Origin: Candidatus Kapaibacterium sp.
GTDB taxonomy: Bacteria > Bacteroidota > Ignavibacteria > Kapaibacteriales > Kapaibacteriaceae
NCBI GenBank assembly: GCA_018883125.1
Contig: VEQR01000001.1
Span: 1,497 to 65,496, forward strand
Reading direction: 5' to 3'
DNA length: 64,000 nt
The position numbers and the translations under genes are program-made. Below the pieces are notes generated by a model. That model saw only the letters and a list, made by a program, of their open reading frames with translations, ran no database searches and was not told where the DNA came from. Positions 1 through 64,000 of the stretch are shown in pieces. How positions within the stretch are numbered: position 1 is the first letter of the stretch; the number at the start of each line of letters is the position of its first letter.

Positions 1-881
1 CCGAAGGTGCGGGTCAGGTTGAAGATGATCGGCTCGGCTTCGGCGTTCAGGTTGATGACCTTGGCGTAGCAGCCCCCTTCATAATTGAACACACCATCGT
101 TGCTCCAGCCGTGCTCGTCGTCGCCGATAAGGGCGCGCTCCGGATCCGTCGAGAGCGTGGTCTTGCCTGTTCCGGAGAGACCGAAGAACAAGGCCGTGTC
201 TCCCTCTGGACCAATATTGGCAGAGCAGTGCATGGACATCACGCCGATCTTCGGCATCAGGTAGTTCAGCACGGTGAAGATCGACTTCTTGTTCTCGCCG
301 GCATAGGAGGTGCCGCCGATCAGGACGAGTTTCTGCTTGAAGCTCAGAATGATGAACACCTCGCTGAGCGTTCCGTCGATCTCAGGGATGGACTTGAAGC
401 CCGGCACAGTTACCACCGTGAAGCCCGGCACGAAGTCGGCCAGTTGCTCTGCCGTTGGCTGAATGAACATGTTCTGCACGAACAGCGAGTGATACGCTTC
501 TTCCTGCACAAAACGCACCGGGAGCGCGTATGCCGGGTCTGCTCCGGCGATCAGGTCCTGAACATAGACGTCACGTCCTTGCAGGTAGGCGAACACGCGA
601 CGCTTGAGCGCATCGAACTTGTCCTCGGCAAAGGGTTTGTTTACCTTGCCCCACCAGACGTCGCCTTTGGTGTCCTCTTCCTCGACAACGAACTTGTCGT
701 TTGCCCGGCGTCCGGTGTACGGAACCGAATTGACGCACAATGCCCCATGCTCCGACAGAATTCCTTCTTCATACATCAGCGCCTGCTCCACCAGCTCCGG
801 AGCGGTAAGGTTATAGTGCACATCACCAAGGTTGTGAAGCCCCATATCGTTGAGCTGGTTGTCGAGGGTGTTGCTGCTCAT
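1..881 (-). CDS. pckA: Phosphoenolpyruvate carboxykinase (ATP), N-terminal portion. The gene continues beyond the window start.
   Basis: Minus-strand translation from the ATG at about 879-881 gives [52 protein letters not shown].... The reverse complement of about 160-205 encodes the kinase P-loop [13 protein letters not shown]. The reading frame is open to the window edge, so the ORF track, which lists only ORFs that start and stop inside the window, does not show it. Confidence 0.85.
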
Positions 882-937
882 GCGAGGAATCTTTCCAAAA
901 GGTTGACAATAGTCGTGCAGGACATGGTGCAAATATC

Positions 938-2158
938 GTGGTTTTCGGCGAAGGAATGCGTATGCGAGAGTATCTGACGTCGGCGACAATCGTCGGCGAC
1001 GTAGAGAACGTGATATCGCACCTTTTCTCGGAAGGGGGCGAGGTATCCGCTTCACTGGTTGACCGGATACGACGTTCTCACGGAAATGCTGAGCAGGCTC
1101 AAATCTTGATAGAACTGGCCCTTGGCACATCGAAAGCTCGTTCGATGGGCAAATACCGTCCGGGCTGGCTCTTTACGCGTCGTATGGCCGAGCAGGCCAC
1201 GCATCCGGTCATCGCCGCCTACCACGCAGAACGCTTTGCAGAGTGCCGGCACGTCGTTGAGATCTGCACTGGCGCCGGTATGGATGCTTTCGCTCTGTCT
1301 GCAGTAGTGCCGCACGTTACCACGTACGAGGCCGATGAGACCACACATGCGATCGTGGCCGGAAACGTCCAACGCAGCGGCATTGCCTCCATTGATCTGC
1401 GATGCCAGCCCTGGCCGTCACCTTTGGACCTGTCCTATGATGGAGTCTGGGCCGACCCGTCGCGCAGAAGCGAGCGCAGGCGGTTGCGTGTGGCTGATGC
1501 GTACGAGCCGCCCCTTTCCAGCATCCCGACAAACGTCTTGTGTGGCATGAAGATTGGTCCCGGCGACGAGCTCAGCCCTGATGCCGAAAGGGAGTTCACC
1601 AGCGAGTACATCGGTTTTGCAGACGAGTGTCGTGAGCGTATTCTGTGGTCAGCCGAAGCCGGCTTGCGCCCCTTGGTGACGCTGCTTGATGGATCGGGTA
1701 CTCGTGATTCGTGGACGCCGCAGGGGACTGCCGAGGCGCAAATCGTGCGCAATGGAGGCTTTCTCATTGAGCCCCACAACGCCGTCATCGCTTCAGGAAG
1801 CGTTGGCGCATTCTTTGTCGAAAAGGGGGCAGGCGTGTTGGACCCACGTATCGGCTATGGAATCGTGGATGAAGAGCCCCCTGCCTCGCTGTGGTATCGG
1901 GCATATCGAGTCGAAGCCATGGAACCGGGCACGTCCGTGCGCCGCATGCAGGATGCCGTACGCCTGCGTGGGTGGGGCAGTGGCACTGTTATCAAAAAGC
2001 GTGGGTGGGATCAGGATCCGGAGCAGGTCAGACGCAAGCTGACGTTCGCCGAGGGTGGTCAGCCTGGTGTGATCATTGTTGCCCGTGTCGGATCTGGACA
2101 CGTTACCATCTACGCTACGGCTTGCGAAGTGCGTCGCGGATCTCGGTCAGAAGCTTGA
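938..2158 (+). CDS. Putative class I SAM-dependent methyltransferase. The start may instead be the downstream Met at about 956.
   Basis: 406-aa ORF with a glycine-rich [16 protein letters not shown] segment that resembles methyltransferase motif I. There is no closer family match by eye. Its 3' end overlaps mscL convergently by about 44 nt. Confidence 0.5.
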
Positions 2159-2522
2159 CCTCGTCTGAGGGCTCTGCCGGTGGCGCAGGGGCAGCTTCTT
2201 CCTGGTGCCGCCTCATGGAATTGATTCCCTTAACGACCGCAAACATTGCTGCTGCGATGATAAGAAAATTGATGATCGACTGAATGAACTTGCCCCAGCT
2301 CACCACCACAGCCCCTTTCCCATCGGGTCCGGCAGCTTTGAGCGTGGTGACAATGTCGGAGAAGTTGATCCCGCTCAGGATCATACCCACCGGGGGCATG
2401 ATGATGTCCTGTACAAGCGATGACGTGATAGAGCCGAATGCTCCACCAATGATCACGCCGACGGCGAGATCGACAACGTTGCCTCGAGAGACAAACTCTT
2501 TGAATTCAGTTGTGATGCTCAT
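2115..2522 (-). CDS. mscL: Large-conductance mechanosensitive channel MscL
   Basis: 135 aa. The N-terminus MSITTEFKEFVSRGNVVDLAVGVIIGGAFGSI matches the MscL signature, with two TM helices and a charged C-tail. Confidence 0.9.
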   Translation of the reverse strand: MSITTEFKEFVSRGNVVDLAVGVIIGGAFGSITSSLVQDIIMPPVGMILSGINFSDIVTTLKAAGPDGKGAVVVSWGKFIQSIINFLIIAAAMFAVVKGINSMRRHQEEAAPAPPAEPSDEVKLLTEIRDALRKP

Positions 2523-2889
2523 GCACGAAAGTACGCTCTTTGGTATCGCGTTCCGTGCACCCGCATTGCTGAACCAACTGATTACGTAGCTCCTGGCGCT
2601 GTTTCGGCGTCATATTATCACACCGTGTTTTCACAGATGTGTCAGCCACCTGTTCTCCGCGAATCGGAAGGGGGCGCGCACCGCGCCCAAACTTTACAGC
2701 AAAAATGATCACATAGGCAAAGGCCGTTATGCCAACGCCTTCGAGGAAGCGGAGGGACTCGGCGCCTGCGCGTGATTCCATCATCGTGTTCCAGAGATAG
2801 GTAACGGCGGCCCCATTAACGACCAACAGCCCGCCGATGCTACATACGTACATCATCGTGCGGGCTGTCTTGGTCGTGAGAATCGACAT
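2506..2889 (-). CDS. Hypothetical two-TM membrane protein; possible anti-sigma partner of the upstream ECF sigma factor
   Basis: 127-aa ORF immediately downstream of the ECF sigma gene on the same strand, overlapping the mscL start by 17 nt. It has two hydrophobic helices and no recognisable family. Confidence 0.4.
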   Translation of the reverse strand: MSILTTKTARTMMYVCSIGGLLVVNGAAVTYLWNTMMESRAGAESLRFLEGVGITAFAYVIIFAVKFGRGARPLPIRGEQVADTSVKTRCDNMTPKQRQELRNQLVQQCGCTERDTKERTFVHEHHN

Positions 2890-2899
2890 GTTCAGAGGG

Positions 2900-3454
2900 T
2901 TAGTCGTTGATGTTGTCGTACAACGCCTGGAGCTTCTTGCGAAGGTACAGGACGGCGTACCGCTTCCGAGCCAAGAGGGTGTTAATGTTCACACCGATCT
3001 CTTCGGACATCTCCCTAAACGAAACTCCCTCGAATTCATTTTTGACGAACACGTATTTCTGTTCGGGCGGAAGCTCGTCCAGACCCTCCAGAACGGCCTG
3101 CCAAATCGTTTCGCGCACTAGGTCCTGTTCTGGCGAATAGCTGTAGTCGCCCAGGAATCGCTCGACCGTGTCCATTCCTTCTTCGTGCTGTTCAGCCGTG
3201 CCGAGGTCAGCAAACGTGTCCGTCTTCTTCTTCCGGTAAGAGTCGATGATCCGATTCCGGACGGACGTAAAGACCCACGAAGCCAGGTTGTCAATCGGTT
3301 TGTTGACGTCCTTTGACGCGGCAATGACGTTGGCAAACACGTCTTGCAAGATGTCTTCGGCGTCCTCTTGATTACGGACGCGCTGACGGATGAATCCGAG
3401 ATACTTGTTCCGGTCTGTGCGGAACAGCTGCTCAATCTGCAGTGCGAGATCCAT
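2900..3454 (-). CDS. RNA polymerase ECF-type sigma-70 factor. An alternative upstream start at 3541 would give 213 aa.
   Basis: Region 2 and region 4 features are present: EDILQDVFANVIAA...WVFTSVRNRIIDSYRKK and PEQKYVFVKNEFEGVSFREMSEEIGVNINTLLARKRYAVLYLRKKL. Length is about 184 aa from MDLALQ. Confidence 0.8.
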   Translation of the reverse strand: MDLALQIEQLFRTDRNKYLGFIRQRVRNQEDAEDILQDVFANVIAASKDVNKPIDNLASWVFTSVRNRIIDSYRKKKTDTFADLGTAEQHEEGMDTVERFLGDYSYSPEQDLVRETIWQAVLEGLDELPPEQKYVFVKNEFEGVSFREMSEEIGVNINTLLARKRYAVLYLRKKLQALYDNIND

Positions 3455-3645
3455 AGCACTTCCTCCTTGTGTGGTGATTTCGGTTTTTAGCCGATTCTGG
3501 CGAACGATGCCCGTCTTGCGACGGAATTCAGCGCTGTTCATGGCAACTCCTGCTAAGATGTTGTCGTCAAATCCTGCCAGAATGGCAGATTTACTGTAAA
3601 AACGACGTAGCAGTTATGCCATGTTGTCCTGAATCGGTGTGAAAC

Positions 3646-5304
3646 TCAGCTTTTAGGAGGTAGTGGTAATTCTATGCCAAACTTTCGTGTGTTGGAAATC
3701 GCTCGCTCGTAGCCGGCATCGGCGTGTCGCAAGATGCCCATTAAAGGATCGTAAGTCAATACCCGTGCCAACTTTTCTTCTGCGGCAGAAGTTCCGTCGG
3801 CCACCACAACCATTCCGGCATGCAGGGAAAGCCCCATGCCAACTCCTCCGCCATGGTGAAGCGAAACCCACGTTGCGCCTCCAACAGCATTGAGGGCAAA
3901 GTTCAGATGCACCCAATCAGCTACGGCATCTGACCCGTCCTTCATGGCTTCGGTTTCACGATGGGGCGAGGCAACGCTTCCACAGTCGAGATGATCCCGA
4001 CCGATAACGATCGGTGCCTTGACCTTTCCGTCGCGCACCAGGTCGTTGAAGAGTTTGCCTGCCTTGGCCCGTTCACCGTAGCCAAGCCAGCAGATCCGCG
4101 CCGGCAGACCCTGATAACCAATGTGGTCCTGCGCTTCGCGAATCCACCGGTGAAGCTGCACGTTGTCCGCAAATAACTCCATAATGGCGTCATCGGTTAC
4201 ACGGATATCCTCTGGATCACCAGAAAGTGCTACCCACCGGAATGGCCCCTTACCATCGCAGAACAGTTCGCGAACGAATGCGGGCACAAATCCGGGGAAG
4301 TCGAAGGCGTTGGCAACACCATCGAAGTCGCGCGCGATCCCGCGGATGTTGTTGCCGTAATCGAAGGTTATGGCACCCTTGGACTGAAAGCCCAGCATGG
4401 CGCGGACGTGCGCGCCGATGCTCGCATAGGAGCGCTTGAGGTAATCATCCGGGTTACTGATCCGCAATGCGTCAGCTTCCAGCTTTGTGAGTCCGGCAGG
4501 ATAATACCCGTTGAGCGGATCGTGTGCCGAGGTCTGGTCGGTAACAACATCGGGGATGATCCCACGCTCGAGCAACAGGGGAAGGATCTCGGCCGCGTTG
4601 CCCACAAGGCCAATGGAGATTGGCTCCCGACGCTCCTGATACTCCCTGATAACGGCCAGTGCCTCATCGAGATGGTGCATTTTTCGGTCGCAGTACCCAT
4701 CGCGAATGCGCTTGTCAATTCGCACTTCGTCGATCTCAATACACAGCGCCGCTGCGCCGGCTATTGTTGCGGCAAGGGGCTGAGCACCGCCCATTCCTCC
4801 CAGACCGGCAGTAAGAAGAAAGCGTCCGTTGAGTGTACCGCCAAAGTGCTGACGCGCACATTCGGCAAAGGTTTCATAGGTGCCTTGAACGATCCCTTGC
4901 GTACCGATATAGATCCACGAACCCGCGGTCATCTGACCGTACATCATAAGCCCCATGGCATCGAGCCGACGAAACTCCTCCCATGTGGCCCACTTGGGTA
5001 CAAGGTTGGAATTTGCAATGATCACCCTCGGAGCTCCGGTGTGGGTCTTCACCACGCCAACGGGCTTGCCGCTCTGAACGAGAAGCGTTTCGTCCACCTC
5101 CATCGTGCGTAGTGATTCCAATATTGCCTCGAAGGCCTCCCAATTGCGGGCGGCCTTGCCCAGACCACCATACACGATCAGCTCATCGGGCTTCTCGGCA
5201 TTCTGCGGGTCGAGGTTGTTCTGGATCATTCGATAGGCGGCTTCGATCTCCCAGTTCTTACAGGTAAGCGTCGAGCCGCGAGGAGCAGTGATGGTGCGAG
5301 TCAT
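3646..5304 (-). CDS. hutU: Urocanate hydratase (urocanase)
   Basis: 552 aa with high similarity along its length to HutU, for example [30 protein letters not shown] and [13 protein letters not shown], which are NAD-binding urocanase signatures. Confidence 0.92.
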
Positions 5305-5310
5305 GGTCGA

Positions 5311-5547
5311 GGAAATTACGGAGGTACGGAATTACGGAATTACGGAATGACGGAATGACTGATGACTGATTACTGATTACTGATGACTGATTACTGGGCG
5401 ATATGGGTTTTGCTCATTTTCATCAGTCGACGGTCATCAGTCATCAGTCATCAGTCATCAGTCATCAGTCATCAGTCATCAGTAATCAGTCATCAGTCAT
5501 CAGTAATCAGTCATCAGTAATCAGTCATCAGTCATCAGTCATCAATC
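5311..5547. repeat. Inverted microsatellite arrays. About 4 copies of GAATTACG (8-mer) plus about 7 copies of ACTGATG/ACTGATT (7-mer) lie on the left, then a roughly 38 bp spacer, then about 17 copies of CATCAGT/AATCAGT in inverse orientation.
   Basis: Read directly from the sequence. The left and right arrays are reverse complements of each other and should form a long imperfect hairpin. The element lies between the mazF 3' end and the hutU start. Confidence 0.9.
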
Positions 5548-5886
5548 TGCAACCAACGTCTTGAGCTTTGCTAACACGTCATTGAGTTGATTTGGTTTCA
5601 GCGAGCCCACTTTTCGAGCGGATCGGGCTTTCCAATCAACACAACGAATCTGGTCGACAAGGATAGCACCATCAAGACCTTGATCGCTGGTGATGCTGAC
5701 TTCAAAGGGGTAGCCTTTGCGAACGCTCGTGATCGGGCAGACGATGGCCAGTCCCGATGCTCGATTGTAGAGTATCGGTGATATCACGACTGCGGGACGC
5801 CGACCGCGCTGCTCGCTACCGAGGGTTGGGTCGAAGCTCAGCAGTACGACGTCACCACGACCCGGAGCTGATGCCATAGCTACCAA
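5542..5886 (-). CDS. mazF: MazF/PemK-family endoribonuclease toxin (type II toxin-antitoxin module)
   Basis: 114 aa. GDVVLLSFDPTLGSEQRGRRPAVVISP...GLAIVCPITS..KGYPFEV closely parallels E. coli MazF (GDLIWVDFDPTKGSEQAGHRPAVVLSP...CLCVPCTT.SKGYPFEV). Confidence 0.88.
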   Translation of the reverse strand: MVAMASAPGRGDVVLLSFDPTLGSEQRGRRPAVVISPILYNRASGLAIVCPITSVRKGYPFEVSITSDQGLDGAILVDQIRCVDWKARSARKVGSLKPNQLNDVLAKLKTLVAD

Positions 5887-6125
5887 ACCTCCTTACCCTG
5901 CGGTCCGTCGAATTCAATGATCTGGTGTCTCGTTTCCGGAGTTATATCCTTGACGAGGTCGACCAACGCATATGGGTCCGGGGTCTCGACTGCGCGTACG
6001 ATCAATTCTCCGTCCTGGAGATGAAGTTCGACCAGGCGATTATCTCCGAGGCCCATCTCATCGATGACGATTTTTGGAATGCGTAATGCCATACTGTTTC
6101 CCCATTTCTGGATACGAGCTTTCAT
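5880..6125 (-). CDS. mazE: MazE-family antitoxin (AbrB/SpoVT-type swapped-hairpin fold)
   Basis: 81 aa. KWGNSMALRIPK...DGELIV...LVKDITPETRHQIIEFDGPQGKEVW parallels E. coli MazE (KRWGNSPAVRIP...DGKLII...[25 protein letters not shown]). Its stop overlaps the mazF start by 7 nt. Confidence 0.85.
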   Translation of the reverse strand: MKARIQKWGNSMALRIPKIVIDEMGLGDNRLVELHLQDGELIVRAVETPDPYALVDLVKDITPETRHQIIEFDGPQGKEVW

Positions 6126-6228
6126 AGAAAGAAAACGTGACAGTTATACATTGTTGATACAAGATAGGGAGCCGCAGCTTATCTGCTTGAAATCAGGATG
6201 ACCGGTGTTTCCGACGATGATCTGAGAG

Positions 6229-6588
6229 CTAGGTATGCGACGACAGCTGATGATCGATATCATCAAGCGTCTGCTGACTCAGGCGCTTGGATTCAAAGAT
6301 CGATCGGAGCATGTCAAACGAATAGATGCCGGTGTCGTGTCCGTCTTTCCACGACGCCTGGATGCCGTAATTGCCAACGGGCGTAAGAGCAGCAATGTCG
6401 TTCATGCCGGGGGCGAGGGTTTTCATGCCGGGGAAAACGATCTGACCCATGATCTGCTCACCGGAGCAGTGGGCGCATGGACAGGCGTCCCGCAGGTCAG
6501 ATAGGAGGATACAGGATTCGAGTCCGTCCGACCAGGTGCTACAGAGCACGGCGGCGTTGCGCCGTTTCAGTGATAAGGGGCGAAGCAT
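6229..6588 (-). CDS. DUF971 family protein (gamma-butyrobetaine hydroxylase-like N-terminal domain). The start is uncertain, and the ORF extends to 6672.
   Basis: WSDG...[13 protein letters not shown]...[24 protein letters not shown] matches the DUF971 signature. It is divergent from asnS. Confidence 0.6.
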
Positions 6589-7978
6589 GACGCAAACTTC
6601 GCCAAGTTCTCGCGTATTTTCGCGAATGCAATCGCGATACAAATCCTTTGTTGCCATCGAAGACTTGGCCAATCACATTGGCGAAACCGTCACCCTGAAT
6701 GGTTGGGTGTACGACAAGACCGAGAAGGGCAAGCTCATCTTTATCAAACTCCGCGACGGTAGCGGAATCGTGCAGTGCGTGCTCTTCAAGCCGAACGTCT
6801 CCGAAGAGATTGCGGGCAATGCTCAGCACCTCACGCAGGAGTCCAGCGTGTCGATCACCGGCACGGTTCGTGCGGAACAGCGAGCCCCCTCCGGAGTTGA
6901 GCTTGATGTGACCGATGTGCGCATTTGGCAGGTCTCGAAGGACTACCCGATAACGCCGAAAGAACACGGTGTGGAGTTTCTAATGGAGCACCGCCACCTG
7001 TGGTTGCGTTCTGCGCGTCAGCATGCGATCATGCGCGTGCGCGCTCGGGTGATCAAGGCCATCCGTGATTTCTTTGATGGCAATGGCTTCCGGCTGATGG
7101 ACTCGCCGATCTTTACGCCGAATGCCTGCGAGGGCACATCGACGTTGTTCGAGACGGAGTACTTCGATCTTGGCAAGGCCTACCTCACGCAGTCGGGCCA
7201 GCTCTATGCCGAAGCAAGTGCCATGGCACTTGGCAAGGTCTATACGTTTGGACCGACCTTCCGTGCCGAGAAGTCCAAGACGCGCCGTCACCTGACGGAG
7301 TTTTGGATGGTAGAGCCGGAGATGGCTTACTTTGACATCAATGATGACATGGATCTGGCGGAAGACCTCGTCGAGTATATCGTGCAGTCGGTCCTGAAGG
7401 ACTGTCAGCGCGAACTCGCTACACTTGGCCGCGATGTCTCCAAGCTCGAAGCTGTGCGTCGCCCCTTCTATCGTATGTCCTACACCGAAGCTGTGGACTG
7501 GCTGAATAAGAACGATGTGAAGCTCAATCGCAAGCAGCCCGATGGTTCGGAGATCCAGGTAGACTTCCCGTGGGGCGAAGACTTCGGTGCTCCGCAGGAA
7601 GAAGCTATCATGCAGCAGTTCGACCGTCCGTGCATCATCCACCGCTACCCATCGGAAGTGAAAGCGTTTTACATGAAGCGCGATCCGGAGAACACGAACG
7701 TCGTGCTGGCCATGGATATGCTTGCTCCGGAAGGGGCTGGCGAAATCATCGGCGGCTCGCAGCGGGAAGACAACCACGATCTGCTCCTCGAACGCCTGCG
7801 TCACGAAAACCTTCCCGAGGATGCGTTCCAATGGTACCTCGACCTGCGCAAGTTCGGCTCCGTCCCGCACTCCGGCTTTGGTTTGGGCGTTGAACGGACC
7901 GTGAAGTGGATCACCGGCGCCGAGCATATTCGAGAAGTCATCCCGTTCCCACGGATGATCTATCGGATCGTGCCGTGA
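6587..7978 (+). CDS. asnS: Asparagine--tRNA ligase, with an alternative start at about 6626 (MQSRYKSF)
   Basis: Class IIb aminoacyl-tRNA synthetase with an N-terminal OB anticodon-binding domain ([25 protein letters not shown]) and class II motifs ([25 protein letters not shown]). The high Asn-specific similarity extends along the whole length. Confidence 0.9.
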
Positions 7979-7988
7979 GCCGCTGAGC

Positions 7989-8312
7989 GGAATTACTGAA
8001 GTACGGAAGTACGGAAGTACCGAAGTACTGAAGTACGGAAGTACCGAAGTACGGAAGTACCGAAGTACGGAAGTACCGAAGTACGGAAGTACCGAAGTAC
8101 GGAAGTACCGAAGTACAATGGAGTGGCACCATATATGTCGCTTTCGTGGGAATGACAGACAATCACTTGTTTCGGCAGACCCCAATCGAGTGCATCAGTA
8201 CTTCAGTACTTTAGCAATTCAGTACTTCAGTACTTCAGTAATTCAGTACTTCAGTACTTCAGTACTTCAGTAATTCAGTAATTCAGTACTTCAGTAATTC
8301 ACTACTTCACCT
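7989..8312. repeat. Inverted 8-mer microsatellite arrays. About 16 copies of GAAGTACG/GAAGTACC lie on the left, then a roughly 80 bp spacer, then about 14 copies of CAGTACTT/CAGTAATT, which are the reverse-complement units.
   Basis: Read directly from the sequence. The right array runs up to the pepF start codon. Confidence 0.9.
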
Positions 8313-10100
8313 ATGGACACAACCAAGACAAACGGCTCTGAAAACATTTTCTGGGACCTCTCAGATCTTTACGCAACGCTCGATGAGACGGGCCTTGAGG
8401 GCGACCTCGCGCGCATTGGCGATCGCACGAAGGCTTTTCGTGAAAAGTGGCACGGTCGGTTCGCAACTTCCAGCATCGCCGAGTTCATGGAGATGGTTGC
8501 CGAATACGAGCAACTAAACGAGGACTTCGGTCGAATGGGTGCCTTTGCGCATCTGCAATGGTCAACCGACTCGGAAAATGTGGAATACGGCAAGCTGATG
8601 CAGCGTGTTACGGAAACGCTGTCAAAGGCATCGAACGAGATCATCTTCGTTGACACAGAGCTATCGAGCCTTTCTGCCGAGCGCATTGCCGAATTGATGG
8701 CGGCTCCGGAGATGGCCTCGCGCAAGCACTGGCTGGAAGTCGTTATGGACTATAAGCCCCATACCCTCAGCGAAGACGTGGAGCAGGCGCTCAATGCCAA
8801 GTCCGTGACATCGCGCTTTGCTTGGGTTCGTCTTCACGACGAAGTGTCGGGTGCGATGACGTTCTCGTTTCGTGGACAGGAGTACACGATTGCGCAGATG
8901 ACGAAGATGCTCTACGATGGCGATCGCCAGACACGGAAGGAAGCAGCTGAGACGATCTCGGCTGTACTCAAGACAGATGCCAAGATGCATGCCTACGTGT
9001 TCAACACGATCATCGGCGATTGCGAAGTCAATGACCGTTTGCGCTCCTACCCAACGTGGGTTTCAAGCCGCAACCTCTCGAATGAGGTGTCCGATGCATC
9101 CGTTCAGGCCCTCGTCGATGCCGTCGTCTCTCGCTACGATCTGGTTCATCGGTATTTCGCTCTGAAGAAGGGGCTCCTCGGACTTGATAAACTGTATGAC
9201 TATGATCGGTATGCTCCGGTGACCGAAGTATCGGATTTCTGGACGTGGGATCAGGCACGGGCTATCGTGACGGATTCATACATGTCATTCGATAGGCGAG
9301 CAGGCGAGATCGCCTCGATGTTCTTCGAAAAGAACTGGATCCATGCGCCAGTTCGCAAGGGCAAGCGCAGCGGTGCCTACAGCGCGGGTACCATCGCCTC
9401 CGTGCACCCGTATGTGTTCATGAACTACACCGGCACTAGCCGCGATGTGCAGACGCTGGCACACGAGCTTGGCCACGGCGTGCATCAATACCTGTCACGT
9501 CAGCAGGGCCCCCTGCAGATGCACACGCCCCTTACCATCGCCGAAACGGCAAGCGTGTTTGGGGAGATGATCACGTTCAAGAAGATGTATGAGCAGACCA
9601 CGAGCGACGAAGCAAAGCTCGCACTGCTCATGTCCAAGCTCGACGGAATGATCGCAACGGTGTTCCGTCAGGTTGCCCTTAATCGTTTCGAAGAAGCCGT
9701 TCACATTGCACGCCGCACGCAGGGCGAGCTCTCGCTGGATCAGATCAACGAGATCTGGCTCACTACACAGAAGAGCCAATTCGGAGATTCCGTCGAACTC
9801 AGCGATGGCTATGAAGTGTGGTGGTCCTACATCTCGCACTTCATTCACACGCCGGGCTACGTGTACGCCTACGCCTTCGGTGAATTGCTTGTGCTGGCGC
9901 TGTATCAGATCTACCTGCAAAGCCCGGAGACATTCCCCGACAAGTACATCGAGCTCCTCTCGTCAGGGGGCTCTAAGCGTCCGGAAGAACTTCTCGCCCC
10001 CTTCGGACTCGACATTACCAGTCCAACATTCTGGCACAACGGACTGTCGTTTATCGACAGCTTCCTGGGTCAGGCTGAAGCGTTGGCTGGGAAGAAATAG
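8313..10100 (+). CDS. pepF: Oligoendopeptidase F (M3B family metallopeptidase)
   Basis: 595 aa with the zinc motif HELGHGVHQYL (HEXXH) and a downstream Glu ligand region. Overall it resembles PepF. Confidence 0.88.
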   Translation: MDTTKTNGSENIFWDLSDLYATLDETGLEGDLARIGDRTKAFREKWHGRFATSSIAEFMEMVAEYEQLNEDFGRMGAFAHLQWSTDSENVEYGKLMQRVTETLSKASNEIIFVDTELSSLSAERIAELMAAPEMASRKHWLEVVMDYKPHTLSEDVEQALNAKSVTSRFAWVRLHDEVSGAMTFSFRGQEYTIAQMTKMLYDGDRQTRKEAAETISAVLKTDAKMHAYVFNTIIGDCEVNDRLRSYPTWVSSRNLSNEVSDASVQALVDAVVSRYDLVHRYFALKKGLLGLDKLYDYDRYAPVTEVSDFWTWDQARAIVTDSYMSFDRRAGEIASMFFEKNWIHAPVRKGKRSGAYSAGTIASVHPYVFMNYTGTSRDVQTLAHELGHGVHQYLSRQQGPLQMHTPLTIAETASVFGEMITFKKMYEQTTSDEAKLALLMSKLDGMIATVFRQVALNRFEEAVHIARRTQGELSLDQINEIWLTTQKSQFGDSVELSDGYEVWWSYISHFIHTPGYVYAYAFGELLVLALYQIYLQSPETFPDKYIELLSSGGSKRPEELLAPFGLDITSPTFWHNGLSFIDSFLGQAEALAGKK

Positions 10101-10103
10101 CGA

Positions 10104-11021
10104 TCACTCGCTGGCGAGTCCCGCCAGTTTCATCACCGCGTTGACGTAGTCATCGCTGTTGTTGTAGTGGTGGATGGCCTTGCGCTGTTGCTCGGGTGTT
10201 TTACCCCAGCCGGCGCGATCAAGGTAGTTCGCAACGCTAAAGACGGCATCGTCGATCTGGTACAGATCGATGGTGCCGTCGTCATTTCCGTCGGCAGCTG
10301 ACGAAACGTAGGATGACGGCAAAAACTGCGTGAGTCCAAAAGCACCGGCCCACGAGCCCCGTAGAGTAAGCGTGTTCATGGTCTTGCGCATCTGAATCGA
10401 GTGGAGTGCCTTAAGCTGCTGCACAGCCCAATTCACCTTGCGGTCAGCACGCTTGACAAGGGCCTCTCGCACACTGTCTATCTTCGATGAATCGATCGAC
10501 TTCGCCTTCATCACGAGTGCAGTGTTCGACTCGATGAACTCGGACTCGTTGCTCAGCAGTACCGATAGGTACACGCTTGGCACGTGGTGCTTGCCGGTAA
10601 CGCGTCCATGCTTGGTTTCTACCCAGAGTAGGGCCCCGATGATGGAAGGGGGCACACCATGCACAGAGTCTGCCCGCTGAAGTAGGGTCTTGTGACGGTC
10701 TAGAAACTCCCGCACATTCGATACGGCCTCTGCCGACCAGTTGTGTGAATAGTCGGGTTTGGTGGCGAAGTTTGTGACGTTTGTGCGGACGTACTTCTCA
10801 TCGAACGACGTCATCGAATCACGAAGCAGCAGCTCGATGTAGTCTTTGTCCACGCCACGGGAGATCGCAGCATCAGCGGCGCGCGACAGAGGATGAGATG
10901 AGGCGCCAGTCTTTGGTGAACGATCGTCACCATTTGATGTGTCTTGCGTAAATGTTGCCATCGAAACTACGAGTGCAACGACGGAAGTGAGAACGGTCGA
11001 GAGAAGCGGAAGCATATTCAT
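10104..11021 (-). CDS. Lytic murein transglycosylase (MltB-like, SLT_2 domain). The start is taken at a signal-peptide Met; the ORF extends to 11138.
   Basis: C-terminal SWAGAFGLTQFLPSSY...DDGTIDLY...ANYL is typical of MltB-family transglycosylases. The mature protein begins with a signal peptide MNMLPLLSTVLTSVVALVV. Confidence 0.7.
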   Translation of the reverse strand: MNMLPLLSTVLTSVVALVVSMATFTQDTSNGDDRSPKTGASSHPLSRAADAAISRGVDKDYIELLLRDSMTSFDEKYVRTNVTNFATKPDYSHNWSAEAVSNVREFLDRHKTLLQRADSVHGVPPSIIGALLWVETKHGRVTGKHHVPSVYLSVLLSNESEFIESNTALVMKAKSIDSSKIDSVREALVKRADRKVNWAVQQLKALHSIQMRKTMNTLTLRGSWAGAFGLTQFLPSSYVSSAADGNDDGTIDLYQIDDAVFSVANYLDRAGWGKTPEQQRKAIHHYNNSDDYVNAVMKLAGLASE

Positions 11022-11045
11022 CGGACGGGAATCTACGGTACCACT

Positions 11046-11756
11046 ATGACAATGGTCAACACTCGAACCTTTTTGGTCGTCGCGCTCGGCTTTGCTCTGC
11101 CGCTGATGATGTGTGCTCAACCGCGTCTCCAAATGCAATCGTTGGTGGATTGGGGTGTGGTAGTACCCAGTGGATCACTGACGAAGCAAGAGTCCGTCAA
11201 GTATCGCGTTCCGATCAAGAACACCGGAAACAAGACGCTCGTGATCTCGTCGGTACGTCCACAATGCGGATGTACAACAGCGCCACTGGAACGTGACACG
11301 TTACGTCCGGGCGAAGAGACGGGCATGAACATCACCCTCACATTGCCAGCCGGCAGCGGGGTGATCGACAAGTATGTGACGGTGTTCAGCAACGACTCCG
11401 CTGGCAGCCATGTTGTGAAGCTTCGGGCAGAAGTGCAGCGCCCCCTTCAGCTGTCATCAAGCTTTCTGGGGTTTAATCAGGGCTATGTCGGTGAGCCAAC
11501 ACGCTCAAAGATCAAGCTCACAACGCAGGTAGACGAAGATGTGACGATCACAATTGAACCGGTAACGCCCGGCCTGTCGGTCGTTGGCCCGTCAAAACTG
11601 ACAGCTCGCAAAGGCGTTGCCGTTCCGATCGAAGTTGAGTATGTGCCGAACGCGTTCGGTGCGTTCAACGTGGCACTGAAGATCAAGACAACGCTGAAAG
11701 ACTACGAGGTTATCGACATCACCGGCTACGGGATCGCTGACGCTCCGAAGAGGTAA
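11046..11756 (+). CDS. DUF1573 domain-containing secreted protein
   Basis: Signal peptide MTMVNTRTFLVVALGFALP. DUF1573 core with IKNTGNKTLVISSVRPQCGCT followed by a second beta-rich domain. The ORF track starts upstream at 10944, and the signal-peptide Met is preferred. Confidence 0.65.
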   Translation: MTMVNTRTFLVVALGFALPLMMCAQPRLQMQSLVDWGVVVPSGSLTKQESVKYRVPIKNTGNKTLVISSVRPQCGCTTAPLERDTLRPGEETGMNITLTLPAGSGVIDKYVTVFSNDSAGSHVVKLRAEVQRPLQLSSSFLGFNQGYVGEPTRSKIKLTTQVDEDVTITIEPVTPGLSVVGPSKLTARKGVAVPIEVEYVPNAFGAFNVALKIKTTLKDYEVIDITGYGIADAPKR

Positions 11757-13590
11757 CCCGCTCGTAGATGATAAAACCGCCATCGCGATATCTCTCACGA
11801 AGCGTTGGCACGGTTGACCAGTTTGTAGCATCATTGATGCGACATACAAAAGTGGCCCGACGGTCGATGTCGCCGTTGATCAGCCACGGTTCCCAATCAT
11901 CGGCCGCGATGCCCTTGGCGGCAGAACTCAAGTGGTATGGCTTCTGCGTGTAGAAGAGATGCGCATAGCTCTTCATGGTGAGGGGCTTTACATACACATC
12001 CTTGCCCCTCAATGACTGATAGAAGTCAAGAGCAGCCCCCTGCGAATAGGCCTCGATCTTCGGAGCAACAAGAGGAAGAAACGTGAAGACGAACACCATC
12101 ACACTGGCGTACAGTGTGATGAGTCCGGCAAGGGGCTTGCGTTTACGCAGGATTACGTTCACGACTGCGCCCGCGATGAGCACGAGTCCAATCAATGGCT
12201 CTACACCCAACCACTCAACATTGCGTGACATTGCCTCGCGAAGAAACGGATCGCGAAACGATGGCAGCGAGAGCATCCACTCGCTGTGCATGAATGCAAG
12301 CGGAACGATAATGGCTATCCCACCAAGCAGGAAAGAATGCGCAAGGATGATGAACGATGTGAGGTATGGGGTTCTGTAGGGGCGAGACGCAGTCTCGCCC
12401 GTGTTCATCATGTCGTGGTGGCGAGACGCAGTCTCGCCCGTGTTCATCATGTCGTGGTGGCGAGACGCAGTCTCGCCCGTGTTCATCATGTCGTGGTGGC
12501 GAGACGCAGTCTCGCCCGTGTTCATCATGTCGTAGGGGCGAGACGCAGTTTCGCCCGTGTTCATCAGGCCCCTTCTCACGATCCACATCGCCGCCAGGTA
12601 GGTCAGCGGGATGTAGGCCATAGAGCTGTAGTGGACGATCTTGGTGGTGACGGCGGAGAAGACCACCAGGACAACGAAGAAGAGTGCCGTCATCCACTGA
12701 CGCATGCGCTGAACGTCTGCGGTTTCGTCCTGTGCTGCCCGTAGTCCGCCAAAGAAAAACACCGATGATGGATAACAGCCGATCAACAGAACGATGCTGT
12801 GATAATACCACGGTTGGGCGTGGCCGGCCTCGCCGGTTGTGAGCAGACGCCACTGGTAGTGAATGTTCTCGAGTAGGAAGGTTGGCCCGTTCTGCATGGC
12901 ATCAATGCCAAGCCAGACTGCCGGAAGCGTCAGGGCCGTGACGGTGATGATGGCAAGATCTCTGATCGGGAAGGCAATGGCGGTTGACCGTCGCTGCCAT
13001 ATCCACATCACCAGTGCTGTAAGAACAACAAGCCCAAGGCCCACGGGCCCCTTCGTCATGACGGCAAGGCTTGCATACAGTCCGGCCTGAAAGGGGCGCC
13101 CCTTCCCTTCAAGCTGACCTCTGATGATCTGCCAGATGGACAGGAAGATGAACAGATTGAAGGTCGGGTCGATGATTCCCGAGCGTGCATAGAAGTGGGG
13201 AAGGAGCGTGCCGAGATACACCATCGGCCAGAGAACTCCCATGGCACTCCCGCCAATGCGACGTCCGATGTGATGCAGCACCAAGAGCGTGATGACCCCG
13301 ACGATGGCATTGGGAAGTCTCGCAGCAAACTCGTTGATGCCGAAGACGTGCATCGATAGTGCCTGCATCCATACGAAGAGAGGGGGCTTTTCGGTGAACG
13401 GACGATAATCGATTTGCATATGCAGATAATCGCCCGTAGCGATCATCTCGCGCGCGCATTCGGCAAAGTTGATCTCGTCCCAGTCGAACAGGCGCACCGA
13501 CCCCAGAAAGGGTATAAAGAGGAGAAGTCCAACGGCGAGGATCAGCAGGCGCTGCCGCCGCACATCATGTAAGGTGGCGCTTGTGTTCAC
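11719..13590 (-). CDS. ArnT/PMT-like membrane glycosyltransferase (GT39/GT83 fold) carrying an internal 13-aa tandem repeat
   Basis: N-terminus LFDWDEINFAECAREMIATGDYL...FTEKPPLFVWMQA and its multi-TM topology are typical of ArnT/dolichyl-phosphate-mannose protein mannosyltransferase-like enzymes. There is an internal (MMNTGETASRHHD)x~6 insertion. Confidence 0.75.
   Translation of the reverse strand: MNTSATLHDVRRQRLLILAVGLLLFIPFLGSVRLFDWDEINFAECAREMIATGDYLHMQIDYRPFTEKPPLFVWMQALSMHVFGINEFAARLPNAIVGVITLLVLHHIGRRIGGSAMGVLWPMVYLGTLLPHFYARSGIIDPTFNLFIFLSIWQIIRGQLEGKGRPFQAGLYASLAVMTKGPVGLGLVVLTALVMWIWQRRSTAIAFPIRDLAIITVTALTLPAVWLGIDAMQNGPTFLLENIHYQWRLLTTGEAGHAQPWYYHSIVLLIGCYPSSVFFFGGLRAAQDETADVQRMRQWMTALFFVVLVVFSAVTTKIVHYSSMAYIPLTYLAAMWIVRRGLMNTGETASRPYDMMNTGETASRHHDMMNTGETASRHHDMMNTGETASRHHDMMNTGETASRPYRTPYLTSFIILAHSFLLGGIAIIVPLAFMHSEWMLSLPSFRDPFLREAMSRNVEWLGVEPLIGLVLIAGAVVNVILRKRKPLAGLITLYASVMVFVFTFLPLVAPKIEAYSQGAALDFYQSLRGKDVYVKPLTMKSYAHLFYTQKPYHLSSAAKGIAADDWEPWLINGDIDRRATFVCRINDATNWSTVPTLRERYRDGGFIIYERVTSSERQRSRSR
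12366..12585. repeat. 39-bp tandem repeat (about 6 copies) inside the ArnT-like CDS. Each unit contains the palindrome GGGGCGAGACGCAGTCTCGCCC.
   Basis: Perfect 39-nt periodicity read from the sequence. It is in-frame, encoding MMNTGETASRHHD units. The same palindrome occurs intergenically at about 41377 and, as a variant, at 24520-24640. Confidence 0.9.
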
Positions 13591-15796
13591 CGCGCAAAAA
13601 TACCCATGGCAGCATGCTCATGAGTCCGATCAATGCAGACAACACCATTGGAAACAGTGCTTCGAGACCAGCGTCTCCGATCTCGTAGTATGACTGGACG
13701 ATGCTGATCAAAGGAATGGAGGTAGGTAGGATCATGAATGTGATCAGGGCAGCAAGCATGCAGCAGGAGAGAAGTGACAGCCGCAGACTCTCGGAGGTAG
13801 ACATTGTGTCGATCACGATCAGTCGACCCAGGAGGGACGAGATCAAGGTGATGACCAGCAACGAGGTAATCTGCGGATGATCGCCAAACACCGTCAACAC
13901 TATGAAGTATGACGCAAAGATCTCTGCCGCTGTAAACAGCATCTTACCTAGTAACTCCGAAAAGAAACGTCGGGTAGGTGCAGTCATCGATGCCCGTGTG
14001 GCGAGAATGAGCGAAGGAAGCGCAACTCCAAGCAAGCTCAGCAATGCACCACGGCGGGGACTCAGATGATAGTCCAAATGGGCGAAAGTTGTCAACGCAT
14101 TCAGCATCACGAGAACTAGGTTCTTGCTCATGAACAAGACGGCTACAGCCATCACAATGCGCACCGCCCGGCGTCCCTCGTTGATCATTTCAGGGAATGA
14201 AGCAAATGCCGAAGGCGATAGGACGATGTCGGCAGAAGTACGTGTAGCCTGAGCGCTATTGTCCATTGCGATTCCGACATGCGCCTCCTTCATGGCCGGA
14301 AGATCGTTGATACCGTCACCGATCATCACAACGGTCGATGTTCTGGCAAGCGAAGAGATGATCTGCTTCTTATCCAATGGAGTGCAGCGTGTAAACACAT
14401 CCGTCGGCGAGATCGCGTTGGCGAGTTTCAGCGTCTCAAGGGTTCCGTTGACTGATTCCTCGGCATCCCCGGAGAGGATCACTCGGCGCATACCCAATTG
14501 AGCGAAAGAGTCGATGGTCTGCGCAGCATCCTCTCGCACCGCGTCCTTGATTACCACGGCGCAGATTGGATCAACATGCCGTCCGGTGGGTGCATCGAGC
14601 AGCGTCGTGGCTACGACAACAGTCCGCAGGCGCTCCAGGCCCTGCCGCTCGAGTGTCGCAGTGAGTTCTTCCCACGCCGGGTGTTGCTTTGTGAGGACCA
14701 CTTCGGGAGCACCGATAACCCACCAGGTTCCATCGGTTTGCCGGCATGCACTGTACTTACGCTCGGAGGAGAACGGAACAACGGCAGTAGCAGGAACATT
14801 CCGCACCTGACCGTTGGTGGCTCGAAGTGCCTCAGCCATACGCCCCTCGTCGTTGATGGCCTCTGCGATGCCGGCAACCAGATCCCGACACTCCTCGTCG
14901 GAGCGAGTCGACATCGAGACGATGGCTCCTACGACGAGTTGATTGGTTGTGAGCGTTCCTGTTTTGTCGAAGCACACCACATCGGCGCTGGCTAGTCCCT
15001 CGAGAGCGGCAAGCTTCTGCACCGTCACGCCCAGCCTTGCCATACGAACGATTCCCATGATGAAGGTGATCGTCGAGAAGAAGACCAGACCCTCGGGAAT
15101 CATGCCGAGCACGAGTGTTGCCACACGTCGTATAGAATCAACATCCGTTACGATTGACTGTCCTGACAGAGCAACATCGATAGCCGCAAGTACCAGCGCC
15201 AGCACGAAGCTCGACGTGAAGAGGATGTTGACGCGTCGTTGAAGGGGCGATGGGCTGAGGTCGACCTTCTTTGCCAGTGCCTCGATGTGTGTGGCTTGCG
15301 TTTCGTCACCCGTGGCCGTTACACGCATAGTGAATGAGCCCGCCACACACCACGCACCCGCCGGCACGAGCGTACCGCCTGAGATCGGTTGCGGATCGGA
15401 TTCGCCCGTCATGAGGGACACGTCCATCTCCGCCCCTCGCGTGGTCAAACACTGGCCATCTGCGGGTACTGCCTCGCCCCTTTGCAACGATATGACATCG
15501 CCGACGCGAACCTCTTCAGGCTGAACGGTGATCGATATCTCTCCTCTCAGGACCGAGACGGGCGCTCGAAGCACGATGGTTGTGCGCTCCAAAGCTCGAT
15601 GTGCGCGCGCTTCCTGGATGATGGCCAGGACAGTATTCGCGATCACTACCGTTATCACGCCGAAGGAGTCCCAGATGAGGCGCACATCACCGGTACTCTG
15701 CCAAGCCACAACCAGCGCTCCAACGACAATCGCGTTGATGAGGTTGAACGGCGTGAAAGTGTTTTCTGCAACGATCAATGGTGCTGATTTTGGCAT
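13565..15796 (-). CDS. Cation-transporting P-type ATPase (HAD superfamily; P2/P3-like)
   Basis: 743 aa with the phosphorylation motif VCFDKTGTLT, a TGES-like actuator region, the hinge MIGDGINDLPAMKEAHVGIAM, and 8-10 TM helices. Confidence 0.85.
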   Translation of the reverse strand: MPKSAPLIVAENTFTPFNLINAIVVGALVVAWQSTGDVRLIWDSFGVITVVIANTVLAIIQEARAHRALERTTIVLRAPVSVLRGEISITVQPEEVRVGDVISLQRGEAVPADGQCLTTRGAEMDVSLMTGESDPQPISGGTLVPAGAWCVAGSFTMRVTATGDETQATHIEALAKKVDLSPSPLQRRVNILFTSSFVLALVLAAIDVALSGQSIVTDVDSIRRVATLVLGMIPEGLVFFSTITFIMGIVRMARLGVTVQKLAALEGLASADVVCFDKTGTLTTNQLVVGAIVSMSTRSDEECRDLVAGIAEAINDEGRMAEALRATNGQVRNVPATAVVPFSSERKYSACRQTDGTWWVIGAPEVVLTKQHPAWEELTATLERQGLERLRTVVVATTLLDAPTGRHVDPICAVVIKDAVREDAAQTIDSFAQLGMRRVILSGDAEESVNGTLETLKLANAISPTDVFTRCTPLDKKQIISSLARTSTVVMIGDGINDLPAMKEAHVGIAMDNSAQATRTSADIVLSPSAFASFPEMINEGRRAVRIVMAVAVLFMSKNLVLVMLNALTTFAHLDYHLSPRRGALLSLLGVALPSLILATRASMTAPTRRFFSELLGKMLFTAAEIFASYFIVLTVFGDHPQITSLLVITLISSLLGRLIVIDTMSTSESLRLSLLSCCMLAALITFMILPTSIPLISIVQSYYEIGDAGLEALFPMVLSALIGLMSMLPWVFLRGEHKRHLT

Positions 15797-15889
15797 TCAA
15801 GCAAAGCTAGAGCGAAGCGCATTTCCATTGAGTAACATGTTGTGAAGATGAACCTGAGCTAACGTAGGGCAATCGATTTTTACGTCGCA

Positions 15890-16459
15890 ATGAACTTCGC
15901 ATGGACAATTCTGTTCGTCTTCATCGTCGGAAGCATCTGCTTTCGGATACTGCGTTGGCTTACCACTCCCTTGCTACGCAGGATGGGCTTCTACACATAC
16001 TATGCACCGCTCTTCTTCATTCAGCCATTTGGTCGCGGTCAGGTGGAGATTCACCTCGGCACGACGTGGGATCTTATGTGGGCAAGACAGCTCACGGCTC
16101 GAACACTGATGTCGAGTCTTGTCCAAGGAGTTTCGGGAGTCGTTGCTGATGCGAAGAGTGGCAGATTGGAACGGTCGCTCAAGTTGAGAGCAACCACATA
16201 CTTCCTTTCAGAAGAGACTCTCCTCAAGTTCGGATTTACTGTTAGACGTCCCAACCCATTTGAATACTTCGCCTTTGCCGCGAACTACTTGGAGGTATTT
16301 CTGATCAGATGCATCGTTGCGGGTCGGCCCCGGCTGATTGATATCCGGCGTCTTCGCATGGCCGAAATAACGATCGAACGCCTGATTGAAAATGAGGTCG
16401 CCTTCGGTAGGCTTATACCTATCCTAATTCGCTCTAGCGGCAGATCACAGACCTTGTAA
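15890..16459 (+). CDS. Hypothetical protein (only long ORF in a locally lower-GC region)
   Basis: 189-aa ORF with an N-terminal hydrophobic segment and no recognisable family. Its GC looks lower than the surroundings by eye. Confidence 0.3.
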   Translation: MNFAWTILFVFIVGSICFRILRWLTTPLLRRMGFYTYYAPLFFIQPFGRGQVEIHLGTTWDLMWARQLTARTLMSSLVQGVSGVVADAKSGRLERSLKLRATTYFLSEETLLKFGFTVRRPNPFEYFAFAANYLEVFLIRCIVAGRPRLIDIRRLRMAEITIERLIENEVAFGRLIPILIRSSGRSQTL

Positions 16460-16582
16460 CCGAGCTCCTTAAACCAGTATCTTCAGAGTGTAGTCCGCAA
16501 CTCGCGCTCCTGCTGCAGACGGGTTGAGACATGAATTGTCCTACCAGAGAATTGATCACAAATGGAACCGCAAGGAGGCTAG

Positions 16583-18277
16583 ATGGCTTCATTGACACAG
16601 TATTCAGGTCCATGGACTCGGCGCGAGGCAGCGCATCTGCTGCGTCGGGCTACTTTCGGTGCCAGTATCGCCGAGATTGATGCTGCTGTGAAGGCAGGAC
16701 TTGGCAGCACCATAAAGGCACTGTTCACGCCTCAACCGACACCCAAGCCGCCGGTCAACACCGCCGATGGGTCGAAGTGGATCCCAGATGCGGGCAAGGT
16801 GTGGACCACCACGTCCGTGTTTGCCGATCCGAACGACTCTTCAACTTCGACGGCGTATGACATTCGCAAGGGTCCGGCGTTCTACAACGGCATCACCAAG
16901 ACGTGGTGGTCGCAGCAGATGATCCTGAATCCACCATCGATTCAGGAAAAGCTCGCCTTGTTCTGGTCCAACCATTTTGCAACGGAAATGAGTGTTGTTC
17001 AGCACTCAATCCTGTCCTTCGAGCTCCTAGCGTACTTCCGCGCCAATGCGTTTGGGAGCTTTAAGTCAATTGCCCGACGTGTGACGTTCGACGGTGCAAT
17101 GCTGCGGTATCTCAATGGCAATGTGAATACCAAGGGCAGTCCGAATGAGAACTATGGCCGCGAGCTTCAGGAGCTCTTCACCATCGGCAAGGGACCGGAG
17201 ATATCTCAAGGTGATTACACGACCTACACCGAGCAGGACGTTCGTGCTGCCGCTCGAGTCCTTACCGGCTGGAGGGAGTTTGGTGTGCGCGACCTGGTAC
17301 TAACGGCCAACGATCTTGATCTTCGCGACAATCTGCCAAAGAGTGCAGCGGTCTTCCCGGACAATCCCAACGCCGTCTTTGTGCTGACGCAGCACGATAC
17401 CGGCGACAAGCAATTCTCGCAGCGATACGGCAATCGCGTCATCAAGGGTCGCAATACGGTTCAGGGGGCTATCGCAGAGGTTGATGAGCTGCTCGACATG
17501 ATCTTTGAGCAGAATGCTACGGCCGAGTACCTTGTGCTGCGCCTCTACCGCTGGTTCGTTAACAGTGATGTGAACGACGAGATCCGCAACGACATCATCA
17601 AGCCCCTTGCCAGTCAGCTCCGTAACAACAGCTATAACGTTGGACCAATACTCCAGTCGCTGCTGTCGTCGGAGCACTTTTTCGACGCTGCCCTCAGGGG
17701 CTGTCAGCTGCGCTCGCCGGCTGACATGGTCATCGGGCTGATGAGAGCCGTTCCGGGCTGGAAACCGCTGATTGATCCGACACTCGAAACGCGGTTCTAT
17801 GGCGGCATCGCCACATCCCTTGCCGCCCAGCAGATGGACCTGAACGAGCCCGCCAGCGTGGCCGGCTGGGAGGCGTATTATCAGTCGCCGGACTTCTATC
17901 GCATGTGGCTGACAACGGCAACACTCCCGCTTCGCAATGGGTTTACCGATGCGCTTCTGACAAACAACGCTGCTCTCGGAAGGAAGCCGATCCTCGACAC
18001 TGTTGCCTTCGTCAAACAGCTGCAAGGGGCGAGCGACTCGCTGGATATGATCAACCAGCTGAATGAGATCTTCTTTGCCGTTCCGTTCACCGAATCAACA
18101 ACAATGATGCTGGCCGAAGAAGTGCTGATGAACGGCGGACGCTACTATGAGTGGGCGACGCTGTGGAATGCGCACATTGCTGATCCGACAAAGACATCGG
18201 CCTTCAATGCCGTTCGTACACCGCTGGACCGTTTGTTCAAGTATCTGTTCCGCATGGCGGAGTTCCAACTCGGATAA
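16583..18277 (+). CDS. DUF1800 family protein
   Basis: N-terminal AAHLLRRATFGAS motif and overall length are typical of DUF1800. It is followed by its usual DUF1501 partner. Confidence 0.8.
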   Translation: MASLTQYSGPWTRREAAHLLRRATFGASIAEIDAAVKAGLGSTIKALFTPQPTPKPPVNTADGSKWIPDAGKVWTTTSVFADPNDSSTSTAYDIRKGPAFYNGITKTWWSQQMILNPPSIQEKLALFWSNHFATEMSVVQHSILSFELLAYFRANAFGSFKSIARRVTFDGAMLRYLNGNVNTKGSPNENYGRELQELFTIGKGPEISQGDYTTYTEQDVRAAARVLTGWREFGVRDLVLTANDLDLRDNLPKSAAVFPDNPNAVFVLTQHDTGDKQFSQRYGNRVIKGRNTVQGAIAEVDELLDMIFEQNATAEYLVLRLYRWFVNSDVNDEIRNDIIKPLASQLRNNSYNVGPILQSLLSSEHFFDAALRGCQLRSPADMVIGLMRAVPGWKPLIDPTLETRFYGGIATSLAAQQMDLNEPASVAGWEAYYQSPDFYRMWLTTATLPLRNGFTDALLTNNAALGRKPILDTVAFVKQLQGASDSLDMINQLNEIFFAVPFTESTTMMLAEEVLMNGGRYYEWATLWNAHIADPTKTSAFNAVRTPLDRLFKYLFRMAEFQLG

Positions 18278-18289
18278 GGAGACACGACC

Positions 18290-19900
18290 ATGAAAAACGA
18301 ACCAACGTTCAAGGGGCTTTCCCGCCGGTCATTCATCGCCCGGGCCACGGGAGCCGTTACCCTGCCGATCCTGTTCAATGGTCTGCCCCTTAAGGCCTTT
18401 GATGGCCCGGCTCTGCATGACCTCTACAACGTGGAAGCGGAAACAGATCGCGTACTTGTGCTTGTGCAGCTCAATGGCGGGAATGACGGTCTCAATACGG
18501 TGATCCCGCTCAACGACTATTCGACGTATGCCAAGCTCCGCCCCAACATTGCCATTCCGGAGAAGTCGGCTCTAAAGCTGACGTCCGGTGCCGGACTTCA
18601 TCCGAACATGACCGGTATGCAGCAGCTCTGGGACGAGAAGAAGCTGGGAATCATCCAGGGCGTGTCGTATCCGAATCCCAATCTTTCTCACTTCCGCTCT
18701 ACCGACATCTGGATGAGCGCCAGTGCCTCAAATGTGAATGAGACCACCGGTTGGCTTGGTCGGTATCTGAACATGGAGTATCCCAACTATCCGCAGGGAT
18801 TTCCAAATGCTGCCATGCCGGACCCGATTGCCATTCAAATGGCGGCGGTGGTAGGGCTTTCCCTCACGGGTCTCGAGCACCAGTCGATGGGCATTGCCCT
18901 GCAGGATCCCGAGACGTTCTATCGTCTCGTCAGCGGCACCGATGCCCCGGGATCGGACCTCCCGTCAACCAAGCTTGCCGCTGCCAATATCACCTACGTC
19001 CGCGAGGTGCAAACCAAGTCCATGCAGTTTAGCACCGTCATCAAAGCGGCTGCCGATAAGGCCAAAAACATCGAGACTTATCCAGCCGGAAACAAGCTTG
19101 CCGATCAGCTGAAGGTTGTTGCACGCCTGATTGCCGGTGGACTCAAGACCCGCGTGTACGTTGTGCAGTTAGGGGGCTTTGACACGCACGCCGGCCAGAC
19201 AGATTCAACAGAACCAACGAAGGGTACGCATGCAAACCTGCTGGAGATGGTCTCGCAGGCAATGACCGCATTCCAGCGCGACATCGAAAAGCTTGGTGCC
19301 GCAGACCGCGTTGTTGCAATGACCTTCTCCGAGTTCGGACGTCGCGCAAATTCGAACGAGAGCTATGGAACCGATCACGGCACCTCGGCACCAATGTTCA
19401 TCCTGGGGAGCCCCGTTCAGGAAGGGATCACGGGAACGAGTCCTGACCTCTCAAAACTCAAGGACGACAACCTGCCGATTCAGTTCGACTTCCGTCAGGT
19501 CTATGCCAGCATCCTCGAGCAGTGGTTCGGTGCCAAGAAGTCCGTGGTCAAACAGGTCCTCTTTGACAATTTCGATACGGTCAAGGTGATCAAGGGGCAA
19601 ACCACCTCGGTTGACGAAGCGCCAAGTGTTTCAACACAGGTATTTACTCTCTCACCAGTCGCACCAAACCCAGTGCGCAGCGACGCTTCCGTTTCGTACG
19701 ATCTGCGTTCCGAGGGCATGGTCCATCTGAACCTCTTCGATAATCTCGGCCTGCATGTTGCGACACTTGTGGCTGAGTACCAAGGCGTTGGCTCATACAG
19801 CATACCGCTCACCGCCAGCAACCTTCCGAGTGGATCATACGTCATCGAACTGCGTTTCGGCAATGATCGTGCTCATCAGGTGATGGTGGTGGCGAGGTAG
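18290..19900 (+). CDS. DUF1501 family protein with a Tat signal peptide and a C-terminal T9SS sorting domain
   Basis: Twin-arginine motif LSRRSFIARATGAV. DUF1501 (sulfatase-like) core. C-terminal roughly 90 aa (FTLSPVAPNPVRSDASVSYDL...VHLNLFDNLGLHVATLV...GSYVIELRF) matches the T9SS C-terminal-domain signature. Confidence 0.8.
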   Translation: MKNEPTFKGLSRRSFIARATGAVTLPILFNGLPLKAFDGPALHDLYNVEAETDRVLVLVQLNGGNDGLNTVIPLNDYSTYAKLRPNIAIPEKSALKLTSGAGLHPNMTGMQQLWDEKKLGIIQGVSYPNPNLSHFRSTDIWMSASASNVNETTGWLGRYLNMEYPNYPQGFPNAAMPDPIAIQMAAVVGLSLTGLEHQSMGIALQDPETFYRLVSGTDAPGSDLPSTKLAAANITYVREVQTKSMQFSTVIKAAADKAKNIETYPAGNKLADQLKVVARLIAGGLKTRVYVVQLGGFDTHAGQTDSTEPTKGTHANLLEMVSQAMTAFQRDIEKLGAADRVVAMTFSEFGRRANSNESYGTDHGTSAPMFILGSPVQEGITGTSPDLSKLKDDNLPIQFDFRQVYASILEQWFGAKKSVVKQVLFDNFDTVKVIKGQTTSVDEAPSVSTQVFTLSPVAPNPVRSDASVSYDLRSEGMVHLNLFDNLGLHVATLVAEYQGVGSYSIPLTASNLPSGSYVIELRFGNDRAHQVMVVAR

Positions 19901-19902
19901 GC

Positions 19903-20070
19903 TCACGTCATCCCCGCAAAAGCGCGTCATCCCCGCAAAAGCGCGTCATCCCCGCGAAAGCGCGTCATCCCCGCGAAAGCGCGTCATCCCCGCGAAAGCG
20001 CGTCATCCCCGCGAAAGCGGGGATCCATAACGCATGGATTCCCGCTTCCGCGGGAATGACGGAGGGTCCC
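19903..20070. repeat. About 6 tandem copies of the 19-bp unit GCGCGTCATCCCCGCGAAA, ending in two hairpins (CATCCCCGC-GAAA-GCGGGGAT and ATTCCCGC-TTCC-GCGGGAAT)
   Basis: Read directly from the sequence. It lies between the DUF1501 stop and the GT2 start. Confidence 0.9.
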
Positions 20071-20085
20071 TCGTAACTTGCCGTT

Positions 20086-21120
20086 GTGACCACCGACGTT
20101 TCTGTTATCATTCCATGTCGCAACGAGCGCAGCACCATAGAGCAGGTGCTGGCCGATTTGCATGCGCAGACGTTTGCCGGAACGATGGAGGTGATCGTTG
20201 CAGACGGGTGCTCCGATGATGGAACCAGGGATATCCTCGACGCCGCCAGCGCGAGTGAAAAGTTTCGGTATCCGCTCAGAGTAATCACGAACGGCAAGCG
20301 CGTTATTCCATCGGCCTTGAACAAAGCGGTGGAGAGTGCGGATGGACGTGTGATCATTCGTGTTGACGGGCATTCTCATGTTCCGTGTACGTACGTGGAG
20401 GAGATCGTCCAGGCGCTTGCTCAGGGCACAGCCGAAGTTGTCGGCCCACGGGTGCGCTTTGTGCCAGGATCAACGAGCTCCGTTGCCTATGCGATATCGA
20501 CAGTGCAGTCCAGTGTGTTCGGAACAGGGGGCACAGCTTCGCGACGGAATCTCAGCAAGCCCGTGAGAGTAGTCCATGCTGTGATGTCGTGCTACAACCG
20601 CACCGTATGGGAGCGAGTAGGGGGCTATGATGAATCCCTGCTCACCAACGAAGATTTTGACTTCGACTACCGCGCAACACAAGCCGGTGCAACGGTGCTT
20701 GCCCTGCCGTCACCGGAGTTTCAGCTCATGGCACGCTCGACGCTGCGGGGACTTCTTGCTCAGCGGTGGCGCTATGGGTGGTGGAAGGCAGCAGTCATCA
20801 AGAAGCACCCGGGGTCGCTGCACTTGCGTCAGATAATACCTGTTGTGGCGCTTGTGTCATTTGTTGCGCTGGGTGGTGCGTCATTCGCAAGCTCGTCTTA
20901 CGCTGTGGCCCTTGTGGCAACGATCTACGGCTATGCAGGACTCAGCAGTTGTGCTGCACTGTTGGCACTGATGCCGAACGTCCTTACTGAAGAGTCACCC
21001 GACGGAAAGAAGATTCTCGCAACGGTGCTGCTTGCCCCCTTCATCTTTGCCATCATCCATGGCATATGGGCTGCCGGAGTTGTGTCCGGACTTCTCTTTG
21101 GCCGCATCCAACGACGCTAA
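20086..21120 (+). CDS. Family 2 glycosyltransferase with C-terminal membrane helices
   Basis: VSVIIPCRNE...VIVADGCSDDGT is a GT-A DXD-type N-terminus. The C-terminal hydrophobic helices are typical of polyprenyl-phosphate sugar synthase-like GT2 enzymes. Its GTG start follows the repeat array directly. Confidence 0.8.
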   Translation: MTTDVSVIIPCRNERSTIEQVLADLHAQTFAGTMEVIVADGCSDDGTRDILDAASASEKFRYPLRVITNGKRVIPSALNKAVESADGRVIIRVDGHSHVPCTYVEEIVQALAQGTAEVVGPRVRFVPGSTSSVAYAISTVQSSVFGTGGTASRRNLSKPVRVVHAVMSCYNRTVWERVGGYDESLLTNEDFDFDYRATQAGATVLALPSPEFQLMARSTLRGLLAQRWRYGWWKAAVIKKHPGSLHLRQIIPVVALVSFVALGGASFASSSYAVALVATIYGYAGLSSCAALLALMPNVLTEESPDGKKILATVLLAPFIFAIIHGIWAAGVVSGLLFGRIQRR

Positions 21121-21126
21121 CGAATC

Positions 21127-22407
21127 TTAATTCTCTGAAGCACGCCGCTGCTTCGGCTGAAGCGCGGCTGAATCCTGCTGCTCGGAGAGTTCAAGCAGGG
21201 GGCTAGCCCCCCGCTCAACAACGTCGGCCGTGATAACGCACTTGCGCGCGCCGGCAACGTCAGGGATCTTGTACATGATGGGGTTCATCACCTGCTCCAA
21301 TACACCGCGAAGCGCTCGCGCGCCCGTGCGACGCTTCTGTGCTTTGGCGACGATGCATTCGAGTGCTGCCGGTTCGAAGACCAGTTCGACGCCTTCCAGC
21401 AGGAGAAGCTTCTGATACTGCTTCACGAGGGCGTTCTTGGGTCCGGTGAGAATGTCCAGCATTGCCTCGTTCGTTAGCTGGTGCAACGCCGTCACAACCG
21501 GAAGACGTCCGATGAACTCGGGGATGAATCCGAAACGCATCAGATCTTCTGGTTCAACGTGCAGCAACAGGTCCATCGACTCTTCAACTGTTGACGGTGT
21601 TGAGGCTGTGAATCCCATCGTTGTGGGTTTCATTCTCTTTGCGATGATCTTCTCGAGACCTTCGAATGCTCCGCCGCATATGAACAGCACATTGCGCGTG
21701 TTCACATACACCAGCGACTGTTCCGGGTGCTTCCGTCCACCCTTTGGCGGAATACCGGCAACGGTGCCTTCAAGGATCTTCAGCAGGCCCTGCTGCACCC
21801 CTTCACCAGAAACATCACGGGTAATGGAAGCGCTGTCGCTCTTACGAGTCAGCTTGTCGATCTCATCAACGTAGATGATACCGCGCTCAGCGCGTTCTAC
21901 GTTGTAATCAGCATTCTGCAGAAGGTTAACGATGATCGACTCGACGTCGTCGCCAACGTAACCGGCTTCGGTAAGTGTTGTCGCATCCGCGATCGCAAAC
22001 GGCACATCCAGGATGCGAGCCAACGTCTGAGCCAGAAGTGTCTTGCCGGTTCCCGTGGGACCCAGCATCAGGATGTTTGACTTCTCGATCTCCACCTCGT
22101 CAAAGCTGCTGACAAGGTGCTGCGATTGAATGCGCTTGTAGTGGTTGTATACTGAGACCGACAGAACCTCTTTCGCTTCGTTCTGGCCGATCACATGCTC
22201 GTCGAGCTGACGCTTGATCTCCGAGGGTTTGGGTAAGGCCTTTACGTCAGTCCGGAGTTTTGGTGCCGGGGCGTTCTTCTTCAGAATCTCAACCGAGTTC
22301 TGTACACAGACGTCGCAGATGTAGACGCCCTTTCCGGCGATCAGACTCCCGACCTCCTGTGAACTGCGATTGCAGAATGAACAATGCAGAATCTCCGATG
22401 TGCTCAT
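21127..22407 (-). CDS. clpX: ATP-dependent Clp protease ATP-binding subunit ClpX
   Basis: N-terminal C4 zinc finger (CSFCNRSSQEVGSLIAG...YICDVCV), Walker A GPTGTGKT, and the GYVG pore loop. Confidence 0.95.
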   Translation of the reverse strand: MSTSEILHCSFCNRSSQEVGSLIAGKGVYICDVCVQNSVEILKKNAPAPKLRTDVKALPKPSEIKRQLDEHVIGQNEAKEVLSVSVYNHYKRIQSQHLVSSFDEVEIEKSNILMLGPTGTGKTLLAQTLARILDVPFAIADATTLTEAGYVGDDVESIIVNLLQNADYNVERAERGIIYVDEIDKLTRKSDSASITRDVSGEGVQQGLLKILEGTVAGIPPKGGRKHPEQSLVYVNTRNVLFICGGAFEGLEKIIAKRMKPTTMGFTASTPSTVEESMDLLLHVEPEDLMRFGFIPEFIGRLPVVTALHQLTNEAMLDILTGPKNALVKQYQKLLLLEGVELVFEPAALECIVAKAQKRRTGARALRGVLEQVMNPIMYKIPDVAGARKCVITADVVERGASPLLELSEQQDSAALQPKQRRASEN

Positions 22408-22432
22408 AGTCCTCCCCCTAGATGCAGCACGA

Positions 22433-23023
22433 TTATACCGGACGCGTCAGGATCTTGTCAATGAGACCGTAGCCGAGTGCTTCTTCCGGAGACATGTAAT
22501 AGTCCCGGTCGGCATCCTTCTTGATGGTGTCATAATCCTTGCCCGAGTGAGCTCCGATAATACCGTACAGAGTGTCGCGAATGCGGAGCATTTCCTTGGT
22601 GTAGATCTCAATATCGGTTGCCTGACCCTGCGTACCGCCAAGGGGCTGGTGCATCATGATGCGTGAATGGGGCAGAGCATAGCGCTTGCCCTTGGCACCG
22701 GCACAGAGAAGCACCTGAGCCATGGATGCCGCCATACCAACGCAGATCGTTGAAATGTCGGGCTTCACGAACTGCATCGTGTCATAGATCGCTAGGCCAG
22801 CTGACACGCTCCCACCGGGAGAGTTGATGTAGATGGAGATGTCCTTCGTTGGATCTTCGCTCTGCAGAAACAGCAGCTGTGCGATCGTCAAACTAGCCGT
22901 GATGTCATCAATCGGAGATCCGATGAAGATGATCCGTTCCTTGAGCAGTCGTGAATAGATGTCGTAGGCGCGCTCGCCACGACTTGTCTGTTCAACGACC
23001 ATTGGCACGAGTTGATTATGCAT
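22433..23023 (-). CDS. clpP: ATP-dependent Clp protease proteolytic subunit ClpP
   Basis: 196 aa with the active-site regions [20 protein letters not shown] and MIHQPLGG, and the canonical tig-clpP-clpX order. Confidence 0.95.
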
Positions 23024-23069
23024 GGCTGCGTCCTATGAATTCAGACTTTTCGTTGGTTTGATTGCCGTA

Positions 23070-24329
23070 TCAGGCCTCAATGTCATCCGCGTTGACGTCG
23101 GTAATGATCGCGTAGTCTATCAGTGTGCGCACGGCCTTTTCGGCCAGAAGCTGATCTTCTACCGACTCATTCTGACGCAGCAGCATCCGGAGCTGGTCGG
23201 CCGGGATGCCGAATCGACTGCCGGCAGCATCAAGGTCCTCGTCCGTCAGCGACATCTGCTCGGCATCGACGATGCGCTCGCGGATGAGTTCCCAGCGAAC
23301 GATCCGCTCGGCAGAGCCGCGGAGCTCGTGCTCAACGTCGTGGGCAGTGAGCTTCTCGATGCCGGGAGCCCCTTCGTTGCGCTTCTTGAAATCATCGAAC
23401 AGGCGATGGATCACTGAATGGACAAGCGGTTCAGGAAGATCAAATTCGTGTGCCTGCACCAGTTGGTCGATCAGCTGGTTTTCTACTGCACGCTGTGTTG
23501 CTTCTTCAAAGTACTCGGTGATCTGGCGCTCTATGTCGGAGCGGAGTTCCTCTGTTGTGTGCATCTGATTCGACGTGATCATCTCCACGAACTCATTCGT
23601 GAATTCGGCTGGGACCACACGCTGAATGTCGTTGACCGTGACGCGGTAGGAAGGGGGCTGAGCATTCTCGTCAGCCGTTTCTCCAACATAGGAGAACGTA
23701 TCGCCAACCTTGCAGTTGGCAAGTGATGAGCGCAGGTGCATATCCACCGAGTCGTCGTCCAAGAACACTCTCGACTCCTTGCCCTCGGCGCCGATGATCG
23801 GCATCGATGTTTCGCGGTCGAGCTCATGCATCGTCATGCTAACGATGTACAACGTTCCGTCAATCTGCTCTGCCGGCTCAAACGTAGCCGCCCGCATACA
23901 GATCCGGTCAACCTCGCGCTGGACGTCTTCCTCGGTAACCTGCTTTACCGGACGGTTCACCGAAAGCCCCCTGTAGGAGCCAAGCTCGAAGTCCGGCATG
24001 ATGTCGTAGCGAATCGTGAACGAAACGCCGTCGGTTGACTTCTGAATGTCCGTCAGTGCCGGGTTGCCAACAACGCGCTGAGACTCCGCGTTGGCGAAGC
24101 TGCGGAACTCCGCGTCTGCGATGGTTTCAAGGGCTTCGTTCTCAATGTCGCGTCCAAACCGCTGCTTGATCATCGCGATCGGCACCTTGCCCTTGCGAAA
24201 GCCCGGAAGCGTGATTCCTGCCTGGGCCTTGACGTATGCTTCTTCGTAATGGGACCTCAGCTCGCTCTGTTGAAGGGAAATGCGGACTTCTCGTGAACAC
24301 CCCTGCAGGGTGGTAATCGTGCGTTCCAA
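23070..24329 (-). CDS. tig: Trigger factor, probably starting at the TTG at 24329
   Basis: (M)ERTITTLQGCSREVRISL...GFRKGKVP is a trigger-factor N-terminal ribosome-binding domain, followed by PPIase and C-terminal domains. The ORF-track Met at 24407 would overlap the tRNA-Leu. Confidence 0.88.
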   Translation of the reverse strand: MERTITTLQGCSREVRISLQQSELRSHYEEAYVKAQAGITLPGFRKGKVPIAMIKQRFGRDIENEALETIADAEFRSFANAESQRVVGNPALTDIQKSTDGVSFTIRYDIMPDFELGSYRGLSVNRPVKQVTEEDVQREVDRICMRAATFEPAEQIDGTLYIVSMTMHELDRETSMPIIGAEGKESRVFLDDDSVDMHLRSSLANCKVGDTFSYVGETADENAQPPSYRVTVNDIQRVVPAEFTNEFVEMITSNQMHTTEELRSDIERQITEYFEEATQRAVENQLIDQLVQAHEFDLPEPLVHSVIHRLFDDFKKRNEGAPGIEKLTAHDVEHELRGSAERIVRWELIRERIVDAEQMSLTDEDLDAAGSRFGIPADQLRMLLRQNESVEDQLLAEKAVRTLIDYAIITDVNADDIEA

Positions 24330-24380
24330 AAGGGACTCCAGTGGGCCATCTCCGGCCCAGAATACATGGTACGTGCTGCG

Positions 24381-24462
24381 TGCGGAAGGAGAGACTCGAA
24401 CTCTCACAGGTTGCCCCGCCAGATCCTAAGTCTGGTGCGTCTGCCAATTTCGCCACTTCCGC
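24381..24462 (-). tRNA. tRNA-Leu (anticodon TAG), with a long variable arm
   Basis: Reverse complement: GCGGAAGTGGCGAAATTGGCAGACGCACCAGACTTAGGATCTGGCGGGGCAACCTGTGAGAGTTCGAGTCTCTCCTTCCGCA. It has a 7-bp acceptor stem, an anticodon loop CTTAGGA, and a long extra arm with a TPsiC arm GTTCGAGTC. Confidence 0.85.
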
Positions 24463-24715
24463 AGAGCCACAAAGATAGTGACGAGAGACGAGAGACAAGA
24501 GACAAGAGACGAGAGACGAGAGACCGTAGGGGCGAGACGAAGTCTCGACCAAGAGACGAGAGACCGTAGGGGCGAGACGAAGTCTCGACCAAGAGACGAG
24601 AGACCGTAGGGGCGAGACGAAGTCTCGACCAAGAGACGAGAGACAAGCCATTGATTTACTAGCCCCGGGCCTTGGCCCGGGGAAAGAGAGACGAGAGACT
24701 ACCTCAATTTCGTGC
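24463..24715. repeat. Composite repeat block made of a GAGACGA/GAGACAA 7-mer microsatellite, three roughly 40-bp units containing CCGTAGGGGCGAGACGAAGTCTCGACC, and the palindrome CCCCGGGCCTTGGCCCGGGG
   Basis: Read directly from the sequence. It lies immediately 5' of tRNA-Leu on the coding strand and downstream of the csaA-like gene. Confidence 0.9.
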
Positions 24716-25034
24716 CGTTGGTAACGGGGGCATCCGGCACGCAGAGGGCCACCGAGCCATCGGGGAGGTGGAAACCGGTGACCAGGACCTCGGACATCCA
24801 CGGGCCGATCTGTTTGGGTGCGAAGCCGCAGACGCACACCACCTGGCGTCCGACGAGGGATTCGGGGGTATAAAGGTCCGTGATCTGGGCGCTTGAGCGG
24901 CGCATCTCGCCCCCTCCGAGATCAATCCAGAGCTTATAGGCCGGCTTGCGGGCTTCCGGGAAGGGCTCTGCGCGCACGATCGTGCCGACGCGAAGGTCGA
25001 GCCGATCGAAATCTTCCATTGACGCGTGTTCCAT
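24699..25034 (-). CDS. tRNA-binding protein (CsaA/EMAP-type OB domain). The start is uncertain (25034 or 25019; the ORF extends to 25280).
   Basis: LDLRVGTIVRAEPFPEARKPAYKLWIDLGGGEMRRSSAQI...VVCVCGFAPKQIGPWMSEVLV matches the CsaA/Myf tRNA-binding domain, which is about 110 aa. Confidence 0.7.
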   Translation of the reverse strand: MEHASMEDFDRLDLRVGTIVRAEPFPEARKPAYKLWIDLGGGEMRRSSAQITDLYTPESLVGRQVVCVCGFAPKQIGPWMSEVLVTGFHLPDGSVALCVPDAPVTNGTKLR

Positions 25035-25052
25035 TTCCGCAATTTGCATCCA

Positions 25053-26360
25053 ATGAAGGCAGTTGTCATCGGAGGGGGCTGGGCAGGAATTGCTGCGGCG
25101 ATGGAGGCGGCCCGGCGTGGCTGGCGGGTCCATCTCGTGGAAGAGCGGCCGTATCTGGGGGGTCGAGCACGCTCGTTTACGGACCGCACCACGGGCGATG
25201 TGATCGACAACGGTCAGCACGTGATGATGGGGTGCTACCACCAACTCCTGCATATCGTGCACGACCTCGGCACAGATCACCTTCTGGAGCGTCAGAAAGC
25301 TCTCCGAGTAGCCTTTGTGGATGAATCCGCTGGTCTGGATGTGCTTGATGCCTCTGTGCTACCAGGCAAGCTCGGGATGCTATTGGGTCTGCTTCGCCTG
25401 CGCAAGCTCCCGCTCTCAGCCCGCATTGCCATTGTTCGCCTTGCACTGAAGGTGCTTCGAACGCCTAATGCCGGAATGGGGCTAACCTGCCACGAATTCT
25501 TTCACCAAGTGCGTCAGCCCGGGGTGGCTGTGCAGCGGTTCTGGGAGCCGCTTGTACTGGCGACATTGAATGCCCCGGTTTCCGATGCCCCTGCAGACCT
25601 GCTCTCTGCGGTGTTGCGCTTGGCGTTCTTTGGGACGACTAACGATGCGAAGCTGCTGATACCAACCGGTGGATTGAGCGACCTTGTTGCCCCCTTTGAA
25701 ACATGGCTTGCCGCACGAGGGGGCACCGTGCGTACGAGCACGAGTGTGGACCGTGTCACCATCGTCGATGGTAGGGCGGCGGGCGTTGTTTTGTCCGACG
25801 GTTCGAACATCGACGTTGACGTGGTCATCAGCGCCGTGCCACAGCGCGCGCTGGCACGGCTTATGCTGGCTTCCGGAATCGTAGCGGACCTTCCGGAAGA
25901 ACCCGAGATGAGCCCGATCGTAAGTGCGTACCTGTGGTATGACCGTCAGTGGATGTCGGTGGATTTTGCTGCAGCAATTGGAACAACCGTTCAATGGGTT
26001 TTCAATAAGCAGCGCACAACAGAAGGACTTGTTGCCCTAACAGTCAGTGCCGCGTCGGATATTGTTCGAGCCCCTTCCGAAGAGATCATTCGATCGTGTG
26101 ATGTCGAACTTCAGCGACTCTTTGCCGGAACTATGGGGAGCGCAGTACTCAAGCATGGCGTGGTCATCAAGGAGAAACTCGCCACGCCCCGTTTCAGCCC
26201 GGCAGCCCATGGATTGCGGCCGACCACCGATGCTCTGCACACCCACGTGCGCAATCTCTTCCTTGCCGGTGACTGGACGCAGACGCAGTTACCTGCTACG
26301 CTCGAGGGGGCGGCCCGATCGGGAGTTGCGGCCATTGCCGCCGCACACCGTGTATCATGA
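25053..26360 (+). CDS. FAD-dependent oxidoreductase of the amine-oxidase/phytoene-desaturase family. HpnE-like squalene-associated desaturase is the best guess.
   Basis: Rossmann N-terminus MKAVVIGGGWAGIAAAMEAARRGWRVHLVEERPYLGGRA followed by DNGQHVMMGCY. The C-terminal part is LFLAGDWT. Confidence 0.6.
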   Translation: MKAVVIGGGWAGIAAAMEAARRGWRVHLVEERPYLGGRARSFTDRTTGDVIDNGQHVMMGCYHQLLHIVHDLGTDHLLERQKALRVAFVDESAGLDVLDASVLPGKLGMLLGLLRLRKLPLSARIAIVRLALKVLRTPNAGMGLTCHEFFHQVRQPGVAVQRFWEPLVLATLNAPVSDAPADLLSAVLRLAFFGTTNDAKLLIPTGGLSDLVAPFETWLAARGGTVRTSTSVDRVTIVDGRAAGVVLSDGSNIDVDVVISAVPQRALARLMLASGIVADLPEEPEMSPIVSAYLWYDRQWMSVDFAAAIGTTVQWVFNKQRTTEGLVALTVSAASDIVRAPSEEIIRSCDVELQRLFAGTMGSAVLKHGVVIKEKLATPRFSPAAHGLRPTTDALHTHVRNLFLAGDWTQTQLPATLEGAARSGVAAIAAAHRVS

Positions 26361-26910
26361 GCAGTGCCCAGAGAATGCCGATGACATATCCTCCGAGAAC
26401 GTCGCTTGGATAGTGCACGCCGCAGTACACGCGTGAAAAGCCGATGAGAACAGCATAACTCCACCACCATGTCCTCAGGCGAGGGAAAAACGCCGAAAGG
26501 ATCATGGCTATGATCGCCGAGTTCATCGCATGGTTGCTGGGAAAGGAACCTCCTCCGGAACCTACCAGCTGGTGAACCTCACTGAGCACCAGATATGGGC
26601 GGGGACGTTGAATGGTCTCTTTCAGTAGTCGGTGACTGAGCTGATCGGCCATTGCTACCGAGAGAACGAGCATCGCGGTACACACGATCAATCGCCTGCC
26701 GTCGGCATCTCGCGCACGATATCCACGAAGCACCATCAACCCCAACGACGCAACAAAAATTGGCAGCCAATATTTTGTTGTTGTAACAATCGGCATCACC
26801 ATATCGAACAGTCCGTTCGAGAGATGTTCATTGATGAGCAAAAACGTTTGAATGTCCCATGAAATAAGGACAGATAGTAGGTCGTGGATCACGTCGAAAA
26901 CTACGGCCAT
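26296..26910 (-). CDS. PAP2-family phosphatase (type 2 phosphatidic acid phosphatase / undecaprenyl-diphosphatase-like)
   Basis: PAP2 motifs KxxxxxxRP (KETIQRPRP), PSNH (SFPSNHAMNS) and SRxxxxxHxxxD (SRVYCGVHYPSD). It has multiple TM helices. It overlaps the hpnE-like 3' end convergently by about 65 nt. Confidence 0.7.
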   Translation of the reverse strand: MAVVFDVIHDLLSVLISWDIQTFLLINEHLSNGLFDMVMPIVTTTKYWLPIFVASLGLMVLRGYRARDADGRRLIVCTAMLVLSVAMADQLSHRLLKETIQRPRPYLVLSEVHQLVGSGGGSFPSNHAMNSAIIAMILSAFFPRLRTWWWSYAVLIGFSRVYCGVHYPSDVLGGYVIGILWALLMIHGVRRQWPQLPIGPPPRA

Positions 26911-27222
26911 TCCACCTCGGAAATTCCTTCCTGAAAGAAGCAATAGCGTGAAAAACTTTTCATGGTGAGATTTCGCTCCGGAATCTTTTCCACAAGAACA
27001 TTGGGCGATTGTCCGAGCGTCGAACGTGGCACTATCTTGCTCCTCGTTGTCCAAAAATAAATTCAACAAATCAATCCTGTTGTCTGCGTGCATGCCACCA
27101 CCAAGCGCGCTGGCCGGGCATCCCCGGTCGAGGAGGAACGTTTGGTGAATTGACGCCATGTTGCACCGTGGCGCATCGGGACTGCGTTACTGATATAGCC
27201 AACCGCATCACGGAGAGATTGC

Positions 27223-30200
27223 ATGAAGATTCCGCGCCGATTTACGACGTCAGGAACAACCCCATACGAGATGTTTCGCTACACGATCAGAGAATCGGTG
27301 CTGCGAAACCAAAGCGGTAAAGAGATATTCCGGATGGACCATGTAGAAGTGCCAGAGGCATGGTCGCAGGTTGCCACCGACATTCTCGCTCAGAAGTATT
27401 TCCGCAAGGCCGGAGTACCGGTGACGGATGATGCCGGTGCACCGGTGCTGAATGAGGATGGAACTCCGAAGACCGGGGCCGAAACGTCGGTTCGTCAGGT
27501 GGTCCATCGGCTGGCAGGTTGCTGGCGGTGGTGGGGCGAGAAGTACGGGTACTTTGATACCGTAGAGGACGCTCAGGCGTTTTACGATGAGATCGCCTAT
27601 ATGCTTCTCAAGCAGATGGCCGCACCGAATTCGCCGCAGTGGTTCAACACCGGTCTCAACTTTGCGTATGGAATCACCGGATCGGCGCAGGGACACCTCT
27701 ATGTTGATCCTGACACCAAGACGCTGACACGTTCAGCCGACGCCTATACGCACCCTCAGCCCCATGCCTGTTTCATCCAGTCCGTCAATGATGATCTGGT
27801 GAACGAAGGCGGCATCTTTGATCTCGCAACTCGCGAAGCACGCATCTTCAAGTACGGTTCCGGTACGGGTTCGAACTTTTCCAATCTCCGTGGCGAGAGC
27901 GAGCGACTTTCCGGAGGGGGCGTCTCCAGCGGACTGATGTCGTTCCTGAAGATTTTTGACCGCGCAGCAGGTGCTATCAAGAGTGGTGGTACAACGCGTC
28001 GTGCCGCGAAGATGGTGATCGTAAATGTCGATCATCCGGACATCGAAAAGTTCATCGAATGGAAGGCAAAGGAAGAGGAAAAGGTTGCGGCACTGGTTGC
28101 CGGATCGAAGATCGCATCGACCTTCCTGCACGCCATCTCTGATGCAGCGCAGCAGGGTGGTACGGATGAGCAGACCAACGAGCGTCTGCGCGTGCTTATT
28201 CAGCGTGCACTCAACCGTGGCGTGCCGTACAACATCATCAAGCGGACGCTGGCGCTGATTGATCAGGGCTTTACGAACATCGACTTTGCGCAGTTCGATA
28301 CGCATTACGAGGGCGAAGCCTACAACACGGTTTCGGGTCAGAACTCAAACAACTCTGTTCGGGTGACGAACGACTTCATGGAAGCAGTCATCACTGACAG
28401 TTCGTGGAACCTGACGTGGCGAACAGACAGCACCAAGCACGTCACCGTGCGGGCACGCGACCTGTGGAACAAGATCAACATGAGCTCGTGGAAGAGCGCC
28501 GACCCAGGTCTGCAGTTCGATACCACGATCAACGAATGGCATACATGTCCGAACGACGGTCGTATCAACGGGTCGAATCCGTGCTCGGAATACATGTTCC
28601 TTGATGACACGGCATGTAACCTGGCCTCGTTAAATCTGGCTCACTTCTATGATGAGCCATCGCAGACCATCAAGATCGACGACTACCGTCATGCCGTGCG
28701 AATCTGGACGTCCGTCCTTGAGATCTCCGTTCTGATGGCCCAATTCCCGTCGGCAGAGGTTGCTCAGAATAGCTACGACTTCCGCACGCTTGGCCTTGGC
28801 TATGCCAACCTTGGTACGGTGCTCATGATGATGGGCATCCCGTATGACTCACCAAAGGCTCTTGCGATCTGCGGCGCACTCTCCTCGATCATGACTGGTG
28901 AGTCCTACGCGGCAAGCGCCGAAATGGCGGCCGATGTGGGCCCCTTCCCGAAATACGACAACAACCGCGACGCGATGCTTCGCGTCATCCGGAATCACAG
29001 GCGTGCAGCATACAACGCAGCAGACAGCGAGTTCGAAGGGCTAACGATTACGCCCATGGGTATCAGCGAGGAACTGTGCCCAGCCGACCTAATGGTGGCA
29101 GCTCGCACTGCATGGGACAAGGCACTTGCTCTTGGGGAAGAGCACGGATATCGCAATGCCCAGGCAACAGTGATCGCCCCAACGGGGACGATCGGCTTGG
29201 TCATGGACTGCGACACCACCGGCATCGAGCCGGACTTTGCGATCGTGAAGTATAAGAAGTTGGCCGGTGGCGGTTACTTCAAGATCGTTAACCAGTCAGT
29301 GCATAAGGCCCTTGCCGCTCTCGGATATTCCGATCAGCAGATCGATGATATCGAGAAGTACTGCAAGGGGCATGGCACGCTGATCGGCTGTCCGCACATC
29401 AACCGCCAGTCGCTCAAGGCCCTGAACTTCACCGATGAGGCCATCGACGCTGTCGAACGTCAGCTCGATAGCACCTTCGATGTACGCTTTGTCTTCAACA
29501 AGTACACACTTGGCGAGGAACTCTGCCAGCAGCTCGGCTTCAGCGCGCAGCAGCTTGACGATATGCAGTTCGATATGCTGACCGAACTGGGCTTCTCCTC
29601 GGAGCAGATATCGGAGGTGAACGACTATATCTGCGGTACGATGATGATAGAAGGGGCTCCTCACATCAAGGATGAGCACCTGCCGATCTTCGACTGCGCC
29701 AATAAGTGCGGCAAGCGCGGCGAACGCTACATCGATTACATGGCCCACGTGCGCATGATGGCCGCAGCGCAGCCGTTTATCAGCGGTGCTATCTCCAAGA
29801 CCATTAACATGCCCGCAGAAGCCTCCGTGGACAACGTTGGCGATGTGCACTTGGCTTCGTGGCGACTGATGCTCAAGGCCATTGCGCTCTACCGCGACGG
29901 ATCGAAGCTTTCTCAGCCCCTTAACGCCAGCAACGACAACTTTGATGAGATGGTGCTGTTGGGCGATCAGGACGATTGGGACGAAACCGTCGATCAGAAG
30001 GCCATCCAGAAGGTCATCGTCGAACGCGTCTACCAGCGCGCCGAGCGCCGTCGTCTGCCGAAGCGCCGTCACGGATACGTCCGTGAGGCAACCGTGGGTG
30101 GACACAAGGTGTACATTCGCACAGGTGATTTCGATGATGGCTCGCTGGGAGAGATATTCATCGACATGTACAAGGAAGGTGCATCCTTTAAGGGGCTTCT

Positions 30201-30696
30201 CAACTGCTTTGCCGTTCTAACGTCCAAGGCCCTTCAGTACGGCGTTCCGTTGGACGAACTGGTGGACACCTTCACCTTCACGCGGTTCGAGCCAGCCGGC
30301 TTTGTGGAAGGTCACGAGGCCATCAAGAATGCCACGTCCATTCTCGACTACATCTTCCGTACGCTTGGGTATGACTATCTACAGCGCACCGACTTTGTCC
30401 ACGTACCACAGGTTGATGCAGCTCAATCCAAGGCAAGCCTCGAAACGCCGGTTGCCAGCTCAGAAGCCCCTTCCCAGACTTCAGCAGATGTGATCTCTCC
30501 TGCACCCACCTACAAAGAGGTCATGGAAGCAGTCTCTGGTTCGGTGGATCACGATGGAGCCAAGTCGAAGCTTCTCGATCCCAAGAACATGGGTTACACA
30601 GGAGAGGCTTGTTCAAAGTGCCAATCCACACAGGTTGTTCGAAATGGGGCGTGCACAATGTGCTTGAACTGCGGAACAACTACAGGTTGCTCGTAA
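27223..30696 (+). CDS. nrdJ: Adenosylcobalamin-dependent (class II) ribonucleoside-diphosphate reductase
   Basis: 1157 aa. The N-terminus and core resemble NrdJ throughout, including the active-site region [16 protein letters not shown]. There is a C-terminal Zn-ribbon [22 protein letters not shown]. Confidence 0.92.
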
Positions 30697-30726
30697 AGAC
30701 CCCCAATTGCTACAGAAAATCATGTC

Positions 30727-30762
30727 AAGGGGCCTATCGACTGTCGATTGGCCCCTTTTCGT
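30727..30762 (+). terminator. Rho-independent terminator downstream of nrdJ
   Basis: AAGGGGCCTATCGAC-T-GTCGATTGGCCCCTT forms an imperfect stem of about 14 bp followed by TTTCG. Confidence 0.55.
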
Positions 30763-30794
30763 TGAGCTTTCGGCCAGAATCGGCACGGTTTTTC

Positions 30795-30826
30795 TTGCGA
30801 ATGATAGCCCCGAAAACCTATTTTGG
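30795..30826 (+). promoter_or_regulatory. Putative Bacteroidota-type sigma-A promoter (TTG about -33, TATTTTGG about -7) upstream of the Cys-rich small-protein operon
   Basis: TTGCGA ... (21 nt) ... TATTTTGG matches the TTG / TAnnTTTG consensus described for Bacteroidetes promoters. It lies 40 nt upstream of the first Met of the ORF at 30866. Confidence 0.3.
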
Positions 30827-30865
30827 GGTTCATTGTGTCTGAAAATCTAGATCCATGAACATGCA

Positions 30866-31225
30866 TTGGAGAATTCCATGAAAATGCGTCAAATCGTCCT
30901 GTCGGTAAGCGCACTTTTTGCCTCGACAGCCATCGTCCTTGCCGGGGGAGAGTCCTGTGGCACTAAGGCCGCTTCAGCTTCGGCAAAGTCTGGTTCATGT
31001 TGCTCCATGAAGGCCTCGAACGTCAAGAAGGCATCAATGGACAAGTGCTCCATGGACGCAAAGTCCACCAAGGAGTGCTCGACAGAAAAGGCTGAAAGCT
31101 GCTCAATGGCGAGTTCCAAGAAGAGCGGTTCATGCTGCTCAATGAAGGCCAAGGATGTAAAATCAACATCGACGCAACCAAAGGTCGAAGTTGGTGTTGT
31201 TACACCGGATCAGTCAGGAAAGTAA
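30866..31225 (+). CDS. Small secreted Cys/Ser/Lys-rich repeat protein. The likely start is the MKMRQ Met at about 30878.
   Basis: Sec signal peptide MKMRQIVLSVSALFASTAIVLAGG, followed by a low-complexity region with four repeats of C(C)SM(K/D/A): SGSCCSMKAS, KCSMDAKS, SCSMASSK, SGSCCSMKAK. Confidence 0.5.
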   Translation: MENSMKMRQIVLSVSALFASTAIVLAGGESCGTKAASASAKSGSCCSMKASNVKKASMDKCSMDAKSTKECSTEKAESCSMASSKKSGSCCSMKAKDVKSTSTQPKVEVGVVTPDQSGK

Positions 31226-31332
31226 CGGCGGTCTGAAATACGGGGGGGCTCTCGTGCGTCTAGGCTGAAGCCTGCACGGGCGCTTAACGGACAGGGTCTC
31301 GGCCCTGTTGGAATCACATCTGGAGGAACGCC

Positions 31333-33444
31333 ATGTCCAAAGGCGGAGCTGGAAAAGTTTATTTCGTGTTGTACCTCGCGGTCATCCTCGAGCTCCTCAT
31401 CATCATTGTGGAGCGCGACGAGGCCGAGGAACACCTGATCCGAAAGCAGAAGGAAGCCGAAGAAATCGTGGAGGCTGTGATGGCACAGCTGAACACGGGC
31501 TTTGGTGCCAGCGGCGTTAACGCCCTTCCGCAGGATGAGATCACCCTCCTCGACAAGTCCGTAATGTCGGGCGTGTCCGAGCGTGACCGTCCAAAGGAAG
31601 AACGGGCGTACCAGGTTCGTGTTTCAACGGTGAAGATCAAGGACATCCTAGGTGACGACCTACCTGAAGAACAATCGGAAAAACGTAGGCGTATCGAAGA
31701 AATCATCCGCCTCTTCAACGTTACAAACCTCAGCCTGGTTGATACCCTCAACGAATCGAATGAGGTTGAGCGACTCACTCTTGACCTTGACCCAGACTGG
31801 TTGAAGAGAAAGACCGACGAAGTGTTGCAGAAACTGGGTGGATTGAAAACAATCACGGACGTCCCCGATTATCGCGATGGATTTTCGTTCTTGAAGGCTA
31901 TTGTGCCTGACTCGCTCAATTACAAGGGCAACACTGATCTCGCGAAGTTCCGATTCAGCCCACACTTGACAGCACTTGACAAAGTTGCGTTCGAAAACGG
32001 TATCAAGATCTTTGAGTACACGTTCAAGCAAACCAGTCAAGGGTTATATCGGGTTAGACTGAATTCGAAGACAAACAACATTCTTGGCATTGCCAACCTT
32101 GACAAATCGGCGAGCGATGATCCGGAAGATGTGATTTCGATCGGAACTATCCAACTGACACGTAAGCAGCTCTCGAAGGTAGAGAAGCGCTTGCTCAGTA
32201 CCTTGGGTGCCGAAGTACAGGGTCTTTGCGCCAAGTTTGGGGCATCGTCAGACTACAAATACGTGGAGTTTTCGCAACAGGTTGATGCCGCGATTGAAAA
32301 GCTGAAACACGAAGACCTTGGGCTGAAGTCCAAGTCGGAAAAGATTCGTCGCGCTGAACTCCTCAAGAACATCACGGTTCTGCTCCATGGCGATGCTAAT
32401 CAAATGGAACAGAACAATCCATCGTTTGCCTTCGAAGTGTTCGTGAAGAAGCCGAACATCGAGCGGGCTGAGCCGTGTATTTCGGACTTGTTGGAAGACC
32501 AACGAGTTCTGTCTGGCATCAAAAAGGCCGTCATTCCATTTACGGTCAACAACTTCCGTGGTGATGCTCCACAGGTCTCCGTGACTCCGAGCGACGTCAG
32601 CGTCCGCGTGGTCGCCCAGGGAGACGCAAAGGCAGGGGCTGGAGGTGCGAGAAATCAACCTTTCGAAATTCACGTGGAAGGGCTGGTCACCAACGGCGCT
32701 CCAAAGTCATATACCTTCAAAATCACGAACGTGAATGCGTGTGAAGACGCCGAGCCGGTTTCGAAGATCTCCGTGTTCCCATCGGATCTGAAGAACAAGA
32801 CTGCAATTGATGCCGTGCTAGACAAGCGCGTCTATGCCGGAAAGCCTCTGCGCCTGCCGATTGAACCATCCTCAGGTGGTGAGATTCCTTCCAACCAGTT
32901 CCAGCTGTCATACAATCTTAACGGCGACCAGCAGAACTTTGAAGGCACTACGCCATTACAGATCACCATTCCATGTATCCCAAAGAATCTGTCGGCACTG
33001 AACGTCAAGGTAAAGTGGCGCTACAAGGTCCCGGGATCTCAGTACACTGAGGAAGTGGACCTTTATGATCGAACAGTCAATTCTGCCAAGCAGTCTTCAC
33101 CGGAAATCATCCTTGCAAATACCAGTGAAAACTGGGACGCTAAGAATATGCGTCTTGTGGTCAGCGGTATTGAGGTGATTCCGCCAAAGGTTGATTGTCC
33201 GAACGTCGTGGCTCAGGACAAGGACATCAAGGTTGATGTGAAACTGGACAAGCCAAGCGTAGGCAAGTATCAGGTTATCCAGTCAATTGAGCCCGAAGGT
33301 AGTGGTCGCTATCGTCTCATCCTGACCCTAAAGGGCCCGCGGATGAAGTTCCCAGGCGACAACGTCGAGGCATCCATCACGGCAAGCATTGGTGGAGTAT
33401 CGATCTCTGAGACGAAGACTGTCTCTATCCCCGAATTCCGTTAA
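31333..33444 (+). CDS. Hypothetical bitopic inner-membrane protein (N-terminal TM anchor, coiled coil, large beta-rich periplasmic region). It is the first gene of a four-gene envelope operon.
   Basis: N-terminus GKVYFVLYLAVILELLIIIVERDEAEEHLIRKQKEAEE is a single TM helix followed by a charged coiled coil. The remaining roughly 600 aa are Ig-like and beta-rich. Only a weak GldM/PorM-like architecture is seen. Confidence 0.6.
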   Translation: MSKGGAGKVYFVLYLAVILELLIIIVERDEAEEHLIRKQKEAEEIVEAVMAQLNTGFGASGVNALPQDEITLLDKSVMSGVSERDRPKEERAYQVRVSTVKIKDILGDDLPEEQSEKRRRIEEIIRLFNVTNLSLVDTLNESNEVERLTLDLDPDWLKRKTDEVLQKLGGLKTITDVPDYRDGFSFLKAIVPDSLNYKGNTDLAKFRFSPHLTALDKVAFENGIKIFEYTFKQTSQGLYRVRLNSKTNNILGIANLDKSASDDPEDVISIGTIQLTRKQLSKVEKRLLSTLGAEVQGLCAKFGASSDYKYVEFSQQVDAAIEKLKHEDLGLKSKSEKIRRAELLKNITVLLHGDANQMEQNNPSFAFEVFVKKPNIERAEPCISDLLEDQRVLSGIKKAVIPFTVNNFRGDAPQVSVTPSDVSVRVVAQGDAKAGAGGARNQPFEIHVEGLVTNGAPKSYTFKITNVNACEDAEPVSKISVFPSDLKNKTAIDAVLDKRVYAGKPLRLPIEPSSGGEIPSNQFQLSYNLNGDQQNFEGTTPLQITIPCIPKNLSALNVKVKWRYKVPGSQYTEEVDLYDRTVNSAKQSSPEIILANTSENWDAKNMRLVVSGIEVIPPKVDCPNVVAQDKDIKVDVKLDKPSVGKYQVIQSIEPEGSGRYRLILTLKGPRMKFPGDNVEASITASIGGVSISETKTVSIPEFR

Positions 33445-33471
33445 CAACCATACGTCACGCGAGAACGGCAC

Positions 33472-35208
33472 ATGAATATCCGTAGGTTTTGGACCCTCCA
33501 ACTTGCTTTGATCACTGCACTGATCGCGCAACCATTGATTGCGCAGACTGATGGTGCCTACGTCGGCAAGTTCAAGAGCGTCCTCCGGTCACTCTCCAAC
33601 TATCGTTATGGGGACATCTCTGTCTTCCGTGTTGATGGTCAGTTGTTTGCAGATGTGCAGCGCTATCTTAACCCACCACCAGTGGACAAAACAGGAGCTC
33701 TGGAAAAGCTGGGTAAGAAGGACCAGAACCTTGTTGATGAGATCAAGCGTGCAGTGAAGCGTTCACAGATCTACGAGAAGATCCAAGAGCAACTTGAAGG
33801 GGCTGGATATGCTCCAAACGATCTTGCCGACCAGGATGTACAGAACGTGATTCAGTTCTATCTCGATCAACGGCAATATGAAAGCGAACTGTTCACCGGT
33901 GCATACATCGTAACAACGAAGTATCAGCGCGGCGAAACGGGTGAAAACCTTATCGTCGTGGGTTTGATGAAGACCCGGGTAAAGCCAGCAGGAAACACCA
34001 TTCGTGATCTGCGCGGCGTAAATCCTGGTGACATCATCACGCGTTTCGAACTCACGCGCCTGGATCCGCCTCCTACTTCAGCAAAGTCGTACGATGACAA
34101 AATGTACGGATACCTGAAGGATCAAGTCATTCAGAACAACGTGTTGAACGTCACGCTTGAAGCGCAAGGCATCGATGATCTAGATACACGATTTGTGCGT
34201 CAGGTTTTCGGCAACGCCGTGGGTGTTCCTGAAGATGATGTACAGCAGTATATAAAGATCACAAACGGTATCCCCGTCAGCTATTTCGGTCCGAACGAGC
34301 TGACGATCTCGGCAGCCGACCTGATCTCCTATCGCCGCTACCGACCAGATCCTACACAAAAGACCGTCAAGATGATGGTCATGGACAGCACAGGAACAGA
34401 GTCGGAGCAGGAAGTTGAAGTGACGACATACAACAGTCGTCTGGCCCAATACGGATTCGAACTTCGCTACGGACTCGAGGATGTTAATTATCCTACTCTC
34501 TGGTCCGAGCGCATGTCGCTGAACGCTGTCTGGAGTCAGGCACGTTTGGGCGTAATCCTTCCTACGGCTGGCTGGTCTGACCTTGCTGCATCGTTCGGTA
34601 ACGTACGTACGATGACAAATGCGGGGTTTGGTGTTAATGCAGCACTGGAAGTGCCAATCAAGATCATCGCAGAGTCAGGCGTGTTCAACTTTTCTGGCAG
34701 CTATGTCTTCAACGATGCCGAGAGCACCACTGAGGCAGACGGCTCGTCGCGTAAGCGTCTGGATGAACGGCTTGGTCTTCGCTTCGACCATCTTGTGCGT
34801 TTCCACGCCAGCGCTCAGTACACATTTGCGATCCGCGTTGATGAAAGCAACTTGTTCCGCTTCCGCCTTGGTGGTACGGGGTACAGCATGGAGCGCTGGA
34901 ATGATGTTGACACGGTTACGGCAAACGGCACAGACTCAACGATGTTCCGCAAGTTTGATAGCAAGTTCATTGGCGGTGTGTCGGGAAAGATCGAATTCAT
35001 GAACACGAGCTGGAGTACACCAATGGGTGCGTCACTCCAGTATTTCGACGAAGCAATTCTCGGAAATATCTGGCTTCAAATTCAGGCCTCGCAAAATCTC
35101 GGTTTCCGAGTTGACGTGAACATGTTCACCCCAGTCTTCCGCGATCCTCGGGCCTGGGAAAACAACGCTGTGTTCATGCCGTCCCTTCGTGCTATTCTCA
35201 ACTTCTGA
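33472..35208 (+). CDS. Hypothetical secreted protein, probably an outer-membrane beta-barrel
   Basis: Signal peptide MNIRRFWTLQLALITALIAQPLIAQ. The C-terminal half shows an alternating amphipathic beta-strand pattern and a terminal aromatic (…RAILNF). Confidence 0.55.
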   Translation: MNIRRFWTLQLALITALIAQPLIAQTDGAYVGKFKSVLRSLSNYRYGDISVFRVDGQLFADVQRYLNPPPVDKTGALEKLGKKDQNLVDEIKRAVKRSQIYEKIQEQLEGAGYAPNDLADQDVQNVIQFYLDQRQYESELFTGAYIVTTKYQRGETGENLIVVGLMKTRVKPAGNTIRDLRGVNPGDIITRFELTRLDPPPTSAKSYDDKMYGYLKDQVIQNNVLNVTLEAQGIDDLDTRFVRQVFGNAVGVPEDDVQQYIKITNGIPVSYFGPNELTISAADLISYRRYRPDPTQKTVKMMVMDSTGTESEQEVEVTTYNSRLAQYGFELRYGLEDVNYPTLWSERMSLNAVWSQARLGVILPTAGWSDLAASFGNVRTMTNAGFGVNAALEVPIKIIAESGVFNFSGSYVFNDAESTTEADGSSRKRLDERLGLRFDHLVRFHASAQYTFAIRVDESNLFRFRLGGTGYSMERWNDVDTVTANGTDSTMFRKFDSKFIGGVSGKIEFMNTSWSTPMGASLQYFDEAILGNIWLQIQASQNLGFRVDVNMFTPVFRDPRAWENNAVFMPSLRAILNF

Positions 35209-36629
35209 TGCAAACCTCAATGACGAACATTATGCGCCGATTCTTCATTGCAACTGTCGTTCTTCTGTCGCTGTTAGGGAGTCGTGCAACTACAGTGTTT
35301 GCCCAGGAGGCTGACTCTGCTGTCTACACGCGTCTGACATCGATCGACCCAGAGCTGCTGCAGTACTTTCCTCGCTGGTTTATCTGTGAATCAGACATCC
35401 AAGCGAAGATCTTCAATGCATTCCGAGTACTGGGATATCGCCGAGAGAATCTCGATCAACAGAAGATCGTGGTGACGGCACAGCCAGTAGCCAACTCAGA
35501 GGATCCGTTCGAGATTCTTATCGTTGAGTGCGGTACAGAAAAGATGACCTCGCAGGAGATGTCCAGCAACATTCCAAACATTCTTTCCCGTCTCGCGGAA
35601 GTATCACGGCCATATTGCTATACGGAGATTCCGACGACAACACCGGCATCACAGCCGCAGTCGGAAGCGATCACCAGCTTCCTGCGTCCGAATAACGCGG
35701 CTCATTCGTTCACGTTGTCTGCATTCGAGCAAACGCTGAAGATCGGTAAGTCAGGATTCTGGCTTTCGAACATCATGGGCACTGACCAAACTGGCTACCA
35801 TTTCTGGAATGCCGGCGAAGCTAAGGTTCTTCTTCAGCGTCCATTGTACGTAAACAATGATCAGGAAACACGCCGTGCCATTCCGTATCTGATTAATGCG
35901 CGTATGGGAATGGGTTATCGGATGACGAGCGACCCACGTCAGTCCGGAATCCTGAGTTTCATCCCGGCACGACGCCTAGACGCCGGTTATGGCGGAAAGA
36001 TCGTTACGGCATTGGACTTCAATATGCCGTTCAACCCACGTTTCGGTCTTAGTGTCAACGCAGAGTTGCCACTTGAACCAGTGAAGGCTTCCACGCTGGT
36101 TGATACGACGACGTACGCTTCTACGCCGATTGATTTCGACAGCCGCGTAATCAACGTCGATAATCCGCTTATCGTTGGAAACCCAGTCAGCACGGTTAAT
36201 CTGCTTCGTGCCACGGGCCAAGTCACCATGTTCTACAACATGTGGCTTGACGAAACACGCCCGGAAAACTTCTTCCGTTTTGATCTCGGTGTTAATTACT
36301 ACGAGGTTCGTGAAGCCGCCGTTCTTGCAGATACAGCTACAGGGTATACGACGCTTGCCATCCAAGGTATTTCAGGGTTGCAGACGTGGAAGCCAAACGA
36401 GCTTGGTGATTGGATCTATGCAAAGGTTGAATACCGCAACCAGAGTACGTATCCCTTTGGTGTCGACCTCCAGTATGCCAACCAGACTCTGATGGCCCAT
36501 GCGTATGTGCCTCTTTTTGGGCAATGGCTGTATCTGGAAGCGAAATATGCTCAGCCGCTTCGTGGACTTCGTCCATTTGAACGCGAGCATGTCTTCATGA
36601 TCAGCCCGGTTCTCCGACTCACGTTATAA
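35208..36629 (+). CDS. Hypothetical secreted / outer-membrane protein
   Basis: Signal peptide MRRFFIATVVLLSLLGSRATTVFA. The C-terminal half is beta-rich. Its start ATG overlaps the upstream stop (ATGA). Confidence 0.5.
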   Translation: MQTSMTNIMRRFFIATVVLLSLLGSRATTVFAQEADSAVYTRLTSIDPELLQYFPRWFICESDIQAKIFNAFRVLGYRRENLDQQKIVVTAQPVANSEDPFEILIVECGTEKMTSQEMSSNIPNILSRLAEVSRPYCYTEIPTTTPASQPQSEAITSFLRPNNAAHSFTLSAFEQTLKIGKSGFWLSNIMGTDQTGYHFWNAGEAKVLLQRPLYVNNDQETRRAIPYLINARMGMGYRMTSDPRQSGILSFIPARRLDAGYGGKIVTALDFNMPFNPRFGLSVNAELPLEPVKASTLVDTTTYASTPIDFDSRVINVDNPLIVGNPVSTVNLLRATGQVTMFYNMWLDETRPENFFRFDLGVNYYEVREAAVLADTATGYTTLAIQGISGLQTWKPNELGDWIYAKVEYRNQSTYPFGVDLQYANQTLMAHAYVPLFGQWLYLEAKYAQPLRGLRPFEREHVFMISPVLRLTL

Positions 36630-36640
36630 GTCTATCCCCC

Positions 36641-37972
36641 ATGCACACGATGTGTGCGGTCTGCGGCGTACTGACGAGCCTGTATCTGTTGATAGCGGCC
36701 GTGCCGTCGTATGCACTGCTGCAAGATTCAACCTTGGAACAACGTCGCCGGCTTGCGGAGCATGCCCGGGTGATGTTTCCTCTTGATGGCGTTAAGCTCA
36801 CGATCCAGAACGTTACACTTGCCGCGTTCCCGGAGATAGGCCTGGTTGTTGAGTGTGACGGAGACTGCAAAGTACTCGACACGCTGAAAGCCTCAGCGCT
36901 AACGGTGATGGAGAATGGCGTAAAGCGGCCCGTTACGCGAATTCACAAGATCGACGTTAAGGAACGCGTACCAGTGGACTTCATGTTCGTGCTTGACGTT
37001 ACGGGTACGATGCAGCCATACATCAATGGCGTTCGAAACAACATTGAGGCATTTGTCCAGAATCTCTCCAAGCGAGGTATTGATTACCAGCTTGGCCTAG
37101 TGTTGTACAGCGACGTTGTTGAGGCGATCTATGAGCCAACCGACAGCGTTGGCAAATTCCTCGGCTGGATGAGCAAGGTTCAGGCATTTGGTGGATTTGA
37201 TGAGAAGGAAAATGCTCTTCAGGCCCTCTACGATGCCAGCCGTGCCCGATTCCGTCCGGCCGCCAACCGCGTTGCAGTGCTCGTGTCAGACGCCGGCTTC
37301 CATCAGGTTGGAGAAAGGGGCAGTGGGCGAACAAAGTTCAATGTTGAGACCATGATCGAGCACTTGAACGAGCTAAAGGTGCGCGCTTTTTGTATCGTTC
37401 CGTCAAACCTCAAACCCTATCAACGACTGGCAGAGGGTACAAAGGGTACGATCTTCGATCTGAACCAGTCGTTCGCAAAGATTCTTGATCTCTATTCGCA
37501 GCGACTGACGAATCTTTATACGATCTTTTACAAGAGCGACACGAAGGTTCGTAGCGATTCTATAAATGTTGCTCTTCTGGACGAACGAAAGAGAGAGCTG
37601 GTCAAGCAGATCATCCCGATCGTTGAGATCGGACGGAAGATCATAATTGAAAACCTTCTATTCCCCGTTGCTTCGTCGGTTCTTCCTGATAGCGTTGAAG
37701 AGCTCGAAGTCCTTAACGAATTCATGAAGAGCCGTCCTTCCGTGGTGGTGCGAATAGAAGGTCACACTGACAATACCGGTACTCCAAAGCAGAACAAGGC
37801 GTTGTCGCTATTACGTGCCGAAGCTGTTCGCGCCTACATGCTCAAGAAAGGGCTAGACCCCAAACGACTTATGGCCGTCGGACTTGGCTCAACGAAGCCT
37901 ATCGGTGATAACACAACGGAGTTTGGACGAAAGCTGAACCGACGGACGGAGATCGTGATCGTGGGTAAGTGA
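36641..37972 (+). CDS. VWA-domain protein with a C-terminal OmpA-like peptidoglycan-binding domain
   Basis: VWA region (FMFVLDVTGTM MIDAS-like motif ... AVLVSDAGFH). C-terminal OmpA_C signature (VVVRIEGHTDNTGTPKQNKALSLLRAEAVRAYMLKKG...NRRTEIVIVGK). Confidence 0.75.
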   Translation: MHTMCAVCGVLTSLYLLIAAVPSYALLQDSTLEQRRRLAEHARVMFPLDGVKLTIQNVTLAAFPEIGLVVECDGDCKVLDTLKASALTVMENGVKRPVTRIHKIDVKERVPVDFMFVLDVTGTMQPYINGVRNNIEAFVQNLSKRGIDYQLGLVLYSDVVEAIYEPTDSVGKFLGWMSKVQAFGGFDEKENALQALYDASRARFRPAANRVAVLVSDAGFHQVGERGSGRTKFNVETMIEHLNELKVRAFCIVPSNLKPYQRLAEGTKGTIFDLNQSFAKILDLYSQRLTNLYTIFYKSDTKVRSDSINVALLDERKRELVKQIIPIVEIGRKIIIENLLFPVASSVLPDSVEELEVLNEFMKSRPSVVVRIEGHTDNTGTPKQNKALSLLRAEAVRAYMLKKGLDPKRLMAVGLGSTKPIGDNTTEFGRKLNRRTEIVIVGK

Positions 37973-37974
37973 CG

Positions 37975-38420
37975 CCTTCGGCGTGGGGGACGCTTCGCGT
38001 GGGGGACGCCTTCGGCGTGCGAGACCTTCGGTGCGAGACGCCTTCGGCGTGCGAGACCTGCGGTGCGAGACGCCTTCGGCGTGTGGGACGCTTCGCGTGG
38101 GGGACCTGCGGTGCGAGACGCCTTCGGCGTGCGAGACGCTTCGCGTGGGGGACGCCTTCGGCGTGTGGGACGCCTTCGGCGTGTGGGACCTGCGGTGCGA
38201 GACGCCTTCGGCGTGCGAGACCTGCGGTGTGGGACCTGCGGTGCGAGACGCCTTCGGCGTGCGAGACGCTTCGCGTGGCGTCATCCCGAACGAAGTGAGG
38301 GACCTAGTGTGGGACGCTTCGCGTGTGGGACGGTGGTGTCACTCGTCTCTCGTACCCCGGGCCAAGGCCCGGGGCTATTATGGATGGATTGTCACTTGTC
38401 ACTCGTCACCCGTCACTCGT
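37975..38420. repeat. Mosaic GC-rich minisatellite of three short unit types (GRGACGCCTTCGGCGTGY, GRGACCTGCGGTGY and GRGACGCTTCGCGTGGG). It is followed by the palindrome CCCCGGGCCAAGGCCCGGGG and GTCACTYGTCAC units.
   Basis: Read directly from the sequence. About 19 units occur in irregular order. The first unit type contains a UUCG-loop hairpin (ACGCC-TTCG-GCGT). Confidence 0.9.
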
Positions 38421-39068
38421 CTACATCCCCAGCCCCTTGCCGCGAAATAGCTTGGCATATGCCGCATTGCCGGGGTGGGTGGTATCCATGCAGTTGACCA
38501 CGGTGACCGGACCCATGATGCGGGAGCGGATTTCGAAGGAACCAATAGTGCGTGTGGTGCGCGGGACAATGGTCGAAACATCGACTTGCGAGAGGTTGCC
38601 GACCAAGTAGAGGGTTGCCGGAAGTTCGTTCTTGGTAAGAAGCCCTCCGATCATCGACACGATAACGGACTGCTTGCCAAGAGGGAGCTTCGTTTCGGTC
38701 GACATTGCTTTGCGGAGGTTGCGCCGATACTCTCCAATTGATGCACACCATGGATCCGTCGTTGGCGAACCGATGATCATATCAGTCGTTGCAGTGTCTG
38801 CTCCAATGTCGCGCGTGATAACGTCGATGATACTGTCGGCACGACGCTGCTCAATGCGACTGAAGACCACGGTGTACACAACGCGCTTGGCGCTCTTGAG
38901 CTTTTGACGAGAGAGTACCTCACCCGGCTTGGTGGAATCACGGTATAGCGCGCCCAGGACAACTGCCGTAACGGCCAGGACAGCAACGATGATGTAAAAG
39001 TACAGCCAACCATTCTTTGTGGTTGGCGGCAGCATCGACGCATTGTCGTCAAACTCTTCTGTGCTCAT
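38421..39068 (-). CDS. Hypothetical membrane-anchored protein (N-terminal TM helix, extracytoplasmic domain)
   Basis: 215-aa ORF. The TM helix is WLYFYIIVAVLAVTAVVLGAL. It is the last gene after yebC and purF on the minus strand, and its start is 4 nt from the purF stop. No family was recognised. The GTCACTCGTC repeats supply its last codons. Confidence 0.5.
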   Translation of the reverse strand: MSTEEFDDNASMLPPTTKNGWLYFYIIVAVLAVTAVVLGALYRDSTKPGEVLSRQKLKSAKRVVYTVVFSRIEQRRADSIIDVITRDIGADTATTDMIIGSPTTDPWCASIGEYRRNLRKAMSTETKLPLGKQSVIVSMIGGLLTKNELPATLYLVGNLSQVDVSTIVPRTTRTIGSFEIRSRIMGPVTVVNCMDTTHPGNAAYAKLFRGKGLGM

Positions 39069-40522
39069 TCCTCAGTACTCAGTTTCGTCACCGTCATATC
39101 TACTTCCACCGGATAGCTTCCCGTGAAGCAGGCAGTGCAGTAGTTGATGCCCGGGCCCTGTGGAACGGAATCCATCAGCCCCTTGACGCTGAGATAACGC
39201 ACACTGTCGGCTCCAAGTTCATTGGCTATGGCTTCATCAGAGGTAAAGTGATTAGCAATGAGCTCGCCCTCGCTTGGGAAGTCCATTCCATACATGCATG
39301 GATGCTTGACAGGGGGCGAGGTGATGCGAAGGTGAACCTGTTCAGGCTTGGCCTCGCGAATGAGCTTGATGAGAGACTTCGATGTTGTGCCGCGGACTAT
39401 CGAATCGTCGATCACGACCACCGTGCGGCCTTCGAGAACGCCACGCACGACGTTGAACTTGGTCTTGACCTTAAACTCACGTTTGTCCTGACCCGGTGCG
39501 ATGAACGTACGTCCGACGTAATGCGAGCGGATGAGTCCGATCTCGTACCGCGAGGGGAACCGTTCTTGATTCACACGAGCATACCCAAGCGTTGCTGTGT
39601 TGCCCGAGTCTGGCACGGCGATGACCACCACGTCACGTTCATTCACTGCCGCAACCGGACTTTCCTCGGCAAGGTTCTTACCCATCTTGCGGCGGGCCTT
39701 GTCGACGTTGTGCCCGAAGATCTTCGAATCCGGACGCGAGAAGTACACGTACTCGAAGATGCAATGACGCGATGTCGTCATTGATTCATCGATGTAGTGC
39801 GAGGTTATCTCGCCGGTTGCAATTGTCTTCTCATCGAATACAAGAATCTCGTTGTGTTCTACATCGCGTATGTACTCAGCGCTGATGATGTCGAGAGCAC
39901 AGGTCTCGGATGCCACAACGTAGGCATATCCTTCATCATGCTTGATTCGGCCCACACACAGCGGCCGGAAGCCATGCGGGTCTCGCGTGGCATACATGGC
40001 GGTCTCTGAGAGCATGACGATAGAATACGCACCCTGCGCCGTTTGGACGGCTTCGCGAATCTGTTCGATCTGTGAAGACTTGCGACTGCGGGCGATCAGA
40101 TGGAGAAACAGCTCACTATCTGTGGTCGACTGAAAGATCGCCCCCTCGTTTTTGAGTCGCTCTCGAAGGGGGCGCGTGTTGGTAAGGTTGCCGTTATGCG
40201 CCAGCGCAAAATTTCCACCGGTATAGTTGAAGCTGAACGGCTGAATGTTTGCGAGCGAGTTACTGCCCGTTGTGGAATACCGGTTGTGTCCAACTGCCGA
40301 ACGGCCTTGGAGGGTCTTCTCAAAAAGACCGTGATCCGAAAACACATCCAGCACCAGCCCCTCGCCCTTATGGATTCCAAGGCGGGGCTTGCCGGATTTC
40401 TCGTCGGCGTACATCGACACAATGCCTGCTGCTTCCTGACCCCGATGTTGCAGGGCGTGAAGTGCGTAGTATGTAAGAGCCGATGCCTGGGGGTGGTTAA
40501 AGACGCCGACAATACCGCACAT
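39065..40522 (-). CDS. purF: Amidophosphoribosyltransferase
   Basis: Begins MCGIVGVF, the Ntn glutamine amidotransferase nucleophile Cys. The PRTase domain has ...VIDDSIVRGTT. Confidence 0.95.
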   Translation of the reverse strand: MCGIVGVFNHPQASALTYYALHALQHRGQEAAGIVSMYADEKSGKPRLGIHKGEGLVLDVFSDHGLFEKTLQGRSAVGHNRYSTTGSNSLANIQPFSFNYTGGNFALAHNGNLTNTRPLRERLKNEGAIFQSTTDSELFLHLIARSRKSSQIEQIREAVQTAQGAYSIVMLSETAMYATRDPHGFRPLCVGRIKHDEGYAYVVASETCALDIISAEYIRDVEHNEILVFDEKTIATGEITSHYIDESMTTSRHCIFEYVYFSRPDSKIFGHNVDKARRKMGKNLAEESPVAAVNERDVVVIAVPDSGNTATLGYARVNQERFPSRYEIGLIRSHYVGRTFIAPGQDKREFKVKTKFNVVRGVLEGRTVVVIDDSIVRGTTSKSLIKLIREAKPEQVHLRITSPPVKHPCMYGMDFPSEGELIANHFTSDEAIANELGADSVRYLSVKGLMDSVPQGPGINYCTACFTGSYPVEVDMTVTKLSTEE

Positions 40523-40523
40523 G

Positions 40524-41240
40524 TTACTCGTTCTCGTTCATGTTGTGGAACACATTCTGTACATCGTCATCATCTTCTAGCTTATCGATCAGCTTGATGA
40601 TCTCCTCGGCCTGCTCATCGGTCAACGTCACGGTGTTATTCGGCAGGCGACGCACTTCAGCATTGGTGACCGCAATGCCGGCCTGCTCCAGTGCACGCTG
40701 CACACCGATGAAATCGGCAAAGGATGTGTACGCGATGATGTCGTCATCCTGATCCACGATGTCCTCAGCCCCATTCTCGATGAGAAGCATTTCGAGGTCA
40801 TCGCGGTTCACACCGGCCGAAGGAATCGTGAACACACCCTTGCGATCGAAGATGAATTCCAGCGACCCGGACGTGCCAAGCTGTCCGTTGCACTTGTTGA
40901 AGTACGACCGCACATTGGCCACGGTCCGCGTTGGATTGTCAGTAGCCGTTTCCACAAAGATGGCTACGCCGTAAGGGGCGTACCCTTCGTAATTCATCTC
41001 CTCGAGCGTGGCCGCATCTTTGGCAGACGCCTTCTTGATAGCACTCTCGATGTTGTCCTTCGGCATGTTTGCCGCCTTGGCGTTCTGGATCACCACGCGT
41101 AGCCGCGCATTGGTCTCCACGTCCGGTCCACCAGCCTTCACGGCCAGCGATATCTCGCGTCCGTACTTGGTGAACGTTCGTGCCATGTTGGCCCAGCGCT
41201 TTTCTTTGCGGGCCCGTCGAAATTCAAATGCTCTACCCAT
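40524..41240 (-). CDS. yebC: YebC/PmpR-family DNA-binding transcriptional regulator
   Basis: 238 aa. GRAFEFRRARKEKRWANMARTFTKYGREI...GGPDVETNARLRVVIQNAKAANMPKDNIE is the YebC signature. Confidence 0.9.
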   Translation of the reverse strand: MGRAFEFRRARKEKRWANMARTFTKYGREISLAVKAGGPDVETNARLRVVIQNAKAANMPKDNIESAIKKASAKDAATLEEMNYEGYAPYGVAIFVETATDNPTRTVANVRSYFNKCNGQLGTSGSLEFIFDRKGVFTIPSAGVNRDDLEMLLIENGAEDIVDQDDDIIAYTSFADFIGVQRALEQAGIAVTNAEVRRLPNNTVTLTDEQAEEIIKLIDKLEDDDDVQNVFHNMNENE

Positions 41241-41269
41241 TAGGTTTTAGGTGTTGGGTTTTGGGTGTT

Positions 41270-41460
41270 GGGTTTGGGTTAGTCTAGTCATTTTGGCCGA
41301 AGCCCAGAGCAAGCAAGGGGCAGGGTTGATTTCGTTGATTCGGGCGAGGGCCGGGGGTTGATTTCGTTGATTCGGGCGAGACTGCGTCTCGCCCCTACAT
41401 GTCACTCCGTACCTCCGTCACTCCGTACCTCCGTCACTCCGTACCTTCTTCTCGTATATC
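41270..41460. repeat. Composite repeat: a G/T-rich microsatellite (GGTGTTGGGTTTTGG...), a duplicated 29-bp GGGTTGATTTCGTTGATTCGGGCGAG, the palindrome GGGCGAGACTGCGTCTCGCCCC, and GTCACTCCGTACCTCC x3
   Basis: Read directly from the sequence. The last repeat units extend into the 3' end of the GNAT CDS and encode its final residues (…SDGGTE*). Confidence 0.85.
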
Positions 41461-42563
41461 CGATACGTCCGGTATCGTTCGCCGTTCATGGTTTGGGTTA
41501 GCCCCTTGTTCATCATTTCGTTGCTTTCGAGGATCCAGCTGGCTTCGCCTTTGAGGATGCCGCGCTGCTTAGCACGTTCGCCGATCTCCATGTACATGGC
41601 CGCATCGATGCCGGTGCCACGGAATTCCGGCAGGACGCCGAGGACGATGATGCGGACAAGGTCGATAGATTTCTTTTTCGTGAGCAGGTGCCATACGCCG
41701 CCGAGGATACCACCGCTTTTGTTGTGCTTGAGGCATTGGTTGACGTCGGGCAGGGCCAAGCAGAAGCCGGCTACGCGGCCGTGACTCTCAACAACAAAGA
41801 CGAGATTCTCGTCGGCGATCTGCTTCAGGTCCGCCGCGAGGAAGTCGAACTCGGCGTCTGTGAATTTCACAAAGCCCCAGTTCTTTTCCCATGCCTGGTT
41901 GTAGATCTGCTTCAGGGTCTGGACGTCTTTCTCGAACTGCTTCTTGTTGCTGAAGTTGAACGACCGGAAGGTAAGGTCGTTACGCTTGACGATGACGTCG
42001 AACAGACGCTTCATCTTGTCAGACGCGTAGTCCTTGTTGTGCAGCAGGTACGCAAAAAGATCCTGTGCCTTGCCGTACCCAGCCCCTTCAATGAGCTTCG
42101 CATAGTAGGGCGGGTTGTAGGTCATCAGGATCACCGGCGTACCATCAAAGCCATCGATGAGAAGGCCGCATTCATCGTTCATCGATGGGTTGACGGGTCC
42201 GCGGATCTCATCCATTCCCTTTGACTTCACCCATTCTTCCGCCGCACGCAGCAGGGCTGTGGCTACTTCCTGATCGTCGATCGATTCGAAGAATCCGAAG
42301 AAGCCTGCCTTGTCGTTGTGCGTGGCGTTGTGATTGCGATTGATGATTCCCGCGATACGGCCAACAACTTCACCATTGCGCTCGGCCAAGAAGAGCTGTA
42401 TCGAGCCGTGCTGGTAGAACGGATTCTTCTTGGTGTTCAGAAGCTTCTGCCGATCCATGATCAGCGGGGGCGCCCAATGCGGGTCGTTCTTGTAAAAGTT
42501 CCATTGGGATTTGATGAATCGGAGTGTTTCCGATTCCGGGATGGCACGTACAGAAATGCTCAT
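41418..42563 (-). CDS. GNAT-family N-acetyltransferase-like protein (about 380-aa tandem acyl-CoA N-acyltransferase fold)
   Basis: Its length and FEKDVQTLKQIYNQAWEKNWGFV...VVESHGRVAGFCLALPD...IVLGVLPEFRGTGI resemble the large Bacteroidota GNAT-like family. Confidence 0.65.
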   Translation of the reverse strand: MSISVRAIPESETLRFIKSQWNFYKNDPHWAPPLIMDRQKLLNTKKNPFYQHGSIQLFLAERNGEVVGRIAGIINRNHNATHNDKAGFFGFFESIDDQEVATALLRAAEEWVKSKGMDEIRGPVNPSMNDECGLLIDGFDGTPVILMTYNPPYYAKLIEGAGYGKAQDLFAYLLHNKDYASDKMKRLFDVIVKRNDLTFRSFNFSNKKQFEKDVQTLKQIYNQAWEKNWGFVKFTDAEFDFLAADLKQIADENLVFVVESHGRVAGFCLALPDVNQCLKHNKSGGILGGVWHLLTKKKSIDLVRIIVLGVLPEFRGTGIDAAMYMEIGERAKQRGILKGEASWILESNEMMNKGLTQTMNGERYRTYRIYEKKVRSDGGTE

Positions 42564-42674
42564 GATGATTTCGGAGAAAATGGAACTTCTCGACCGACAA
42601 AGATACCACGGTGGCGCTGTCGTATTTTTTGCGGAGTCAAAATTTCATCGACCCTTTTTTGCGTCAGGACGCTT

Positions 42675-44015
42675 ATGACAACCCTCCGACTATTTGCCGT
42701 ACTTCTGCTGTGCTCAACAACGCTTGCAGCTGCCGGAGATGAACTCTCGAAGCGTTTTGCCCGCGATGCCGAGCGCATGCTAGCGTGGACGAAGGACGAC
42801 AAAGGCTGCTACTCACTGCTGGCAGATTTCTGCGATCATTATCCAAAGCGCCTCAGTGGCTCGGATAATCTTGAAAGGGGGCTCGACTGGCTCATCGGTA
42901 AGATGTCTGCCGAGGGCTGGAAGGTAAAGACTCAGCCCGTGATGGTTCCGAACTGGCGTCGTGGTAACGAATCGCTAACGATGTCCAAGCCGATTGCCCG
43001 TTCGCTACCGTTCTGCGGACTTGGTGGCAGTATCGGTACGGATGGCAAGCCCCTTACGGGTAAGGTCCTGGTGGTAAAGAGTTTCGATGACCTCAAGGCA
43101 CGCCAAGCAGAAGCCAAGGGCCGGATCGTTGTGTTCAATGTGCCATTCACAACCTATGGCGAAACGGTGCAGTATCGCAGTCGCGGTGCATCGGAGGCAT
43201 CTCGCTATGGGGCTATTGCATCGTTGGTGCGCAGCGTTGGACCCTATGGCATTCAGACGCCGCATACCGGCGGGATGGGGTATCAGAACGATGTGCCAAA
43301 GATCCCGCATGGGGCTGTCAGCATGGAAGATGCATTGATGATGCAGAGATGTCAGGACCGTGGAGAGACCATCGAGCTGACCCTGTCGATGGAAGCCACG
43401 TGGCTCCCAGACGCTCAGTCACGCAATGTGATCATTGAGATCCCGGGTTCAGAGTTCCCGAATGAGGTTGTCGTTATGGGTGGTCACATCGATTCGTGGG
43501 ACCTTGGCACGGGCGCTATGGATGATGCCGGCGGCTGCTTCGTTGCCTGGCGGGCGCTGACGATGATGAAGACGCTTGGACTCCGTCCGAAGCGTACCAT
43601 CCGCGTGTGCTTCTGGACGAATGAGGAAAACGGACTGCGTGGTGGCGAAGCCTACGCCAAGCAAACTGCCGATGAAAAGCATGTAATGGCCATCGAGAGC
43701 GATGCCGGCGTGTTTGCTCCAACGGGCTTTACCTGCAGCGACACCAACGGTGTGGTTCGAGCAACGGCAGAAGACATTGCCAATGGCCTCCTATCGAAGG
43801 TGCATGCAACAACGATCACGACCGGCAGCGGTGGTGCGGACACGAGCCCCCTTCACCGAATGGGAGTGCCAACGATGGAGCTAACAGTACAAGGTGAGCG
43901 CTACTTCTGGTACCACCACACCGAGGGCGATACGGTTGACAAGCTCAAGGAGCACGAGGTTAACGACTGCGTTTACGCCATGGCCGTTGTGGCCTGGACG
44001 TTTGCCAATAACTGA
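42675..44015 (+). CDS. M28-family zinc aminopeptidase (secreted)
   Basis: Signal peptide MTTLRLFAVLLLCSTTLAAA. Zinc ligand regions are GGHIDSWDLGTGAMDDAGG and EENG. The ORF-track start at 42318 overlaps the GNAT gene and is rejected. Confidence 0.8.
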   Translation: MTTLRLFAVLLLCSTTLAAAGDELSKRFARDAERMLAWTKDDKGCYSLLADFCDHYPKRLSGSDNLERGLDWLIGKMSAEGWKVKTQPVMVPNWRRGNESLTMSKPIARSLPFCGLGGSIGTDGKPLTGKVLVVKSFDDLKARQAEAKGRIVVFNVPFTTYGETVQYRSRGASEASRYGAIASLVRSVGPYGIQTPHTGGMGYQNDVPKIPHGAVSMEDALMMQRCQDRGETIELTLSMEATWLPDAQSRNVIIEIPGSEFPNEVVVMGGHIDSWDLGTGAMDDAGGCFVAWRALTMMKTLGLRPKRTIRVCFWTNEENGLRGGEAYAKQTADEKHVMAIESDAGVFAPTGFTCSDTNGVVRATAEDIANGLLSKVHATTITTGSGGADTSPLHRMGVPTMELTVQGERYFWYHHTEGDTVDKLKEHEVNDCVYAMAVVAWTFANN

Positions 44016-44020
44016 CCGGT

Positions 44021-45859
44021 TTACTTACCAACGAAGGTCACCGTCAGCTCACGGGGCTTACCATCGCGTAGCACCTTGACGGTTGTAACATCGCCCGGCT
44101 TGAAGGTGCCAAGCGCCGTCATCAGGTCATAGATGTTCTTGATGGTCGTTGCGCCCATGGCCGTAATGATGTCATCACCTTCAAGACCGCCCTTTTCGGC
44201 CGGAGATCCAGGCTTGACGCCGGTGATGTGAAGACCTTGGGGATCGTCACTGTAATCCGGAACAACACCAAAGGTGACCTTTAGTGCCATGCTGGATGAC
44301 TGCGTGGCAGCTGGCTTGTCGGCACCCTTGGCAAAGTCCGGACGAGCAGGAGCATCGCCGATCATGCGCAGGGCGCGCTCCACCATAGACAGAACCGTGA
44401 CCTGACCGTCAGCGTTGACCTTGTCCCACGTGTCCGACGGACGGTGATAGTCGCCATGAAGTCCGGTGAAGAAGAACAGCACAGGAATGCCCTTGCCCGT
44501 GAACGACGAGTGATCGCTCGGACCAAAACCATCGGCTGTAGTGGTAACGGTAAGGGGCAGCCCCTTCTTTGCAGAGTCAATCACGGCCGGCCAAACCGAG
44601 GATGTGCCAAGACCCTGAACATTCAACTTGCCGTCCTTAAGACGGCCGATCATATCGAGGTTTATCATCGCAGCGATCTTCTCCAGCGGAATCGTCGGCG
44701 TGGACACCCAGTGCTTCGAGCCAAGGAGCCCCTTCTCTTCGCCGCTGAATGCCATGAAGAGAACGCTTCTCTTCAGGGGGCTTGCCGATACCGCGCGCGC
44801 AAGCTCGATCATGCCCGCCGTTCCGGAGGCGTTGTCGTCGGCCCCGTAATGAATTGCCGGCTCTGGTGATGCCGCAAGGGAGTTCTCATCGCCCATGCCA
44901 ATGTGGTCGTAGTGGGCACCTACAACCACGTACTCATCCTTCAGCGTTGGATCTGTTCCCTCCACCATACCGATGAGGTTGGACGTAGTGCTTTCCTCGA
45001 AGCTCAGTCCAACGGTAACATTCGACGTCACGTTCGCCAAGGCGAACGACATTGGCTTCTTGGTCTTCTCGATCTCGGATTCGGCAACAAACAGGGACGT
45101 GCCCTTTGGCGGGAACACCTTGGCGCACGTGGACCGGCGCGCCTGCACTACAAGGATGCCCGAGTTCTTACCAAGTCGGTCGAGTCCAAACCGTGAGAGC
45201 ACGTCGGCAGAATCGCCGTTCTTGTTCACGAAGATCACCGCCAGCGCCCCCTTGTCCCGGGCCACGGTGGTTTTGCTACGAATCGATGACAGCTGGCGGA
45301 GCGACTCATCTTTTTCTGCCCAGCCCGGAAGGCCGCGCAGGACAACGATGATCTTCCCCTTGACGTCGACGCCGGCATAGTCGTCGTACGACGACGTCGA
45401 AAGTCCATATCCCGCAAAGGCAACATCACCCTTTACCGAGCCCGACTCGCTAAAGCCGAACGGCTGGTAATCGGCACCGAGCTTCCATCCCACAGTAATG
45501 GGGCGTGTTTGGTCAACCGGAACGCCCGGACGTTCAATCACGACGGAGAAGCTTACCGAATTCGAGCCGGTGAGCTTTACGCCGGTGGTCAGCGTGAAGG
45601 GATCACCATAGCTGGCACGTCCGGCCCTCTTCAGTCCGATCGCCTCGAACTGGGACATCACATAGGTGGCTGCCTTTTCAATGCCGCTCGATCCGGGTCC
45701 ACGACCCATACAACTATCCGAGGCAAGAACGCGGACGTGGTCAACGATCCGCTGAGCAGCCGGCGTTGTAGCAGTCTGTGCATGGGAGGAACCTGACCAG
45801 AGTCCGAAGACAAGGGTGAAAACTGCCGTGAAGTGGGTCGTAGTGGGCCGTGAGCGCAT
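44021..45859 (-). CDS. M28-family peptidase with PA and C-terminal PDZ domains
   Basis: Signal peptide MRSRPTTTHFTAVFTLVFGLWSGSSHA. M28 motifs are VVGAHYDHIG and YGADDNASGTAGMIELAR. The C-terminal PDZ is GLHITGVKPGSPAEKGGLEGDDIITAMG. Confidence 0.8.
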   Translation of the reverse strand: MRSRPTTTHFTAVFTLVFGLWSGSSHAQTATTPAAQRIVDHVRVLASDSCMGRGPGSSGIEKAATYVMSQFEAIGLKRAGRASYGDPFTLTTGVKLTGSNSVSFSVVIERPGVPVDQTRPITVGWKLGADYQPFGFSESGSVKGDVAFAGYGLSTSSYDDYAGVDVKGKIIVVLRGLPGWAEKDESLRQLSSIRSKTTVARDKGALAVIFVNKNGDSADVLSRFGLDRLGKNSGILVVQARRSTCAKVFPPKGTSLFVAESEIEKTKKPMSFALANVTSNVTVGLSFEESTTSNLIGMVEGTDPTLKDEYVVVGAHYDHIGMGDENSLAASPEPAIHYGADDNASGTAGMIELARAVSASPLKRSVLFMAFSGEEKGLLGSKHWVSTPTIPLEKIAAMINLDMIGRLKDGKLNVQGLGTSSVWPAVIDSAKKGLPLTVTTTADGFGPSDHSSFTGKGIPVLFFFTGLHGDYHRPSDTWDKVNADGQVTVLSMVERALRMIGDAPARPDFAKGADKPAATQSSSMALKVTFGVVPDYSDDPQGLHITGVKPGSPAEKGGLEGDDIITAMGATTIKNIYDLMTALGTFKPGDVTTVKVLRDGKPRELTVTFVGK

Positions 45860-45939
45860 GATGGTCTGCCTATGTTTGTACCACTGCAAAACTACGTCTG
45901 CACCCCCTTGCCCCCTAACGCTTACCGATCCACCGCAGG

Positions 45940-47397
45940 ATGAGTTCCAAGATCGCCCGACTCGCATCGGACACCGTTGTCTATGGCATTTCGACCGTGC
46001 TGTCGAGGTTTCTGACGTTTCTGCTAACGCCGCTCTTTACGAACTACCTCAGCAAGACAGAGATCGGAGAGGTGGCGGCGATCTACGCGATGATCGCCTT
46101 CGTCAACATCCTCTATTCCTTGGGGATGGAGCCGGCGTTCATGCGGTTCTGGCACAAGGATGACGCAGAGGGGAACCAGCAGGTCTTCACCACGGCATTT
46201 TCAACGGTGGCGGCACTGAGTGTTGCTGTTACACTTGCAACAATCCTGCTGGCTGCGCCTATTGCCAGCTCGCCGATGCTTGCGCTGGGAGGTCAGGGGG
46301 CTCACCTTGTCCAGATCGCCGCGCTCATCCCATTACTCGATGGACTTGTGCTGATACCATTTGCCCAGCTTCGCATGCAGCGGCGTCCGCGTGTCTTTGC
46401 ATCGCTGCGTCTGCTGTCCGTTGTCGTGACCTTCGCCTTCACGCTGCTGTTCGTGGTCGGGTTTGGCTGGCGCATTGAAGGGGCTCTCTGGGCCGGCGTC
46501 ATTGGAAGTGCCACCACGTTTCTGGTGTTTTTACCGGGCATTGTCGGGACGCTTCGGTCAACAGTCTTTTCGGTACGTGGTCTGCTCCGACAGATGCTCG
46601 CGTTCGGTCTGCCCACCGTTCCATCGAATTTCTCGTCGATCATGGTGCAGGTGGCAGATAGACCCATCATGCTGATGCTTACCAGCAGCAGTGTTGTGGG
46701 GATGTATCAAACGAACTTCCGGCTGGCGTTGCCGATGATGATGTTCGTTACGGTGTTCGAGTATGCCTGGAAACCGTTCTACCTGAATCATCGTCACGAC
46801 GACGATGCCAAGCAGACCTTTGCAACCGTCTTCACAGCGTTCACCGCCGTGTGTGGTGCGATCTTCCTTGTTACGTCACTGTTCATTGAATACGTTGTAC
46901 AGCTGCCATTCATTGGTGGACGCTTCGTCAACCCGGAGTATTGGGACGGACTCACGATCATCCCGGTGGTGATGTTCGCCTACTTCTTCAACGGTGTGTT
47001 CATCAACATGGCTGCCGGACTGCATATCGAGAAGCGGACCGGGTTCTTTCCCATTGCCACGATCACGGCAGCCATCGTCAGTGTTTTTGCCACATGGCTC
47101 CTCGTCCCACCATACGGCATCATGGGAGCTGCCTGGGCAAAGGTTCTTGCCTACGTTGTGAGTGCCGTTATGCTGTTCGAATTCTCTCAGCGTGTGTACC
47201 CGATACGCTATGAATGGGGCAAGGTTGGTGTGCTTGTGAGCTCATCGGCCATTGCGTACCTCGGCGTGATCTCTGCTCCGCTTGAGGGCAACTTTATGAT
47301 CGCGGCTCGCGTTGCCGTCATTGCCGCATATAGTTCTGTCGCCTTCATGCTTCTCGGGGGACGACGTTCATCAATCAAGGGGCTGTTTCGGAGATGA
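45940..47397 (+). CDS. Oligosaccharide/polysaccharide flippase (MOP superfamily, Wzx-like)
   Basis: 485 aa with about 12-14 TM helices. The N-terminus IARLASDTVVYGISTVLSRFLTFLLTPLFTNYLSKTEIGE is typical of polysaccharide biosynthesis (PST) flippases. Confidence 0.8.
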   Translation: MSSKIARLASDTVVYGISTVLSRFLTFLLTPLFTNYLSKTEIGEVAAIYAMIAFVNILYSLGMEPAFMRFWHKDDAEGNQQVFTTAFSTVAALSVAVTLATILLAAPIASSPMLALGGQGAHLVQIAALIPLLDGLVLIPFAQLRMQRRPRVFASLRLLSVVVTFAFTLLFVVGFGWRIEGALWAGVIGSATTFLVFLPGIVGTLRSTVFSVRGLLRQMLAFGLPTVPSNFSSIMVQVADRPIMLMLTSSSVVGMYQTNFRLALPMMMFVTVFEYAWKPFYLNHRHDDDAKQTFATVFTAFTAVCGAIFLVTSLFIEYVVQLPFIGGRFVNPEYWDGLTIIPVVMFAYFFNGVFINMAAGLHIEKRTGFFPIATITAAIVSVFATWLLVPPYGIMGAAWAKVLAYVVSAVMLFEFSQRVYPIRYEWGKVGVLVSSSAIAYLGVISAPLEGNFMIAARVAVIAAYSSVAFMLLGGRRSSIKGLFRR

Positions 47398-50300
47398 AGA
47401 CTTCTCTCTACCTCATCGTTGCAAGCGTTGTTCTGGTATCGTGCAGTTCGCAGCGTGTTCCGGATGGACCATCGGTGAGTGGACGCAAAGAGTTCGATGA
47501 ACTCAAGCATCGCGACCCGGCGCTTGGCGTGGTTCCCACGGATATGCGTCAACGCGAACTGGCCTTTGCTCAACGACTTGCAGATCAGGTTCTCGAGAGC
47601 AAATCATCCGAAGAAGTGCAGGCGTATGCTTCGTGGAAGTCGGGCGGACCCTGGAACATTGGTGGACGCACCCGGGCAATTGCGTTCGACATTCGCGATG
47701 CGAAGACGATCATCATCGGAGCTGTGTCAGGGGGCATTTGGAAATCGACGGATGCCGGCGCTACATGGCAGATCTGCACAAAGCCGGATCAGCTGCATAG
47801 CGTTGCATGCGTTGCTCAGGACACACGCAAGGGCTTTGAAAACATATGGTATGCCGGCACAGGTGAGATCTACGGTAACTCGGCGCAGATCTCCGGTAAC
47901 GGCATTCTGAAGTCGACAGATAACGGTAATACGTGGAGCCCCTTGCCTTCAACGGTGAGCTCGAGCATTCCGGCAAATCATCAGTTCGCCTATACGTGGC
48001 GAGCTCTTGTTCACTCGCAACGGGATAGTCAGGAAGTGTACGTTGCCACAGCCCGTGCCGGTTTGTATCGATCGACGAATGGTGGGGCTGCGTGGACGGC
48101 AGTCCTTGGCAGCAACTCGATCTTTTCGGACGTGGTCGTTACCTCCAACGGAACCCTCTATGCAGCGTTTGCCGGGTTTACCGGAACGCAGGGCTCGATA
48201 TCATCCCGCTGGGGCGTGTTTCGTAGCACGAATGGTACCACGTGGACGAATGTGACGCCCCCTGACATGAAGAATACCGTCAAGCGCATTGTGCTAGCCC
48301 CTGTGCCGCAGCATCCGGAGCAGATATTCGTGTTGGCGGAAACCCCGGATCAGGGGGCGAAAGGTTCGACGATCTATCGTGGCGAAGAGCGCTTCGAATG
48401 GCACAGTCTGTGGAAGTATACACGCACCTCGGCCGACACCGGAACGTGGGAGAATCGCTCGGCCAACATTCCTTTGACCGATGAGCAGCGGGGTGACTTC
48501 TACTCACAAGGCGGATACGACCTGCTGGTAAAGGTCTCGCCGCATGATTCCAACCTTGTTGTTATCGGTGGCACGAACCTCTATCGTTCGACGGATGGTC
48601 TCATGTCCACCAAGAACACAAAGTGGATAGGGGGCTATTGGAAGCCGACCCCGTCATTCGATAAATACTCATCGTACAAGGACCATCATCCGGACCAGCA
48701 CGATGTGCTGTTTCATCCTGCAAATCCTAAGCAGATGTTCAGTGCAAACGACGGTGGGGTTTATGTGACCGATGATATCCTTGCCGATTCCGTTGTCTGG
48801 CGTGATCTGAACCGTGGATACTTGACGACGCAATTCTACACCGTTGATATTCCAAACATGCCAGGCTTTGAAACCTCGCGCAAGATCATCGGCGGTATGC
48901 AGGATAACTCTGTGTGGTTTCAGCGAGATGAAGACGAGCCCACAACAACTCCCTGGCTACGCGTGGGTGGCGGTGATGGTGCATACAGCTACTTCGTCAG
49001 CGGCGGACCATCATACTCGGTGTACTACTCTTCGCAACAGGGTCGCGTGTACTATGTGCGGTATGATTCCTCCGGCAAAGAGAGTTATCGAAAGCGTATC
49101 GATCCGATCGGACCAAAGGACTACTTGTTCATCAATCCGTATGTACCGCATCCGGTAGATCAACACATGATCTACATGGCGGGTGACAACCAGCTCTGGC
49201 GACTCAACGATGTGAACATGATTCCGGCTGGCAATTCGGATTCAACACTCATCGGATGGGACTCGCTTACGAAGACCAACGTAGGCACGGCGCAGATCTC
49301 GTGTGTACTGGCAACCACCACTGCTGATGGCAAACATCACCGTGTCTTTTATGGCACATCAAGCGGAAAGGTCTATCGGTTGGATTCAGCAGAAAGGGGC
49401 AATCCTACTCCGAAGGACGTTACATCCACCTCGATGCGCAGCGGTGCTTTCATAAATTCCGTGAGCATCGATCCCCGCAACCGAGAGCACGTTGTGGTGT
49501 GTCTGTCCAACTACGGCGTGGTGAGCATCTTTGAAACGTTCGATGCCGGCGACACATGGCAGGCTATCGCTGGGAATCTCGAAGAGAATCTCTCTGGAGT
49601 GGGCAATGGCCCGGCGGTAAACTGGGCAGCTATCCGTCCGTACGATGATAGCATAACGGTGCTGATCGCTGCAACTTCTACAGGACTCTACTTCACGCCG
49701 AGAACCAACGGTATGTCCACGGTGTGGACGCCAACAGCAACCGAAGAACTTGGTAATGTTCCCTGCGACATGGTCGTAACGCGGATGTCGATGAGTCCCA
49801 AGGCCGACAAGACCATTGCCGTAGCTACACACGGACGGGGAACGTGGTGGGGTGAGATCACCTCACTTCCGGCCCGTCCTTCTCGTGTGGAGCTTGCCTC
49901 GCCCCCTGACATGCGTCGGGGCATCCTACCCGACACCGTGCTCACGTGGAAGGCCGCAGCCGGCGCTGTTTCGTACTCGGTCTTTCTTGAATGTGCCGGC
50001 GATACGACGCGGAATGCATCGTATCAGGGAATTCGTGAAACATCTTTCAAGGTGCAGAATCTGAAGCAGGGCCCGGAACGATACACATGGACCGTTGAGC
50101 CGTATGGTGCTGGTGGAGCGGGAGAACGTGCACAGCAGTGGTCCTTTAGCACTGCTATTCGTCCGCCGGCACTGCTGAAGCCAGCCGCCGCCGCAACGGA
50201 TGTGTCACCGGTTGTGCTTGTGTGGGAACGCGTTCCGGGTGCACGGCGGTATGATGTGGAAGTTGCCGCGAACGCGGGTTTTAAGCCCATCGTCGCCAGC

Positions 50301-50702
50301 GCATCAGCACTTGCCGACACGAGTTACGCGGTGCCGGGACTTGAGAGCGCAAAGCGATACTTCTGGCGCGTGCGTTCTATTGATGATGACGCAACAGGAG
50401 TGTTCTCGGATCGGCAGTCGTTTGTTACCGGTACCATTACGGGTGTTGCCGATGTTGATTCTGATGCTGGCGCTGTGTCGCCGAATCCGGCTCATAACCG
50501 ACTCACCATAGCCCAGCCGACCGGAACCGATGGCCAGTACGTCATTGAACTCGTTGCCATTGATGGCCGCAGCATCCGACGTGTTGATTCGTCAGGGGGC
50601 TCAACAACCATCGACGTCAGCGACATTGCATCAGGCCAATACATTGTGCGTGTGACCGCCAATGGCGTTACGAAATCTTCTTCCGTTGTTATTCGCCACT
50701 AA
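47394..50702 (+). CDS. Large secreted BNR/Asp-box repeat (sialidase- or Sortilin-like beta-propeller) protein with fibronectin-III-like domains and a T9SS C-terminal sorting domain
   Basis: Lipoprotein-like signal (LVSCSS). Repeated SxDxGxTW Asp-box motifs (STDAGATW, STDNGNTW, STNGGAAW, TFDAGDTW). The C-terminus SPNPAHNRLTIAQP...GQYIVRVTANGVT matches the T9SS C-terminal domain. Confidence 0.75.
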   Translation: MKTSLYLIVASVVLVSCSSQRVPDGPSVSGRKEFDELKHRDPALGVVPTDMRQRELAFAQRLADQVLESKSSEEVQAYASWKSGGPWNIGGRTRAIAFDIRDAKTIIIGAVSGGIWKSTDAGATWQICTKPDQLHSVACVAQDTRKGFENIWYAGTGEIYGNSAQISGNGILKSTDNGNTWSPLPSTVSSSIPANHQFAYTWRALVHSQRDSQEVYVATARAGLYRSTNGGAAWTAVLGSNSIFSDVVVTSNGTLYAAFAGFTGTQGSISSRWGVFRSTNGTTWTNVTPPDMKNTVKRIVLAPVPQHPEQIFVLAETPDQGAKGSTIYRGEERFEWHSLWKYTRTSADTGTWENRSANIPLTDEQRGDFYSQGGYDLLVKVSPHDSNLVVIGGTNLYRSTDGLMSTKNTKWIGGYWKPTPSFDKYSSYKDHHPDQHDVLFHPANPKQMFSANDGGVYVTDDILADSVVWRDLNRGYLTTQFYTVDIPNMPGFETSRKIIGGMQDNSVWFQRDEDEPTTTPWLRVGGGDGAYSYFVSGGPSYSVYYSSQQGRVYYVRYDSSGKESYRKRIDPIGPKDYLFINPYVPHPVDQHMIYMAGDNQLWRLNDVNMIPAGNSDSTLIGWDSLTKTNVGTAQISCVLATTTADGKHHRVFYGTSSGKVYRLDSAERGNPTPKDVTSTSMRSGAFINSVSIDPRNREHVVVCLSNYGVVSIFETFDAGDTWQAIAGNLEENLSGVGNGPAVNWAAIRPYDDSITVLIAATSTGLYFTPRTNGMSTVWTPTATEELGNVPCDMVVTRMSMSPKADKTIAVATHGRGTWWGEITSLPARPSRVELASPPDMRRGILPDTVLTWKAAAGAVSYSVFLECAGDTTRNASYQGIRETSFKVQNLKQGPERYTWTVEPYGAGGAGERAQQWSFSTAIRPPALLKPAAAATDVSPVVLVWERVPGARRYDVEVAANAGFKPIVASASALADTSYAVPGLESAKRYFWRVRSIDDDATGVFSDRQSFVTGTITGVADVDSDAGAVSPNPAHNRLTIAQPTGTDGQYVIELVAIDGRSIRRVDSSGGSTTIDVSDIASGQYIVRVTANGVTKSSSVVIRH

Positions 50703-50711
50703 GCCCCCTTC

Positions 50712-51395
50712 ATGCACAATCTCGAATCGTCACTTCGGGCTGTTCATCAGCGATTACAGGACGCTCTCGCCGCAGCCGGACGTGCTACTGACGCCACCAA
50801 GCTGATGCTGGCCACCAAGACTCAGTCAGACGAGACGCTTCGCGAGGTCTATGGTCTGGGCGAGCAGTTCTTTGGCGAGAACCGTGTGCAGGAGCTCGTT
50901 CCAAAGGTTGATGCGATGAAGGACTTGGACATCACGTGGCACTTTATCGGACATCTACAGACCAACAAGGTCAAAGATGTTGTCGGCCGTGTGCAATGTG
51001 TTCAATCGGTCGATCGTCTGTCACTCGTCGAATCCCTAGCCAGTGAGTGTGCGAAACGTTCAACAACGGTCGATGTGATGATCGAGGTCAACACATCATT
51101 TGAAGCAAGCAAGCACGGGTGTCATCCCGACGACGTCGAGCGCTTGATTGATGACGTGTTGTCGCGTCCGGTGCTTCGTATCACGGGCTTCATGACCATC
51201 GGTGCGCTGAGCGATGACGAGTCATTGGTGAAAAGGGGCTTTTCGATGCTCCGTCAGATCCGCGATCGTTATGACATTACCCACGGCACGAAGAGCGAAC
51301 TTTCGATGGGTATGTCCCACGACCTTGAGTGGGCTGTTGCAGAGGGGTCGACTATTGTGCGTGTAGGCACCGCCGTGTTCGGTGAGCGAACGTAG
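50712..51395 (+). CDS. yggS: YggS-family pyridoxal-phosphate homeostasis protein
   Basis: 227 aa. LMLATKTQSDETLREVYGLGEQFFGENRVQE...WHFIGHLQTNK is the YggS/PLPHP signature. Confidence 0.85.
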   Translation: MHNLESSLRAVHQRLQDALAAAGRATDATKLMLATKTQSDETLREVYGLGEQFFGENRVQELVPKVDAMKDLDITWHFIGHLQTNKVKDVVGRVQCVQSVDRLSLVESLASECAKRSTTVDVMIEVNTSFEASKHGCHPDDVERLIDDVLSRPVLRITGFMTIGALSDDESLVKRGFSMLRQIRDRYDITHGTKSELSMGMSHDLEWAVAEGSTIVRVGTAVFGERT

Positions 51396-51407
51396 GGGAG
51401 GTGGGCG

Positions 51408-53141
51408 ATGCATGCCTTTGACTTTCTCGATGAACTCGCTCTGTTGTGTCTTGCGGCACTTGTAGTACTGCGCGTCTTCCGCCAGATTCATCTGCCCCCT
51501 GTCATCGGGTTGATCGTTACGGGGCTCCTGTTGGGTCCTACGGGGTTCGGGATAGTCCAGCAGGACCAGATCATATCCTCCATCGCCGAGATCGGGGTGA
51601 TGCTCCTGTTGTTTACGATCGGTCTGGAGTTCTCGCTAGACGAGCTCAGGAAACTCCGCTCGATCGTGCTGATCGGTGGCCCGCTGCAGATAATCCTTAC
51701 CACGCTCGCGACAACGGCGTTGGTATATGGGGTATCTGTCGTTGCATCCACCGCCTATTCGACCTCTGAAGCAATTCTGATTGGAATGGCCTCTGCCTTG
51801 AGTTCAACGGCGATCTGTATCAAGCTGTTGAGCGATCGTCGGGAGCTTATGCAACCACAGGGACGGGCGGCACTTGGCATTCTCATCTTCCAGGACATTG
51901 CCGTTGTCCCGATGATGATCATCGTTACGCTATTGGACACGCGTCAGGACGTGAACCCCGGTGAGATAACCGTGCGTTTGCTGCTGCTTGTTGCTGTGAC
52001 TGTTGCCATGATCGTTGGCATGCGACTGGTTCTTCCGCGTCTTACACCCCACCTGGCACGCTCCTCGAACCCGGAAGTCCTAATTCTTGCTGCGCTGGGC
52101 TTGTGTTTTGGTGCGGCATGGGTAACGTCGCTGGCTGGCATATCTATGGCTCTTGGAGCATTCATAGCCGGCATGGCTATCGCCGGTAGTGATGACGGCC
52201 ATGCCATTGGTAAGGCTGTAGAGCCGCTGCGCGATGCGTTCACCAGCATGTTTTTCCTTTCGGTGGGACTGTTGGTACACGTGGTGTGGGCGACCTTACC
52301 GGCGAACATTCTCACGGCGATGCTCATCCTATTGGTCAAGGGTGTTGTTGTAAGTCTGGTGCTGATCCTGGTTCGCGTTCCGATACGGACTGCTATCACC
52401 GCCGGCATCACACTTGCACAGGTGGGAGAGTTCTCCTTTGTACTTGCGTCCGTTGGAATGGATTACGGCGTTATCACTTCGACAGAGTTTCAGAATCTTC
52501 TGGTGACCATCATCATCACCATGATCGTAACGCCACTTCTCGTGACCTTTGCTCCTATAGTTGCTGAGCGTCTATCGCCCCTTGCGAGATTGACGCCCAC
52601 TCTACGCAGGTGGACAACTGATGATACCGATGGATACATCAGACTTGAGGAGGGAACTTTGCACGAAGATCAGCCGATGGTGCTCATCATCGGTGCTGGC
52701 GTTCTCGGACTCAATGTCGCGCACGTCCTGGCTCAGACAGGTATTCGATATCGTCTGCTGGAGTTGGACAGGAACAACGCTGCGGCCCTACGAGCTAAGG
52801 GAGAACCTTGCATATCGGGAGACATGACCGATGCAGACGCACTTCGTAGCGCTGGGATTCAACACGTCTCGAACGTCATCATCGCAATCAACCAGGATGC
52901 GGCCATCACGCGAGGCGTCAAACTCATCCGCTCCCTGCGTCCGGATGTCTACATCATTGTCCGCTCCCGCTACCAGCGCAACAGCAAGTCTGCCCTCGAT
53001 CAAGGAGCTGACCTAGTAATAGTGGAAGAGTTCGAGTCAAGCATCAAGATCTTCGGCTCCGTCCTTGAACACCTCGGCGTCGAACAAGACCTCATCGAAT
53101 ACCAGGAACGGTATATGCGACTGAGGCAGACGTTTTCATAG
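51408..53141 (+). CDS. CPA2-family cation:proton antiporter with a C-terminal RCK/TrkA-N domain (KefB/YbaL-like)
   Basis: About 12 TM Na+/H+ exchanger core followed by a Rossmann RCK domain (MVLIIGAGVLGLNVAHVLAQTGIRYRLLELD). Confidence 0.85.
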   Translation: MHAFDFLDELALLCLAALVVLRVFRQIHLPPVIGLIVTGLLLGPTGFGIVQQDQIISSIAEIGVMLLLFTIGLEFSLDELRKLRSIVLIGGPLQIILTTLATTALVYGVSVVASTAYSTSEAILIGMASALSSTAICIKLLSDRRELMQPQGRAALGILIFQDIAVVPMMIIVTLLDTRQDVNPGEITVRLLLLVAVTVAMIVGMRLVLPRLTPHLARSSNPEVLILAALGLCFGAAWVTSLAGISMALGAFIAGMAIAGSDDGHAIGKAVEPLRDAFTSMFFLSVGLLVHVVWATLPANILTAMLILLVKGVVVSLVLILVRVPIRTAITAGITLAQVGEFSFVLASVGMDYGVITSTEFQNLLVTIIITMIVTPLLVTFAPIVAERLSPLARLTPTLRRWTTDDTDGYIRLEEGTLHEDQPMVLIIGAGVLGLNVAHVLAQTGIRYRLLELDRNNAAALRAKGEPCISGDMTDADALRSAGIQHVSNVIIAINQDAAITRGVKLIRSLRPDVYIIVRSRYQRNSKSALDQGADLVIVEEFESSIKIFGSVLEHLGVEQDLIEYQERYMRLRQTFS

Positions 53142-53144
53142 AAT

Positions 53145-53400
53145 TACAGAGTTATAGAATTACTGAATTACTGAATTACTGAATTACGGAATTACGGAAT
53201 TACTGAATTACTGAATTACGGAATTACTGAATTACTGAATTACGGAGTTACGGAGTTACGGAGTTACGGAATTACTGAATTACGGAGTTATCAGACTCGT
53301 CACTTGTCACTTGTCACTCGTCACTCATCAGTAATCAGTAATCAGTAATCAGTAATCAGTAATCAGTAATCAGTAATCAGTAAACTCTCGTCACTCGTCT
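53145..53400. repeat. Microsatellite array of about 19 copies of GAATTACT/GAATTACG/GAGTTACG (8-mer), then a GTCACTYGTCAC spacer, then 8 copies of AATCAGT (7-mer, inverse orientation)
   Basis: Read directly from the sequence. It fills the whole gap between the convergent CPA2 antiporter gene and the cytochrome c/monooxygenase gene. Confidence 0.9.
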
Positions 53401-55002
53401 CTACTTCTTCACCACCACCCTGCACGAAGTGGTGCCTGTTGGTGATGTAGCTCGGACAAGGTACGAGCCCTGCGGAACTGATTCTGCTGGGATTGTGATG
53501 GACGAGACACCTTGCGGAACGGGCCGTGTGAAGGCTGAGCCGATGACACGTCCACTGAGGTCGATGATGTCGAAGGTCATGGTGCGATCTTCGGTCGACT
53601 CGACGGCGAGGGTGATGTGGCTTGATGTAACTGTGGGACGAGCTTCAATGGACAAGCCGAGGATGTCCGCATCGCCGCTTACGGAGGTTGGCAGCTTCGT
53701 CTCCATATCGAGTGATTCATCTCCGGCTTGATATGGAAGCCAGTGGAAGTAACAGAGCAGCATTTCGTCGGTAGTGCTCTCGCCCCATCGGACAAGCTTT
53801 GGAGGGTTGTTCGGATTCTCCAAGTTATTCATGGTATTGTCGTAGGTGGCCTCGTAGAAGAGCTTCGACCCACGAGGAATTCGAACCGGGTTCTTGAATG
53901 TATAGCCCCCTTGCCAATGGAAGTCCCACTGCGGTACGGAGATCAATCGAATGGTGTCGCCCTTGGGCGTGGTAGCATAGGCCCGACAGTTCTTACCCAG
54001 CAGGTGCATGTGTGGGGCAACGCCAACCACGCTGATCTCTGCGGGAATCGTAAAGGTGGTGGTGAAGGATTGAACTCTATTCGCGGGAATCTGAAACTGT
54101 TGGCCGGCAACAAGCTGACGTGGATTTATCGCGAATTCCTGCACCTGTCGCACTTCGTCGGACGAATGGAAGAATATGTTCACGAGAGAACGGTCCGTCT
54201 GCTCTGTCTTTGAAGGGGCGTAGTGAACCTGGATCACAAGGTCGGAGTTCTTGTACATCGCTGAGCCGATCGTGGGCGGATAGAAGCGCGTTTGCGCACC
54301 CGGAACCCACCCAAGAAACGAGACTGCTGATTCAAACCCTGGATCACCAAAACCACTGTAGCCCGGTAGCGGATCCTCGGCGTCCTTCTTGCGAGCTGTT
54401 CCGGTGGTGTCCAAGAAGTACAGGACGTGGTGCACTACGGAGGCATTACCCGGGCGGAACTCGATGGCCTTAACGCTGCGGTCCTGCAAGAGCTTGGTAG
54501 GCAGGACGAAAAAGCGATACACATCCTTATAGTTCGACTGGATGGTCCACGTTTCGTTCATCGTCAGCACAAGGTCCGGAGTGCCAAGCTGAGAGCCGCT
54601 GGGAAATGAAGGGGGCTTAGGAGCCGATGATAGATCACCTGCTGGCATACCGCCATCCACCCACTTCGCAATGGTCTCGATATCGGTTTCGCTGAGTGAA
54701 CGGTTTCCAACAAAGGTTCCGTGACCTTTTGCCGGGGGCCATGGGGGCATTTCGCGTTCCTGCACGGCACGCTTGATCGAATATCCGAAGTCGGAAGCCT
54801 GTTCAAAGGTCTCGAGTGGGAAGGGGGCTATCTCGCCGGTTCTATGGCACGATGTACAATTGGCGTAGATGATGCGTGCCACGTCAGCTGACCACGTGGG
54901 CACCTCCGCAGCATGAAGTCTACTACCAACCAGCGTTAGGACAAGAAGAAGAATCGTATTTCGCATGCGAGCCTCCGGAAATGAGCGTGCATAGACACTC
55001 AT
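53401..55002 (-). CDS. Secreted fusion of an N-terminal c-type cytochrome domain, a copper type II ascorbate-dependent monooxygenase-like (PHM/DBH-like) domain, and a C-terminal T9SS sorting domain
   Basis: Signal peptide. Haem-binding CTSCH (CXXCH) in a PSCyt-like region (IIYANCTSCHRTGEIAPF). Monooxygenase copper sites HHVLYF... and HMHLLG (H-x-M CuM site). The C-terminus SYLVRATSPTGTTSCRVVVKK is T9SS CTD-like. Confidence 0.75.
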   Translation of the reverse strand: MSVYARSFPEARMRNTILLLVLTLVGSRLHAAEVPTWSADVARIIYANCTSCHRTGEIAPFPLETFEQASDFGYSIKRAVQEREMPPWPPAKGHGTFVGNRSLSETDIETIAKWVDGGMPAGDLSSAPKPPSFPSGSQLGTPDLVLTMNETWTIQSNYKDVYRFFVLPTKLLQDRSVKAIEFRPGNASVVHHVLYFLDTTGTARKKDAEDPLPGYSGFGDPGFESAVSFLGWVPGAQTRFYPPTIGSAMYKNSDLVIQVHYAPSKTEQTDRSLVNIFFHSSDEVRQVQEFAINPRQLVAGQQFQIPANRVQSFTTTFTIPAEISVVGVAPHMHLLGKNCRAYATTPKGDTIRLISVPQWDFHWQGGYTFKNPVRIPRGSKLFYEATYDNTMNNLENPNNPPKLVRWGESTTDEMLLCYFHWLPYQAGDESLDMETKLPTSVSGDADILGLSIEARPTVTSSHITLAVESTEDRTMTFDIIDLSGRVIGSAFTRPVPQGVSSITIPAESVPQGSYLVRATSPTGTTSCRVVVKK

Positions 55003-55037
55003 GCAATATCCGAAGTTTAATCAGGGCTGCGAAGTCG

Positions 55038-55949
55038 TTACTTGATAACCGTCACCTTGAATGTGGCCGACGCTGGGTTTTTCTCGGCGTTATCATAATT
55101 GTTGAAGCGCACCGTAACCGTGTTGTCAGCCGAGACCCAGCCAGTATAGCAGCTGTTTATGAGGACTGCTGCATTGGGAACTCCGACAACCACCATATCA
55201 CCTGTTGCCGCCCCATTTACTGTGATGGTCAGATCACTCGATGTTCGTGTTGCCGTTATTGGGAAGTCCAGAGTAGCCGATGCAACCGTGAGTTGACGCC
55301 ATGAAATTGTGCCGGAGCTATTGACGGATGCCACAGCTTCACCAAGCTGTGTTCCGTTTGTGGAAGCAACAGCCGGAAGGGCTGTGGGCCACGTATAGGA
55401 AACATTGCGAATTCGGGAAAGATCGCCATTCGATGACACCTGAAAGACGGACGCGCCGGTGTTGTCCTGCAATTCGAGGAGATTCGCCGATGCTAGTGCC
55501 GCGCCACGGATGATCAGCCCCTTCTTCGCGGCAGAGTCGATCGTCACATGTAGTCGCGCTCCCGGTACAGTGTTTCCGAGCCCAACGCTGGTGCCGTTCT
55601 GATACATACTGCTGTTAGCAACGGTTGACGACGACGTAAACATCGGGATATAGTTTGATGATCCTGAGCTGCCAATTGACGACAATGCTGAGGTCCAAGA
55701 AAGGTTGCCGGTACCATCATTACTTAGTACGCTACCAGAAGCCCCCTGACCACTGGGAAACGCTAGCGAATAGGATGAGCTCAGCGTCGGAAGCGTGATC
55801 TTCAGCGAGCTACCGCTACCGTTGTGCTGGATATGCAGCTCACGCGTGTAAAGCGGAACCTGAGCACGCACGTGAACAGTAGTTCCAAGCCAGAGCAGCA
55901 GCCAGAGTCCTGGTATAGCGAGCCGTATGGTAATCGAACCAAGGATCAT
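55038..55949 (-). CDS. Secreted Ser/Thr/Gly/Asn-rich beta-fibre-like protein, paralog 1 of 3
   Basis: Signal peptide MILGSITIRLAIPGLWLLLWLGTTVHVRA. It shares blocks with the two upstream paralogs (YTRELHIQHNGSGSSLKITLPT...LSWTS; C-terminal FKVTVIK). The ORF extends to 56042. Confidence 0.6.
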   Translation of the reverse strand: MILGSITIRLAIPGLWLLLWLGTTVHVRAQVPLYTRELHIQHNGSGSSLKITLPTLSSSYSLAFPSGQGASGSVLSNDGTGNLSWTSALSSIGSSGSSNYIPMFTSSSTVANSSMYQNGTSVGLGNTVPGARLHVTIDSAAKKGLIIRGAALASANLLELQDNTGASVFQVSSNGDLSRIRNVSYTWPTALPAVASTNGTQLGEAVASVNSSGTISWRQLTVASATLDFPITATRTSSDLTITVNGAATGDMVVVGVPNAAVLINSCYTGWVSADNTVTVRFNNYDNAEKNPASATFKVTVIK

Positions 55950-56045
55950 TTCGTTCGTAGTTGGTGAAACGAGATTGAAGGTGTGGTCACCCCCCGTTCC
56001 AATCGGCCGTCGCGATCGGCCGAATGGGGGAAGGGTATTCACAGA

Positions 56046-57077
56046 TTACTGGGCCTTGATGACCAGGTAGTTCACCGTACCGGTGTACTGACCCGAGAAT
56101 GTCACCGTGAAGCCTGTACCTGCGGTGCGGGAAGTGATCGTTGCCGTAACGGAGGTGGAGCCTTCTAGGGTCAGGATGATAGCGTCCGTGGCGCTGAGAG
56201 TTGTAAGGCCCGTTACGGTGGCGGATGTAGCCGCTGTCACCGTTGATTGACCAGCAGTACGGATACCAATGGCACTGTTTATGCTCTGCCAGGCCGGTGT
56301 TGCGCCTGTGCCTTGTGACACCAAAACATCTCCGGTGGTGCCTGCAGATCCTTGCATTTGCAGGGGGCTGGTTGCACCGGCAAGGTTCAGCGTGCCAGTC
56401 TGCGTAACCGTTCCGGTTGTGGAGATCGAACCACCAGTGCGTCCGATGGCCACCGTACCGGCTGTGGCGCCGGTTCCGATGTTGGTAGCGTCGGTACCGG
56501 AAGCGTTGATGTTTGCAACACCCGTGAGATTCGTCGTGCCGAGAATGTTCACCGTGTTACCAGCTTTACCGATGTTCGTTGTGGCGCCGGCATTTGTTCC
56601 GTCGTTGATGCCAATCACGCCAGCGTTTGTGATAGACATCCGCTCGAGGTTGTTTGTCACAATACTCAAACCATGATTGCTCGTTGCACCGATCGTTCCG
56701 GTTGCCGTGAGCGTGTTACCGCCAATGGCCCAATTGGGATTGGAGCTTCCGGCAGGGTCCACCCACTCAAGGGCAGTACCGGTCCACCGTAGAGTCCAGC
56801 CGGCGGCTGACGGAGTGTTCGACCAAGCAAGACCGCCCGTTGTGGTGTTGCTGTAGATCAGAGCACCGTTACCGGGAACGGCAGACGGCAGCGTAAGAGT
56901 GTAGGGCGTCGTGACGGTAGCGGGCACCGTCAAAGAGATTGTTCCACTGGTGCTACCCTGCATCTTCAGTTCCCTTGTCTCGATAGGAAGGGTTGACTGA
57001 CCGAAGGCAAGCATCGGCAGAAAGGCTGTGAGAACGAGTGCCGCTAGGATCACCTGCGGACGGTTGTGTGTCGGCAT
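56046..57077 (-). CDS. Secreted beta-fibre-like protein, paralog 2 of 3
   Basis: Signal peptide MPTHNRPQVILAALVLTAFLPMLAFG. ETRELKMQGSTSGTISLTVPATVT...GGLAWSN parallels paralog 1. Gly/Thr/Asn-rich repeats. C-terminal GFTVTFSG. Confidence 0.6.
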   Translation of the reverse strand: MPTHNRPQVILAALVLTAFLPMLAFGQSTLPIETRELKMQGSTSGTISLTVPATVTTPYTLTLPSAVPGNGALIYSNTTTGGLAWSNTPSAAGWTLRWTGTALEWVDPAGSSNPNWAIGGNTLTATGTIGATSNHGLSIVTNNLERMSITNAGVIGINDGTNAGATTNIGKAGNTVNILGTTNLTGVANINASGTDATNIGTGATAGTVAIGRTGGSISTTGTVTQTGTLNLAGATSPLQMQGSAGTTGDVLVSQGTGATPAWQSINSAIGIRTAGQSTVTAATSATVTGLTTLSATDAIILTLEGSTSVTATITSRTAGTGFTVTFSGQYTGTVNYLVIKAQ

Positions 57078-57109
57078 GAAAGCCTCCTCGAATGATGATG
57101 ATGAAAACG

Positions 57110-58156
57110 TTAGAGGTTGATGACCATCCAACTAAAAGAAGTATTCGGGGCTAGGCCGCCTGCGAAGGACACCGTAAATCCGTTTACTGTACGTTGTGAG
57201 ATGGCATACGCTGTCGTGCCATCGGGCGAGTCTATTGTGATGAGAATGCGGGCGTTGGGAAGAAGCACCGGTAGTGCAACTGGCGCCGCGGTTGTGGTGT
57301 TGATCGTGACAGTGTAGAGCCGGTTCGCGGTGACGTTCACGTAACGACCCGACGCGATCTGCAGCGTAGATGTCTGAACGTTGCCAACCGGCACTGTAGT
57401 GATGGACGAAACGCGACCATCTTTGCCAACCGTGATACGAGGCACATTGACCGAGTCACCGTATGTGCCTGGTGCTACGCCTGTACCCCTTAGGTGACGT
57501 GACGTGATCGATGAATCTCGAACGCCAATTGCAACGGCCGGACCGTCTGGATTCTGAATCCGCAGAACGGAATCCTGCGTAGTGATCGTCACGATGCCCT
57601 TTATCGCCGTCGCATCAATGGTCACATCACTTCCATCCTGGGTGATGATGAGCCCTCCCGCTGCGATAATGTTAACGTCACCCTGAGCCCCATTCAAGCT
57701 GCGAACCACACCCTTGGCACCGGGTAGAAGTCCACCAGCTACGACAGACTGTTGGGCTACAGCGGCATAGGGAGCTGTTGTCAGTTTAGTGCGCGGCTCG
57801 AATGCTGTCTGTGATGTCCCGGGTAGTCCGACTTCCACCCAGAGTTGTTGCGTGAAGTCCACCTCCTCAAGAGACTCCTGTTCACCAATGATCAGGTTGA
57901 AGACCCCACCGACGATACTTGTAGAAATGACATCCTGATAGACTGGTGTACCGCCTTGCTGACTAGTATACAACTTGACAGATATGGCATACCGCCCATC
58001 CGGGTAGACAGAGCCATCGGGTTGCACCAATACCCCCTGAAACGAGAGCAGTTGTGGTATTCGAGTGCCATTACCTTGAGCAGCAAGGTGCATGCAACTG
58101 AGGAAGACAACAATGAGCCCTGCAAGCAAGCGCAGGTATGTGCTTGTGGTAGCCAC
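57110..58156 (-). CDS. Secreted beta-fibre-like protein, paralog 3 of 3
   Basis: Signal peptide MATTSTYLRLLAGLIVVFLSCMHLAAQ. N-terminal module IPQLLSFQGVLVQPDGSVYPDGRYAISVKLYT...GTPVYQDV...GGVFNLIIG. C-terminal NGFTVSFAGG. Confidence 0.6.
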   Translation of the reverse strand: MATTSTYLRLLAGLIVVFLSCMHLAAQGNGTRIPQLLSFQGVLVQPDGSVYPDGRYAISVKLYTSQQGGTPVYQDVISTSIVGGVFNLIIGEQESLEEVDFTQQLWVEVGLPGTSQTAFEPRTKLTTAPYAAVAQQSVVAGGLLPGAKGVVRSLNGAQGDVNIIAAGGLIITQDGSDVTIDATAIKGIVTITTQDSVLRIQNPDGPAVAIGVRDSSITSRHLRGTGVAPGTYGDSVNVPRITVGKDGRVSSITTVPVGNVQTSTLQIASGRYVNVTANRLYTVTINTTTAAPVALPVLLPNARILITIDSPDGTTAYAISQRTVNGFTVSFAGGLAPNTSFSWMVINL

Positions 58157-58157
58157 G

Positions 58158-58739
58158 CTATCGGATCCGTGTAATGGTAGTTGAGTACATGATTCGTCGT
58201 TGCCGCAGAGGTTCAGTCACAGAGATCCGAACTGTATAGCTGCCACTAGCGATGGGGGTGCCGAGTGACGTCAATCCGTCCCACGTGAATGTTGCAGCAT
58301 CATCGCGAAGCATGGCTACCGGGAGTGTCGCAACGTGCTCGCCGACACTATTGAAGACGTCGGCATCGGCAACCGTTGAGCCAGAGAGCTGCACTTCGAT
58401 ACTCACGTTCTCACGAAAGGGATTCGGCCAGGACCAGGTTCTCGAACCGGCGGTAACGCCTTCTGTTCCTTCGTCGGCGCCGAGGATGATCGGCTTAGGA
58501 ATCCAGAAGCCGAAAAGCCCTTGAGAGCGATTAGCCGAACTGACAGTACCGATGGTTGTCAGGCCAACGATGGTGCTCATCATGAAGGGTGTATTTGCCT
58601 TCGATGTGTCGAGTACGGCACCGCAGGACTGTACTACACGCTGACGTTGAATCGTCAGCCGGGGGTGGATGACATTCTGTGCCGAACAGACTCCGGCGCA
58701 GAATGCGACAAGACCCAGGATCGTCCATGACCTTTTCAT
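58158..58739 (-). CDS. Small secreted protein with a T9SS C-terminal sorting domain
   Basis: Signal peptide MKRSWTILGLVAFCAGVCSA. The C-terminal roughly 85 aa (WPNPFRENVSIEVQLSGSTVADADVFNSVGEHVATL...GSYTVRISV) match the T9SS CTD signature. Its stop is 2 nt from the paralog-3 start. Confidence 0.6.
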   Translation of the reverse strand: MKRSWTILGLVAFCAGVCSAQNVIHPRLTIQRQRVVQSCGAVLDTSKANTPFMMSTIVGLTTIGTVSSANRSQGLFGFWIPKPIILGADEGTEGVTAGSRTWSWPNPFRENVSIEVQLSGSTVADADVFNSVGEHVATLPVAMLRDDAATFTWDGLTSLGTPIASGSYTVRISVTEPLRQRRIMYSTTITRIR

Positions 58740-58758
58740 CGGATCGTGTCTTGGAATC

Positions 58759-59391
58759 TCAGTTGAAGTAGAACCCGAGCGTGAAGTTCACGTTCGATAT
58801 TCCCATGGTTACGTCAACGGATGTTGGGCCATCGGTCTCCACTCCAGACGCGTTCTTGAGCTTATCCGCAGTATGGGTGAATCCAAGTCCATACTCGATG
58901 GAGAGCGAGAGATTCTTCCAGGCAAACCACTCGGCACCGGCAAACAGTCCGGCACCAAGGGTGGTAGTGCTCACCGTGCTAACGTCGCTGCCTGCTGCAG
59001 TGTTCTTCACCTGGCCGATGCCGATCATTGCTTGACCGCCGGCATAGAGTGCCACATTGGAGTTGTTGAAGAGGTTATACCGTGCTCCAGGTGCAATGCT
59101 GAAGGTTGTCGTGGTGGTCTCTTCATCTGCAGTGTTGTTCTTTGTCAGCGTGTTGCTGCCAAAGCCAAGACCTACTCGTAGAGCAAGGTTGTCCGACATA
59201 AACGTGGAGATTCCCGCTCCGCCCATGTAATTGCCGGCGCTCAGGTCAGACAGGCCTTTCAGGGTGAACAGCAGGGCTGAGGCGCCTTGCTTGTTGCGTA
59301 TCATTGTCTCGTCTTGTGCCTTGGCGCTTGTCAGCGGGGTTGTGAGCATTACAGCTCCGAGAAGCAACGAGGCGAAGAAATGCTTCATCAT
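58759..59391 (-). CDS. Small outer-membrane beta-barrel protein (OmpW/OmpA-beta-barrel-like, porin_2-type)
   Basis: Signal peptide MMKHFFASLLLGAVMLTTPLTSAKA. Alternating beta-strands ending in the terminal aromatic FTLGFYFN. The ORF-track start at 59466 is trimmed to the signal-peptide Met. Confidence 0.65.
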   Translation of the reverse strand: MMKHFFASLLLGAVMLTTPLTSAKAQDETMIRNKQGASALLFTLKGLSDLSAGNYMGGAGISTFMSDNLALRVGLGFGSNTLTKNNTADEETTTTTFSIAPGARYNLFNNSNVALYAGGQAMIGIGQVKNTAAGSDVSTVSTTTLGAGLFAGAEWFAWKNLSLSIEYGLGFTHTADKLKNASGVETDGPTSVDVTMGISNVNFTLGFYFN

Positions 59392-59504
59392 GTCGAGTCC
59401 TTCAAACGGTGGTGATGAATTCGAAACCCTCTGGTGATTTCGGTGTCCAAACATCCATGCATTCACTCGTAGAATTCCTACCCGTTTGTCGCCCTACGGC
59501 CCAC

Positions 59505-61979
59505 ATGCGTATCCTCGTAACCATGCATCTGATCGTGATCTGCATGATGTTCCTCACGGTCCGGACGGTGGCATCAGAAGATCAGATCGTGCTCTCGGGA
59601 ACCATTGTTGATTCGGCGTCCGGTGAGCCCCTTGCCGGTGCATCAATTCGAGCGGAAGGCCTACAAACAGGGACGTACACGGGAAAGCGCGGCACCTTTC
59701 GGTTGCCGGTGGCAGCGTCCACGAAGTACCTGATAGTTCGAAGTATCGGCTACAAGGAGAGACGCATTGAGATGCCTTCGGTGGCCTCGAGTGTTCGCAT
59801 TGCAATGCTGCAAACGGGTGTATCGCTGCGGGGTGTGAATGTCGTGGCAGACATCACGCCGGAGGAGGTCATACGTCGAGCGATCGAGCGACGAGACGCC
59901 AACGCACGACGCATTCGCACCGTAGTCAGCTCCCTCTATTCGAAGGTTCGATTTGCGCTTGACTTAGCTGGTATGGGTCGCTCAAACCAGCAGCAGCAGG
60001 ATGTGATCCTTGAAACGTTCTCGACGATTACGGAACGTCGAATACCCGATCAGCGTAAGCACGTACGCATCGAGCAACGTCGGCAGACGGCCAACATTCC
60101 AGCCCAAGAGAACACTGCAGTGTTTGATGAATTCTTCGACTTCACGCTCGATGAACTGAATATTCTCAAGACCAAGCTTGTGACGCCATTGGGAAAGAAT
60201 GCTCTCAAAGAATACAACTACGCGATTACCGGGAAGAGCACGCTTGACTCGCAGGTTGTTTATGAGATGTCCTTTGCTCCGCGCTCGAGTCTCTTTCCCG
60301 GTTTTGCAGGAACGCTCAGCATCGTTGACGGTACCTATCAGATTATCGCAGCCACGTTTGCCCCCTCCAAGGAAACGTCATTCCCATTTCTCAAGGGGCT
60401 GACCTTTGAGCAACGATATGACCGAGTGAAGGATAGTATCTGGATGCCGACGTTTCAGCTGACGACAGCCTCTCTGCGCCTGAATGTTGTGACGGGGCTG
60501 ATCACCGTGAAGGCCGATGTGCGTGCGCAGACAAATGTCCGCTCGGTTGATGTGAACGTGGGTGTTCCCGACAGTCTATTCATGCCCAAGAAACTCTCCC
60601 GGGAGGACTCTCTTGCTCTGGCCGAGGCGGCTGACATGGCGGGTGGCGTAGAGATCGACACGCCAAAGGTTCGCATCGATGTCGACTCCACGGCCGACTC
60701 ACTGCGTCCGGATTTCTGGGCATCTCATGCCTTTGCCGAGCAGTCGGAGGAAGAGGTCAAGGTCTATGCCAAGCAGGACAGTATTCAGAAGGCCGGCGGA
60801 AATGATTCAGATTCCGAAAGCAGCGGTCCGCTTTCGGGCTCGATGTTCACCCTCGCACGAAGTGGTGACTTCACGTTGGGTATAGACCCTCTCTTCAACT
60901 ATTCCTCCATCAGTCAGACGGTGTACGGCGCTTCGGTCACCGCCAAGCTGGCTCCGGTGCGCATGACGCTGTCGGGAGGTTTCGGGTCTGGTGGTACACG
61001 ATTCGGACGTGTGGCAATGGATGCGACATTATACCGAGCTCGCAGACTGTCACTCGCCGTCTCCGGCAGCGTCTATTCGTCGCTGGCCAGCGTACAGGCG
61101 GCCAAGACAACGCAGCTCAGTTTTAGTAGCATTGATCTAGCAAATCTGTTATTCCCTGAGTATCAGGACTTCTTTCGACGTGACGGATTCGCTCTTGGGC
61201 TTCAGGCACGCTCGCGATGGGTTACAACAACTTTGGAAGCAAGCTGGTCACGTCACATCAACATGCCCCTTCTCGACTCGCTGCCGCGTCCGCGCGTGTT
61301 GGCCCGCGAGGGAGACTTTCAGGTGCTGTCTCTGACGGCTCGCTCGCCCCGTTCCTTCGGGTCGATCTTCGGTGGTTCGTCGGATCCCTTCTCGGGACTT
61401 ATCCATGGAGTTGTCGGCCGCGAGACCGTTTCCGGATCAAGCTTCTGGTCGGTCGATGCCTCCACCACGCTTCGCCTGCCCACGTATGAAACCGGATACT
61501 CTCCGATGCTCCTGGAGCTGACGCTGGCAGGGGGCGTGCAGGCAACGGAAACACCGAACCAATACCGGTTCGTTGCAATGCGGGCCTTCCCGACATTCGG
61601 GATCCTGTCGGACTTTCCGACGATTGGGATCAATGCCTTTGCCGGCACGGAGTTCGTGCGTTTTGGCCTCGAGCACAATTTCACCGATCTCTGGTGGCGG
61701 GCCATTGGCCTTCCCGGACTTGTCTTTGGTCGGGGAGTGGACCTGATCGGCGTCCTCAACGGCATCAGCACCACGAACCGTGCGGGTGCTGTTGTGCCCG
61801 GCGTCAGCTTCGACAGCACCAATGGTGTGTACATGGAGGCGGGCGTGGGTGTGGCTCGGATTCCGAGCTTCATCAGTGATCTGTTAACGCTCCGTGTTGA
61901 TGCACGCTGGCCAGTGGGGCCGTTAGCACATAACGGGTCATTTGGATGGATTCTGACCCTGTCCAGCCCCCTTCAATAA
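59505..61979 (+). CDS. Protein with a carboxypeptidase-regulatory-like (CarbopepD_reg) domain plus DUF5686
   Basis: After a TM/signal segment, LSGTIVDSASGEPLAGASIRAEGLQTGTYTGKRGTFRL is a CarbopepD_reg signature. The long beta-rich remainder is typical of the Bacteroidota DUF5686 family. Confidence 0.7.
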   Translation: MRILVTMHLIVICMMFLTVRTVASEDQIVLSGTIVDSASGEPLAGASIRAEGLQTGTYTGKRGTFRLPVAASTKYLIVRSIGYKERRIEMPSVASSVRIAMLQTGVSLRGVNVVADITPEEVIRRAIERRDANARRIRTVVSSLYSKVRFALDLAGMGRSNQQQQDVILETFSTITERRIPDQRKHVRIEQRRQTANIPAQENTAVFDEFFDFTLDELNILKTKLVTPLGKNALKEYNYAITGKSTLDSQVVYEMSFAPRSSLFPGFAGTLSIVDGTYQIIAATFAPSKETSFPFLKGLTFEQRYDRVKDSIWMPTFQLTTASLRLNVVTGLITVKADVRAQTNVRSVDVNVGVPDSLFMPKKLSREDSLALAEAADMAGGVEIDTPKVRIDVDSTADSLRPDFWASHAFAEQSEEEVKVYAKQDSIQKAGGNDSDSESSGPLSGSMFTLARSGDFTLGIDPLFNYSSISQTVYGASVTAKLAPVRMTLSGGFGSGGTRFGRVAMDATLYRARRLSLAVSGSVYSSLASVQAAKTTQLSFSSIDLANLLFPEYQDFFRRDGFALGLQARSRWVTTTLEASWSRHINMPLLDSLPRPRVLAREGDFQVLSLTARSPRSFGSIFGGSSDPFSGLIHGVVGRETVSGSSFWSVDASTTLRLPTYETGYSPMLLELTLAGGVQATETPNQYRFVAMRAFPTFGILSDFPTIGINAFAGTEFVRFGLEHNFTDLWWRAIGLPGLVFGRGVDLIGVLNGISTTNRAGAVVPGVSFDSTNGVYMEAGVGVARIPSFISDLLTLRVDARWPVGPLAHNGSFGWILTLSSPLQ

Positions 61980-62013
61980 CTGCTGGCCGAACGGGGCTCC
62001 GTATCTTTGCGGC

Positions 62014-63127
62014 ATGTTTGAGCCACAAAAGCAACAAGTGAGTGAACTCCGCGCCCGGGTGGACCAATTGCGGAGGTTCCTTTGACATCGATCGTAAACG
62101 CGACGAGATAGCAGAACGGGAGATGCTCTCCCAAGCACCAGATTTTTGGGATGATGCCCAAAAGGCGCAGAAGATGATGCAGGAGGCGGCTACGCTCAAG
62201 GATTGGGTGCAGACCTGGGAGCAGGCACAGGGCAGTGTGGGCGATGTAGAGGCCCTGATTGAGCTGGCCGAAGAAGTCGACGATGCCTCAATGGAGGCAG
62301 ATATTCTCTCGGAGCTCTCGAAGTGCCTAACGGCGGTCGATGAGCTGGAGCTTCGGAAGATCCTCTCGGGTCAGGACGACAACCGTAACGCCATTCTGAC
62401 GATCAATGCCGGTGCCGGCGGAACAGAAGCGCAAGACTGGGCGGAGATGCTCATGCGTATGTACACCCGTTGGGCCGAAAAGCACGGATTCGAGGTCTAC
62501 CTTGCCGAAGAGCAGGAGGGCGACACCGCGGGTATCAAGAGCTGCACACTGGAGATACGCGGCCGGTATGCATATGGATATCTCAAGGCCGAGAACGGTG
62601 TGCATCGACTGGTCCGCATCAGTCCCTACGATTCCAATGCCCGACGTCACACGTCGTTTGCGTCCGTGTTCGTGTACCCGGAAGTAGAGGACGACGTTGA
62701 GATCGTGATCAATCCAGCAGATGTAGAAATGGACACGTTTCGGTCAGGGGGCAAGGGCGGACAAAACGTCAACAAAGTGGAGACCGCCGTGCGTTTGCGT
62801 CACATCCCTTCGGGTGTTGTTGTGGCGTGTCAGCAGGAGCGGTCGCAGTTGCTCAACCGCGAGCATGCGATGAAGATGCTCAAGTCTCGCCTGTATCAGA
62901 TCCGACGCGAAGAAGAGGAAGCCGCAAAGGCCGCCATCGAAGGTTCCAAGAAGAAAATTGAATGGGGCTCGCAGATACGCAGCTACGTCTTCCAACCGTA
63001 CACCATGGTGAACGATCACCGCACCGAAACCAAGATCACGGACGTGCACTCGGTGATGGACGGAGATCTCGACGAGCTCATCAAGGCCTATCTGCTGTTA
63101 GAAGATCAACTCAATTCGGCGGCGTAG
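62014..63127 (+). CDS. prfB: Peptide chain release factor 2, translated with a programmed +1 ribosomal frameshift. Frame 0 runs 62014-62082 and the +1 frame runs 62084-63127.
   Basis: Frame 0 encodes [23 protein letters not shown] then the in-frame stop TGA. The +1 frame continues [11 protein letters not shown]... through the GGQ motif [27 protein letters not shown]. The shift site CTT TGA C, with GGAGG 3 nt upstream, is the canonical RF2 autoregulatory site. Confidence 0.9.
62071..62086 (+). promoter_or_regulatory. prfB +1 programmed frameshift site (internal SD-like GGAGG, then CUU UGA C)
   Basis: GCGGAGGTTCCTTTGAC read directly. It matches the conserved RF2 frameshift cassette. Confidence 0.85.
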
Positions 63128-63843
63128 TGGACGCTCAGTTCGACCGTGTACGCGAGATTCTTCGCGGTGCCGCATCGGTTGCCGTACTCACGGGCGCTGG
63201 CGTGAGCGCGGAGTCGGGTATTGCCACGTTTCGCGATCCTGATGGATTGTGGGCAAAGTTCTCTCCCCGCGAGCTGGCCAGTATGGACGGCTTTCTTGCC
63301 AATCCCGAGCGCGTTCGAGAATGGTATGCATATCGGAAGACCGTTGCCACAACAGCGCAACCGAATGCCGGACATTATGCCCTTGCCGCACTGGAGCAGC
63401 AAACAAACGGCAGTTTCTGTCTGATCACGCAGAACGTAGACCGTCTGCACCAGCGTGCCGGGAGTCGCAATGTGCTGGAGGTTCACGGCAATCTCATCGA
63501 GAACCGTTGTAATGATTGCGAGGCAATCCGCACGGACGATGTACTTGTTTGCCCGCTCTGTTCTGGTGCCATGCGTCCGAACGTTGTCTGGTTTGGCGAA
63601 GAACTTCCGCAGGATGTGTTCGCTGCTGCCGAGCAGGCGGCTATGACGTGTGATGTGATGATCGTGGCCGGAACAAGCGCTGAAGTGTATCCCGCAGCCG
63701 GTTTGCCCTACACCACAAAGCGATACGGTGGCGTTGTCGTTGAGGTGAATCCAAATCCCACTGCACTCTCCTCTGAAGCGCACTATCTGCTCACCGGAAC
63801 AAGTGCCCAGATTCTTCCCCACCTTGTCGGAGACGTACCATGA
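63127..63843 (+). CDS. cobB: NAD-dependent protein deacylase (Sir2 family)
   Basis: GTG start overlapping the prfB stop (TAGTG). VAVLTGAGVSAESGIATFRD, GNLIENRCNDCEAIRTDDVLVCPLCSG (Zn ribbon) and MIVAGTSAEVYPAAGLP are sirtuin signatures. The ORF track begins earlier at 62962, inside prfB. Confidence 0.85.
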   Translation: MDAQFDRVREILRGAASVAVLTGAGVSAESGIATFRDPDGLWAKFSPRELASMDGFLANPERVREWYAYRKTVATTAQPNAGHYALAALEQQTNGSFCLITQNVDRLHQRAGSRNVLEVHGNLIENRCNDCEAIRTDDVLVCPLCSGAMRPNVVWFGEELPQDVFAAAEQAAMTCDVMIVAGTSAEVYPAAGLPYTTKRYGGVVVEVNPNPTALSSEAHYLLTGTSAQILPHLVGDVP

Positions 63844-64000
63844 TCGTCGGCATCGGCACGGACATTGTTGATGTCCCACGCATCCAAGCTGCCGTTGGCG
63901 AATACGGCGAGCGGTTTCTGTCAAAGATCTTCACGCCTACCGAGATCGCCTACTGCGATCACTTTGGTGACACTCGGTTTCTGCATTATGCTGCCCGCTT
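63840..64000 (+). CDS. acpS: Holo-[acyl-carrier-protein] synthase, N-terminal part. The gene continues beyond the window end.
   Basis: MIVGIGTDIVDVPRIQAAV...FLSKIFTPTEIAYCD is the AcpS 4'-phosphopantetheinyl transferase N-terminus. Its ATG overlaps the cobB stop (ATGA). Confidence 0.8.
   Translation, partial: MIVGIGTDIVDVPRIQAAVGEYGERFLSKIFTPTEIAYCDHFGDTRFLHYAAR

Follow-up and report, generated by a model that had tools for sequence, protein, structure and literature searches.

Inverted tandem arrays of heptamers and octamers between mazF and hutU in a Kapaibacteria-like bacterium

The gap that separates mazF from hutU in the 64,000-nucleotide stretch of DNA analysed here (the window) raises the question of what kind of element occupies it, how that element arose, and whether it serves the genes on either side. 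The gap, 237 bp from the mazF stop (5542, minus strand) to the hutU start (5304, minus strand), consists almost wholly of short tandem repeats. It had been described in a first-pass annotation as inverted arrays of 7-mers and 8-mers around a short spacer, and this anatomy proved to be real by Tandem Repeats Finder, by reading of the individual units and by comparison with shuffled sequence, in which the three-unit patterns of the two repeat families, present 31 and 22 times in the window, did not occur at all. The names hutU and mazF given to the flanking genes also hold, from the match to Urocanase in length and the PemK_toxin match, respectively (Table 1).

Tandem Repeats Finder divides the gap into three arrays, at 5314-5356 (period 8, 5.4 copies, AATTACGG), 5355-5396 (period 7, 6.0 copies, ATGACTG) and 5420-5544 (period 7, 17.9 copies, TCATCAG). 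In the octamers at 5311-5359 the purine-rich strand is the plus strand. Read unit by unit, the left heptamers comprise five copies of TGATGAC/TGATTAC at 5360-5394 (five to six overall), while the right arm has 15 perfect CATCAGT/AATCAGT units, of which seven identical ones come first and mixed ones after, and a degenerate last unit that holds the mazF stop codon. The spacer measures 23 nt by Tandem Repeats Finder, or about 40 nt to the first perfect unit, and no second copy of it was found in the window or in some 300 fetched loci. The two unit lengths had been taken for a dual-period design, a description that does not survive inspection: the octamer GGAATKAC grades into the heptamer TGATKAC by loss of one base within what is a single array.

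Table 1. Coordinates of the genes and repeat arrays discussed in the text
Feature	Position	Strand	Description
hutU (urocanate hydratase)	3646..5304	-	Length as in Urocanase orthologues of relatives; ATG 6 nt from first repeat unit
Locus 1, octamer array	5311..5359	+	Adjoins hutU start; GGAAATTAC, GGAGGTAC, two GGAATTAC, two GGAATGAC; about 6 GGAAKTAC-type units
Locus 1, heptamer array (left hairpin arm)	5355..5396	+	ACTGATK, 6 copies, register TGATKAC; runs on from the octamers
Locus 1, spacer (hairpin loop)	5397..5434	strandless	Unique sequence
Locus 1, right arm	5420..5544	-	Reverse-complement heptamers, about 18 CATCAGT/AATCAGT as read on +
mazF/PemK toxin	5542..5886	-	PemK_toxin, E 3e-29; stop codon inside array edge
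mazE antitoxin	5880..6125	-	Forms the mazEF pair with mazF
Locus 2, left arm	7988..8116	+	GAAGTACS, 16 copies, 16-nt higher-order period; begins 10 nt past asnS stop (7978)
Locus 2, right arm	8195..8309	-	CAGTACTT/CAGTAATT, 14 copies (CAGTAMTT) as read on +; ends 3 nt before pepF ATG (8313)
Heptamer array	24480..24524	+	GACGAGA, 6.4 copies, purine-rich; left side of gap, 18 nt from tRNA gene
Heptamer array	38391..38421	-	GTCACTC, 4.4 copies, unit as at 53295; abuts stop of gene 38421-39068 (-)
Composite array	41401..41446	-	GTCACTCCGTACCTCC, 2.9 copies, pyrimidine-rich, related units; right side of 41241-41687 gap
Locus 3, left	53141..53290	+	GAATTACK, 18 copies; begins within TAG stop of Na/H-exchanger gene (51408-53141)
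Locus 3, right	53295..53383	-	GTCACTY, 5 copies, then CAGTAAT, 8 copies, as read on +; ends 17 nt short of stop of convergent gene 53401-55002 (-)

The hairpin potential first noted by eye was borne out by folding. The best pair of arms at locus 1 is 42 nt long and 98% complementary (5355-5396 against 5501-5542); as single-stranded DNA the locus folds at -48.1 kcal/mol (z -9.6) and its minus-strand RNA at -82.6 kcal/mol (z -9.2). The stem spans only some 42-60 bp because the left arm has just six heptamers, and the octamers have no complementary partner. Such a locus could fold into a long, imperfect, register-tolerant hairpin, either as single-stranded DNA or within a transcript that reads through it. 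The arrays resemble none of several better-known elements: no unit contains a GGG run, of which a G-quadruplex needs at least four; the units are contiguous and of 7-8 nt, and not CRISPR repeats of 23-47 nt with unique spacers of similar length; at the gathering score, Rfam returned no match to any array, its only match in the window being a tRNA at 24381-24462; and a scan of the gene strand revealed no intrinsic terminator, the sole match being a weak one on the plus strand inside the locus 1 spacer.

The same architecture had been reported to recur at two more loci of the window. GAAKTACK-type units do recur at both, and locus 2 is inverted; locus 3 is no true inverted repeat. Folded as RNA, locus 2, whose arms are 119 nt long and 81% complementary, reaches -143.4 kcal/mol (z -10.9), and its higher-order period of 16 nt is seen as 94% against 87% matches. 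The two arms have been homogenised separately, the eighth position of the unit reading S in the left arm and A in the right. Every turn therefore has one mismatch, and perfect pairing is not maintained. Locus 3, where the higher-order period is 24 nt, has no ungapped inverted repeat that reaches 20 nt, because its octamers face heptamers; if one-base bulges are allowed, it still gives a fold of -78.9 kcal/mol (z -5.2).

Tandem repeats of some kind occupy most of the long gaps between genes of the window, including nearly all of those above 180 bp, and several of these repeats are of other types. G/T-rich heptamers (GGTTTTG/GGTGTTG) at 41243-41280 begin 3 nt from the start of a YebC/TACO1-family gene (40524-41240, minus strand), and similar GGTGTTA-type arrays are found in the Ignavibacteria loci L042, L071 and L077. 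At 12381-12566 a 39-nt unit is repeated 4.8 times in frame within a PMT_2 glycosyltransferase ORF (11719-13590, minus strand), which is 623 aa long where relatives have 538-556 aa. The unit contains the palindrome GCGAGACGCAGTCTCGC and is translated as a repeat of 13 residues, MNTGETASRHHDM. The palindrome family GCGAGACnnnGTCTCGC, to which that of the PMT_2 unit belongs, appears also in a 40-nt unit repeated 3.3 times at 24512-24644 beside the tRNA gene and once at 41376-41392, and with nine sites in the window against 0.03 expected it makes up a family of REP-like elements. A 19-nt unit (CGTCATCCCCGCGAAAGCG, six copies, 98% identity) at 19906-20019 fills the gap between the same-strand genes 18290-19900 and 20086-21120. 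A complex array at 37971-38303, between convergent genes, repeats a unit of 16-18 nt, GACGCCTTCGGCGTGCGA, about 19 times, each copy a small hairpin, with higher-order periods of 32, 48 and 130 nt; this array gives rise to a spurious ORF of 155 aa.

The age of the arrays was judged from related genomes. The best matches to AsnS are 85-91% identical and belong to proteins named Candidatus Kapabacteria or Kapaibacterium; the collections searched contained no conspecific genome (the closest AsnS being 91% identical) and no proteins identical to HutU, PepF or MazE, and a 23-mer from the hutU start had no match in metagenomes. The gene order sigma factor, hutU, DUF971-like gene, asnS, pepF is found again in three related species of about 75-82% DNA identity, with gaps of 42-94 bp between asnS and pepF and of 9-118 bp upstream of hutU. 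None of the three has arrays at the corresponding sites, and there are hardly any across the roughly 20 kb compared in each. Since these nearest relatives preserve the gene order and lack arrays at these sites, the arrays are recent and lineage-specific. The mazEF pair (5542-6125), which lies here between a DUF971/GBBH-like gene and hutU, is missing at that position in all three relatives, and so represents a recent insertion beside locus 1. Two of the fetched loci (L111 and L112) encode identical AsnS, yet their contigs differ at L112 3377-3735; one of the two carries inverted 9-mer arrays, ATGGACGAT ... CGTCCATAT, beside a 23S_rRNA_IVP gene.

It had been supposed that the arrays form a genome-wide repeat family. 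A wider family does exist, and the proposed scope was too narrow, for array searches match many phyla. A three-unit GAAKTACN scan of one genome per species returned at least 107 stretches; among the matches listed are Ignavibacteriota/Kapaibacteria (many per genome), Bacteroidota, Actinomycetota, Proteobacteria, Cyanobacteria, Chloroflexota, Patescibacteria and others, with finished chromosomes and plasmids included. Arrays neighbouring these matches reuse units of the window, of GTCACTN, GTAATCA and GGTGTTA types. The longest array among the fetched loci lies in a metagenome-assembled Bacteroidetes genome (L075), in which 16 copies of AATTACG (6746-6855) form an inverted pair with 54 copies of TCGTAAT (7286-7668, 383 bp).

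A metagenome scan for three copies of ACTGATK gave at least 120 stretches, and viral contigs gave 60. Four of the viral contigs (L258, L262, L294 and L281), with a GC content of about 0.6, have RcGTA-like tail genes (Phage-tail_3, DUF2460, BR0599, NlpC/P60); the closest GenBank phage match to a tail protein of such contigs is only 35% identical. In the RcGTA-like-tail phages almost every gap of the tail-gene operon reads [stop]-(CAGTRAT)n-(ACTGAYN)n-[start]. Phage contigs 99.9% identical differ by one 50-nt repeat block, and in phage L281, at 50-80% protein identity, inverted heptamer arrays persist at corresponding positions. On the comparison of these sequences, such persistence across diverged phage lineages looks selected.

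How the arrays are oriented relative to genes was counted in the fetched loci with crude gene calls (longest ORFs of at least 100 aa), so that counts near start codons are noisy. Among the matches listed, octamers within 20 nt past a stop read GAAKTACN in the sense direction 23:4, and inverted octamer pairs are convergent 8:1. For ACTGATK heptamers from metagenomes the unit orientation is the opposite, 9:35 after stops and 1:23 for pairs among the matches listed; locus 1 has the arrangement that is rare for ACTGATK, seen in one of 24 pairs among these metagenome matches. A universal rule based on unit sequence is thereby ruled out, octamer GAAKTACN and heptamer ACTGATK being opposed, and strand purine content takes its place because it fits the octamer and heptamer sets alike. 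Where an array of the searched families abuts a stop, its purine-rich strand is the sense strand 55:16 (p 4e-6) among the matches listed, and for units that had not been searched for the ratio, again among the matches listed, is 20:9. Beside starts the sense strand of an abutting array tends to be the pyrimidine-rich one (19:11 and 15:6 among the matches listed). Adjacent arrays of any unit run from purine-rich to pyrimidine-rich 20:5 and 33:13, or 17:2 and 23:7 when counted per locus, likewise among the matches listed. Within the window this polarity is obeyed by loci 1 and 2, by the 41243-41446 pair and by the first adjacent pair of locus 3.

These counts point statistically to a general orientation constraint, with a sense strand that is purine-rich beside a stop codon and pyrimidine-rich beside a start codon. 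Where both ends of a gap have arrays of one unit family, arms that obey this polarity are bound to be convergent and complementary. If the rule holds, the inverted arrangement and its hairpins are a consequence of it, and not a separate design.

On balance, and with much room for doubt, the element is probably a pair of intergenic long simple-sequence repeats generated by slippage and shaped by this orientation constraint, the hairpin being a by-product. The anatomy suggests recent growth of the arrays in a Kapaibacteria-like lineage, through slippage during replication or through unequal exchange. A unit would gain a point change or lose one base, and the variant would then be amplified, at times as blocks of two or three units. 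Expansion would continue until coding sequence was met on both sides, and could be tolerated up to the coding edges in a lineage that needs no Shine-Dalgarno sequence; no purine-rich motif was found ahead of the hutU or pepF ATG. The graded passage from octamer to heptamer at locus 1 is in keeping with this account, as are the run of identical units that opens its right arm, the higher-order periods of loci 2 and 3, the separate homogenisation of the locus 2 arms and the one-block difference between 99.9%-identical phage contigs. So are the edges of the arrays, some of which reach or include a stop codon (mazF, Na/H exchanger), while at start codons only 3-6 nt are left free. Complementarity is not obligatory, since locus 3 sets octamers against heptamers and the locus 1 octamers are unpaired. 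Among long simple sequence repeats, heptamers are more frequent than any other unit length and are ascribed to slippage of the polymerase (Mrazek et al. 2007, as summarised in PMC4679880), and structural variants of lake bacteria have hot spots at intergenic tandem repeats (PMC9426551). Any effects of the arrays on expression, such as pausing, partial termination or RNase III cleavage, are probably secondary; the genes beside them are housekeeping genes, and close relatives do without the arrays.

Neutral slippage alone does not predict so strong an orientation rule, nor arrays that begin exactly at stop codons, and a transcript-level or mechanistic constraint of some sort must exist behind the rule. 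The small vocabulary of units shared by unrelated phyla (GGAATTAC, GTCACTN, CAGTAAT) likewise counts against plain slippage. Two other proposals concerning the units were tried and rejected. That the arms of locus 1 derive from a single inverted duplication is not supported by the order of their variants, for which the best mirrored register has one mismatch and is equalled by 58% of shuffles (p 0.58). That the cores GTAC, AATT and AGTACT are avoided restriction-type sites finds no echo outside the arrays, where observed/expected ratios are unremarkable (0.83 for GTAC, 0.96 for AATT).

The chief alternative is that the arrays act in RNA as punctuation between genes, the purine-rich arm past a stop pairing with the pyrimidine-rich arm ahead of the next start, and the resulting hairpin serving as a terminator or attenuator, an RNase III site, a stability element or a device for stop-start translational coupling. 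This seems a genuine but rather doubtful possibility. The fixed polarity of arrays abutting stops and starts fits it well, the predicted structures are highly stable, and a U/C-rich 3' arm would suit a termination-prone hairpin. Its strongest support comes from the phage tail operons, with arrays in nearly every gap kept at 50-80% protein identity. The arrays of Xanthomonas are transcribed, but experiments there found no function for them (PMC4692102), while TAACTGA repeats close before start codons have been proposed as sites for translational regulators (PMC4679880). On the other hand, the nearest relatives express the same genes with the arrays missing at those sites, the hairpins are not followed by a U-tract, and no Rfam family matches. 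In addition, a mismatch recurs systematically between the arms of locus 2, neither locus 3 nor the locus 1 octamers show complementarity, and one arm does not mirror the variant order of the other any better than shuffled orders do (p 0.58).

A bolder form of the same idea would make the arrays a widespread punctuation system, present in many bacterial phyla and some phages, with a purine arm at each stop and a pyrimidine arm at the next start. In such a system the repeat arms would pair in any register, and the base of the helix would join the stop to the next start; attenuation, the processing of transcripts or the coupling of termination to reinitiation are possible roles. Plain slippage would then not be the source of the shared unit vocabulary, which might instead be due to a protein or ribosome partner in common or to an activity dedicated to generating the units. 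This we regard as unlikely.

It was originally suggested that slippage in the arrays would shift the spacing of the hutU promoter, and the corresponding reading is that of a phase-variable contingency locus, in which altered promoter spacing or leader length toggles hutU or pepF. Unit lengths not divisible by three, arrays directly upstream of start codons, and copy numbers that can differ in near-identical genomes (the phage case) would all accord with it. The promoter part of the suggestion is not supported. No sigma-70-like site was found at 5200-8500, with a tool that does not cover promoters of this lineage, and none is therefore apparent in or between the arrays; inspection of the spacers by eye found no TAnnTTTG. 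In two of the three relatives hutU lies only 9-31 bp behind the upstream same-strand gene, which suggests that hutU is co-transcribed with that gene and not driven by a promoter in the array gap. A private hutU promoter in the gap is unlikely on account of this spacing and of the missing sigma-70-like site. Moreover, urocanase and oligoendopeptidase F belong to housekeeping metabolism and are not surface or host-interaction proteins, arrays occur also between convergent genes, where no promoter exists, and earlier heptamer studies were likewise negative (PMC4692102). Phase variation is thus a very improbable explanation.

The arrays can hardly be the terminal inverted repeats of a MITE/REP-type mobile insertion: for all their inverted-repeat outline, their absence from relatives and the mazEF cassette inserted beside locus 1, their spacers are unique in the window and in some 300 fetched loci, so that the conserved core of a mobile element is lacking, no duplicated target site could be seen, tandem arrays that vary in length stand in place of fixed termini, and locus 2 has no accompanying insertion. 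It is likewise very unlikely that they are assembly artefacts, made of collapsed, expanded or misjoined repeat reads; many such arrays do lie at contig ends of the fetched metagenome-assembled genomes (for example L018, L030, L053 and L103), and since they break short-read assemblies the copy numbers may be inexact, but the arrays contain irregular unit variants, are joined to unique sequence on both sides and are flanked by intact genes of the same lengths as their orthologues, and isolates have equivalent arrays in finished chromosomes and plasmids (Vibrio NZ_CP179206.1, Streptosporangium NZ_CP192027.1).

Among the long simple repeats of bacteria none are more frequent than tandem heptamers and octamers, for which 35 years have brought no accepted function; arrays of this kind are also a known cause of broken assemblies. 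The locus between mazF and hutU, which on the favoured reading is a slippage product under an orientation constraint, offers a clear case from a poorly studied lineage, and the polarity across phyla and the phage case are the points most worth following. In the comparison the gene-relative purine polarity holds for several unit families, in many phyla and in phage contigs alike. If the polarity reflects function, annotation pipelines would be overlooking a general signal at gene boundaries; otherwise the arrays are useful markers of slippage-prone, fast-evolving intergenic DNA.

The long simple sequence repeats with units of 5-11 nt (Mrazek et al. 2007, as summarised in PMC4679880) provide the broadest comparison. 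Units of 7-8 nt, lengths beyond chance, non-coding position, sporadic distribution and proposed slippage are common to both, and locus 1 is itself composed of head-to-tail units within the 1-11 nt range in runs longer than chance. That class is descriptive only, being silent on pairing and polarity. REP/BIME palindromes and intrinsic terminators resemble the arrays in that they, too, can form hairpins outside coding sequence, whether between genes or at 3' ends, but here the arms are tandem arrays, with no conserved palindromic unit and no short GC-rich stem followed by a U-tract.

Mazel and colleagues (Mazel et al., 1990) are said to have described cyanobacterial STRR units with the sequences CCCCAGT, TTGGTCA and CAACAGT. 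Three tandem heptanucleotides are known from Calothrix (PMC4692102). These too are non-coding tandem heptamers, and CAACAGT is one base from the CATCAGT of the window; unlike the present arrays, STRRs were defined in heterocystous cyanobacteria and are not described as inverted pairs, and by that definition the window arrays stand outside the group.

Direct repeats of TAACTGA have been found in Beggiatoaceae, Cyanobacteria and Bacteroidetes (MacGregor 2015, PMC4679880). Like the arrays of the window they are intergenic, abut gene ends and are scattered over phyla, and the TTACTGA and TGACTGA of the window are one base away from them; long mixed heptamer arrays are present in some Bacteroidetes whose close relatives are without them (PMC4679880), as here. 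The TAACTGA repeats, however, are in forward orientation just before start codons and are mostly unpaired, whereas in the window ACTGATK follows stops and its complement precedes starts. The sense strand upstream of hutU and pepF reads CCGTAATT, CAGTMAT or CAGTAMTT, which is complementary to the TAACTGA orientation and sets these arrays apart from that class.

The closest parallel is offered by the GGGAATC heptamer arrays of Xanthomonas, which form 70-75 convergent inverted pairs per genome, near the end of the upstream ORF (Rehm et al. 2015, PMC4692102). Downstream of a gene their G-rich strand is the coding one, upstream of it the non-coding one. These arrays are transcribed, differ in length from one related species to another, lie beside ordinary metabolic genes and have yielded no function (PMC4692102). 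With these and the GGGGAYT repeats of Nostoc (PMC4692102) the window arrays share their nature as intergenic heptamers, and with those of Xanthomonas also the convergent pairs, the stem-loop or cruciform potential and the polarity relative to genes; at locus 1 the same unit lies on opposite strands, convergent, close together and intergenic. In contrast to the window units, which are free of GGG, the Xanthomonas and Nostoc units contain G-runs and are G-quadruplex-capable; the window further differs in mixing octamers with heptamers, in its Kapaibacteria-like host, and in that its arrays are not common to the nearest relatives. A literature search for the literal repeat strings gave no match.

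The earlier statement that such arrays are not a standard annotated class is accordingly right in one respect, in that annotation omits them, and wrong in another, in that the class is on record in Xanthomonas (PMC4692102) and related heptamers elsewhere (PMC4679880). The element between mazF and hutU is of a known but unexplained kind, whose class, inverted form and polarity are already on record; what is new here is the Kapaibacteria-like host, the mixture of octamers and heptamers free of G-runs, and a polarity that is seen to extend into further families of units.

Follow-up and report, generated by a model that had tools for sequence, protein, structure and literature searches.

Described families of short tandem repeats at gene ends

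Tandem heptanucleotide repeats (STRRs) dispersed in non-coding DNA, belonging to several unit families in each genome and without known function, were reportedly described in cyanobacteria by Mazel et al. in 1990. The closest published class is that of Rehm 2015, which comprises GGGAATC heptamers in Xanthomonas and GGGGA(C/T)T in Nostoc, with 70 to 75 convergent inverted pairs per Xanthomonas genome (PMC4692102). The G-rich strand of these arrays lies at most 50 bp after stop codons (sense) or before start codons (antisense), sometimes overlapping the ORF; the arrays are transcribed, adjoin genes of all functional classes and differ in length between species. No function was found for them, phase variation was judged unlikely, and their G-quadruplex potential was stressed (PMC4692102).

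A second family consists of TAACTGA heptamers, which stand directly before start codons lacking a Shine-Dalgarno (SD) motif in Beggiatoaceae, Cyanobacteria and Bacteroidetes (MacGregor 2015; PMC4679880) and in some species also follow stop codons. Some Bacteroidetes and Cyanobacteria contain long arrays of mixed heptamers, and close relatives whose genes are in the same order lack them. The arrays have been suggested to act in translation or rearrangement, and contigs break within them; inverted pairing is essentially absent from the Beggiatoaceae genome, in which there is one indirect repeat (PMC4679880).

Two further systems are relevant. The (ATCTTTC)n tract of hmw1A in Haemophilus influenzae is transcribed and forms a long hairpin that is cut by RNase III, with expression inverse to tract length (PMC12721329). 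REP, BIME and REPIN elements are intergenic mosaics with small palindromes near gene ends, for which mRNA 3'-end protection and termination have been proposed as roles (CGTC-tagged REPs, PMC3733652; REPINs, PMC3116915).

Anatomy of the asnS-pepF intergenic region

In the 64-kb stretch of DNA analysed here (the window), a gap of 334 nt separates the stop codon of asnS (6449..7978, + strand) from the ATG of pepF (8313..10100, + strand). The first gene encodes an asnS-like class II aminoacyl-tRNA synthetase of the Asn/Asp/Lys type (Pfam tRNA-synt_2, 9.5e-73; tRNA_anti-codon, 1.2e-16) and the second an M3 oligoendopeptidase F (Peptidase_M3, 4e-48; Peptidase_M3_N, 4e-16), whose start codon position is conserved among homologues. 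The gap consists, in order, of an 11-nt linker, left octamers, a 78-nt spacer, right octamers and a degenerate unit that leads into the ATG. An earlier note on this DNA had described an inverted pair of 8-mer arrays at this site, and the pair is confirmed, with 16 copies on the left, a unique spacer and 14 copies on the right, numbers that come from an apparent metagenome assembly in which arrays of about 120 nt need reads for verification.

The asnS stop codon is TGA, 9 nt 5' of the left array, and in the predicted fold a mini-hairpin of 4 bp is made by the unique linker GCCGCTGAGCG (7979..7989, + strand), which joins the stop codon to the first unit of the array. The left arm (about 7988/7990..8116, + strand) comprises 16 units of GAAGTAC[G/C], as identified by Tandem Repeats Finder and by direct reading. 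Tandem Repeats Finder reports this array at period 8 (16.1 copies, 87% matches, score 195) and at period 16 (8.1 copies of GAAGTACGGAAGTACC, 94% matches, score 223). Unit 1 (GAATTACT) and unit 5 (GAAGTACT) are both exact reverse complements of right-arm units, and the remainder of the arm consists of some six amplified copies of a 16-nt dimer, GAAGTACG-GAAGTACC. The G-rich strand of the left arm runs from asnS towards the centre of the gap.

The spacer (8117..8194), which forms the loop of the predicted hairpin, is single-copy. It is followed by the right arm (8195..8312, - strand), with 14 units that read CAGTACTT/CAGTAATT on the + strand, that is, CAGTA[C/A]TT. Tandem Repeats Finder places this array at 8195-8309, with period 8, 14.4 copies, consensus TCAGTACT, variants CAGTAATT and a score of 174. 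The G-rich unit of the right arm, GAAKTACT, is on the - strand and runs from pepF towards the centre. A degenerate final unit, CACTACTT-CACCT, ends at 8312, and the ATG occupies 8313. The array had been placed 1-2 nt from the start codon; the adjacency holds, and the distance is 3 nt from the end assigned by Tandem Repeats Finder (8309) or 0 with the degenerate unit included. A weak CACTAC box directly 5' of the ATG is conserved in several relatives.

Between the right array and the pepF ATG there is neither an SD motif nor room for one, so that the promoter or leader of pepF must be located within the array or upstream of it, as had been claimed. SD-like motifs accompany about 27% of the window genes, which were crudely called as simple longest ORFs. 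The earlier note went on to propose a candidate phase-variation switch for pepF, in which copy number shifts the spacing of promoter and start codon. In a wider form of this idea, slippage would change how many octamers lie between the ATG and a promoter further upstream, or how long a 5'-UTR hairpin is, and would thereby switch or grade the expression of pepF. The position of the array, 3 nt from an SD-less ATG, speaks for such control, and the heptamer tract of hmw1A, with its RNase III-cut hairpin, provides a precedent (PMC12721329). If the promoter is upstream of the element, copy number would change the length of the 5' leader only. A graded influence on pepF, as with the heptamer tract of hmw1A, is conceivable (PMC12721329).

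Arm pairing and predicted fold

An inverted-repeat search pairs positions 7997-8116 with 8190-8309, two arms of 120 nt that are 81% complementary. The RNA of positions 7970-8330 has a predicted folding energy of -148.2 kcal/mol, compared with -86.3 +/- 5.1 kcal/mol in 100 shuffles (z = -12.1), and the predicted fold is a single long hairpin of 7-bp helices with single mismatches between them. The fold of the spacer alone (8117-8194) equals that of its shuffles (z = 0.24). Single arms also self-pair through a GTAC/AGTACT core, with -40.6 and -25.3 kcal/mol. The right arm alone was considered as an unstructured leader and rejected, since AGUACU lets it pair with itself (-25 kcal/mol, z = -4).

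Where the arms fail to pair, the mismatch is G.A or C.A and never a G.U wobble, which makes wobbles uninformative here as a sign of RNA-level selection. The arms have diverged independently, the left one into the G/C dimer and the right one into A/C variants. Independent change of the arms, through amplification of variant units, is the signature of slippage, and the divergence looks more like decay after a common origin than like selection for pairing.

A comparison of positions 7900-8400 with Rfam at permissive thresholds gave zero matches at E <= 1. A scan for sigma-70-like promoters found no site, inspection by eye found no convincing Bacteroidetes-type -7/-33 motif, and the number of intrinsic terminators (a GC-rich hairpin plus a U-tract) in 7800-8500 is zero. 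CsrA/TRAP-like arrays of GGA or other triplets were also considered and dropped, the motifs being missing from the right arm and from the other loci.

Related arrays in the window and in other contigs

Arrays of period 7 or 8 occur in at least six intergenic gaps of the window and at most related loci. The window and about 20 Kapabacteria/Ignavibacteria contigs contain many such arrays of 7-8-bp units, in tandem, convergent and divergent gene contexts. The class is thus present at many loci of the window and of related genomes, in every gene orientation, and it abuts or overlaps start and stop codons.

The asnS-pepF pair had been presented as the second of its kind, and a first pair does exist, at 5314..5544 (this and the other arrays of the window located with Tandem Repeats Finder). 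It extends from the stop codon of mazF to the start codon of hutU, both on the - strand, and consists of AATTACGG x5, ATGACTG x6, a 23-nt spacer and TCATCAG x18. Its arms are 98% complementary, the predicted RNA fold has -90.6 kcal/mol (z = -8), and the mazF stop codon lies within the last unit of the arrays. Between the convergent stop codons of a Na/H exchanger gene (+ strand) and a Cu-monooxygenase-like gene (- strand), the region 53141..53383 contains GAATTAC[T/G] x18, GTCACT[C/T] x5 and ATCAGTA x8, with no gene start downstream. The region 41243..41446, whose left neighbour is the start of yebC, contains GGTTTTG/GGTGTTG x5.6, a REP-like hairpin GGGCGAGACTGCGTCTCGCCC and GTCACTCCGTACCTCC x2.9; its arms are non-complementary and still obey the polarity rule described below. 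The same rule is obeyed by GTCACTC x4.4 at 38391..38421, at the stop codon of a - strand gene (38421-39068). Finally, GACGAGA x6.4 at 24480..24524 lies 18 nt from the 5' end of a tRNA-Leu gene (24380-24462, - strand) and is part of a composite repeat region that extends to about 24700.

The 3' end of pepF provides a further example. At the convergent pepF-SLT junction, the gap is 3 nt in the window and in six relatives, while an array-core-array insert of 141-274 nt is present at exactly the same point in five others (L002, L005, L008, L024 and L027). In L008, both stop codons are contained in the terminal units of the insert (TAG GTT...AAC CTA), and L024 and L027 show the same TAG...CTA termini. 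Several arrays overlap a stop codon, and the distance of an array to the gene end is mostly between -6 and +17 nt.

These locations argue against a dedicated pepF switch. Arrays of the same kind lie between convergent stops, where a promoter is absent (53141-53383, 38391-38421 and the pepF-SLT junction of relatives), and beside a mostly housekeeping or mixed set of genes (urocanase, mazF, asnS, pepF, trigger factor/tRNA-Leu, yebC, the Na/H exchanger and others). The gene itself also argues against it: pepF encodes a general-metabolism peptidase in a free-living freshwater lineage, has no link with the cell surface or with host interaction, and is not of the contingency type. The element is therefore probably not a pepF-specific regulator.

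The asnS-pepF site in relatives

The pepF protein is 91-96% identical to products of MAG genes labelled Candidatus Kapaibacterium, Ignavibacteria or Bacteroidota, and the contigs that contain these relatives come mostly from lakes and rivers. The nearest contigs have 83-91% nucleotide identity in the flanking genes and thus belong to different species. Exact-protein look-ups with the pepF and asnS of the window returned no contig of the same species, and genome and metagenome scans and cluster look-ups returned other species only, plus one duplicate population.

Five relatives (L001, L002, L003, L027/L038 and L006) have a few G-rich heptamers (GGTTTTG, GGTGTGA, GGTTTTA, CAGGTGA) after the asnS stop, followed by a CGTC-tagged REP doublet, GTCATCCCCGCGAAAGCGGGGATCC ... 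GGATTCCCGCTTTCGCGGGAATGAC. Octamers of the NGTAAYTC type reach the ATG, with three units in L001, L002 and L003 and 11 in L027/L038. The pair in L008 consists of GGGTACT x7, a 95-nt spacer and AGTACCC x13. The asnS-pepF site contains no arrays in L010/L028, L014 and L017. In L004, L007, L009, L012, L042, L043 and others, asnS and pepF are separated by an opposite-strand gene for a cyclic-nucleotide-binding ion channel, with about 46 nt between the two divergent start codons.

The array beside the ATG is expandable, as had been stated, the relatives having three units, 11 units or, in L008, 13 units of a different 7-mer, compared with 14 in the window. This variation is a point in favour of the proposed switch. 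Against it, close relatives lack the array or have another gene at the site, and the differences in copy number all lie between species; L027 and L038, one population sampled in two metagenomes, have identical arrays. Since the relatives are different species, turnover by slippage is shown on a between-species timescale only. Phase variation was, moreover, judged unlikely on the same grounds for the class of Rehm 2015 (PMC4692102).

The gene-proximal units, ...CAGTAATTCACTACTTCACCT-ATG, are common to the window and L001. Comparison of the sequences shows that a seed of about three such octamers beside the ATG, together with the REP doublet, is ancestral at the pepF site. In the lineage of the window, the right array has expanded to 14 units, and there is a left array of inverted units, in which the 16-nt dimer was amplified later.

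The spacer retains a trace of the REP doublet. A motif search and alignment identified, at 8139..8156 on the + strand, what remains of a CGTC-tagged REP-type palindrome, a decayed half (CGCTTTCGTGGGAATGAC) with one mismatch from the consensus. In the spacers of the five relatives that have the REP doublet, this doublet is intact and is the orthologue of the decayed half. With at most two mismatches, the motif has eight matches in the window compared with 0 expected, and an intact CGTC-REP doublet lies at 20002-20060. The spacer cores are single-copy in the window and 47 loci (about 0.4 Mb), so that, within this sample, the element is not a classical MITE; no target-site duplication is evident at the element. 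The spacer was also considered as a remnant of the ion-channel gene present in relatives, a candidate rejected for lack of similarity.

Polarity of arrays and complementarity of arms

For arrays of period 7 or 8 with at least three copies, the position within the intergenic gap was compared with the GC skew of the + strand. The skew is positive in 21 of the 22 arrays in the left third of a gap and negative in 14 of the 16 in the right third. Polarity is concordant in 35 of these 38 arrays (binomial p = 7e-8; Spearman rho = -0.84), a sample in which independent sites number about 14, not 38, because orthologous sites are counted repeatedly. The rule is that the G-rich strand runs 5' to 3' away from the adjoining gene end whatever the orientation of the gene; on the sense strand, arrays that follow stops are G-rich and those that precede starts are G-poor. 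The lone exception in the window, at 24480, vanishes when tRNA-Leu is taken as the left neighbour.

The arms of a pair are usually, not always, reverse complements. Complementarity is at least 0.80 in nine of the 14 pairs and about 0.4-0.5 in four or five; its mean is 0.73 within loci and 0.55 across loci (permutation p = 1e-4), the units differing between loci. Polarity is kept in pairs with non-complementary arms. Because four to five of the 14 pairs are of this kind, a hairpin cannot be the class-wide purpose of the arrays.

Comparison with described repeats

Judged by position, polarity, pairing and turnover, the arrays described here fit the published kind of polar arrays. Like the arrays of Xanthomonas and Nostoc, they are intergenic tandem repeats of short units that form convergent inverted pairs with a set polarity and can overlap stop codons, and the type of pair is kept while length and sequence vary between related species. 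Unlike them, they consist of octamers and heptamers without G-tracts (GAAGTACS, ATKACTG, GGTTTTG and others), show no preference for four units (the arms at pepF have 14-16 copies), include many different units per genome, are often accompanied by REP-type hairpins and belong to a different phylum (the Kapabacteria/Ignavibacteria group). Because the units at pepF (GAAGTACS, CAGTACTT) contain no G-tract, a G-quadruplex is impossible here. An uncultured lineage of the Kapabacteria type thus has polar paired arrays of the Xanthomonas/Nostoc type made of units that cannot form quadruplexes, which weakens the quadruplex explanation. The cyanobacterial STRRs differ in units and phylum, and inverted-pair polarity is not known to be part of their original description.

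The resemblance to the TAACTGA arrays lies in the position of the pepF array, a few nucleotides upstream of an SD-less start codon, and also in arrays that follow stop codons, that close relatives lack and in which contigs break. At two loci other than pepF (5355 and 53327), the units TTACTGA/ATTACTG are one base off TAACTGA. However, the pepF unit is an octamer, CAGTA[C/A]TT, and the units on the sense strand before starts resemble the reverse complement of TAACTGA-like units rather than their 'forward' orientation.

With hmw1A the element shares a simple sequence repeat of 7-8-nt units just upstream of a coding sequence, where the repeat is one arm of a predicted long hairpin and a plausible substrate of RNase III. 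In contrast, the hmw1A repeat is a single, gene-specific tract before a surface adhesin gene of a host-adapted pathogen, whereas the arrays described here are genome-wide; hmw1A also has a mapped promoter, measured length changes within populations and a non-repetitive, G-rich right arm. The likeness to REP, BIME and REPIN elements is that of intergenic mosaics with small palindromes near gene ends (PMC3733652, PMC3116915), but the arrays are built of tandem 7-8-bp units rather than of palindromes of 20-40 bp, even though the spacer at pepF does contain a CGTC-REP half.

Origin and possible roles of the element

The asnS-pepF element is probably a slippage-grown, REP-associated intergenic satellite of a lineage-wide class, whose transcribed arms form a long hairpin; our confidence in this reading, which is reasonable rather than high, rests mostly on the classification and less on the role of the hairpin. 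Arrays would gain and lose units through slipped-strand mispairing, and the most likely molecular effect would be at the RNA level. In RNA transcribed from asnS across the element, pairing of the arms would give an imperfect hairpin some 120 bp long, which may act as a transcript boundary by protecting the 3' end of the asnS mRNA, as a pause or termination site, or as a substrate of RNase III. The same hairpin would bury the SD-less start region of pepF in read-through RNA, and the pepF mRNA would then depend on transcription that begins within the element or beyond it. Any modulation by copy number would be weak and at most graded. The scans, which found no U-tract terminator and no promoter-like site, speak against a boundary hairpin, as do the self-pairing of each single arm and the independent divergence of the two. 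The finding makes little difference to the view of pepF, whose leader is probably repeat-derived and SD-less, and a switch is a conjecture.

The element might instead be a functionless by-product of mutation, polymerase slippage favouring units of 7-8 nt that grow where selection tolerates them, in non-coding sequence as far as the first codon of consequence. Complementary arms would then stem from a palindromic REP seed, about which inverted duplication or template switching took place. Much of the evidence given above agrees with this: turnover is fast, arrays are present or absent between species and use many units, the arms of the pepF pair decay independently, the cores are single-copy, and arrays end at or within start and stop codons. 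Heptamers are also the commonest long class of simple sequence repeat in prokaryotes and are tied to slippage, according to Mrazek 2007 as reported in PMC4679880. However, neutral growth leaves unexplained both the inward polarity of 35 of 38 arrays, pairs with non-complementary arms included, and the recurrence of this polarity in Xanthomonas and Nostoc. A purely mutational origin is therefore unlikely.

Given that polarity is found in complementary and in non-complementary pairs, with units that cannot form quadruplexes and in a third, unrelated phylum, the inward orientation may, as a speculative proposal to which we give little weight, reflect a general mechanism rather than a property of any single repeat. 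The evidence points to a cause that acts at gene ends, through transcription, translation or repair. Two mechanisms would agree with what is observed. One is a directional insulator of transcription or translation, in which any crossing transcript meets the G-rich arm and then the G-poor arm. The other is a process that adds repeats by extending 3' ends towards the centre of the gap, which would leave head-to-head arrays like those of fused telomeres, such as (GGTTTTG)n...(CAAAACC)n; if this were true, the elements would be scars of break repair at gene boundaries.

The arrays might also be multivalent sites for binding or loading, recognized by an RNA-binding protein (S1, Csp or CsrA-like), by Rho on the G-poor arm, or by a DNA-binding protein that reads heptads or octads. 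In the RNA-binding and Rho versions, the element would be a bidirectional insulator, in which any crossing transcript encounters first a G-rich arm and next one that is poor in G and contains C; the polarity is indeed identical for transcripts from either side, G-poor arrays directly precede the SD-less starts of pepF, hutU and yebC, and a similar idea has been raised for TAACTGA (PMC4679880). However, the analysis yielded no candidate binding protein, pairing of the arms would mask the G-poor arm, and the wide differences in unit sequence between loci argue against a single sequence-specific binder. This explanation is very improbable. Phase-variable or tunable control of pepF is likewise very unlikely, given identical classes of arrays between convergent stops and beside many housekeeping genes.

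Consequences for annotation

An ORF of 1.2 kb on the - strand (6980..8185) had been dismissed as an artefact of translating the repeat, and this view is upheld. The N-terminal part of its product is translated spacer and left array, including ...VLRYFRTSVLPYFGTSVLRYFRTSVLPYF..., and the rest is antisense to the well-supported asnS gene. Arrays of this class break short-read assemblies and create spurious ORFs of this sort, which makes them relevant to the annotation of MAGs from the Kapabacteria-type group.

Variation at the two ends of pepF

The junction between the convergent stop codons of pepF and the SLT gene is occupied in five contigs of related Kapabacteria/Ignavibacteria (L002, L005, L008, L024 and L027) by an insert of 141-274 nt with an array-core-array structure. 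At the same junction (10100-10104), the window has a 3-nt gap separating the two stop codons, exactly at the insert point. In L008, the stop codons of both pepF and the SLT gene come from the terminal units of the insert, TAG...CTA, and L024 and L027 show these termini too. The final few codons of pepF vary in step with the insert termini.

At the other end of pepF, a gene encoding a 406-aa cyclic-nucleotide-binding ion channel lies between asnS and pepF in L042, L043, L004, L007, L009 and L012, and is absent from the window (7979-8312). This presence/absence polymorphism occurs among species whose pepF is 84-96% identical, and genomes carrying the channel gene lack arrays at this site.

Several MAG and metagenome contigs (L005, L011, L018, L024, L034, L035 and L040) start or end inside or directly beside pepF, which is consistent with breakage of short-read assemblies in arrays. 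Assembly breaks in such arrays were likewise noted for Elizabethkingia (MacGregor 2015, PMC4679880).

Other repeats and genes in the window

A mazEF toxin-antitoxin pair (5542-6125, minus strand; PemK/MazF 3e-29, MazE 6e-8) adjoins a sister array, the last TCATCAG unit of which contains the mazF stop codon.

At 19906-20060, between genes encoding a DUF1501/T9SS-tail protein and a GT2 glycosyltransferase, a partial REP of 19 nt, CGTCATCCCCGCGAAAGCG, is present six times in tandem and leads into a complete, inverted, REPIN-like and CGTC-tagged REP doublet. Short hairpin units make up long composite arrays at 37971-38303 and 24480-24700, with approximately 18 occurrences of GACGCCTTCGGCGTGCGA, three of a 40-bp unit that includes GGGGCGAGACGAAGTCTCGACC, and palindromes of the form CCCCGGGCC(A/T)(A/T)GGCCCGGGG. 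The arrays occupy a convergent gap and a gap adjoining tRNA-Leu, and the one at 37971-38303 has probably produced ORF 37983-38450 as an artefact.

ORF 11719-13590 (minus strand) encodes a PMT_2-family glycosyltransferase and contains, downstream of its Pfam domain, a 39-bp tandem repeat (12381-12566; 4.8 copies, 97% matches) with the REP-like hairpin GGGCGAGACTGCGTCTCGCC in every unit. Each unit equals 13 codons, and the repeat is in frame with the ORF. It may represent an in-frame insertion of approximately 62 residues, or the ORF call may wrongly fuse two genes.

The barrel domain of a class II ribonucleotide reductase (27223-30696, plus strand; 1157 aa) is divided into two stretches. Residues 280-343 of this protein may form an inserted domain that is TACO1/YebC_N-like, a match below threshold (34 bits versus a cutoff of 36).

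Follow-up and report, generated by a model that had tools for sequence, protein, structure and literature searches.

A head-to-tail cluster of GTAG-tagged REPs in the loop codons of a Kapaibacterium membrane glycosyltransferase gene

We analysed a stretch of 64,000 nucleotides from Candidatus Kapaibacterium sp. (hereafter, the window), in which a 39-bp tandem array lies inside the gene of a membrane glycosyltransferase. Very probably this array is a head-to-tail cluster of GTAG-tagged REPs in the codons of a loop, which entered the gene, was then amplified in place and is close to neutral for the protein. The features of the window on which the analysis is based are as follows.

11719..13590, minus strand: host gene, encoding a 623-aa GT-C (PMT_2, ArnT-fold) membrane glycosyltransferase (ORF, Pfam, NCBIfam, structure)
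12376..12570, minus strand: REP array of five head-to-tail 39-bp units (TRF, pattern search, in-register units, six-frame translation, codon view)
12376-12414: array unit 1, GTAGGGGCGAGACGCAGTCTCGCCCGTGTTCATCATGTC (in-register units)
12415-12531, minus strand: array units 2-4, mutually identical over 117 bp, GTGGTGGCGAGACGCAGTCTCGCCCGTGTTCATCATGTC (in-register units, codon view)
12532-12570: array unit 5, GTAGGGGCGAGACGCAGTTTCGCCCGTGTTCATCAGGCC (in-register units)
24512..24644, plus strand: intergenic REP-variant array, 40-bp x3.3 (TRF, pattern search)
41373..41398, minus strand: single intergenic REP copy, GTAGGGGCGAGACGCAGTCTCGCCCG on this strand, between divergent genes (pattern search)

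The array and its palindrome

TRF reported a tandem repeat at 12381-12566 with a period of 39, 4.8 copies and 97% matches. Each unit is composed of one REP hairpin and a linker of 13-14 nt. The REP itself is 26 nt long and reads GTAG...CCCG on the plus strand, while the mRNA sense is the minus strand. Our pattern search detected the palindrome GGCGAGACGCAGTCTCGCC five times, four times exactly and once with one mismatch. An earlier note on this DNA had described six tandem 39-bp units; the tandem 39-bp array was recovered, but both the in-register units and the palindrome search gave a count of five. When up to three mismatches were allowed in the 19-nt core, the window contained 14 matches, whereas shuffled sequences gave an expectation of 0.04, so the palindrome is highly non-random.

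The array was also said to be in frame, and this proved correct, as it lies within the minus-strand ORF 11719-13590 and 39 bp correspond to 13 codons. Because every unit equals 13 codons, this conclusion is independent of copy number; the array is known from one assembly, in a single MAG contig, where a short-read count of identical internal units is not dependable. Of the six reading frames, four stay open across the array, and two of these four are on the sense strand; a stop-free in-frame outcome is therefore not improbable. The RNA hairpin of each unit has a folding energy of -14 to -17 kcal/mol, and the array region folded much more stably than shuffled controls (z = -7.15). No U-tract terminator or promoter-like site was associated with the array.

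Two other kinds of repeat were considered and rejected. A CRISPR array was ruled out because the linkers between the units are identical and there are no unique spacers. A phase-variable contingency SSR was also rejected: a unit of 39 bp is 13 codons, which makes frame switching impossible, and the metagenome collection gave no second contig bearing the array.

The oriented consensus of the palindrome, GTAG-GGGCGAGAC-GCA-GTCTCGCCC-G, occurs in Kapaibacteria, Ignavibacteria and Melioribacter MAGs. Its central part, GGGCGAGAC-GCA-GTCTCGCCC, is a short G+C-rich palindrome whose stem measures 9 bp and whose loop measures 3 nt. We scanned for GGGCGAGAC-NNN-GTCTCGCCC with one genome per species (at least 110 DNA stretches), and most of the matches listed were from Kapaibacterium, Ignavibacteria and Melioribacter MAGs, several of them mislabelled. 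Among these listed matches, the GTAG tag accompanied 80 of 96 copies in Ignavibacteriota-like MAGs (one-sided in 77 of them and two-sided in 3) and 5 of 48 copies in other taxa. In the window, GTAG is present in the copies at 12376, 12532, 24526 (and two more of the 24512-24644 array) and 41398 (minus strand), and the internal array units have GTGG; the array element thus carries an unpaired GTAG/GTRG tag at one end. The element is multi-copy, dispersed and mainly extragenic among the matches listed, and three of its loci are in the window.

Di Nocera, De Gregorio and Rocco (2013, BMC Genomics 14:522; PMC3733652) defined GTAG-tagged REPs by stems of 6-9 bp and a tag that degenerates to GTGG in some families. 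The stem and tag of the Kapaibacteria palindrome fit this published definition, including the degeneration to GTGG. Judged from its sequence, the palindrome is a GTAG-type REP, because the tag is one-sided and much more frequent in the Ignavibacteriota-like MAGs than elsewhere, and because another MAG has inverted arrays of it on the two sides of a RAYT-like gene. An Rfam scan gave no family for the REP element and matched a tRNA only. The copies of unrelated taxa typically have the look of a terminator hairpin.

RAYT Y1 transposases are associated with elements of the REP kind. A candidate partner gene was found at one of the matching loci, L014.

2876-3421 of L014 (an Ignavibacteria MAG), minus strand: RAYT-like ORF, 181 aa (NCBIfam, Pfam)

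The best NCBIfam match of this ORF was NF047646, REP-associated tyrosine transposase (E 5e-13), at 49 bits and below the 80-bit cut-off, and the Pfam family Y1_Tnp was matched with E 0.004. Three exact REP copies are located on one side of the ORF, and at least six inverted copies are located on the other side. The arrangement looks like a REPtron, with a RAYT assignment that stays below threshold and belongs to a different MAG than the array. Because the locus has this appearance, the resemblance to REP families would be more than formal. In the window, a crude HUH/Y motif regex found no RAYT-like gene. Two further loci, L022 and L053, with REP pairs 0.7-1.1 kb apart, were considered as REPtrons and rejected, since neither has a transposase.

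The earlier note had reported one palindrome copy in non-coding DNA at about 41377-41400 and a variant repeated three times near 24520-24640, and both were confirmed. The first has an exact core at 41375-41393 on the minus strand, within the tagged element 41373-41398. The variant, GTAGGGGCGAGACGAAGTCTCGACC, occurs at 24526-24550, 24566-24590 and 24606-24630 in the 40-bp array, which is embedded in GAGACGA heptamer repeats upstream of a tRNA-Leu gene (24380-24462, minus strand). A partial duplicate of the flank and left arm of the 41373-41398 copy was also observed just upstream, at about 41326-41349.

Several loci have intergenic arrays in which the same REP is repeated head-to-tail with different linkers, the periods being 39 bp (L008 and L050), 35 bp (L014 and L021), 43 bp (L076), 41 bp (L102) and 40 bp (the window array at 24512). 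Because the same REP forms arrays of such varied periods in intergenic DNA, amplification is a general habit of the family, and divisibility of the period by three is no more than the condition under which an array survives inside a gene. None of about 90 other copies that we examined was convincingly intragenic. The 39-bp arrays of L050 and L008 were considered as a second case within a CDS, as an ORF of 336-364 aa spans them; the real start (MRTLIIGATG...) is downstream, and the array belongs to the 5' leader. Ten more REP-spanning ORFs were rejected by inspection, either as arginine-rich junk or because the REP precedes the true start, an ABC-F gene of L019 being an example.

The host glycosyltransferase and its orthologs

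The host protein is identical to a database entry, P0001, annotated as 'glycosyltransferase family 39 protein, Candidatus Kapabacteria bacterium'. It matched both PMT_2 (E 4.6e-14) and PMT in Pfam, and it aligns with Cupriavidus ArnT (5EZM) across residues 15-327. An AlphaFold2 (AF2) model, built on 22 homologs, had a mean pLDDT of 81.9 and a pTM of 0.82, and the full-length model superposed on the ArnT structures 5F15 and 5EZM with target-normalised TM-scores of 0.72-0.76. However, ArnT (lipid A L-Ara4N transferase) sensu stricto was rejected, as NCBIfam NF009784 scored 104.6 bits against a cut-off of 567. Because the two Pfam families matched, the structures superposed and the ArnT equivalog threshold was missed, the protein as modelled is an ArnT-fold GT-C glycosyltransferase, and this fold does not assign a substrate. 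The PMT_2 match and the predicted ArnT fold uphold the previous description of the gene as ArnT-like.

From the six-frame translation and codon view, the array encodes the peptide LMNTGETASRPYD-(MMNTGETASRHHD)x3-MMNTGETASRPY, which reads in context as ...RRGL-MNTGETASRPYD-(MMNTGETASRHHD)x3-MMNTGETASRPY-RTPYLTSFIILAH.... It accounts for host residues ~344-406, that is, about 65 extra residues. In the AF2 model, pLDDT falls below 50 at exactly residues 344-406 and at the last nine residues, and the array stretch is flanked by confident TM helices at 319-339 and 406-434. Thus, the array peptide is polar and is predicted to be disordered, in a loop between two TM helices. The loop lies between late helices and would be equivalent to that of TM10/TM11 if the 13-TM topology of ArnT holds.

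The helices 406-434, 464-482 and 486-507 of the model separate the array loop from the C-terminal alpha/beta domain, and this domain of ArnT is reportedly periplasmic. The motif RRG precedes the array loop, and a later turn on the cytoplasmic side is RKRKP. On the basis of helix counting from the periplasmic C-terminal domain and the positive-inside rule, the array loop is probably cytoplasmic. The suggestion of an exposed loop was therefore right as to the loop, which the AF2 model places between TM helices, but not as to its exposure, since helix parity and the positive-inside rule make a cytoplasmic side most likely. The array is situated in a loop or linker and the predicted fold is preserved in the AF2 model, which is the setting sought for an intragenic palindromic insertion.

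Among 5.8 billion clustered proteins searched, P0001 was the only array-bearing one. The 68-aa repeat peptide, used alone as a query, matched no protein and missed even P0001, probably owing to composition filtering. The nearest homologs are 561-568 aa long and are 79-88% identical over the N-terminal half. In our alignment (A1), all the nearest homologs except P0015 have a clean gap facing residues ~344-406. The loci of P0002, P0008, P0012, P0015 and P0018 have a common neighbourhood of P-type ATPase, GT, DUF1573, SLT_2 and peptidase M3 genes. Because the gene neighbourhood is conserved, these five are true orthologs. The comparison with orthologs that the earlier note had proposed was thus carried out, and the syntenic orthologs (561-568 aa) are without the array. 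The array is within a bona fide CDS, its two flanks are homologous in one frame, and it is missing from the orthologs; the insertion, as far as this alignment indicates, is lineage-specific. The preserved frame, the lack of the insertion in orthologs and the membership of a dispersed, GTAG-tagged and mostly extragenic family all support the view that a REP/MITE-like element is involved.

Origin of the array and alternative explanations

We suggest that one REP, or a short patch bearing a REP, would have entered the loop-coding DNA, the mode of entry being inferred. The REP of one unit would then have mutated (GTAG to GTGG), and this 39-bp unit, composed of REP and linker, would have been duplicated in tandem via slippage or unequal recombination. 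The internal units at 12415-12531 have two substitutions in common which are absent from both terminal units, namely GTAG to GTGG in the tag and G to T in the stem (GTAGGGG to GTGGTGG), and the codons are changed from Pro-Tyr to His-His. Both changes occur in all three internal units, which are 100% identical, and in neither terminal unit, and this indicates amplification in place after mutation.

A unit of 13 codons with no stops in the sense frame would leave the gene intact at every copy number. The product would be the same enzyme, extended in one loop, probably a cytoplasmic one, by ~65 residues that are polar and predicted to be disordered, and at the nucleic-acid level there would be five stable mRNA hairpins and a recombination-prone site. 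The most economical reading is that the insertion is tolerated and near-neutral for the protein, the neutrality being assumed. Effects on translation speed, mRNA stability and recombination are possible.

A different array was found in the same loop in a close relative, Kapaibacterium ZLKRG33 (L001), whose flanking peptidase and ATPase genes are 93-99% identical to those of the window. Its ortholog, P0015, has a 36-bp array of 3.0 copies, 100% identical, with the unit ACGTCGCCCCGGCGAAGGCCGGGGCCCAGATAGAAG. A fourth, inverted copy of GCCCCGGC-N4-GCCGGGGC follows the 36-bp array, and this palindrome carries a CGTC tag in form. When GCCCCGGC-N4-GCCGGGGC was searched in the window and all 142 loci, it was found in L001 alone, so that its status as a dispersed REP is not supported.

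Apparent remnants were observed at the same codons in three of the other orthologs: CGTC-GCCCCGGC-GAAG-GGA in P0018, CGTC-GCCCCGGC-AACG in P0008 and CGTC-GCCTCGGC...GCCGGGGC-GACG in P0012. These short orthologs look like they keep half-palindrome remnants of an element of the L001 type. Because of these remnants and of the different arrays at the same codons, it appears that the loop-coding DNA has been palindromic for some time, with fast turnover. As unrelated arrays are found in near-identical flanks, half-palindromes remain in orthologs and the array lies where two segments of a mosaic gene meet (see below), one could tentatively propose that the loop-coding DNA is a hotspot of recombination on which palindromic elements land again and again, although we consider this rather doubtful. 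If such behaviour were general, REP hairpins would target pre-existing intragenic palindromes, and they would drive protein-length variation and the mosaic evolution of envelope glycosyltransferases.

Sliding-window comparison of the host protein with its relatives gave the following segments.

aa 1-50: closest to L001, 95% identity
aa 75-345: closest to the P0002 lineage, 79-90% identity
aa 398-548: closest to the P0015/P0008 lineage, 73-86% identity (52-70% to P0002)
aa 548-623: closest to P0002, 88-90% identity

The gene is a three-way mosaic, and the array coincides with one of its breakpoints, the upstream side being P0002-like and the downstream side P0015/P0008-like. This pattern could be caused by an assembly artefact in which sequences of two co-occurring Kapaibacteria populations were joined into a chimera at the repeat, and the in-frame gene would then exist in no one cell. 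The array is present in one MAG contig, and no independent contig with it was found in the metagenome collection: a scan of this collection for the array junction CGCCCGTGTTCATCATGTCG gave 24 matches, all of them single chance matches in an unrelated soil-bacterial gene, and no contig record was found for P0001. However, the two halves of the gene are collinear and share one frame, the synteny around them is conserved, and the downstream patch is only 76-86% identical to any recovered lineage and hence not a simple splice of a second known strain. A join at the array would also need both parents to have the same REP array at the same codon, and the other breakpoints (~aa 50-75 and ~aa 540) are away from repeats, which fits real recombination. 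We therefore regard a chimeric join as unlikely. The mosaic may be real recombination, and the patch of aa 398-548 may even have imported the array. As a practical warning, the lengths of MAG genes at such arrays are unreliable.

The array could instead be a selected length-variable module (a contingency-type VNTR) which tunes the glycosyltransferase or its partners, and not a tolerated selfish insertion. The near-conspecific L001 has its own palindrome array of 36 bp x3 in the same loop, the two intragenic periods (39 and 36) are both multiples of 3, and the locus is a recombination mosaic, as loci of envelope variation often are. However, the modelled loop is probably cytoplasmic, away from phage or predators, and the peptide is predicted to be disordered and has no relation to that of the other genome. 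Moreover, intergenic arrays of the same REP (L008/L050) also have the 39-bp period, so the period is no evidence of selection, and a selected module seems very unlikely to us. That the host gene is a recent pseudogene whose ORF is open by chance is highly improbable. An insertion of 65 aa between TM helices could disturb membrane insertion, and with two of the three sense frames open, the open frame is no strong evidence of selection. However, the ORF is full-length with every family-invariant residue present and with no frameshifts or stops elsewhere in it, the model shows the ArnT-like fold with confidence before and after the insertion, and published intragenic REPs occupy loops or linkers in genes that are presumed to function. 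A tolerated REP cluster amplified in place remains the reading that we prefer. It would provide a clean, datable case of a REP amplified within an essential-looking membrane enzyme without breaking the enzyme.

Relation to known palindromic elements

Repeat-driven variation of protein length was called rare in the earlier note, which overstates its rarity, as intragenic REP clusters have already been published (PMC3733652). Di Nocera and coworkers reported that GTAG/CGTC REPs are mostly extragenic with occasional copies within known genes, and that tandem clusters include bits of flanking DNA. The intragenic clusters encode 43-82 aa in Thauera and R. conorii, and the authors proposed that intragenic REP insertions are tolerated in loops or linkers. 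The Kapaibacteria array is like these REPs in its G+C-rich hairpin, its unpaired GTAG tag and its intragenic tandem cluster encoding tens of residues. However, the genes highlighted in their study function in replication or repair, whereas the host here is a polytopic membrane GT-C enzyme.

The GTAG hosts in that study do not include Kapaibacteria/Ignavibacteriota, and for Chlorobi and Bacteroidetes it lists CGTC repeats only. Our literature search yielded nothing on REPs from Ignavibacteriota or Kapaibacteria. What is new here is the lineage, the polytopic membrane host protein and the evidence for turnover at one site. GTAG-type REPs, apparently together with RAYT partners, are thereby extended to Kapaibacteria/Ignavibacteriota.

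The array also resembles the BIMEs, REPINs and REPtrons of E. coli/Pseudomonas in the combination of GTAG and hairpin, in clustering, in tandem reiteration and in a RAYT-like gene with inverted REPs (at L014). However, the clusters of E. coli/Pseudomonas are extragenic and usually inverted pairs, whereas the Kapaibacteria array is intragenic and head-to-tail, and a RAYT was not seen in the window. Like the intragenic VNTRs of bacterial surface proteins, it is an in-frame repeat whose copy number would alter length without frameshift. Its unit differs from theirs, being a dispersed mobile palindrome and not protein-derived, the loop is probably cytoplasmic, and the metagenome scan gave no length variants of the array. 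Together with the L001 array, the locus is tractable for asking how REPs enter coding DNA, whether palindromes attract palindromes and whether they seed recombination breakpoints.

Rickettsia palindromic elements (RPEs; Ogata et al. 2000), as they are outlined in PMC10969869 and PMC3733652, are selfish palindromes that have gone into housekeeping genes with the frame preserved. The Kapaibacteria array behaves similarly, as it lengthens the protein by a peptide segment but does not destroy it. However, RPEs are described there as single elements of ~100-150 bp with their own conserved peptide, whereas the array is a 39-bp tandem array of a 26-nt REP, and the sequences are unrelated. The RPE family proper was therefore rejected on the basis of the 26-nt REP, the 39-bp unit and an Rfam scan that matched nothing but a tRNA, and the analogy is behavioural only.

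Palindromes and insertions in the glycosyltransferase orthologs

The ortholog P0015, which is encoded by the near-conspecific Kapaibacterium locus L001, carries a perfect array of three 36-bp units (L001 3543–3700) in the same loop as the array of the window's glycosyltransferase. Besides this array, one inverted copy of the palindrome was found in the same interval; the palindrome reads GCCCCGGC-GAAG-GCCGGGGC and bears a CGTC-like tag. We looked for GCCCCGGC-GAAG-GCCGGGGC in the rest of the fetched DNA and found it to be absent outside L001. Apparent half-palindrome remnants occur at the same codons in the short orthologs P0008, P0012, and P0018. In P0101, a distant ortholog of 619 aa, about 55 extra residues are inserted at columns ~200–260 of the ortholog alignment, in a different and earlier loop than the window array. 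This insertion is of low complexity and rich in proline and glycine (…GGIKGGGNTGASVGVDDPNLPPPLVPPPQAGGG…), and it might be another repeat-derived insertion.

The glycosyltransferase gene lies in a block of about 3.4 kb (window 10000–13400) together with an SLT_2 gene and a DUF1573 gene. Identity to L001 was 63–85% in this block and 93–99% in the genes flanking it. The block is closer to the lineage of another fetched locus, L005 (84–96% identity), and a patch of third origin lies inside it at window 12016–12570. Judged by these identities, the block appears to be a mosaic produced by recombination, and the locus is related to the envelope.

Repeat arrays in the window

Long arrays of 7–8-bp units occupy nearly all of the longer intergenic spacers of the window, and they frequently begin a few bases past a stop codon. 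Their positions are as follows:

5314–5544, array of 7–8-bp units
7988–8309, array of 7–8-bp units
38391–38421, array of 7–8-bp units
41243–41280, array of 7–8-bp units
41401–41446, array of 7–8-bp units
53141–53383, array of 7–8-bp units

The units, with their copy numbers, are TCATCAG (18), CGGAAGTA (16), TCAGTACT (14), GAATTACT (18), and ATCAGTA (8). The spacer at 7979–8285 consists of 307 bp of such arrays, whereas L001, otherwise 91–94% identical, has a spacer of 121 bp. This difference between the two sequences indicates that the arrays are hypervariable between near-conspecific genomes.

Longer units were also found. Six copies of the 19-bp unit CGTCATCCCCGCGAAAGCG (98% matches) occupy 19906–20019, directly after the stop of an ORF ending at 19900; the unit starts with CGTC, and a small hairpin, CGCG-AAAG-CGCG, spans the unit junction. 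Between convergent genes, a complex array at 37971–38303 has nested periods of 18, 32, 48, and 130 bp and is based on GACGCCTTCGGCGTGCGA, with the hairpin ACGCC-TTC-GGCGT; the 155-aa ORF across it (37983–38450) is probably spurious. At 24480–24700, upstream of tRNA-Leu, a REP-variant array is set within runs of the heptamers GAGACGA and GAGACAA, which are similar to the REP stem (GCGAGAC), and a separate palindrome, CCCCGGGC-CTTGG-GCCCGGGG, follows at ~24664–24684.

REP copies beside genes in other loci

Two paralogous genes in the fetched locus L053 end in a common C-terminal domain (…VNPGVYFLQSATSV[KR]TFMVLP). The same REP lies ~12 bp or less past each of them (6408–6440 and 7544–7576), with near-identical flanks, which suggests that the REP was copied along with the gene 3' end.

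A candidate REPtron was observed at 2700–3710 of L014, a locus of an Ignavibacteria MAG:

2876–3421, minus strand, RAYT-like ORF of 181 aa
2724–2768, three tandem half-REPs, GTAGGGGCGAGACGT

Copies of the same GTAG-REP as in the window bracket the ORF, with three direct copies on one side and at least six inverted copies on the other.

Follow-up and report, generated by a model that had tools for sequence, protein, structure and literature searches.

Does a run of five adjacent genes in a Candidatus Kapaibacterium sp. encode a machine that spans the cell envelope and, if so, is that machine one already described? An earlier note on the window (the whole stretch of DNA analysed, 64,000 nucleotides) had proposed a tightly coupled five-gene envelope operon distinct from gldKLMN, Bat, and Tol-Pal. 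Our best reading is that the cluster represents a new trans-envelope complex, with a conserved core smaller than five genes.

Organization of the Cluster

An open reading frame check recovered five plus-strand ORFs, g1 to g5, at positions 30878-37972, where the earlier note had placed them (Table 1). Its description of stop and start codons that overlap or lie 12-28 nt apart suits the last four genes, which are packed with a gap of 27 nt between g2 and g3, a TGATG stop/start overlap (-1) between g3 and g4, and a gap of 11 nt between g4 and g5; stop-start overlaps and short spacers are common at the cluster's junctions across loci. The description fails for g1 and g2, which are separated by 107 nt holding two conserved hairpins. 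RNAalifold, applied to 11 relatives, finds 22 pairs in this spacer, compensatory double changes being seen at 6, and the spacer matches no Rfam family. Such hairpins fit with expression of g1 above that of g2-g5.

Table 1. Features of the cluster and its surroundings, with positions in the window
Feature	Position	Strand	Description
Upstream hairpin	30806..30830	+	Terminator-like: 10-bp stem, T-containing tail; 3' of class II ribonucleotide reductase gene
g1	30878..31225 (ORF open from 30866)	+	115 aa from ATG at 30878; small secreted protein
g1-g2 structured spacer	31241..31309	+	Hairpins 31241-31289 and 31290-31309 (RNAalifold)
Ribosome-binding site GGAGGAA before g2	31322-31328	+	Invariant
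g2	31333..33444	+	703 aa; predicted bitopic inner-membrane protein, cluster hub
g2 codons K8-E32 (KVYFVLYLAVILELLIIIVERDEAE)	31354..31428	+	TM helix with predicted buried Glu20, acidic juxtamembrane motif
g3	33472..35208	+	578 aa; signal peptide, predicted C-terminal outer-membrane barrel
g4	35208..36629	+	473 aa; signal peptide, predicted outer-membrane barrel
g5	36641..37972	+	443 aa; predicted periplasmic, VWA plus OmpA_C
Hairpin minisatellite, downstream of g5	37971-38277

The hairpin that follows the reductase gene probably delimits the unit on its 5' side, and the minisatellite that had been described downstream is present. The Bacteroidota-type promoter that was thought to lie upstream is unsupported, since the TAnnTTTG element has no occurrence between positions 27059 and 42598 and a scan for sigma-70-type promoters returned fewer sites than in shuffled controls.

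The g1 product answers to the Cys/Ser/Lys-rich, secreted repeat protein of the earlier note: an N-terminal hydrophobic signal segment precedes a sequence with 24 Ser, 17 Lys, and 8 Cys (two CC doublets among them), also rich in Ala, in which SGSCCSMKA is repeated. It has no family match in Pfam or NCBIfam. A g1-like gene lies 5' of g2 in 51/74 eligible loci and is missing from 23/74, and one entire sub-clade is without g1 while retaining g2-g5. g1 thus accompanies the cluster often but not always, and the proposed tight spacing holds for g2-g5 and not for g1, behind its structured spacer.

Conservation of Gene Order

Among informative loci, g2 is accompanied by g3 in 64 of 67, by g4 in 63 of 66, and by g5 in 58 of 63, and wherever all four genes occur (61/61 loci) they are colinear in the order g2-g3-g4-g5. 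The order persists to g2 identities as low as 27%; flanking genes are retained in 48/80 loci or fewer. Two loci, L081 and L082, have a g2 that can be identified chiefly from its N-terminus, and two barrel genes still lie 3' of it. g5 is missing in cis from three loci (L047, L075, and L081). The conserved core is g2, g3, and g4, with g5 usually adjacent, and the synteny by which the earlier note had proposed to judge its operon proves to be strongly conserved. All carriers are uncultured MAGs, and all belong to one clade, the Kapabacteria-type Bacteroidota, so that common descent by itself should preserve some of the synteny. Among the proteins encoded in the window are some that bear T9SS C-terminal sorting domains.

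The Predicted Proteins

Hydropathy places a single N-terminal hydrophobic segment in each protein, and SPase I signal peptides are found on g3, g4, and g5. In g2 this segment covers residues 4-30. The AlphaFold model of g2 (pLDDT about 80, as for g4) has a long helix at 6-55, alpha/beta and helical domains at 60-352, and an all-beta region at 364-703, where about four beta-sandwich domains of Ig-like type make up a rod; at the N-terminus, a cytoplasmic tail of 8 residues would be followed by the TM helix and by a coiled coil to residue 55. The bitopic protein with coiled coil and beta-rich region envisaged from the sequence is thus borne out in the model. Structural matches to g2 are generic Ig arrays, uninformative on function. 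Orthologues range from 541 to about 830 aa, an odd spread for a ruler-like spanning element, and one T9SS cargo protein, P0375, also contains a g2-type domain.

The most conserved part of g2 is its membrane helix. Residues K8-E32 are identical in 76/76 orthologues save I18 (59/76, the rest Val) and I23 (74/76), and all faces of the helix are invariant, the buried Glu included. Codon entropy across this stretch is 1.28 bits at the third position versus 0.016 bits at position 2; the invariance reflects selection on the protein. The whole helix is invariant while synonymous sites vary freely, which is compatible with a membrane partner that encloses it and suggests that there is one. In one sub-clade g2 lies directly 3' of a gene for a conserved polytopic inner-membrane protein, which argues for a real pairing of g2 with membrane partners; the main clade encodes neither an inner-membrane partner nor an energy source in cis.

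The barrel-like C-terminal halves of g3 and g4 that had been suspected are homologous to one another (BLASTP, E = 1e-4; HHalign, 96.7-97.1%, E = 6e-11 over 181 columns), and on these alignments the two barrels are paralogues. In g3 a periplasmic N-terminal region of roughly 300 aa precedes the predicted barrel. The protein does end in ...NF, as had been remarked, and a C-terminal Phe, which we read as a beta-signal, occurs in 62/66 orthologues. The model of g4 has an alpha/beta periplasmic domain at about 36-141 and, at about 166-473, a barrel of roughly 14 strands whose nearest structures are PorV, OmpG, FadL, and BamG. The score against PorV barely exceeds those against OmpG and FadL, so that the match reflects the generic 14-strand barrel fold. 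Neither protein has a match in Pfam or NCBIfam, nor do 56 members of the g4 family and 33 of the g3 family, and g3 has zero matches in the PDB.

Both domains proposed for g5 score above their Pfam cutoffs: VWA at residues 113-265 (36.3 bits versus 23.8) and OmpA at residues 341-434 (70.7 bits versus 27.2). Across 61 sequences, D119 and T121 of a MIDAS-type motif, D119-x-T121-G-[TS]123, never vary, and T or S occupies position 123 in 55; the domain agrees with the D-x-S/T-x-S/T consensus, and a metal site is predicted. The peptidoglycan-contact motifs EGHTD, LS..RA, and NRRTE are conserved in the same 61 sequences, as expected of an OmpA_C domain that binds peptidoglycan. NCBIfam matches are confined to the OmpA part and all fall under their cutoffs, the best neighbours being YiaD, YfiB, Pal, and MotB-type anchors. 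g5 lacks a lipobox, so it is not a lipoprotein, and it carries an extra N-terminal domain.

The locations predicted for g2-g5 find support in hydropathy and signal peptides as well as in the models and fold matches. The proposed layout of inner membrane, peptidoglycan, and outer membrane stands in this respect; the five-gene unit gives way to a core of g2, g3, and g4.

Comparison with Known Systems

No match to g1-g4 was found in Pfam, NCBIfam, PADLOC, or PDB sequences, family profiles included, and the HMM searches that the earlier note had called for thus place none of them with confidence among GldM/GldN, BatA-E, or any other characterised family. As far as sequence can tell, the cluster matches no described system, and the claim that it is not GldKLMN, Bat, or Tol-Pal is upheld.

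Membership of g2 in the GldM/PorM family is rejected, there being no sequence or profile match and no gldKLMN-type operon. The GldM_N, GldM_C, and NCBIfam GldM/PorM models gave nothing at E <= 1 against the g2 of the window, the GldM/PorM searches gave nothing at E <= 0.1 against 62 g2 family members, and a g2 family profile found no chain in the PDB, though GldM and PorM are deposited there. The architecture is rejected as well: the periplasmic part of GldM/PorM begins with D1, a five-helix up-and-down domain, and continues with three beta domains (PMC5790014), whereas the N-terminal domains of g2 are mixed alpha/beta and about four Ig-like domains follow them.

For g3 and g4, membership in PorP_SprF, FadL/Toluene_X, or PorV is likewise rejected for want of a Pfam or NCBIfam match. 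The g4 model has the 14-stranded fold of such barrels; the cluster barrel is only 9-13% identical to FadL, PorV, and BamG, and g3 and g4 differ from them in forming an adjacent paralogous pair with periplasmic N-terminal domains of 100-300 residues.

The Bat operon comprises a MoxR ATPase, a DUF58 protein, the membrane-anchored VWA proteins BatA and BatB, the TPR protein BatC, and BatD/BatE. The sole VWA protein here is g5, with a cleavable signal peptide and OmpA_C, and MoxR, DUF58, and TPR proteins are lacking from the cluster. The Tol-Pal set is tolQ-tolR-tolA-tolB-pal, in which Pal is an OmpA_C lipoprotein; g5 reaches 61.8 bits against a Pal_lipo cutoff of 125.35 and has no lipobox, and Pfam and NCBIfam searches of the ORFs found no gene like TolQ, TolR, or TolB. 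With Pal, YiaD, YfiB, and MotB, g5 shares a clear C-terminal OmpA_C domain. It differs from these anchors in being no lipoprotein, in having neither barrel nor TM anchor, and in its added N-terminal and VWA/MIDAS domains, and the named NCBIfam models remain far under cutoff.

Like TonB and TolA, g2 has a short cytoplasmic tail, one highly conserved TM helix with a single key polar residue, and an extended periplasmic part that would reach outer-membrane barrels. A TonB/TolA transducer is nonetheless rejected, the helix VYFVLYLAVILELLIIIV having no Ser-His motif and the protein no TonB_C or TolA match. The polar residue of g2 is a Glu two-thirds along the helix, in place of the SHLS/His motif; the Pro-rich linker and the TonB/TolA C-terminal domain are lacking; exbBD and tolQR are absent in cis; and the cluster's barrels have about 14 strands, against 22 in TonB-dependent transporters.

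The Agl-Glt gliding machinery of Myxococcus combines the barrels GltA and GltB, the VWA protein CglB, and bitopic GltG and GltJ, which a TolQR-like motor drives (PMC13104615). The likeness is one of parts list only (paralogous barrels, a VWA/MIDAS protein, a bitopic inner-membrane protein that crosses the periplasm). The phylum is another, Pfam and NCBIfam searches gave no Glt match, and no AglRQS-like motor or other Glt gene lies nearby. In the cluster the VWA domain is fused to the peptidoglycan-binding OmpA_C, so that g5 should be periplasmic and not, like CglB, a surface adhesin.

A Possible Mechanism and Its Alternatives

From co-location and predicted topology we infer a single envelope-spanning complex, and we give about an even chance to the proposal that g2, g3, g4, and usually g5 are a co-functional module that links inner membrane, peptidoglycan, and outer membrane. 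Its physical assembly, contacts, energy coupling, and substrate, and the role of g1, we infer as follows. The invariant TM helix of g2 would dock into a membrane partner, and the complex is possibly energised from the inner membrane. The coiled coil and the rod of about four Ig-like domains would cross the periplasm, so placed that the far end of the rod could touch the periplasmic N-terminal domains of g3 and g4, presumed paired, paralogous, FadL/PorV-like outer-membrane barrels of roughly 14 strands. OmpA_C would hold g5 on peptidoglycan, and its metal-ion-dependent VWA site may clamp another component and so brace the assembly. Inner-membrane control would then probably gate or drive passage through the barrels, or otherwise act on them, and g1, as a presumably abundant small secreted protein, would be a candidate cargo or accessory.

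We think it unlikely, if still worth serious attention, that the cluster is a passive envelope tether, which would staple the outer membrane to peptidoglycan and inner membrane with neither transport nor energy input and would replace Tol-Pal or Lpp, largely absent from Bacteroidota. In the Bacteroidetes tol-pal is not identifiable, and PorE, which carries OmpA_C, has been proposed as a tether between outer membrane and peptidoglycan, with more such systems expected (PMC12204202). A tether would suit the bona fide OmpA_C of g5, whose neighbours are anchors, and the lack of an ATPase or motor gene in cis. It would leave unexplained why every face of the g2 helix, with its buried Glu, is invariant; two large barrels, 14-stranded and with additional periplasmic domains, exceed what a tether needs; and the loosest linkage among the four genes is that of g5, the sole peptidoglycan binder.

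The module proposed here resembles the T9SS core in having a conserved TM helix that would sit in a membrane partner, beta-sandwich domains that would span the periplasm to outer-membrane-associated partners, presumed co-transcription with a barrel gene, and an OmpA_C peptidoglycan anchor; the phylum is shared, and T9SS cargo is encoded in the window. The TM helices of GldM and PorM sit inside a proton-conducting GldL/PorL ring. We regard it as improbable that the cluster is a divergent T9SS or gliding sub-module, with g2 as PorM/GldM analogue, g3 and g4 PorP/PorV-like, and g5 a PorE-like anchor. PorM/GldM are bitopic inner-membrane proteins with periplasm-spanning beta domains, their gene is co-transcribed with porP, which encodes a barrel, and PorE has OmpA_C (PMC5790014, PMC12204202); the sorting-domain proteins of the window and the g2-type domain of P0375 point the same way. 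Against these stand the absence of any GldM_N, GldM_C, PorP_SprF, or T9SS model match in the g2, g3, and g4 families, the mixed alpha/beta domains where GldM has D1, and a PorV match to g4 only marginally above OmpG and FadL. Genes like gldK, gldL, and gldN (FGE-type lipoprotein, 2-TM GldL-like) were found near none of about 80 loci, and GldL/PorL, GldK/PorK, and GldN/PorN are absent in cis. The barrels of the cluster bear large periplasmic N-domains, and its anchor has VWA where PorE has TPR and a beta-propeller.

Still less credence attaches to a machine for export and assembly of g1, of the curli or Fap type, in which g1 would be the main building block of a surface layer, fibre, or matrix, or else a metal-binding surface peptide, and g2-g5 would be dedicated to its secretion and anchoring. 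The Sec signal of g1, its repetitive low-complexity sequence, its usual place just 5' of g2, and the hairpins behind it, as after major-subunit genes expressed above their machinery, speak for such a role. An entire sub-clade bearing g2-g5 does without g1, however, and g1, at a distance of 107 nt, lacks translational coupling to g2; the g1 sequence does not look like that of an amyloid, and the gene adjoins the upstream reductase gene equally often.

That the genes are mere neighbours with separate functions (for example, g3 and g4 as FadL-like uptake channels for hydrophobic compounds, g5 as a general OmpA-type anchor, and g2 unrelated), kept in order by shared ancestry alone, seems highly improbable: the single clade of carriers and the nearness of FadL and OmpG to g4, equal to that of PorV, are in keeping with it, but flanking housekeeping genes are lost much faster than g3-g5, the order withstands a fall of g2 identity to 27-30% and is still seen in L081 and L082, both very divergent, and stop-start overlap and short spacers are widespread.

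Results

Organization of the Cluster

Five open reading frames lie on the + strand, flanked by a class II (B12-type) ribonucleotide reductase gene and a minisatellite, as the earlier note had read them. They encode a small secreted Cys/Ser/Lys-rich protein (g1), a bitopic inner-membrane protein (g2), two signal-peptide proteins with paralogous predicted outer-membrane barrels (g3 and g4), and a protein joining a VWA to an OmpA_C domain (g5). The tight spacing proposed for all five holds for g2/g3 (27 nt), for g3/g4, where stop and start codons overlap as TGATG, and for g4/g5 (11 nt); it does not extend to g1/g2, which are 107 nt apart. Since a terminator-like hairpin follows the reductase gene, g1 is probably the first gene of the transcription unit. 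The Bacteroidota-type promoter that had been placed upstream is unsupported, because a motif scan found no TAnnTTTG element between 27059 and 42598, and a sigma-70-type promoter scan yielded fewer sites than expected from shuffling. The GC content of the cluster (0.505–0.53) is a little lower than that of the window (approximately 0.55). The hairpin minisatellite described downstream of the operon is present and starts inside the stop codon of g5, at its final bases. It consists of approximately 18 copies of a palindromic 16–18-nt unit (GACGCCTTCGGCGTGCGA) with higher-order periods of 32, 48, and 130, it gives rise to spurious open reading frames on both strands, and it might act as a terminator of the cluster.

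Features of the g1–g5 region and other envelope-related genes, in window positions
Feature	Position	Strand	Remarks
Class II ribonucleotide reductase gene	27223-30696		5′ flank of cluster
Terminator-like hairpin after reductase gene	30806-30830		From scan
g1	30878-31225	+	115 aa from ATG; longest ORF opens at TTG 30866
Two adjacent hairpins in g1-g2 spacer	31241-31309
g2	31333-33444	+	703 aa
g3	33472-35208	+	578 aa
g4	35208-36629	+	473 aa
g5	36641-37972	+	443 aa
Minisatellite	37971-38277		3′ flank of cluster
T9SS-CTD protein	47394-50702	+	Por_Secre_tail
T9SS-CTD protein	53401-55002	-	Por_Secre_tail
T9SS-CTD protein	18290-19900	+	Por_Secre_tail
Second unannotated envelope-looking block	55038-59466	-

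Conservation of the Gene Block

One genome per species was scanned for synteny; a relative of g2 turned up in 281 genomes, and 80 loci were retrieved. Among loci with sufficient downstream DNA, g2 is followed by g3 in 64 of 67, by g4 in 63 of 66, and by g5 in 58 of 63, and the order g2-g3-g4-g5 is colinear in all 61 of 61, at median identities of 30% for g2, 37% for g3, 46% for g4, and 53% for g5. Housekeeping genes at the flanks persist much less often. The reductase gene, the longest-kept flank, lies directly 5′ of g1/g2 in 48 of the 80 loci and has no evident functional connection with the cluster; the others are found in at most 32. Even where g2 is shorter (556 and 621 aa), in two highly divergent lineages, a pair of barrel genes comes after it; in one of them (L081) g5 is not adjacent. 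We therefore take g2, g3, and g4 as the conserved core and g5 as a frequent fourth member. The five-gene unit originally proposed is reduced to this core with its frequent companion; a small g1-like gene is upstream of g2 in only 51 of 74 eligible loci and is absent from one divergent sub-clade.

An exhaustive profile search recovered only 265 representative clusters of g2 among 1.84 billion proteins, which indicates that the family is narrow and lineage-specific. The best g2 homologues (96–78% identity) come from metagenome-assembled genomes (MAGs) named Candidatus Kapabacteria/Kapaibacterium, Ignavibacteria, Chlorobiota, or Bacteroidota (Kapaibacterium belongs to Bacteroidota in the NCBI taxonomy), and all carriers of the cluster are uncultured MAGs. 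Some cluster-bearing GenBank MAG contigs (L002, L006, L011, L020, L036, L037, L045, L058, and others) bear the names Patescibacteria, Chitinophaga pinensis, Melioribacter roseus, Bradyrhizobiaceae, Chloroflexota, Hyphomicrobiales, or Didemnitutus. If such a contig includes the upstream reductase, this is 74–96% identical to that of the window (L037 has no reductase gene), and the names appear to stem from mistakes in binning or labelling.

The products of the g1-like genes carry a signal peptide and two CC doublets and are rich in Lys, Ser, Thr, and Ala. In close relatives the g1-g2 spacer measures 104–108 nt and folds as two adjacent hairpins, in which 6 of 22 pairs show compensatory double changes (covariation across 11 relatives). 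The hairpins are flanked by invariant AAAATACGGGGGGGC and CATCTGGAGGAACGCC-ATG, with an invariant GGAGGAA ribosome-binding site on their 3′ side, and more distant relatives likewise have a GC-rich hairpin 3′ of g1. This arrangement of g1, conserved hairpins, and ribosome-binding site fits a stronger expression of g1 than of g2-g5. Rfam gave no credible match in 30600-38600, the spacer hairpins included; its sole match there is on the minus strand within g3 (20.6 bits against a gathering score of 37.8 bits, E = 0.13).

Protein Families and Predicted Structures

Neither Pfam nor NCBIfam matches g1-g4 at E ≤ 1, so these proteins are placed in no characterised family, and a PADLOC search of the four was likewise empty. 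No meaningful match to PDB sequences was obtained with g2, g3, and g4, either as single sequences or as family profiles, and a Pfam scan of every member of the three family alignments returned nothing. We conclude that g2, g3, and g4 represent three new protein families, devoid of any annotation and conserved as a unit. The assignment of g5 stands, with its VWA (residues 113–265) and OmpA_C (residues 341–434) domains both above the Pfam gathering scores. Its PADLOC match comes through the MotB-like OmpA part only, and named NCBIfam models hit this part only, all well below their cutoffs. Among 61 orthologues of g5 the MIDAS-type motif is kept (D119 and T121 never vary, and position 123 holds T or S in 55 of 61), as are the OmpA peptidoglycan-contact motifs. 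Each of the five proteins has one hydrophobic segment, at the N-terminus; the signal peptides of g3, g4, and g5 are of the ordinary SPase I type, and none of the three is a lipoprotein.

The AlphaFold model of g2 (62 sequences, mean pLDDT 80.4) begins with a helix comprising the transmembrane segment and a coiled coil (residues 6–55), followed by mixed alpha/beta domains (residues 60–250), a helical segment (residues 277–352), and approximately four beta-sandwich domains (residues 364–703). Parts of g2 exist alone in other proteins (P0375, P0333, P0342, and P0316, matches of the g2 profile search): its conserved "GWYKLRF..KTN..LG" domain recurs in a T9SS-CTD cargo protein of 814 aa as well as in stand-alone proteins approximately 390 aa long, and its type of Ig-rod is found fused to TPR repeats. 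For g4, the model (pLDDT 80.5) has an N-terminal alpha/beta domain at approximately 36–141 and then a C-terminal barrel of approximately 14 long strands. The C-terminal half of g3 is homologous to this barrel, both by BLASTP (E = 1e-4) and by HHalign (96.7–97.1%, E = 6e-11, 181 columns). A C-terminal Phe is the classic outer-membrane beta-signal, and g3 ends in Phe in 62 of 66 orthologues.

An Invariant Transmembrane Helix in g2

Residues K8-E32 of g2 (KVYFVLYLAVILELLIIIVERDEAE) are essentially invariant in 76 of 76 orthologues, the only variation being at I18 (Ile in 59 of 76, otherwise Val) and I23 (Ile in 74 of 76); outside this stretch, the identity of g2 has fallen to approximately 30%. 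The segment spans the whole transmembrane helix, with Glu20 inside it and an acidic motif at the periplasmic face. A nucleotide-level cause can be rejected: synonymous sites vary freely (entropy of 1.28 bits at codon position 3 versus 0.016 bits at position 2), and selection must therefore act on the protein rather than on DNA or RNA. A type IV pilin-like signal ("ILELLIII") was also considered and rejected, as the Glu lies 13 residues after the sole Gly and not at +5 from a G|F site. Hydrophobic swaps are normally tolerated in transmembrane anchors, and because the g2 helix, unlike these, is invariant on all its faces, its conservation pattern suggests that it is fully enclosed by a conserved membrane partner, as the helices of MotB, ExbD, TolR, and GldM are enclosed in stator rings. 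In the main clade, no gene next to the cluster codes for such a partner.

The loci of one sub-clade (L051, L052, L066, L083, and L084) have an alternative two-gene module: a polytopic membrane protein of 466–498 aa directly precedes the g2 homologue, and neither barrel nor VWA-OmpA genes are found near g2 at these five loci. The polytopic protein contains a membrane hairpin that hardly varies, "GLRGLRFIPASRPS...SLE", in which a Glu is invariant, and it has no match in Pfam, NCBIfam, or PDB sequences, profile searches included; its identity as a known stator protein (GldL, ExbB, TolQ, MotA, or ZorA) is thus without support. An MCE/PqiAB-like lipid transporter, which the polytopic protein upstream of g2 had brought to mind, was dismissed as well, there being no MlaD/PqiA match and the g2 fold being Ig-like. 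With only 19 clusters in its family, the polytopic protein is not the universal partner of g2. The variant loci show that g2 pairs with membrane proteins; they do not identify a motor.

Discussion

The cluster is real and deeply conserved; that its products form a complex is what we infer. The best-supported interpretation is a co-functional envelope module in which g2 at the inner membrane, g5 at the peptidoglycan, and g3/g4 at the outer membrane are linked. Within such a module the g2-g5 proteins would bind one another, the g2 rod could reach the N-domains of the barrels, g5 may clamp a partner via its MIDAS site, and the whole may be energised or transport something.

In double-membraned bacteria, trans-envelope machines, Tol-Pal, Ton, T9SS, and Glt among them, carry energy and material to the outer membrane, which lacks its own energy source. 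The view that the cluster is not gldKLMN, Bat, or Tol-Pal is upheld. The defining features of GldM/PorM proteins are a place in a porP-K-L-M-N operon, a D1 of five helices, and three beta domains (PMC5790014); g2 differs in sequence, operon context, and N-terminal fold and is therefore not a GldM, although it may work like one. The gene sets of Bat and Tol-Pal are absent from the cluster. The SHLS motif and C-terminal domain that are hallmarks of TonB/TolA are absent from g2. The parts list of the cluster recurs in Myxococcus Glt (PMC13104615), which has a barrel pair, a VWA protein, and inner-membrane proteins of bitopic type, but there is no homology, and in the cluster the VWA domain is tied to peptidoglycan through g5. 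The VWA-OmpA_C pairing of g5 is a new combination. Neither paired barrels with periplasmic domains nor a VWA-OmpA_C protein is known from a described system.

A bolder proposal, which we regard as rather unlikely, is that g2 is a new motor-coupled periplasmic force transducer, without relation to TonB, TolA, or GldM, that drives g3/g4, its helix housed in a stator and g5 serving as brace. A proton-conducting stator ring would surround the invariant helix and its buried Glu; the ring would be formed either by an ExbB/TolQ/MotA-like protein encoded elsewhere or by the L051-type polytopic protein with its own invariant membrane Glu. The Ig-like rod would then pass energy on to two dedicated outer-membrane barrels, and g5 would be the peptidoglycan-anchored brace.

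Of the rivals, we give most weight to a passive tether that would stand in for Tol-Pal, which is reported not to be identifiable in Bacteroidetes (PMC12204202); the OmpA_C domain of g5 speaks for it, and the invariance of the g2 helix with its buried Glu speaks against it. Next comes a divergent T9SS sub-module. Several window proteins have a T9SS C-terminal sorting domain (Por_Secre_tail), which makes the presence of a type IX secretion system in the organism probable; the departures of g2 from GldM bear on the other side. Less weight falls on an export machine for g1, which is secreted and often adjacent, and is missing upstream of g2 in the remaining eligible loci. Independent neighbours, the least weighty, sit poorly with unbroken colinearity.

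If the module reading is correct and the complex is real, it would extend the short list of known envelope-spanning systems by a new architecture; if energised, it would represent a new family of force transducers. Should the motor proposal prove true, the cluster would be an energised system of Kapabacteria for outer-membrane transport or secretion, of a kind not known before. In any case, the g2-g3-g4 families form a conserved unit across a class-level lineage, and the cluster bears on how Bacteroidota, which have no recognisable Tol-Pal, brace and energise their outer membrane. The 25-residue invariant helix with its buried Glu is a concrete lead to a specific membrane partner.

Other Envelope and Secretion Genes in the Window

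The three T9SS-CTD proteins are a 1102-aa Sortilin/BNR-like protein, a copper-monooxygenase-like protein, and a DUF1501 protein, the last with a weak Por_Secre_tail match and paired with a DUF1800 gene. The second envelope-looking block encodes proteins of 334, 361, and 348 aa without Pfam match, then a 193-aa FlgD_ig-domain protein and a small 235-aa OMP_b-brl barrel.
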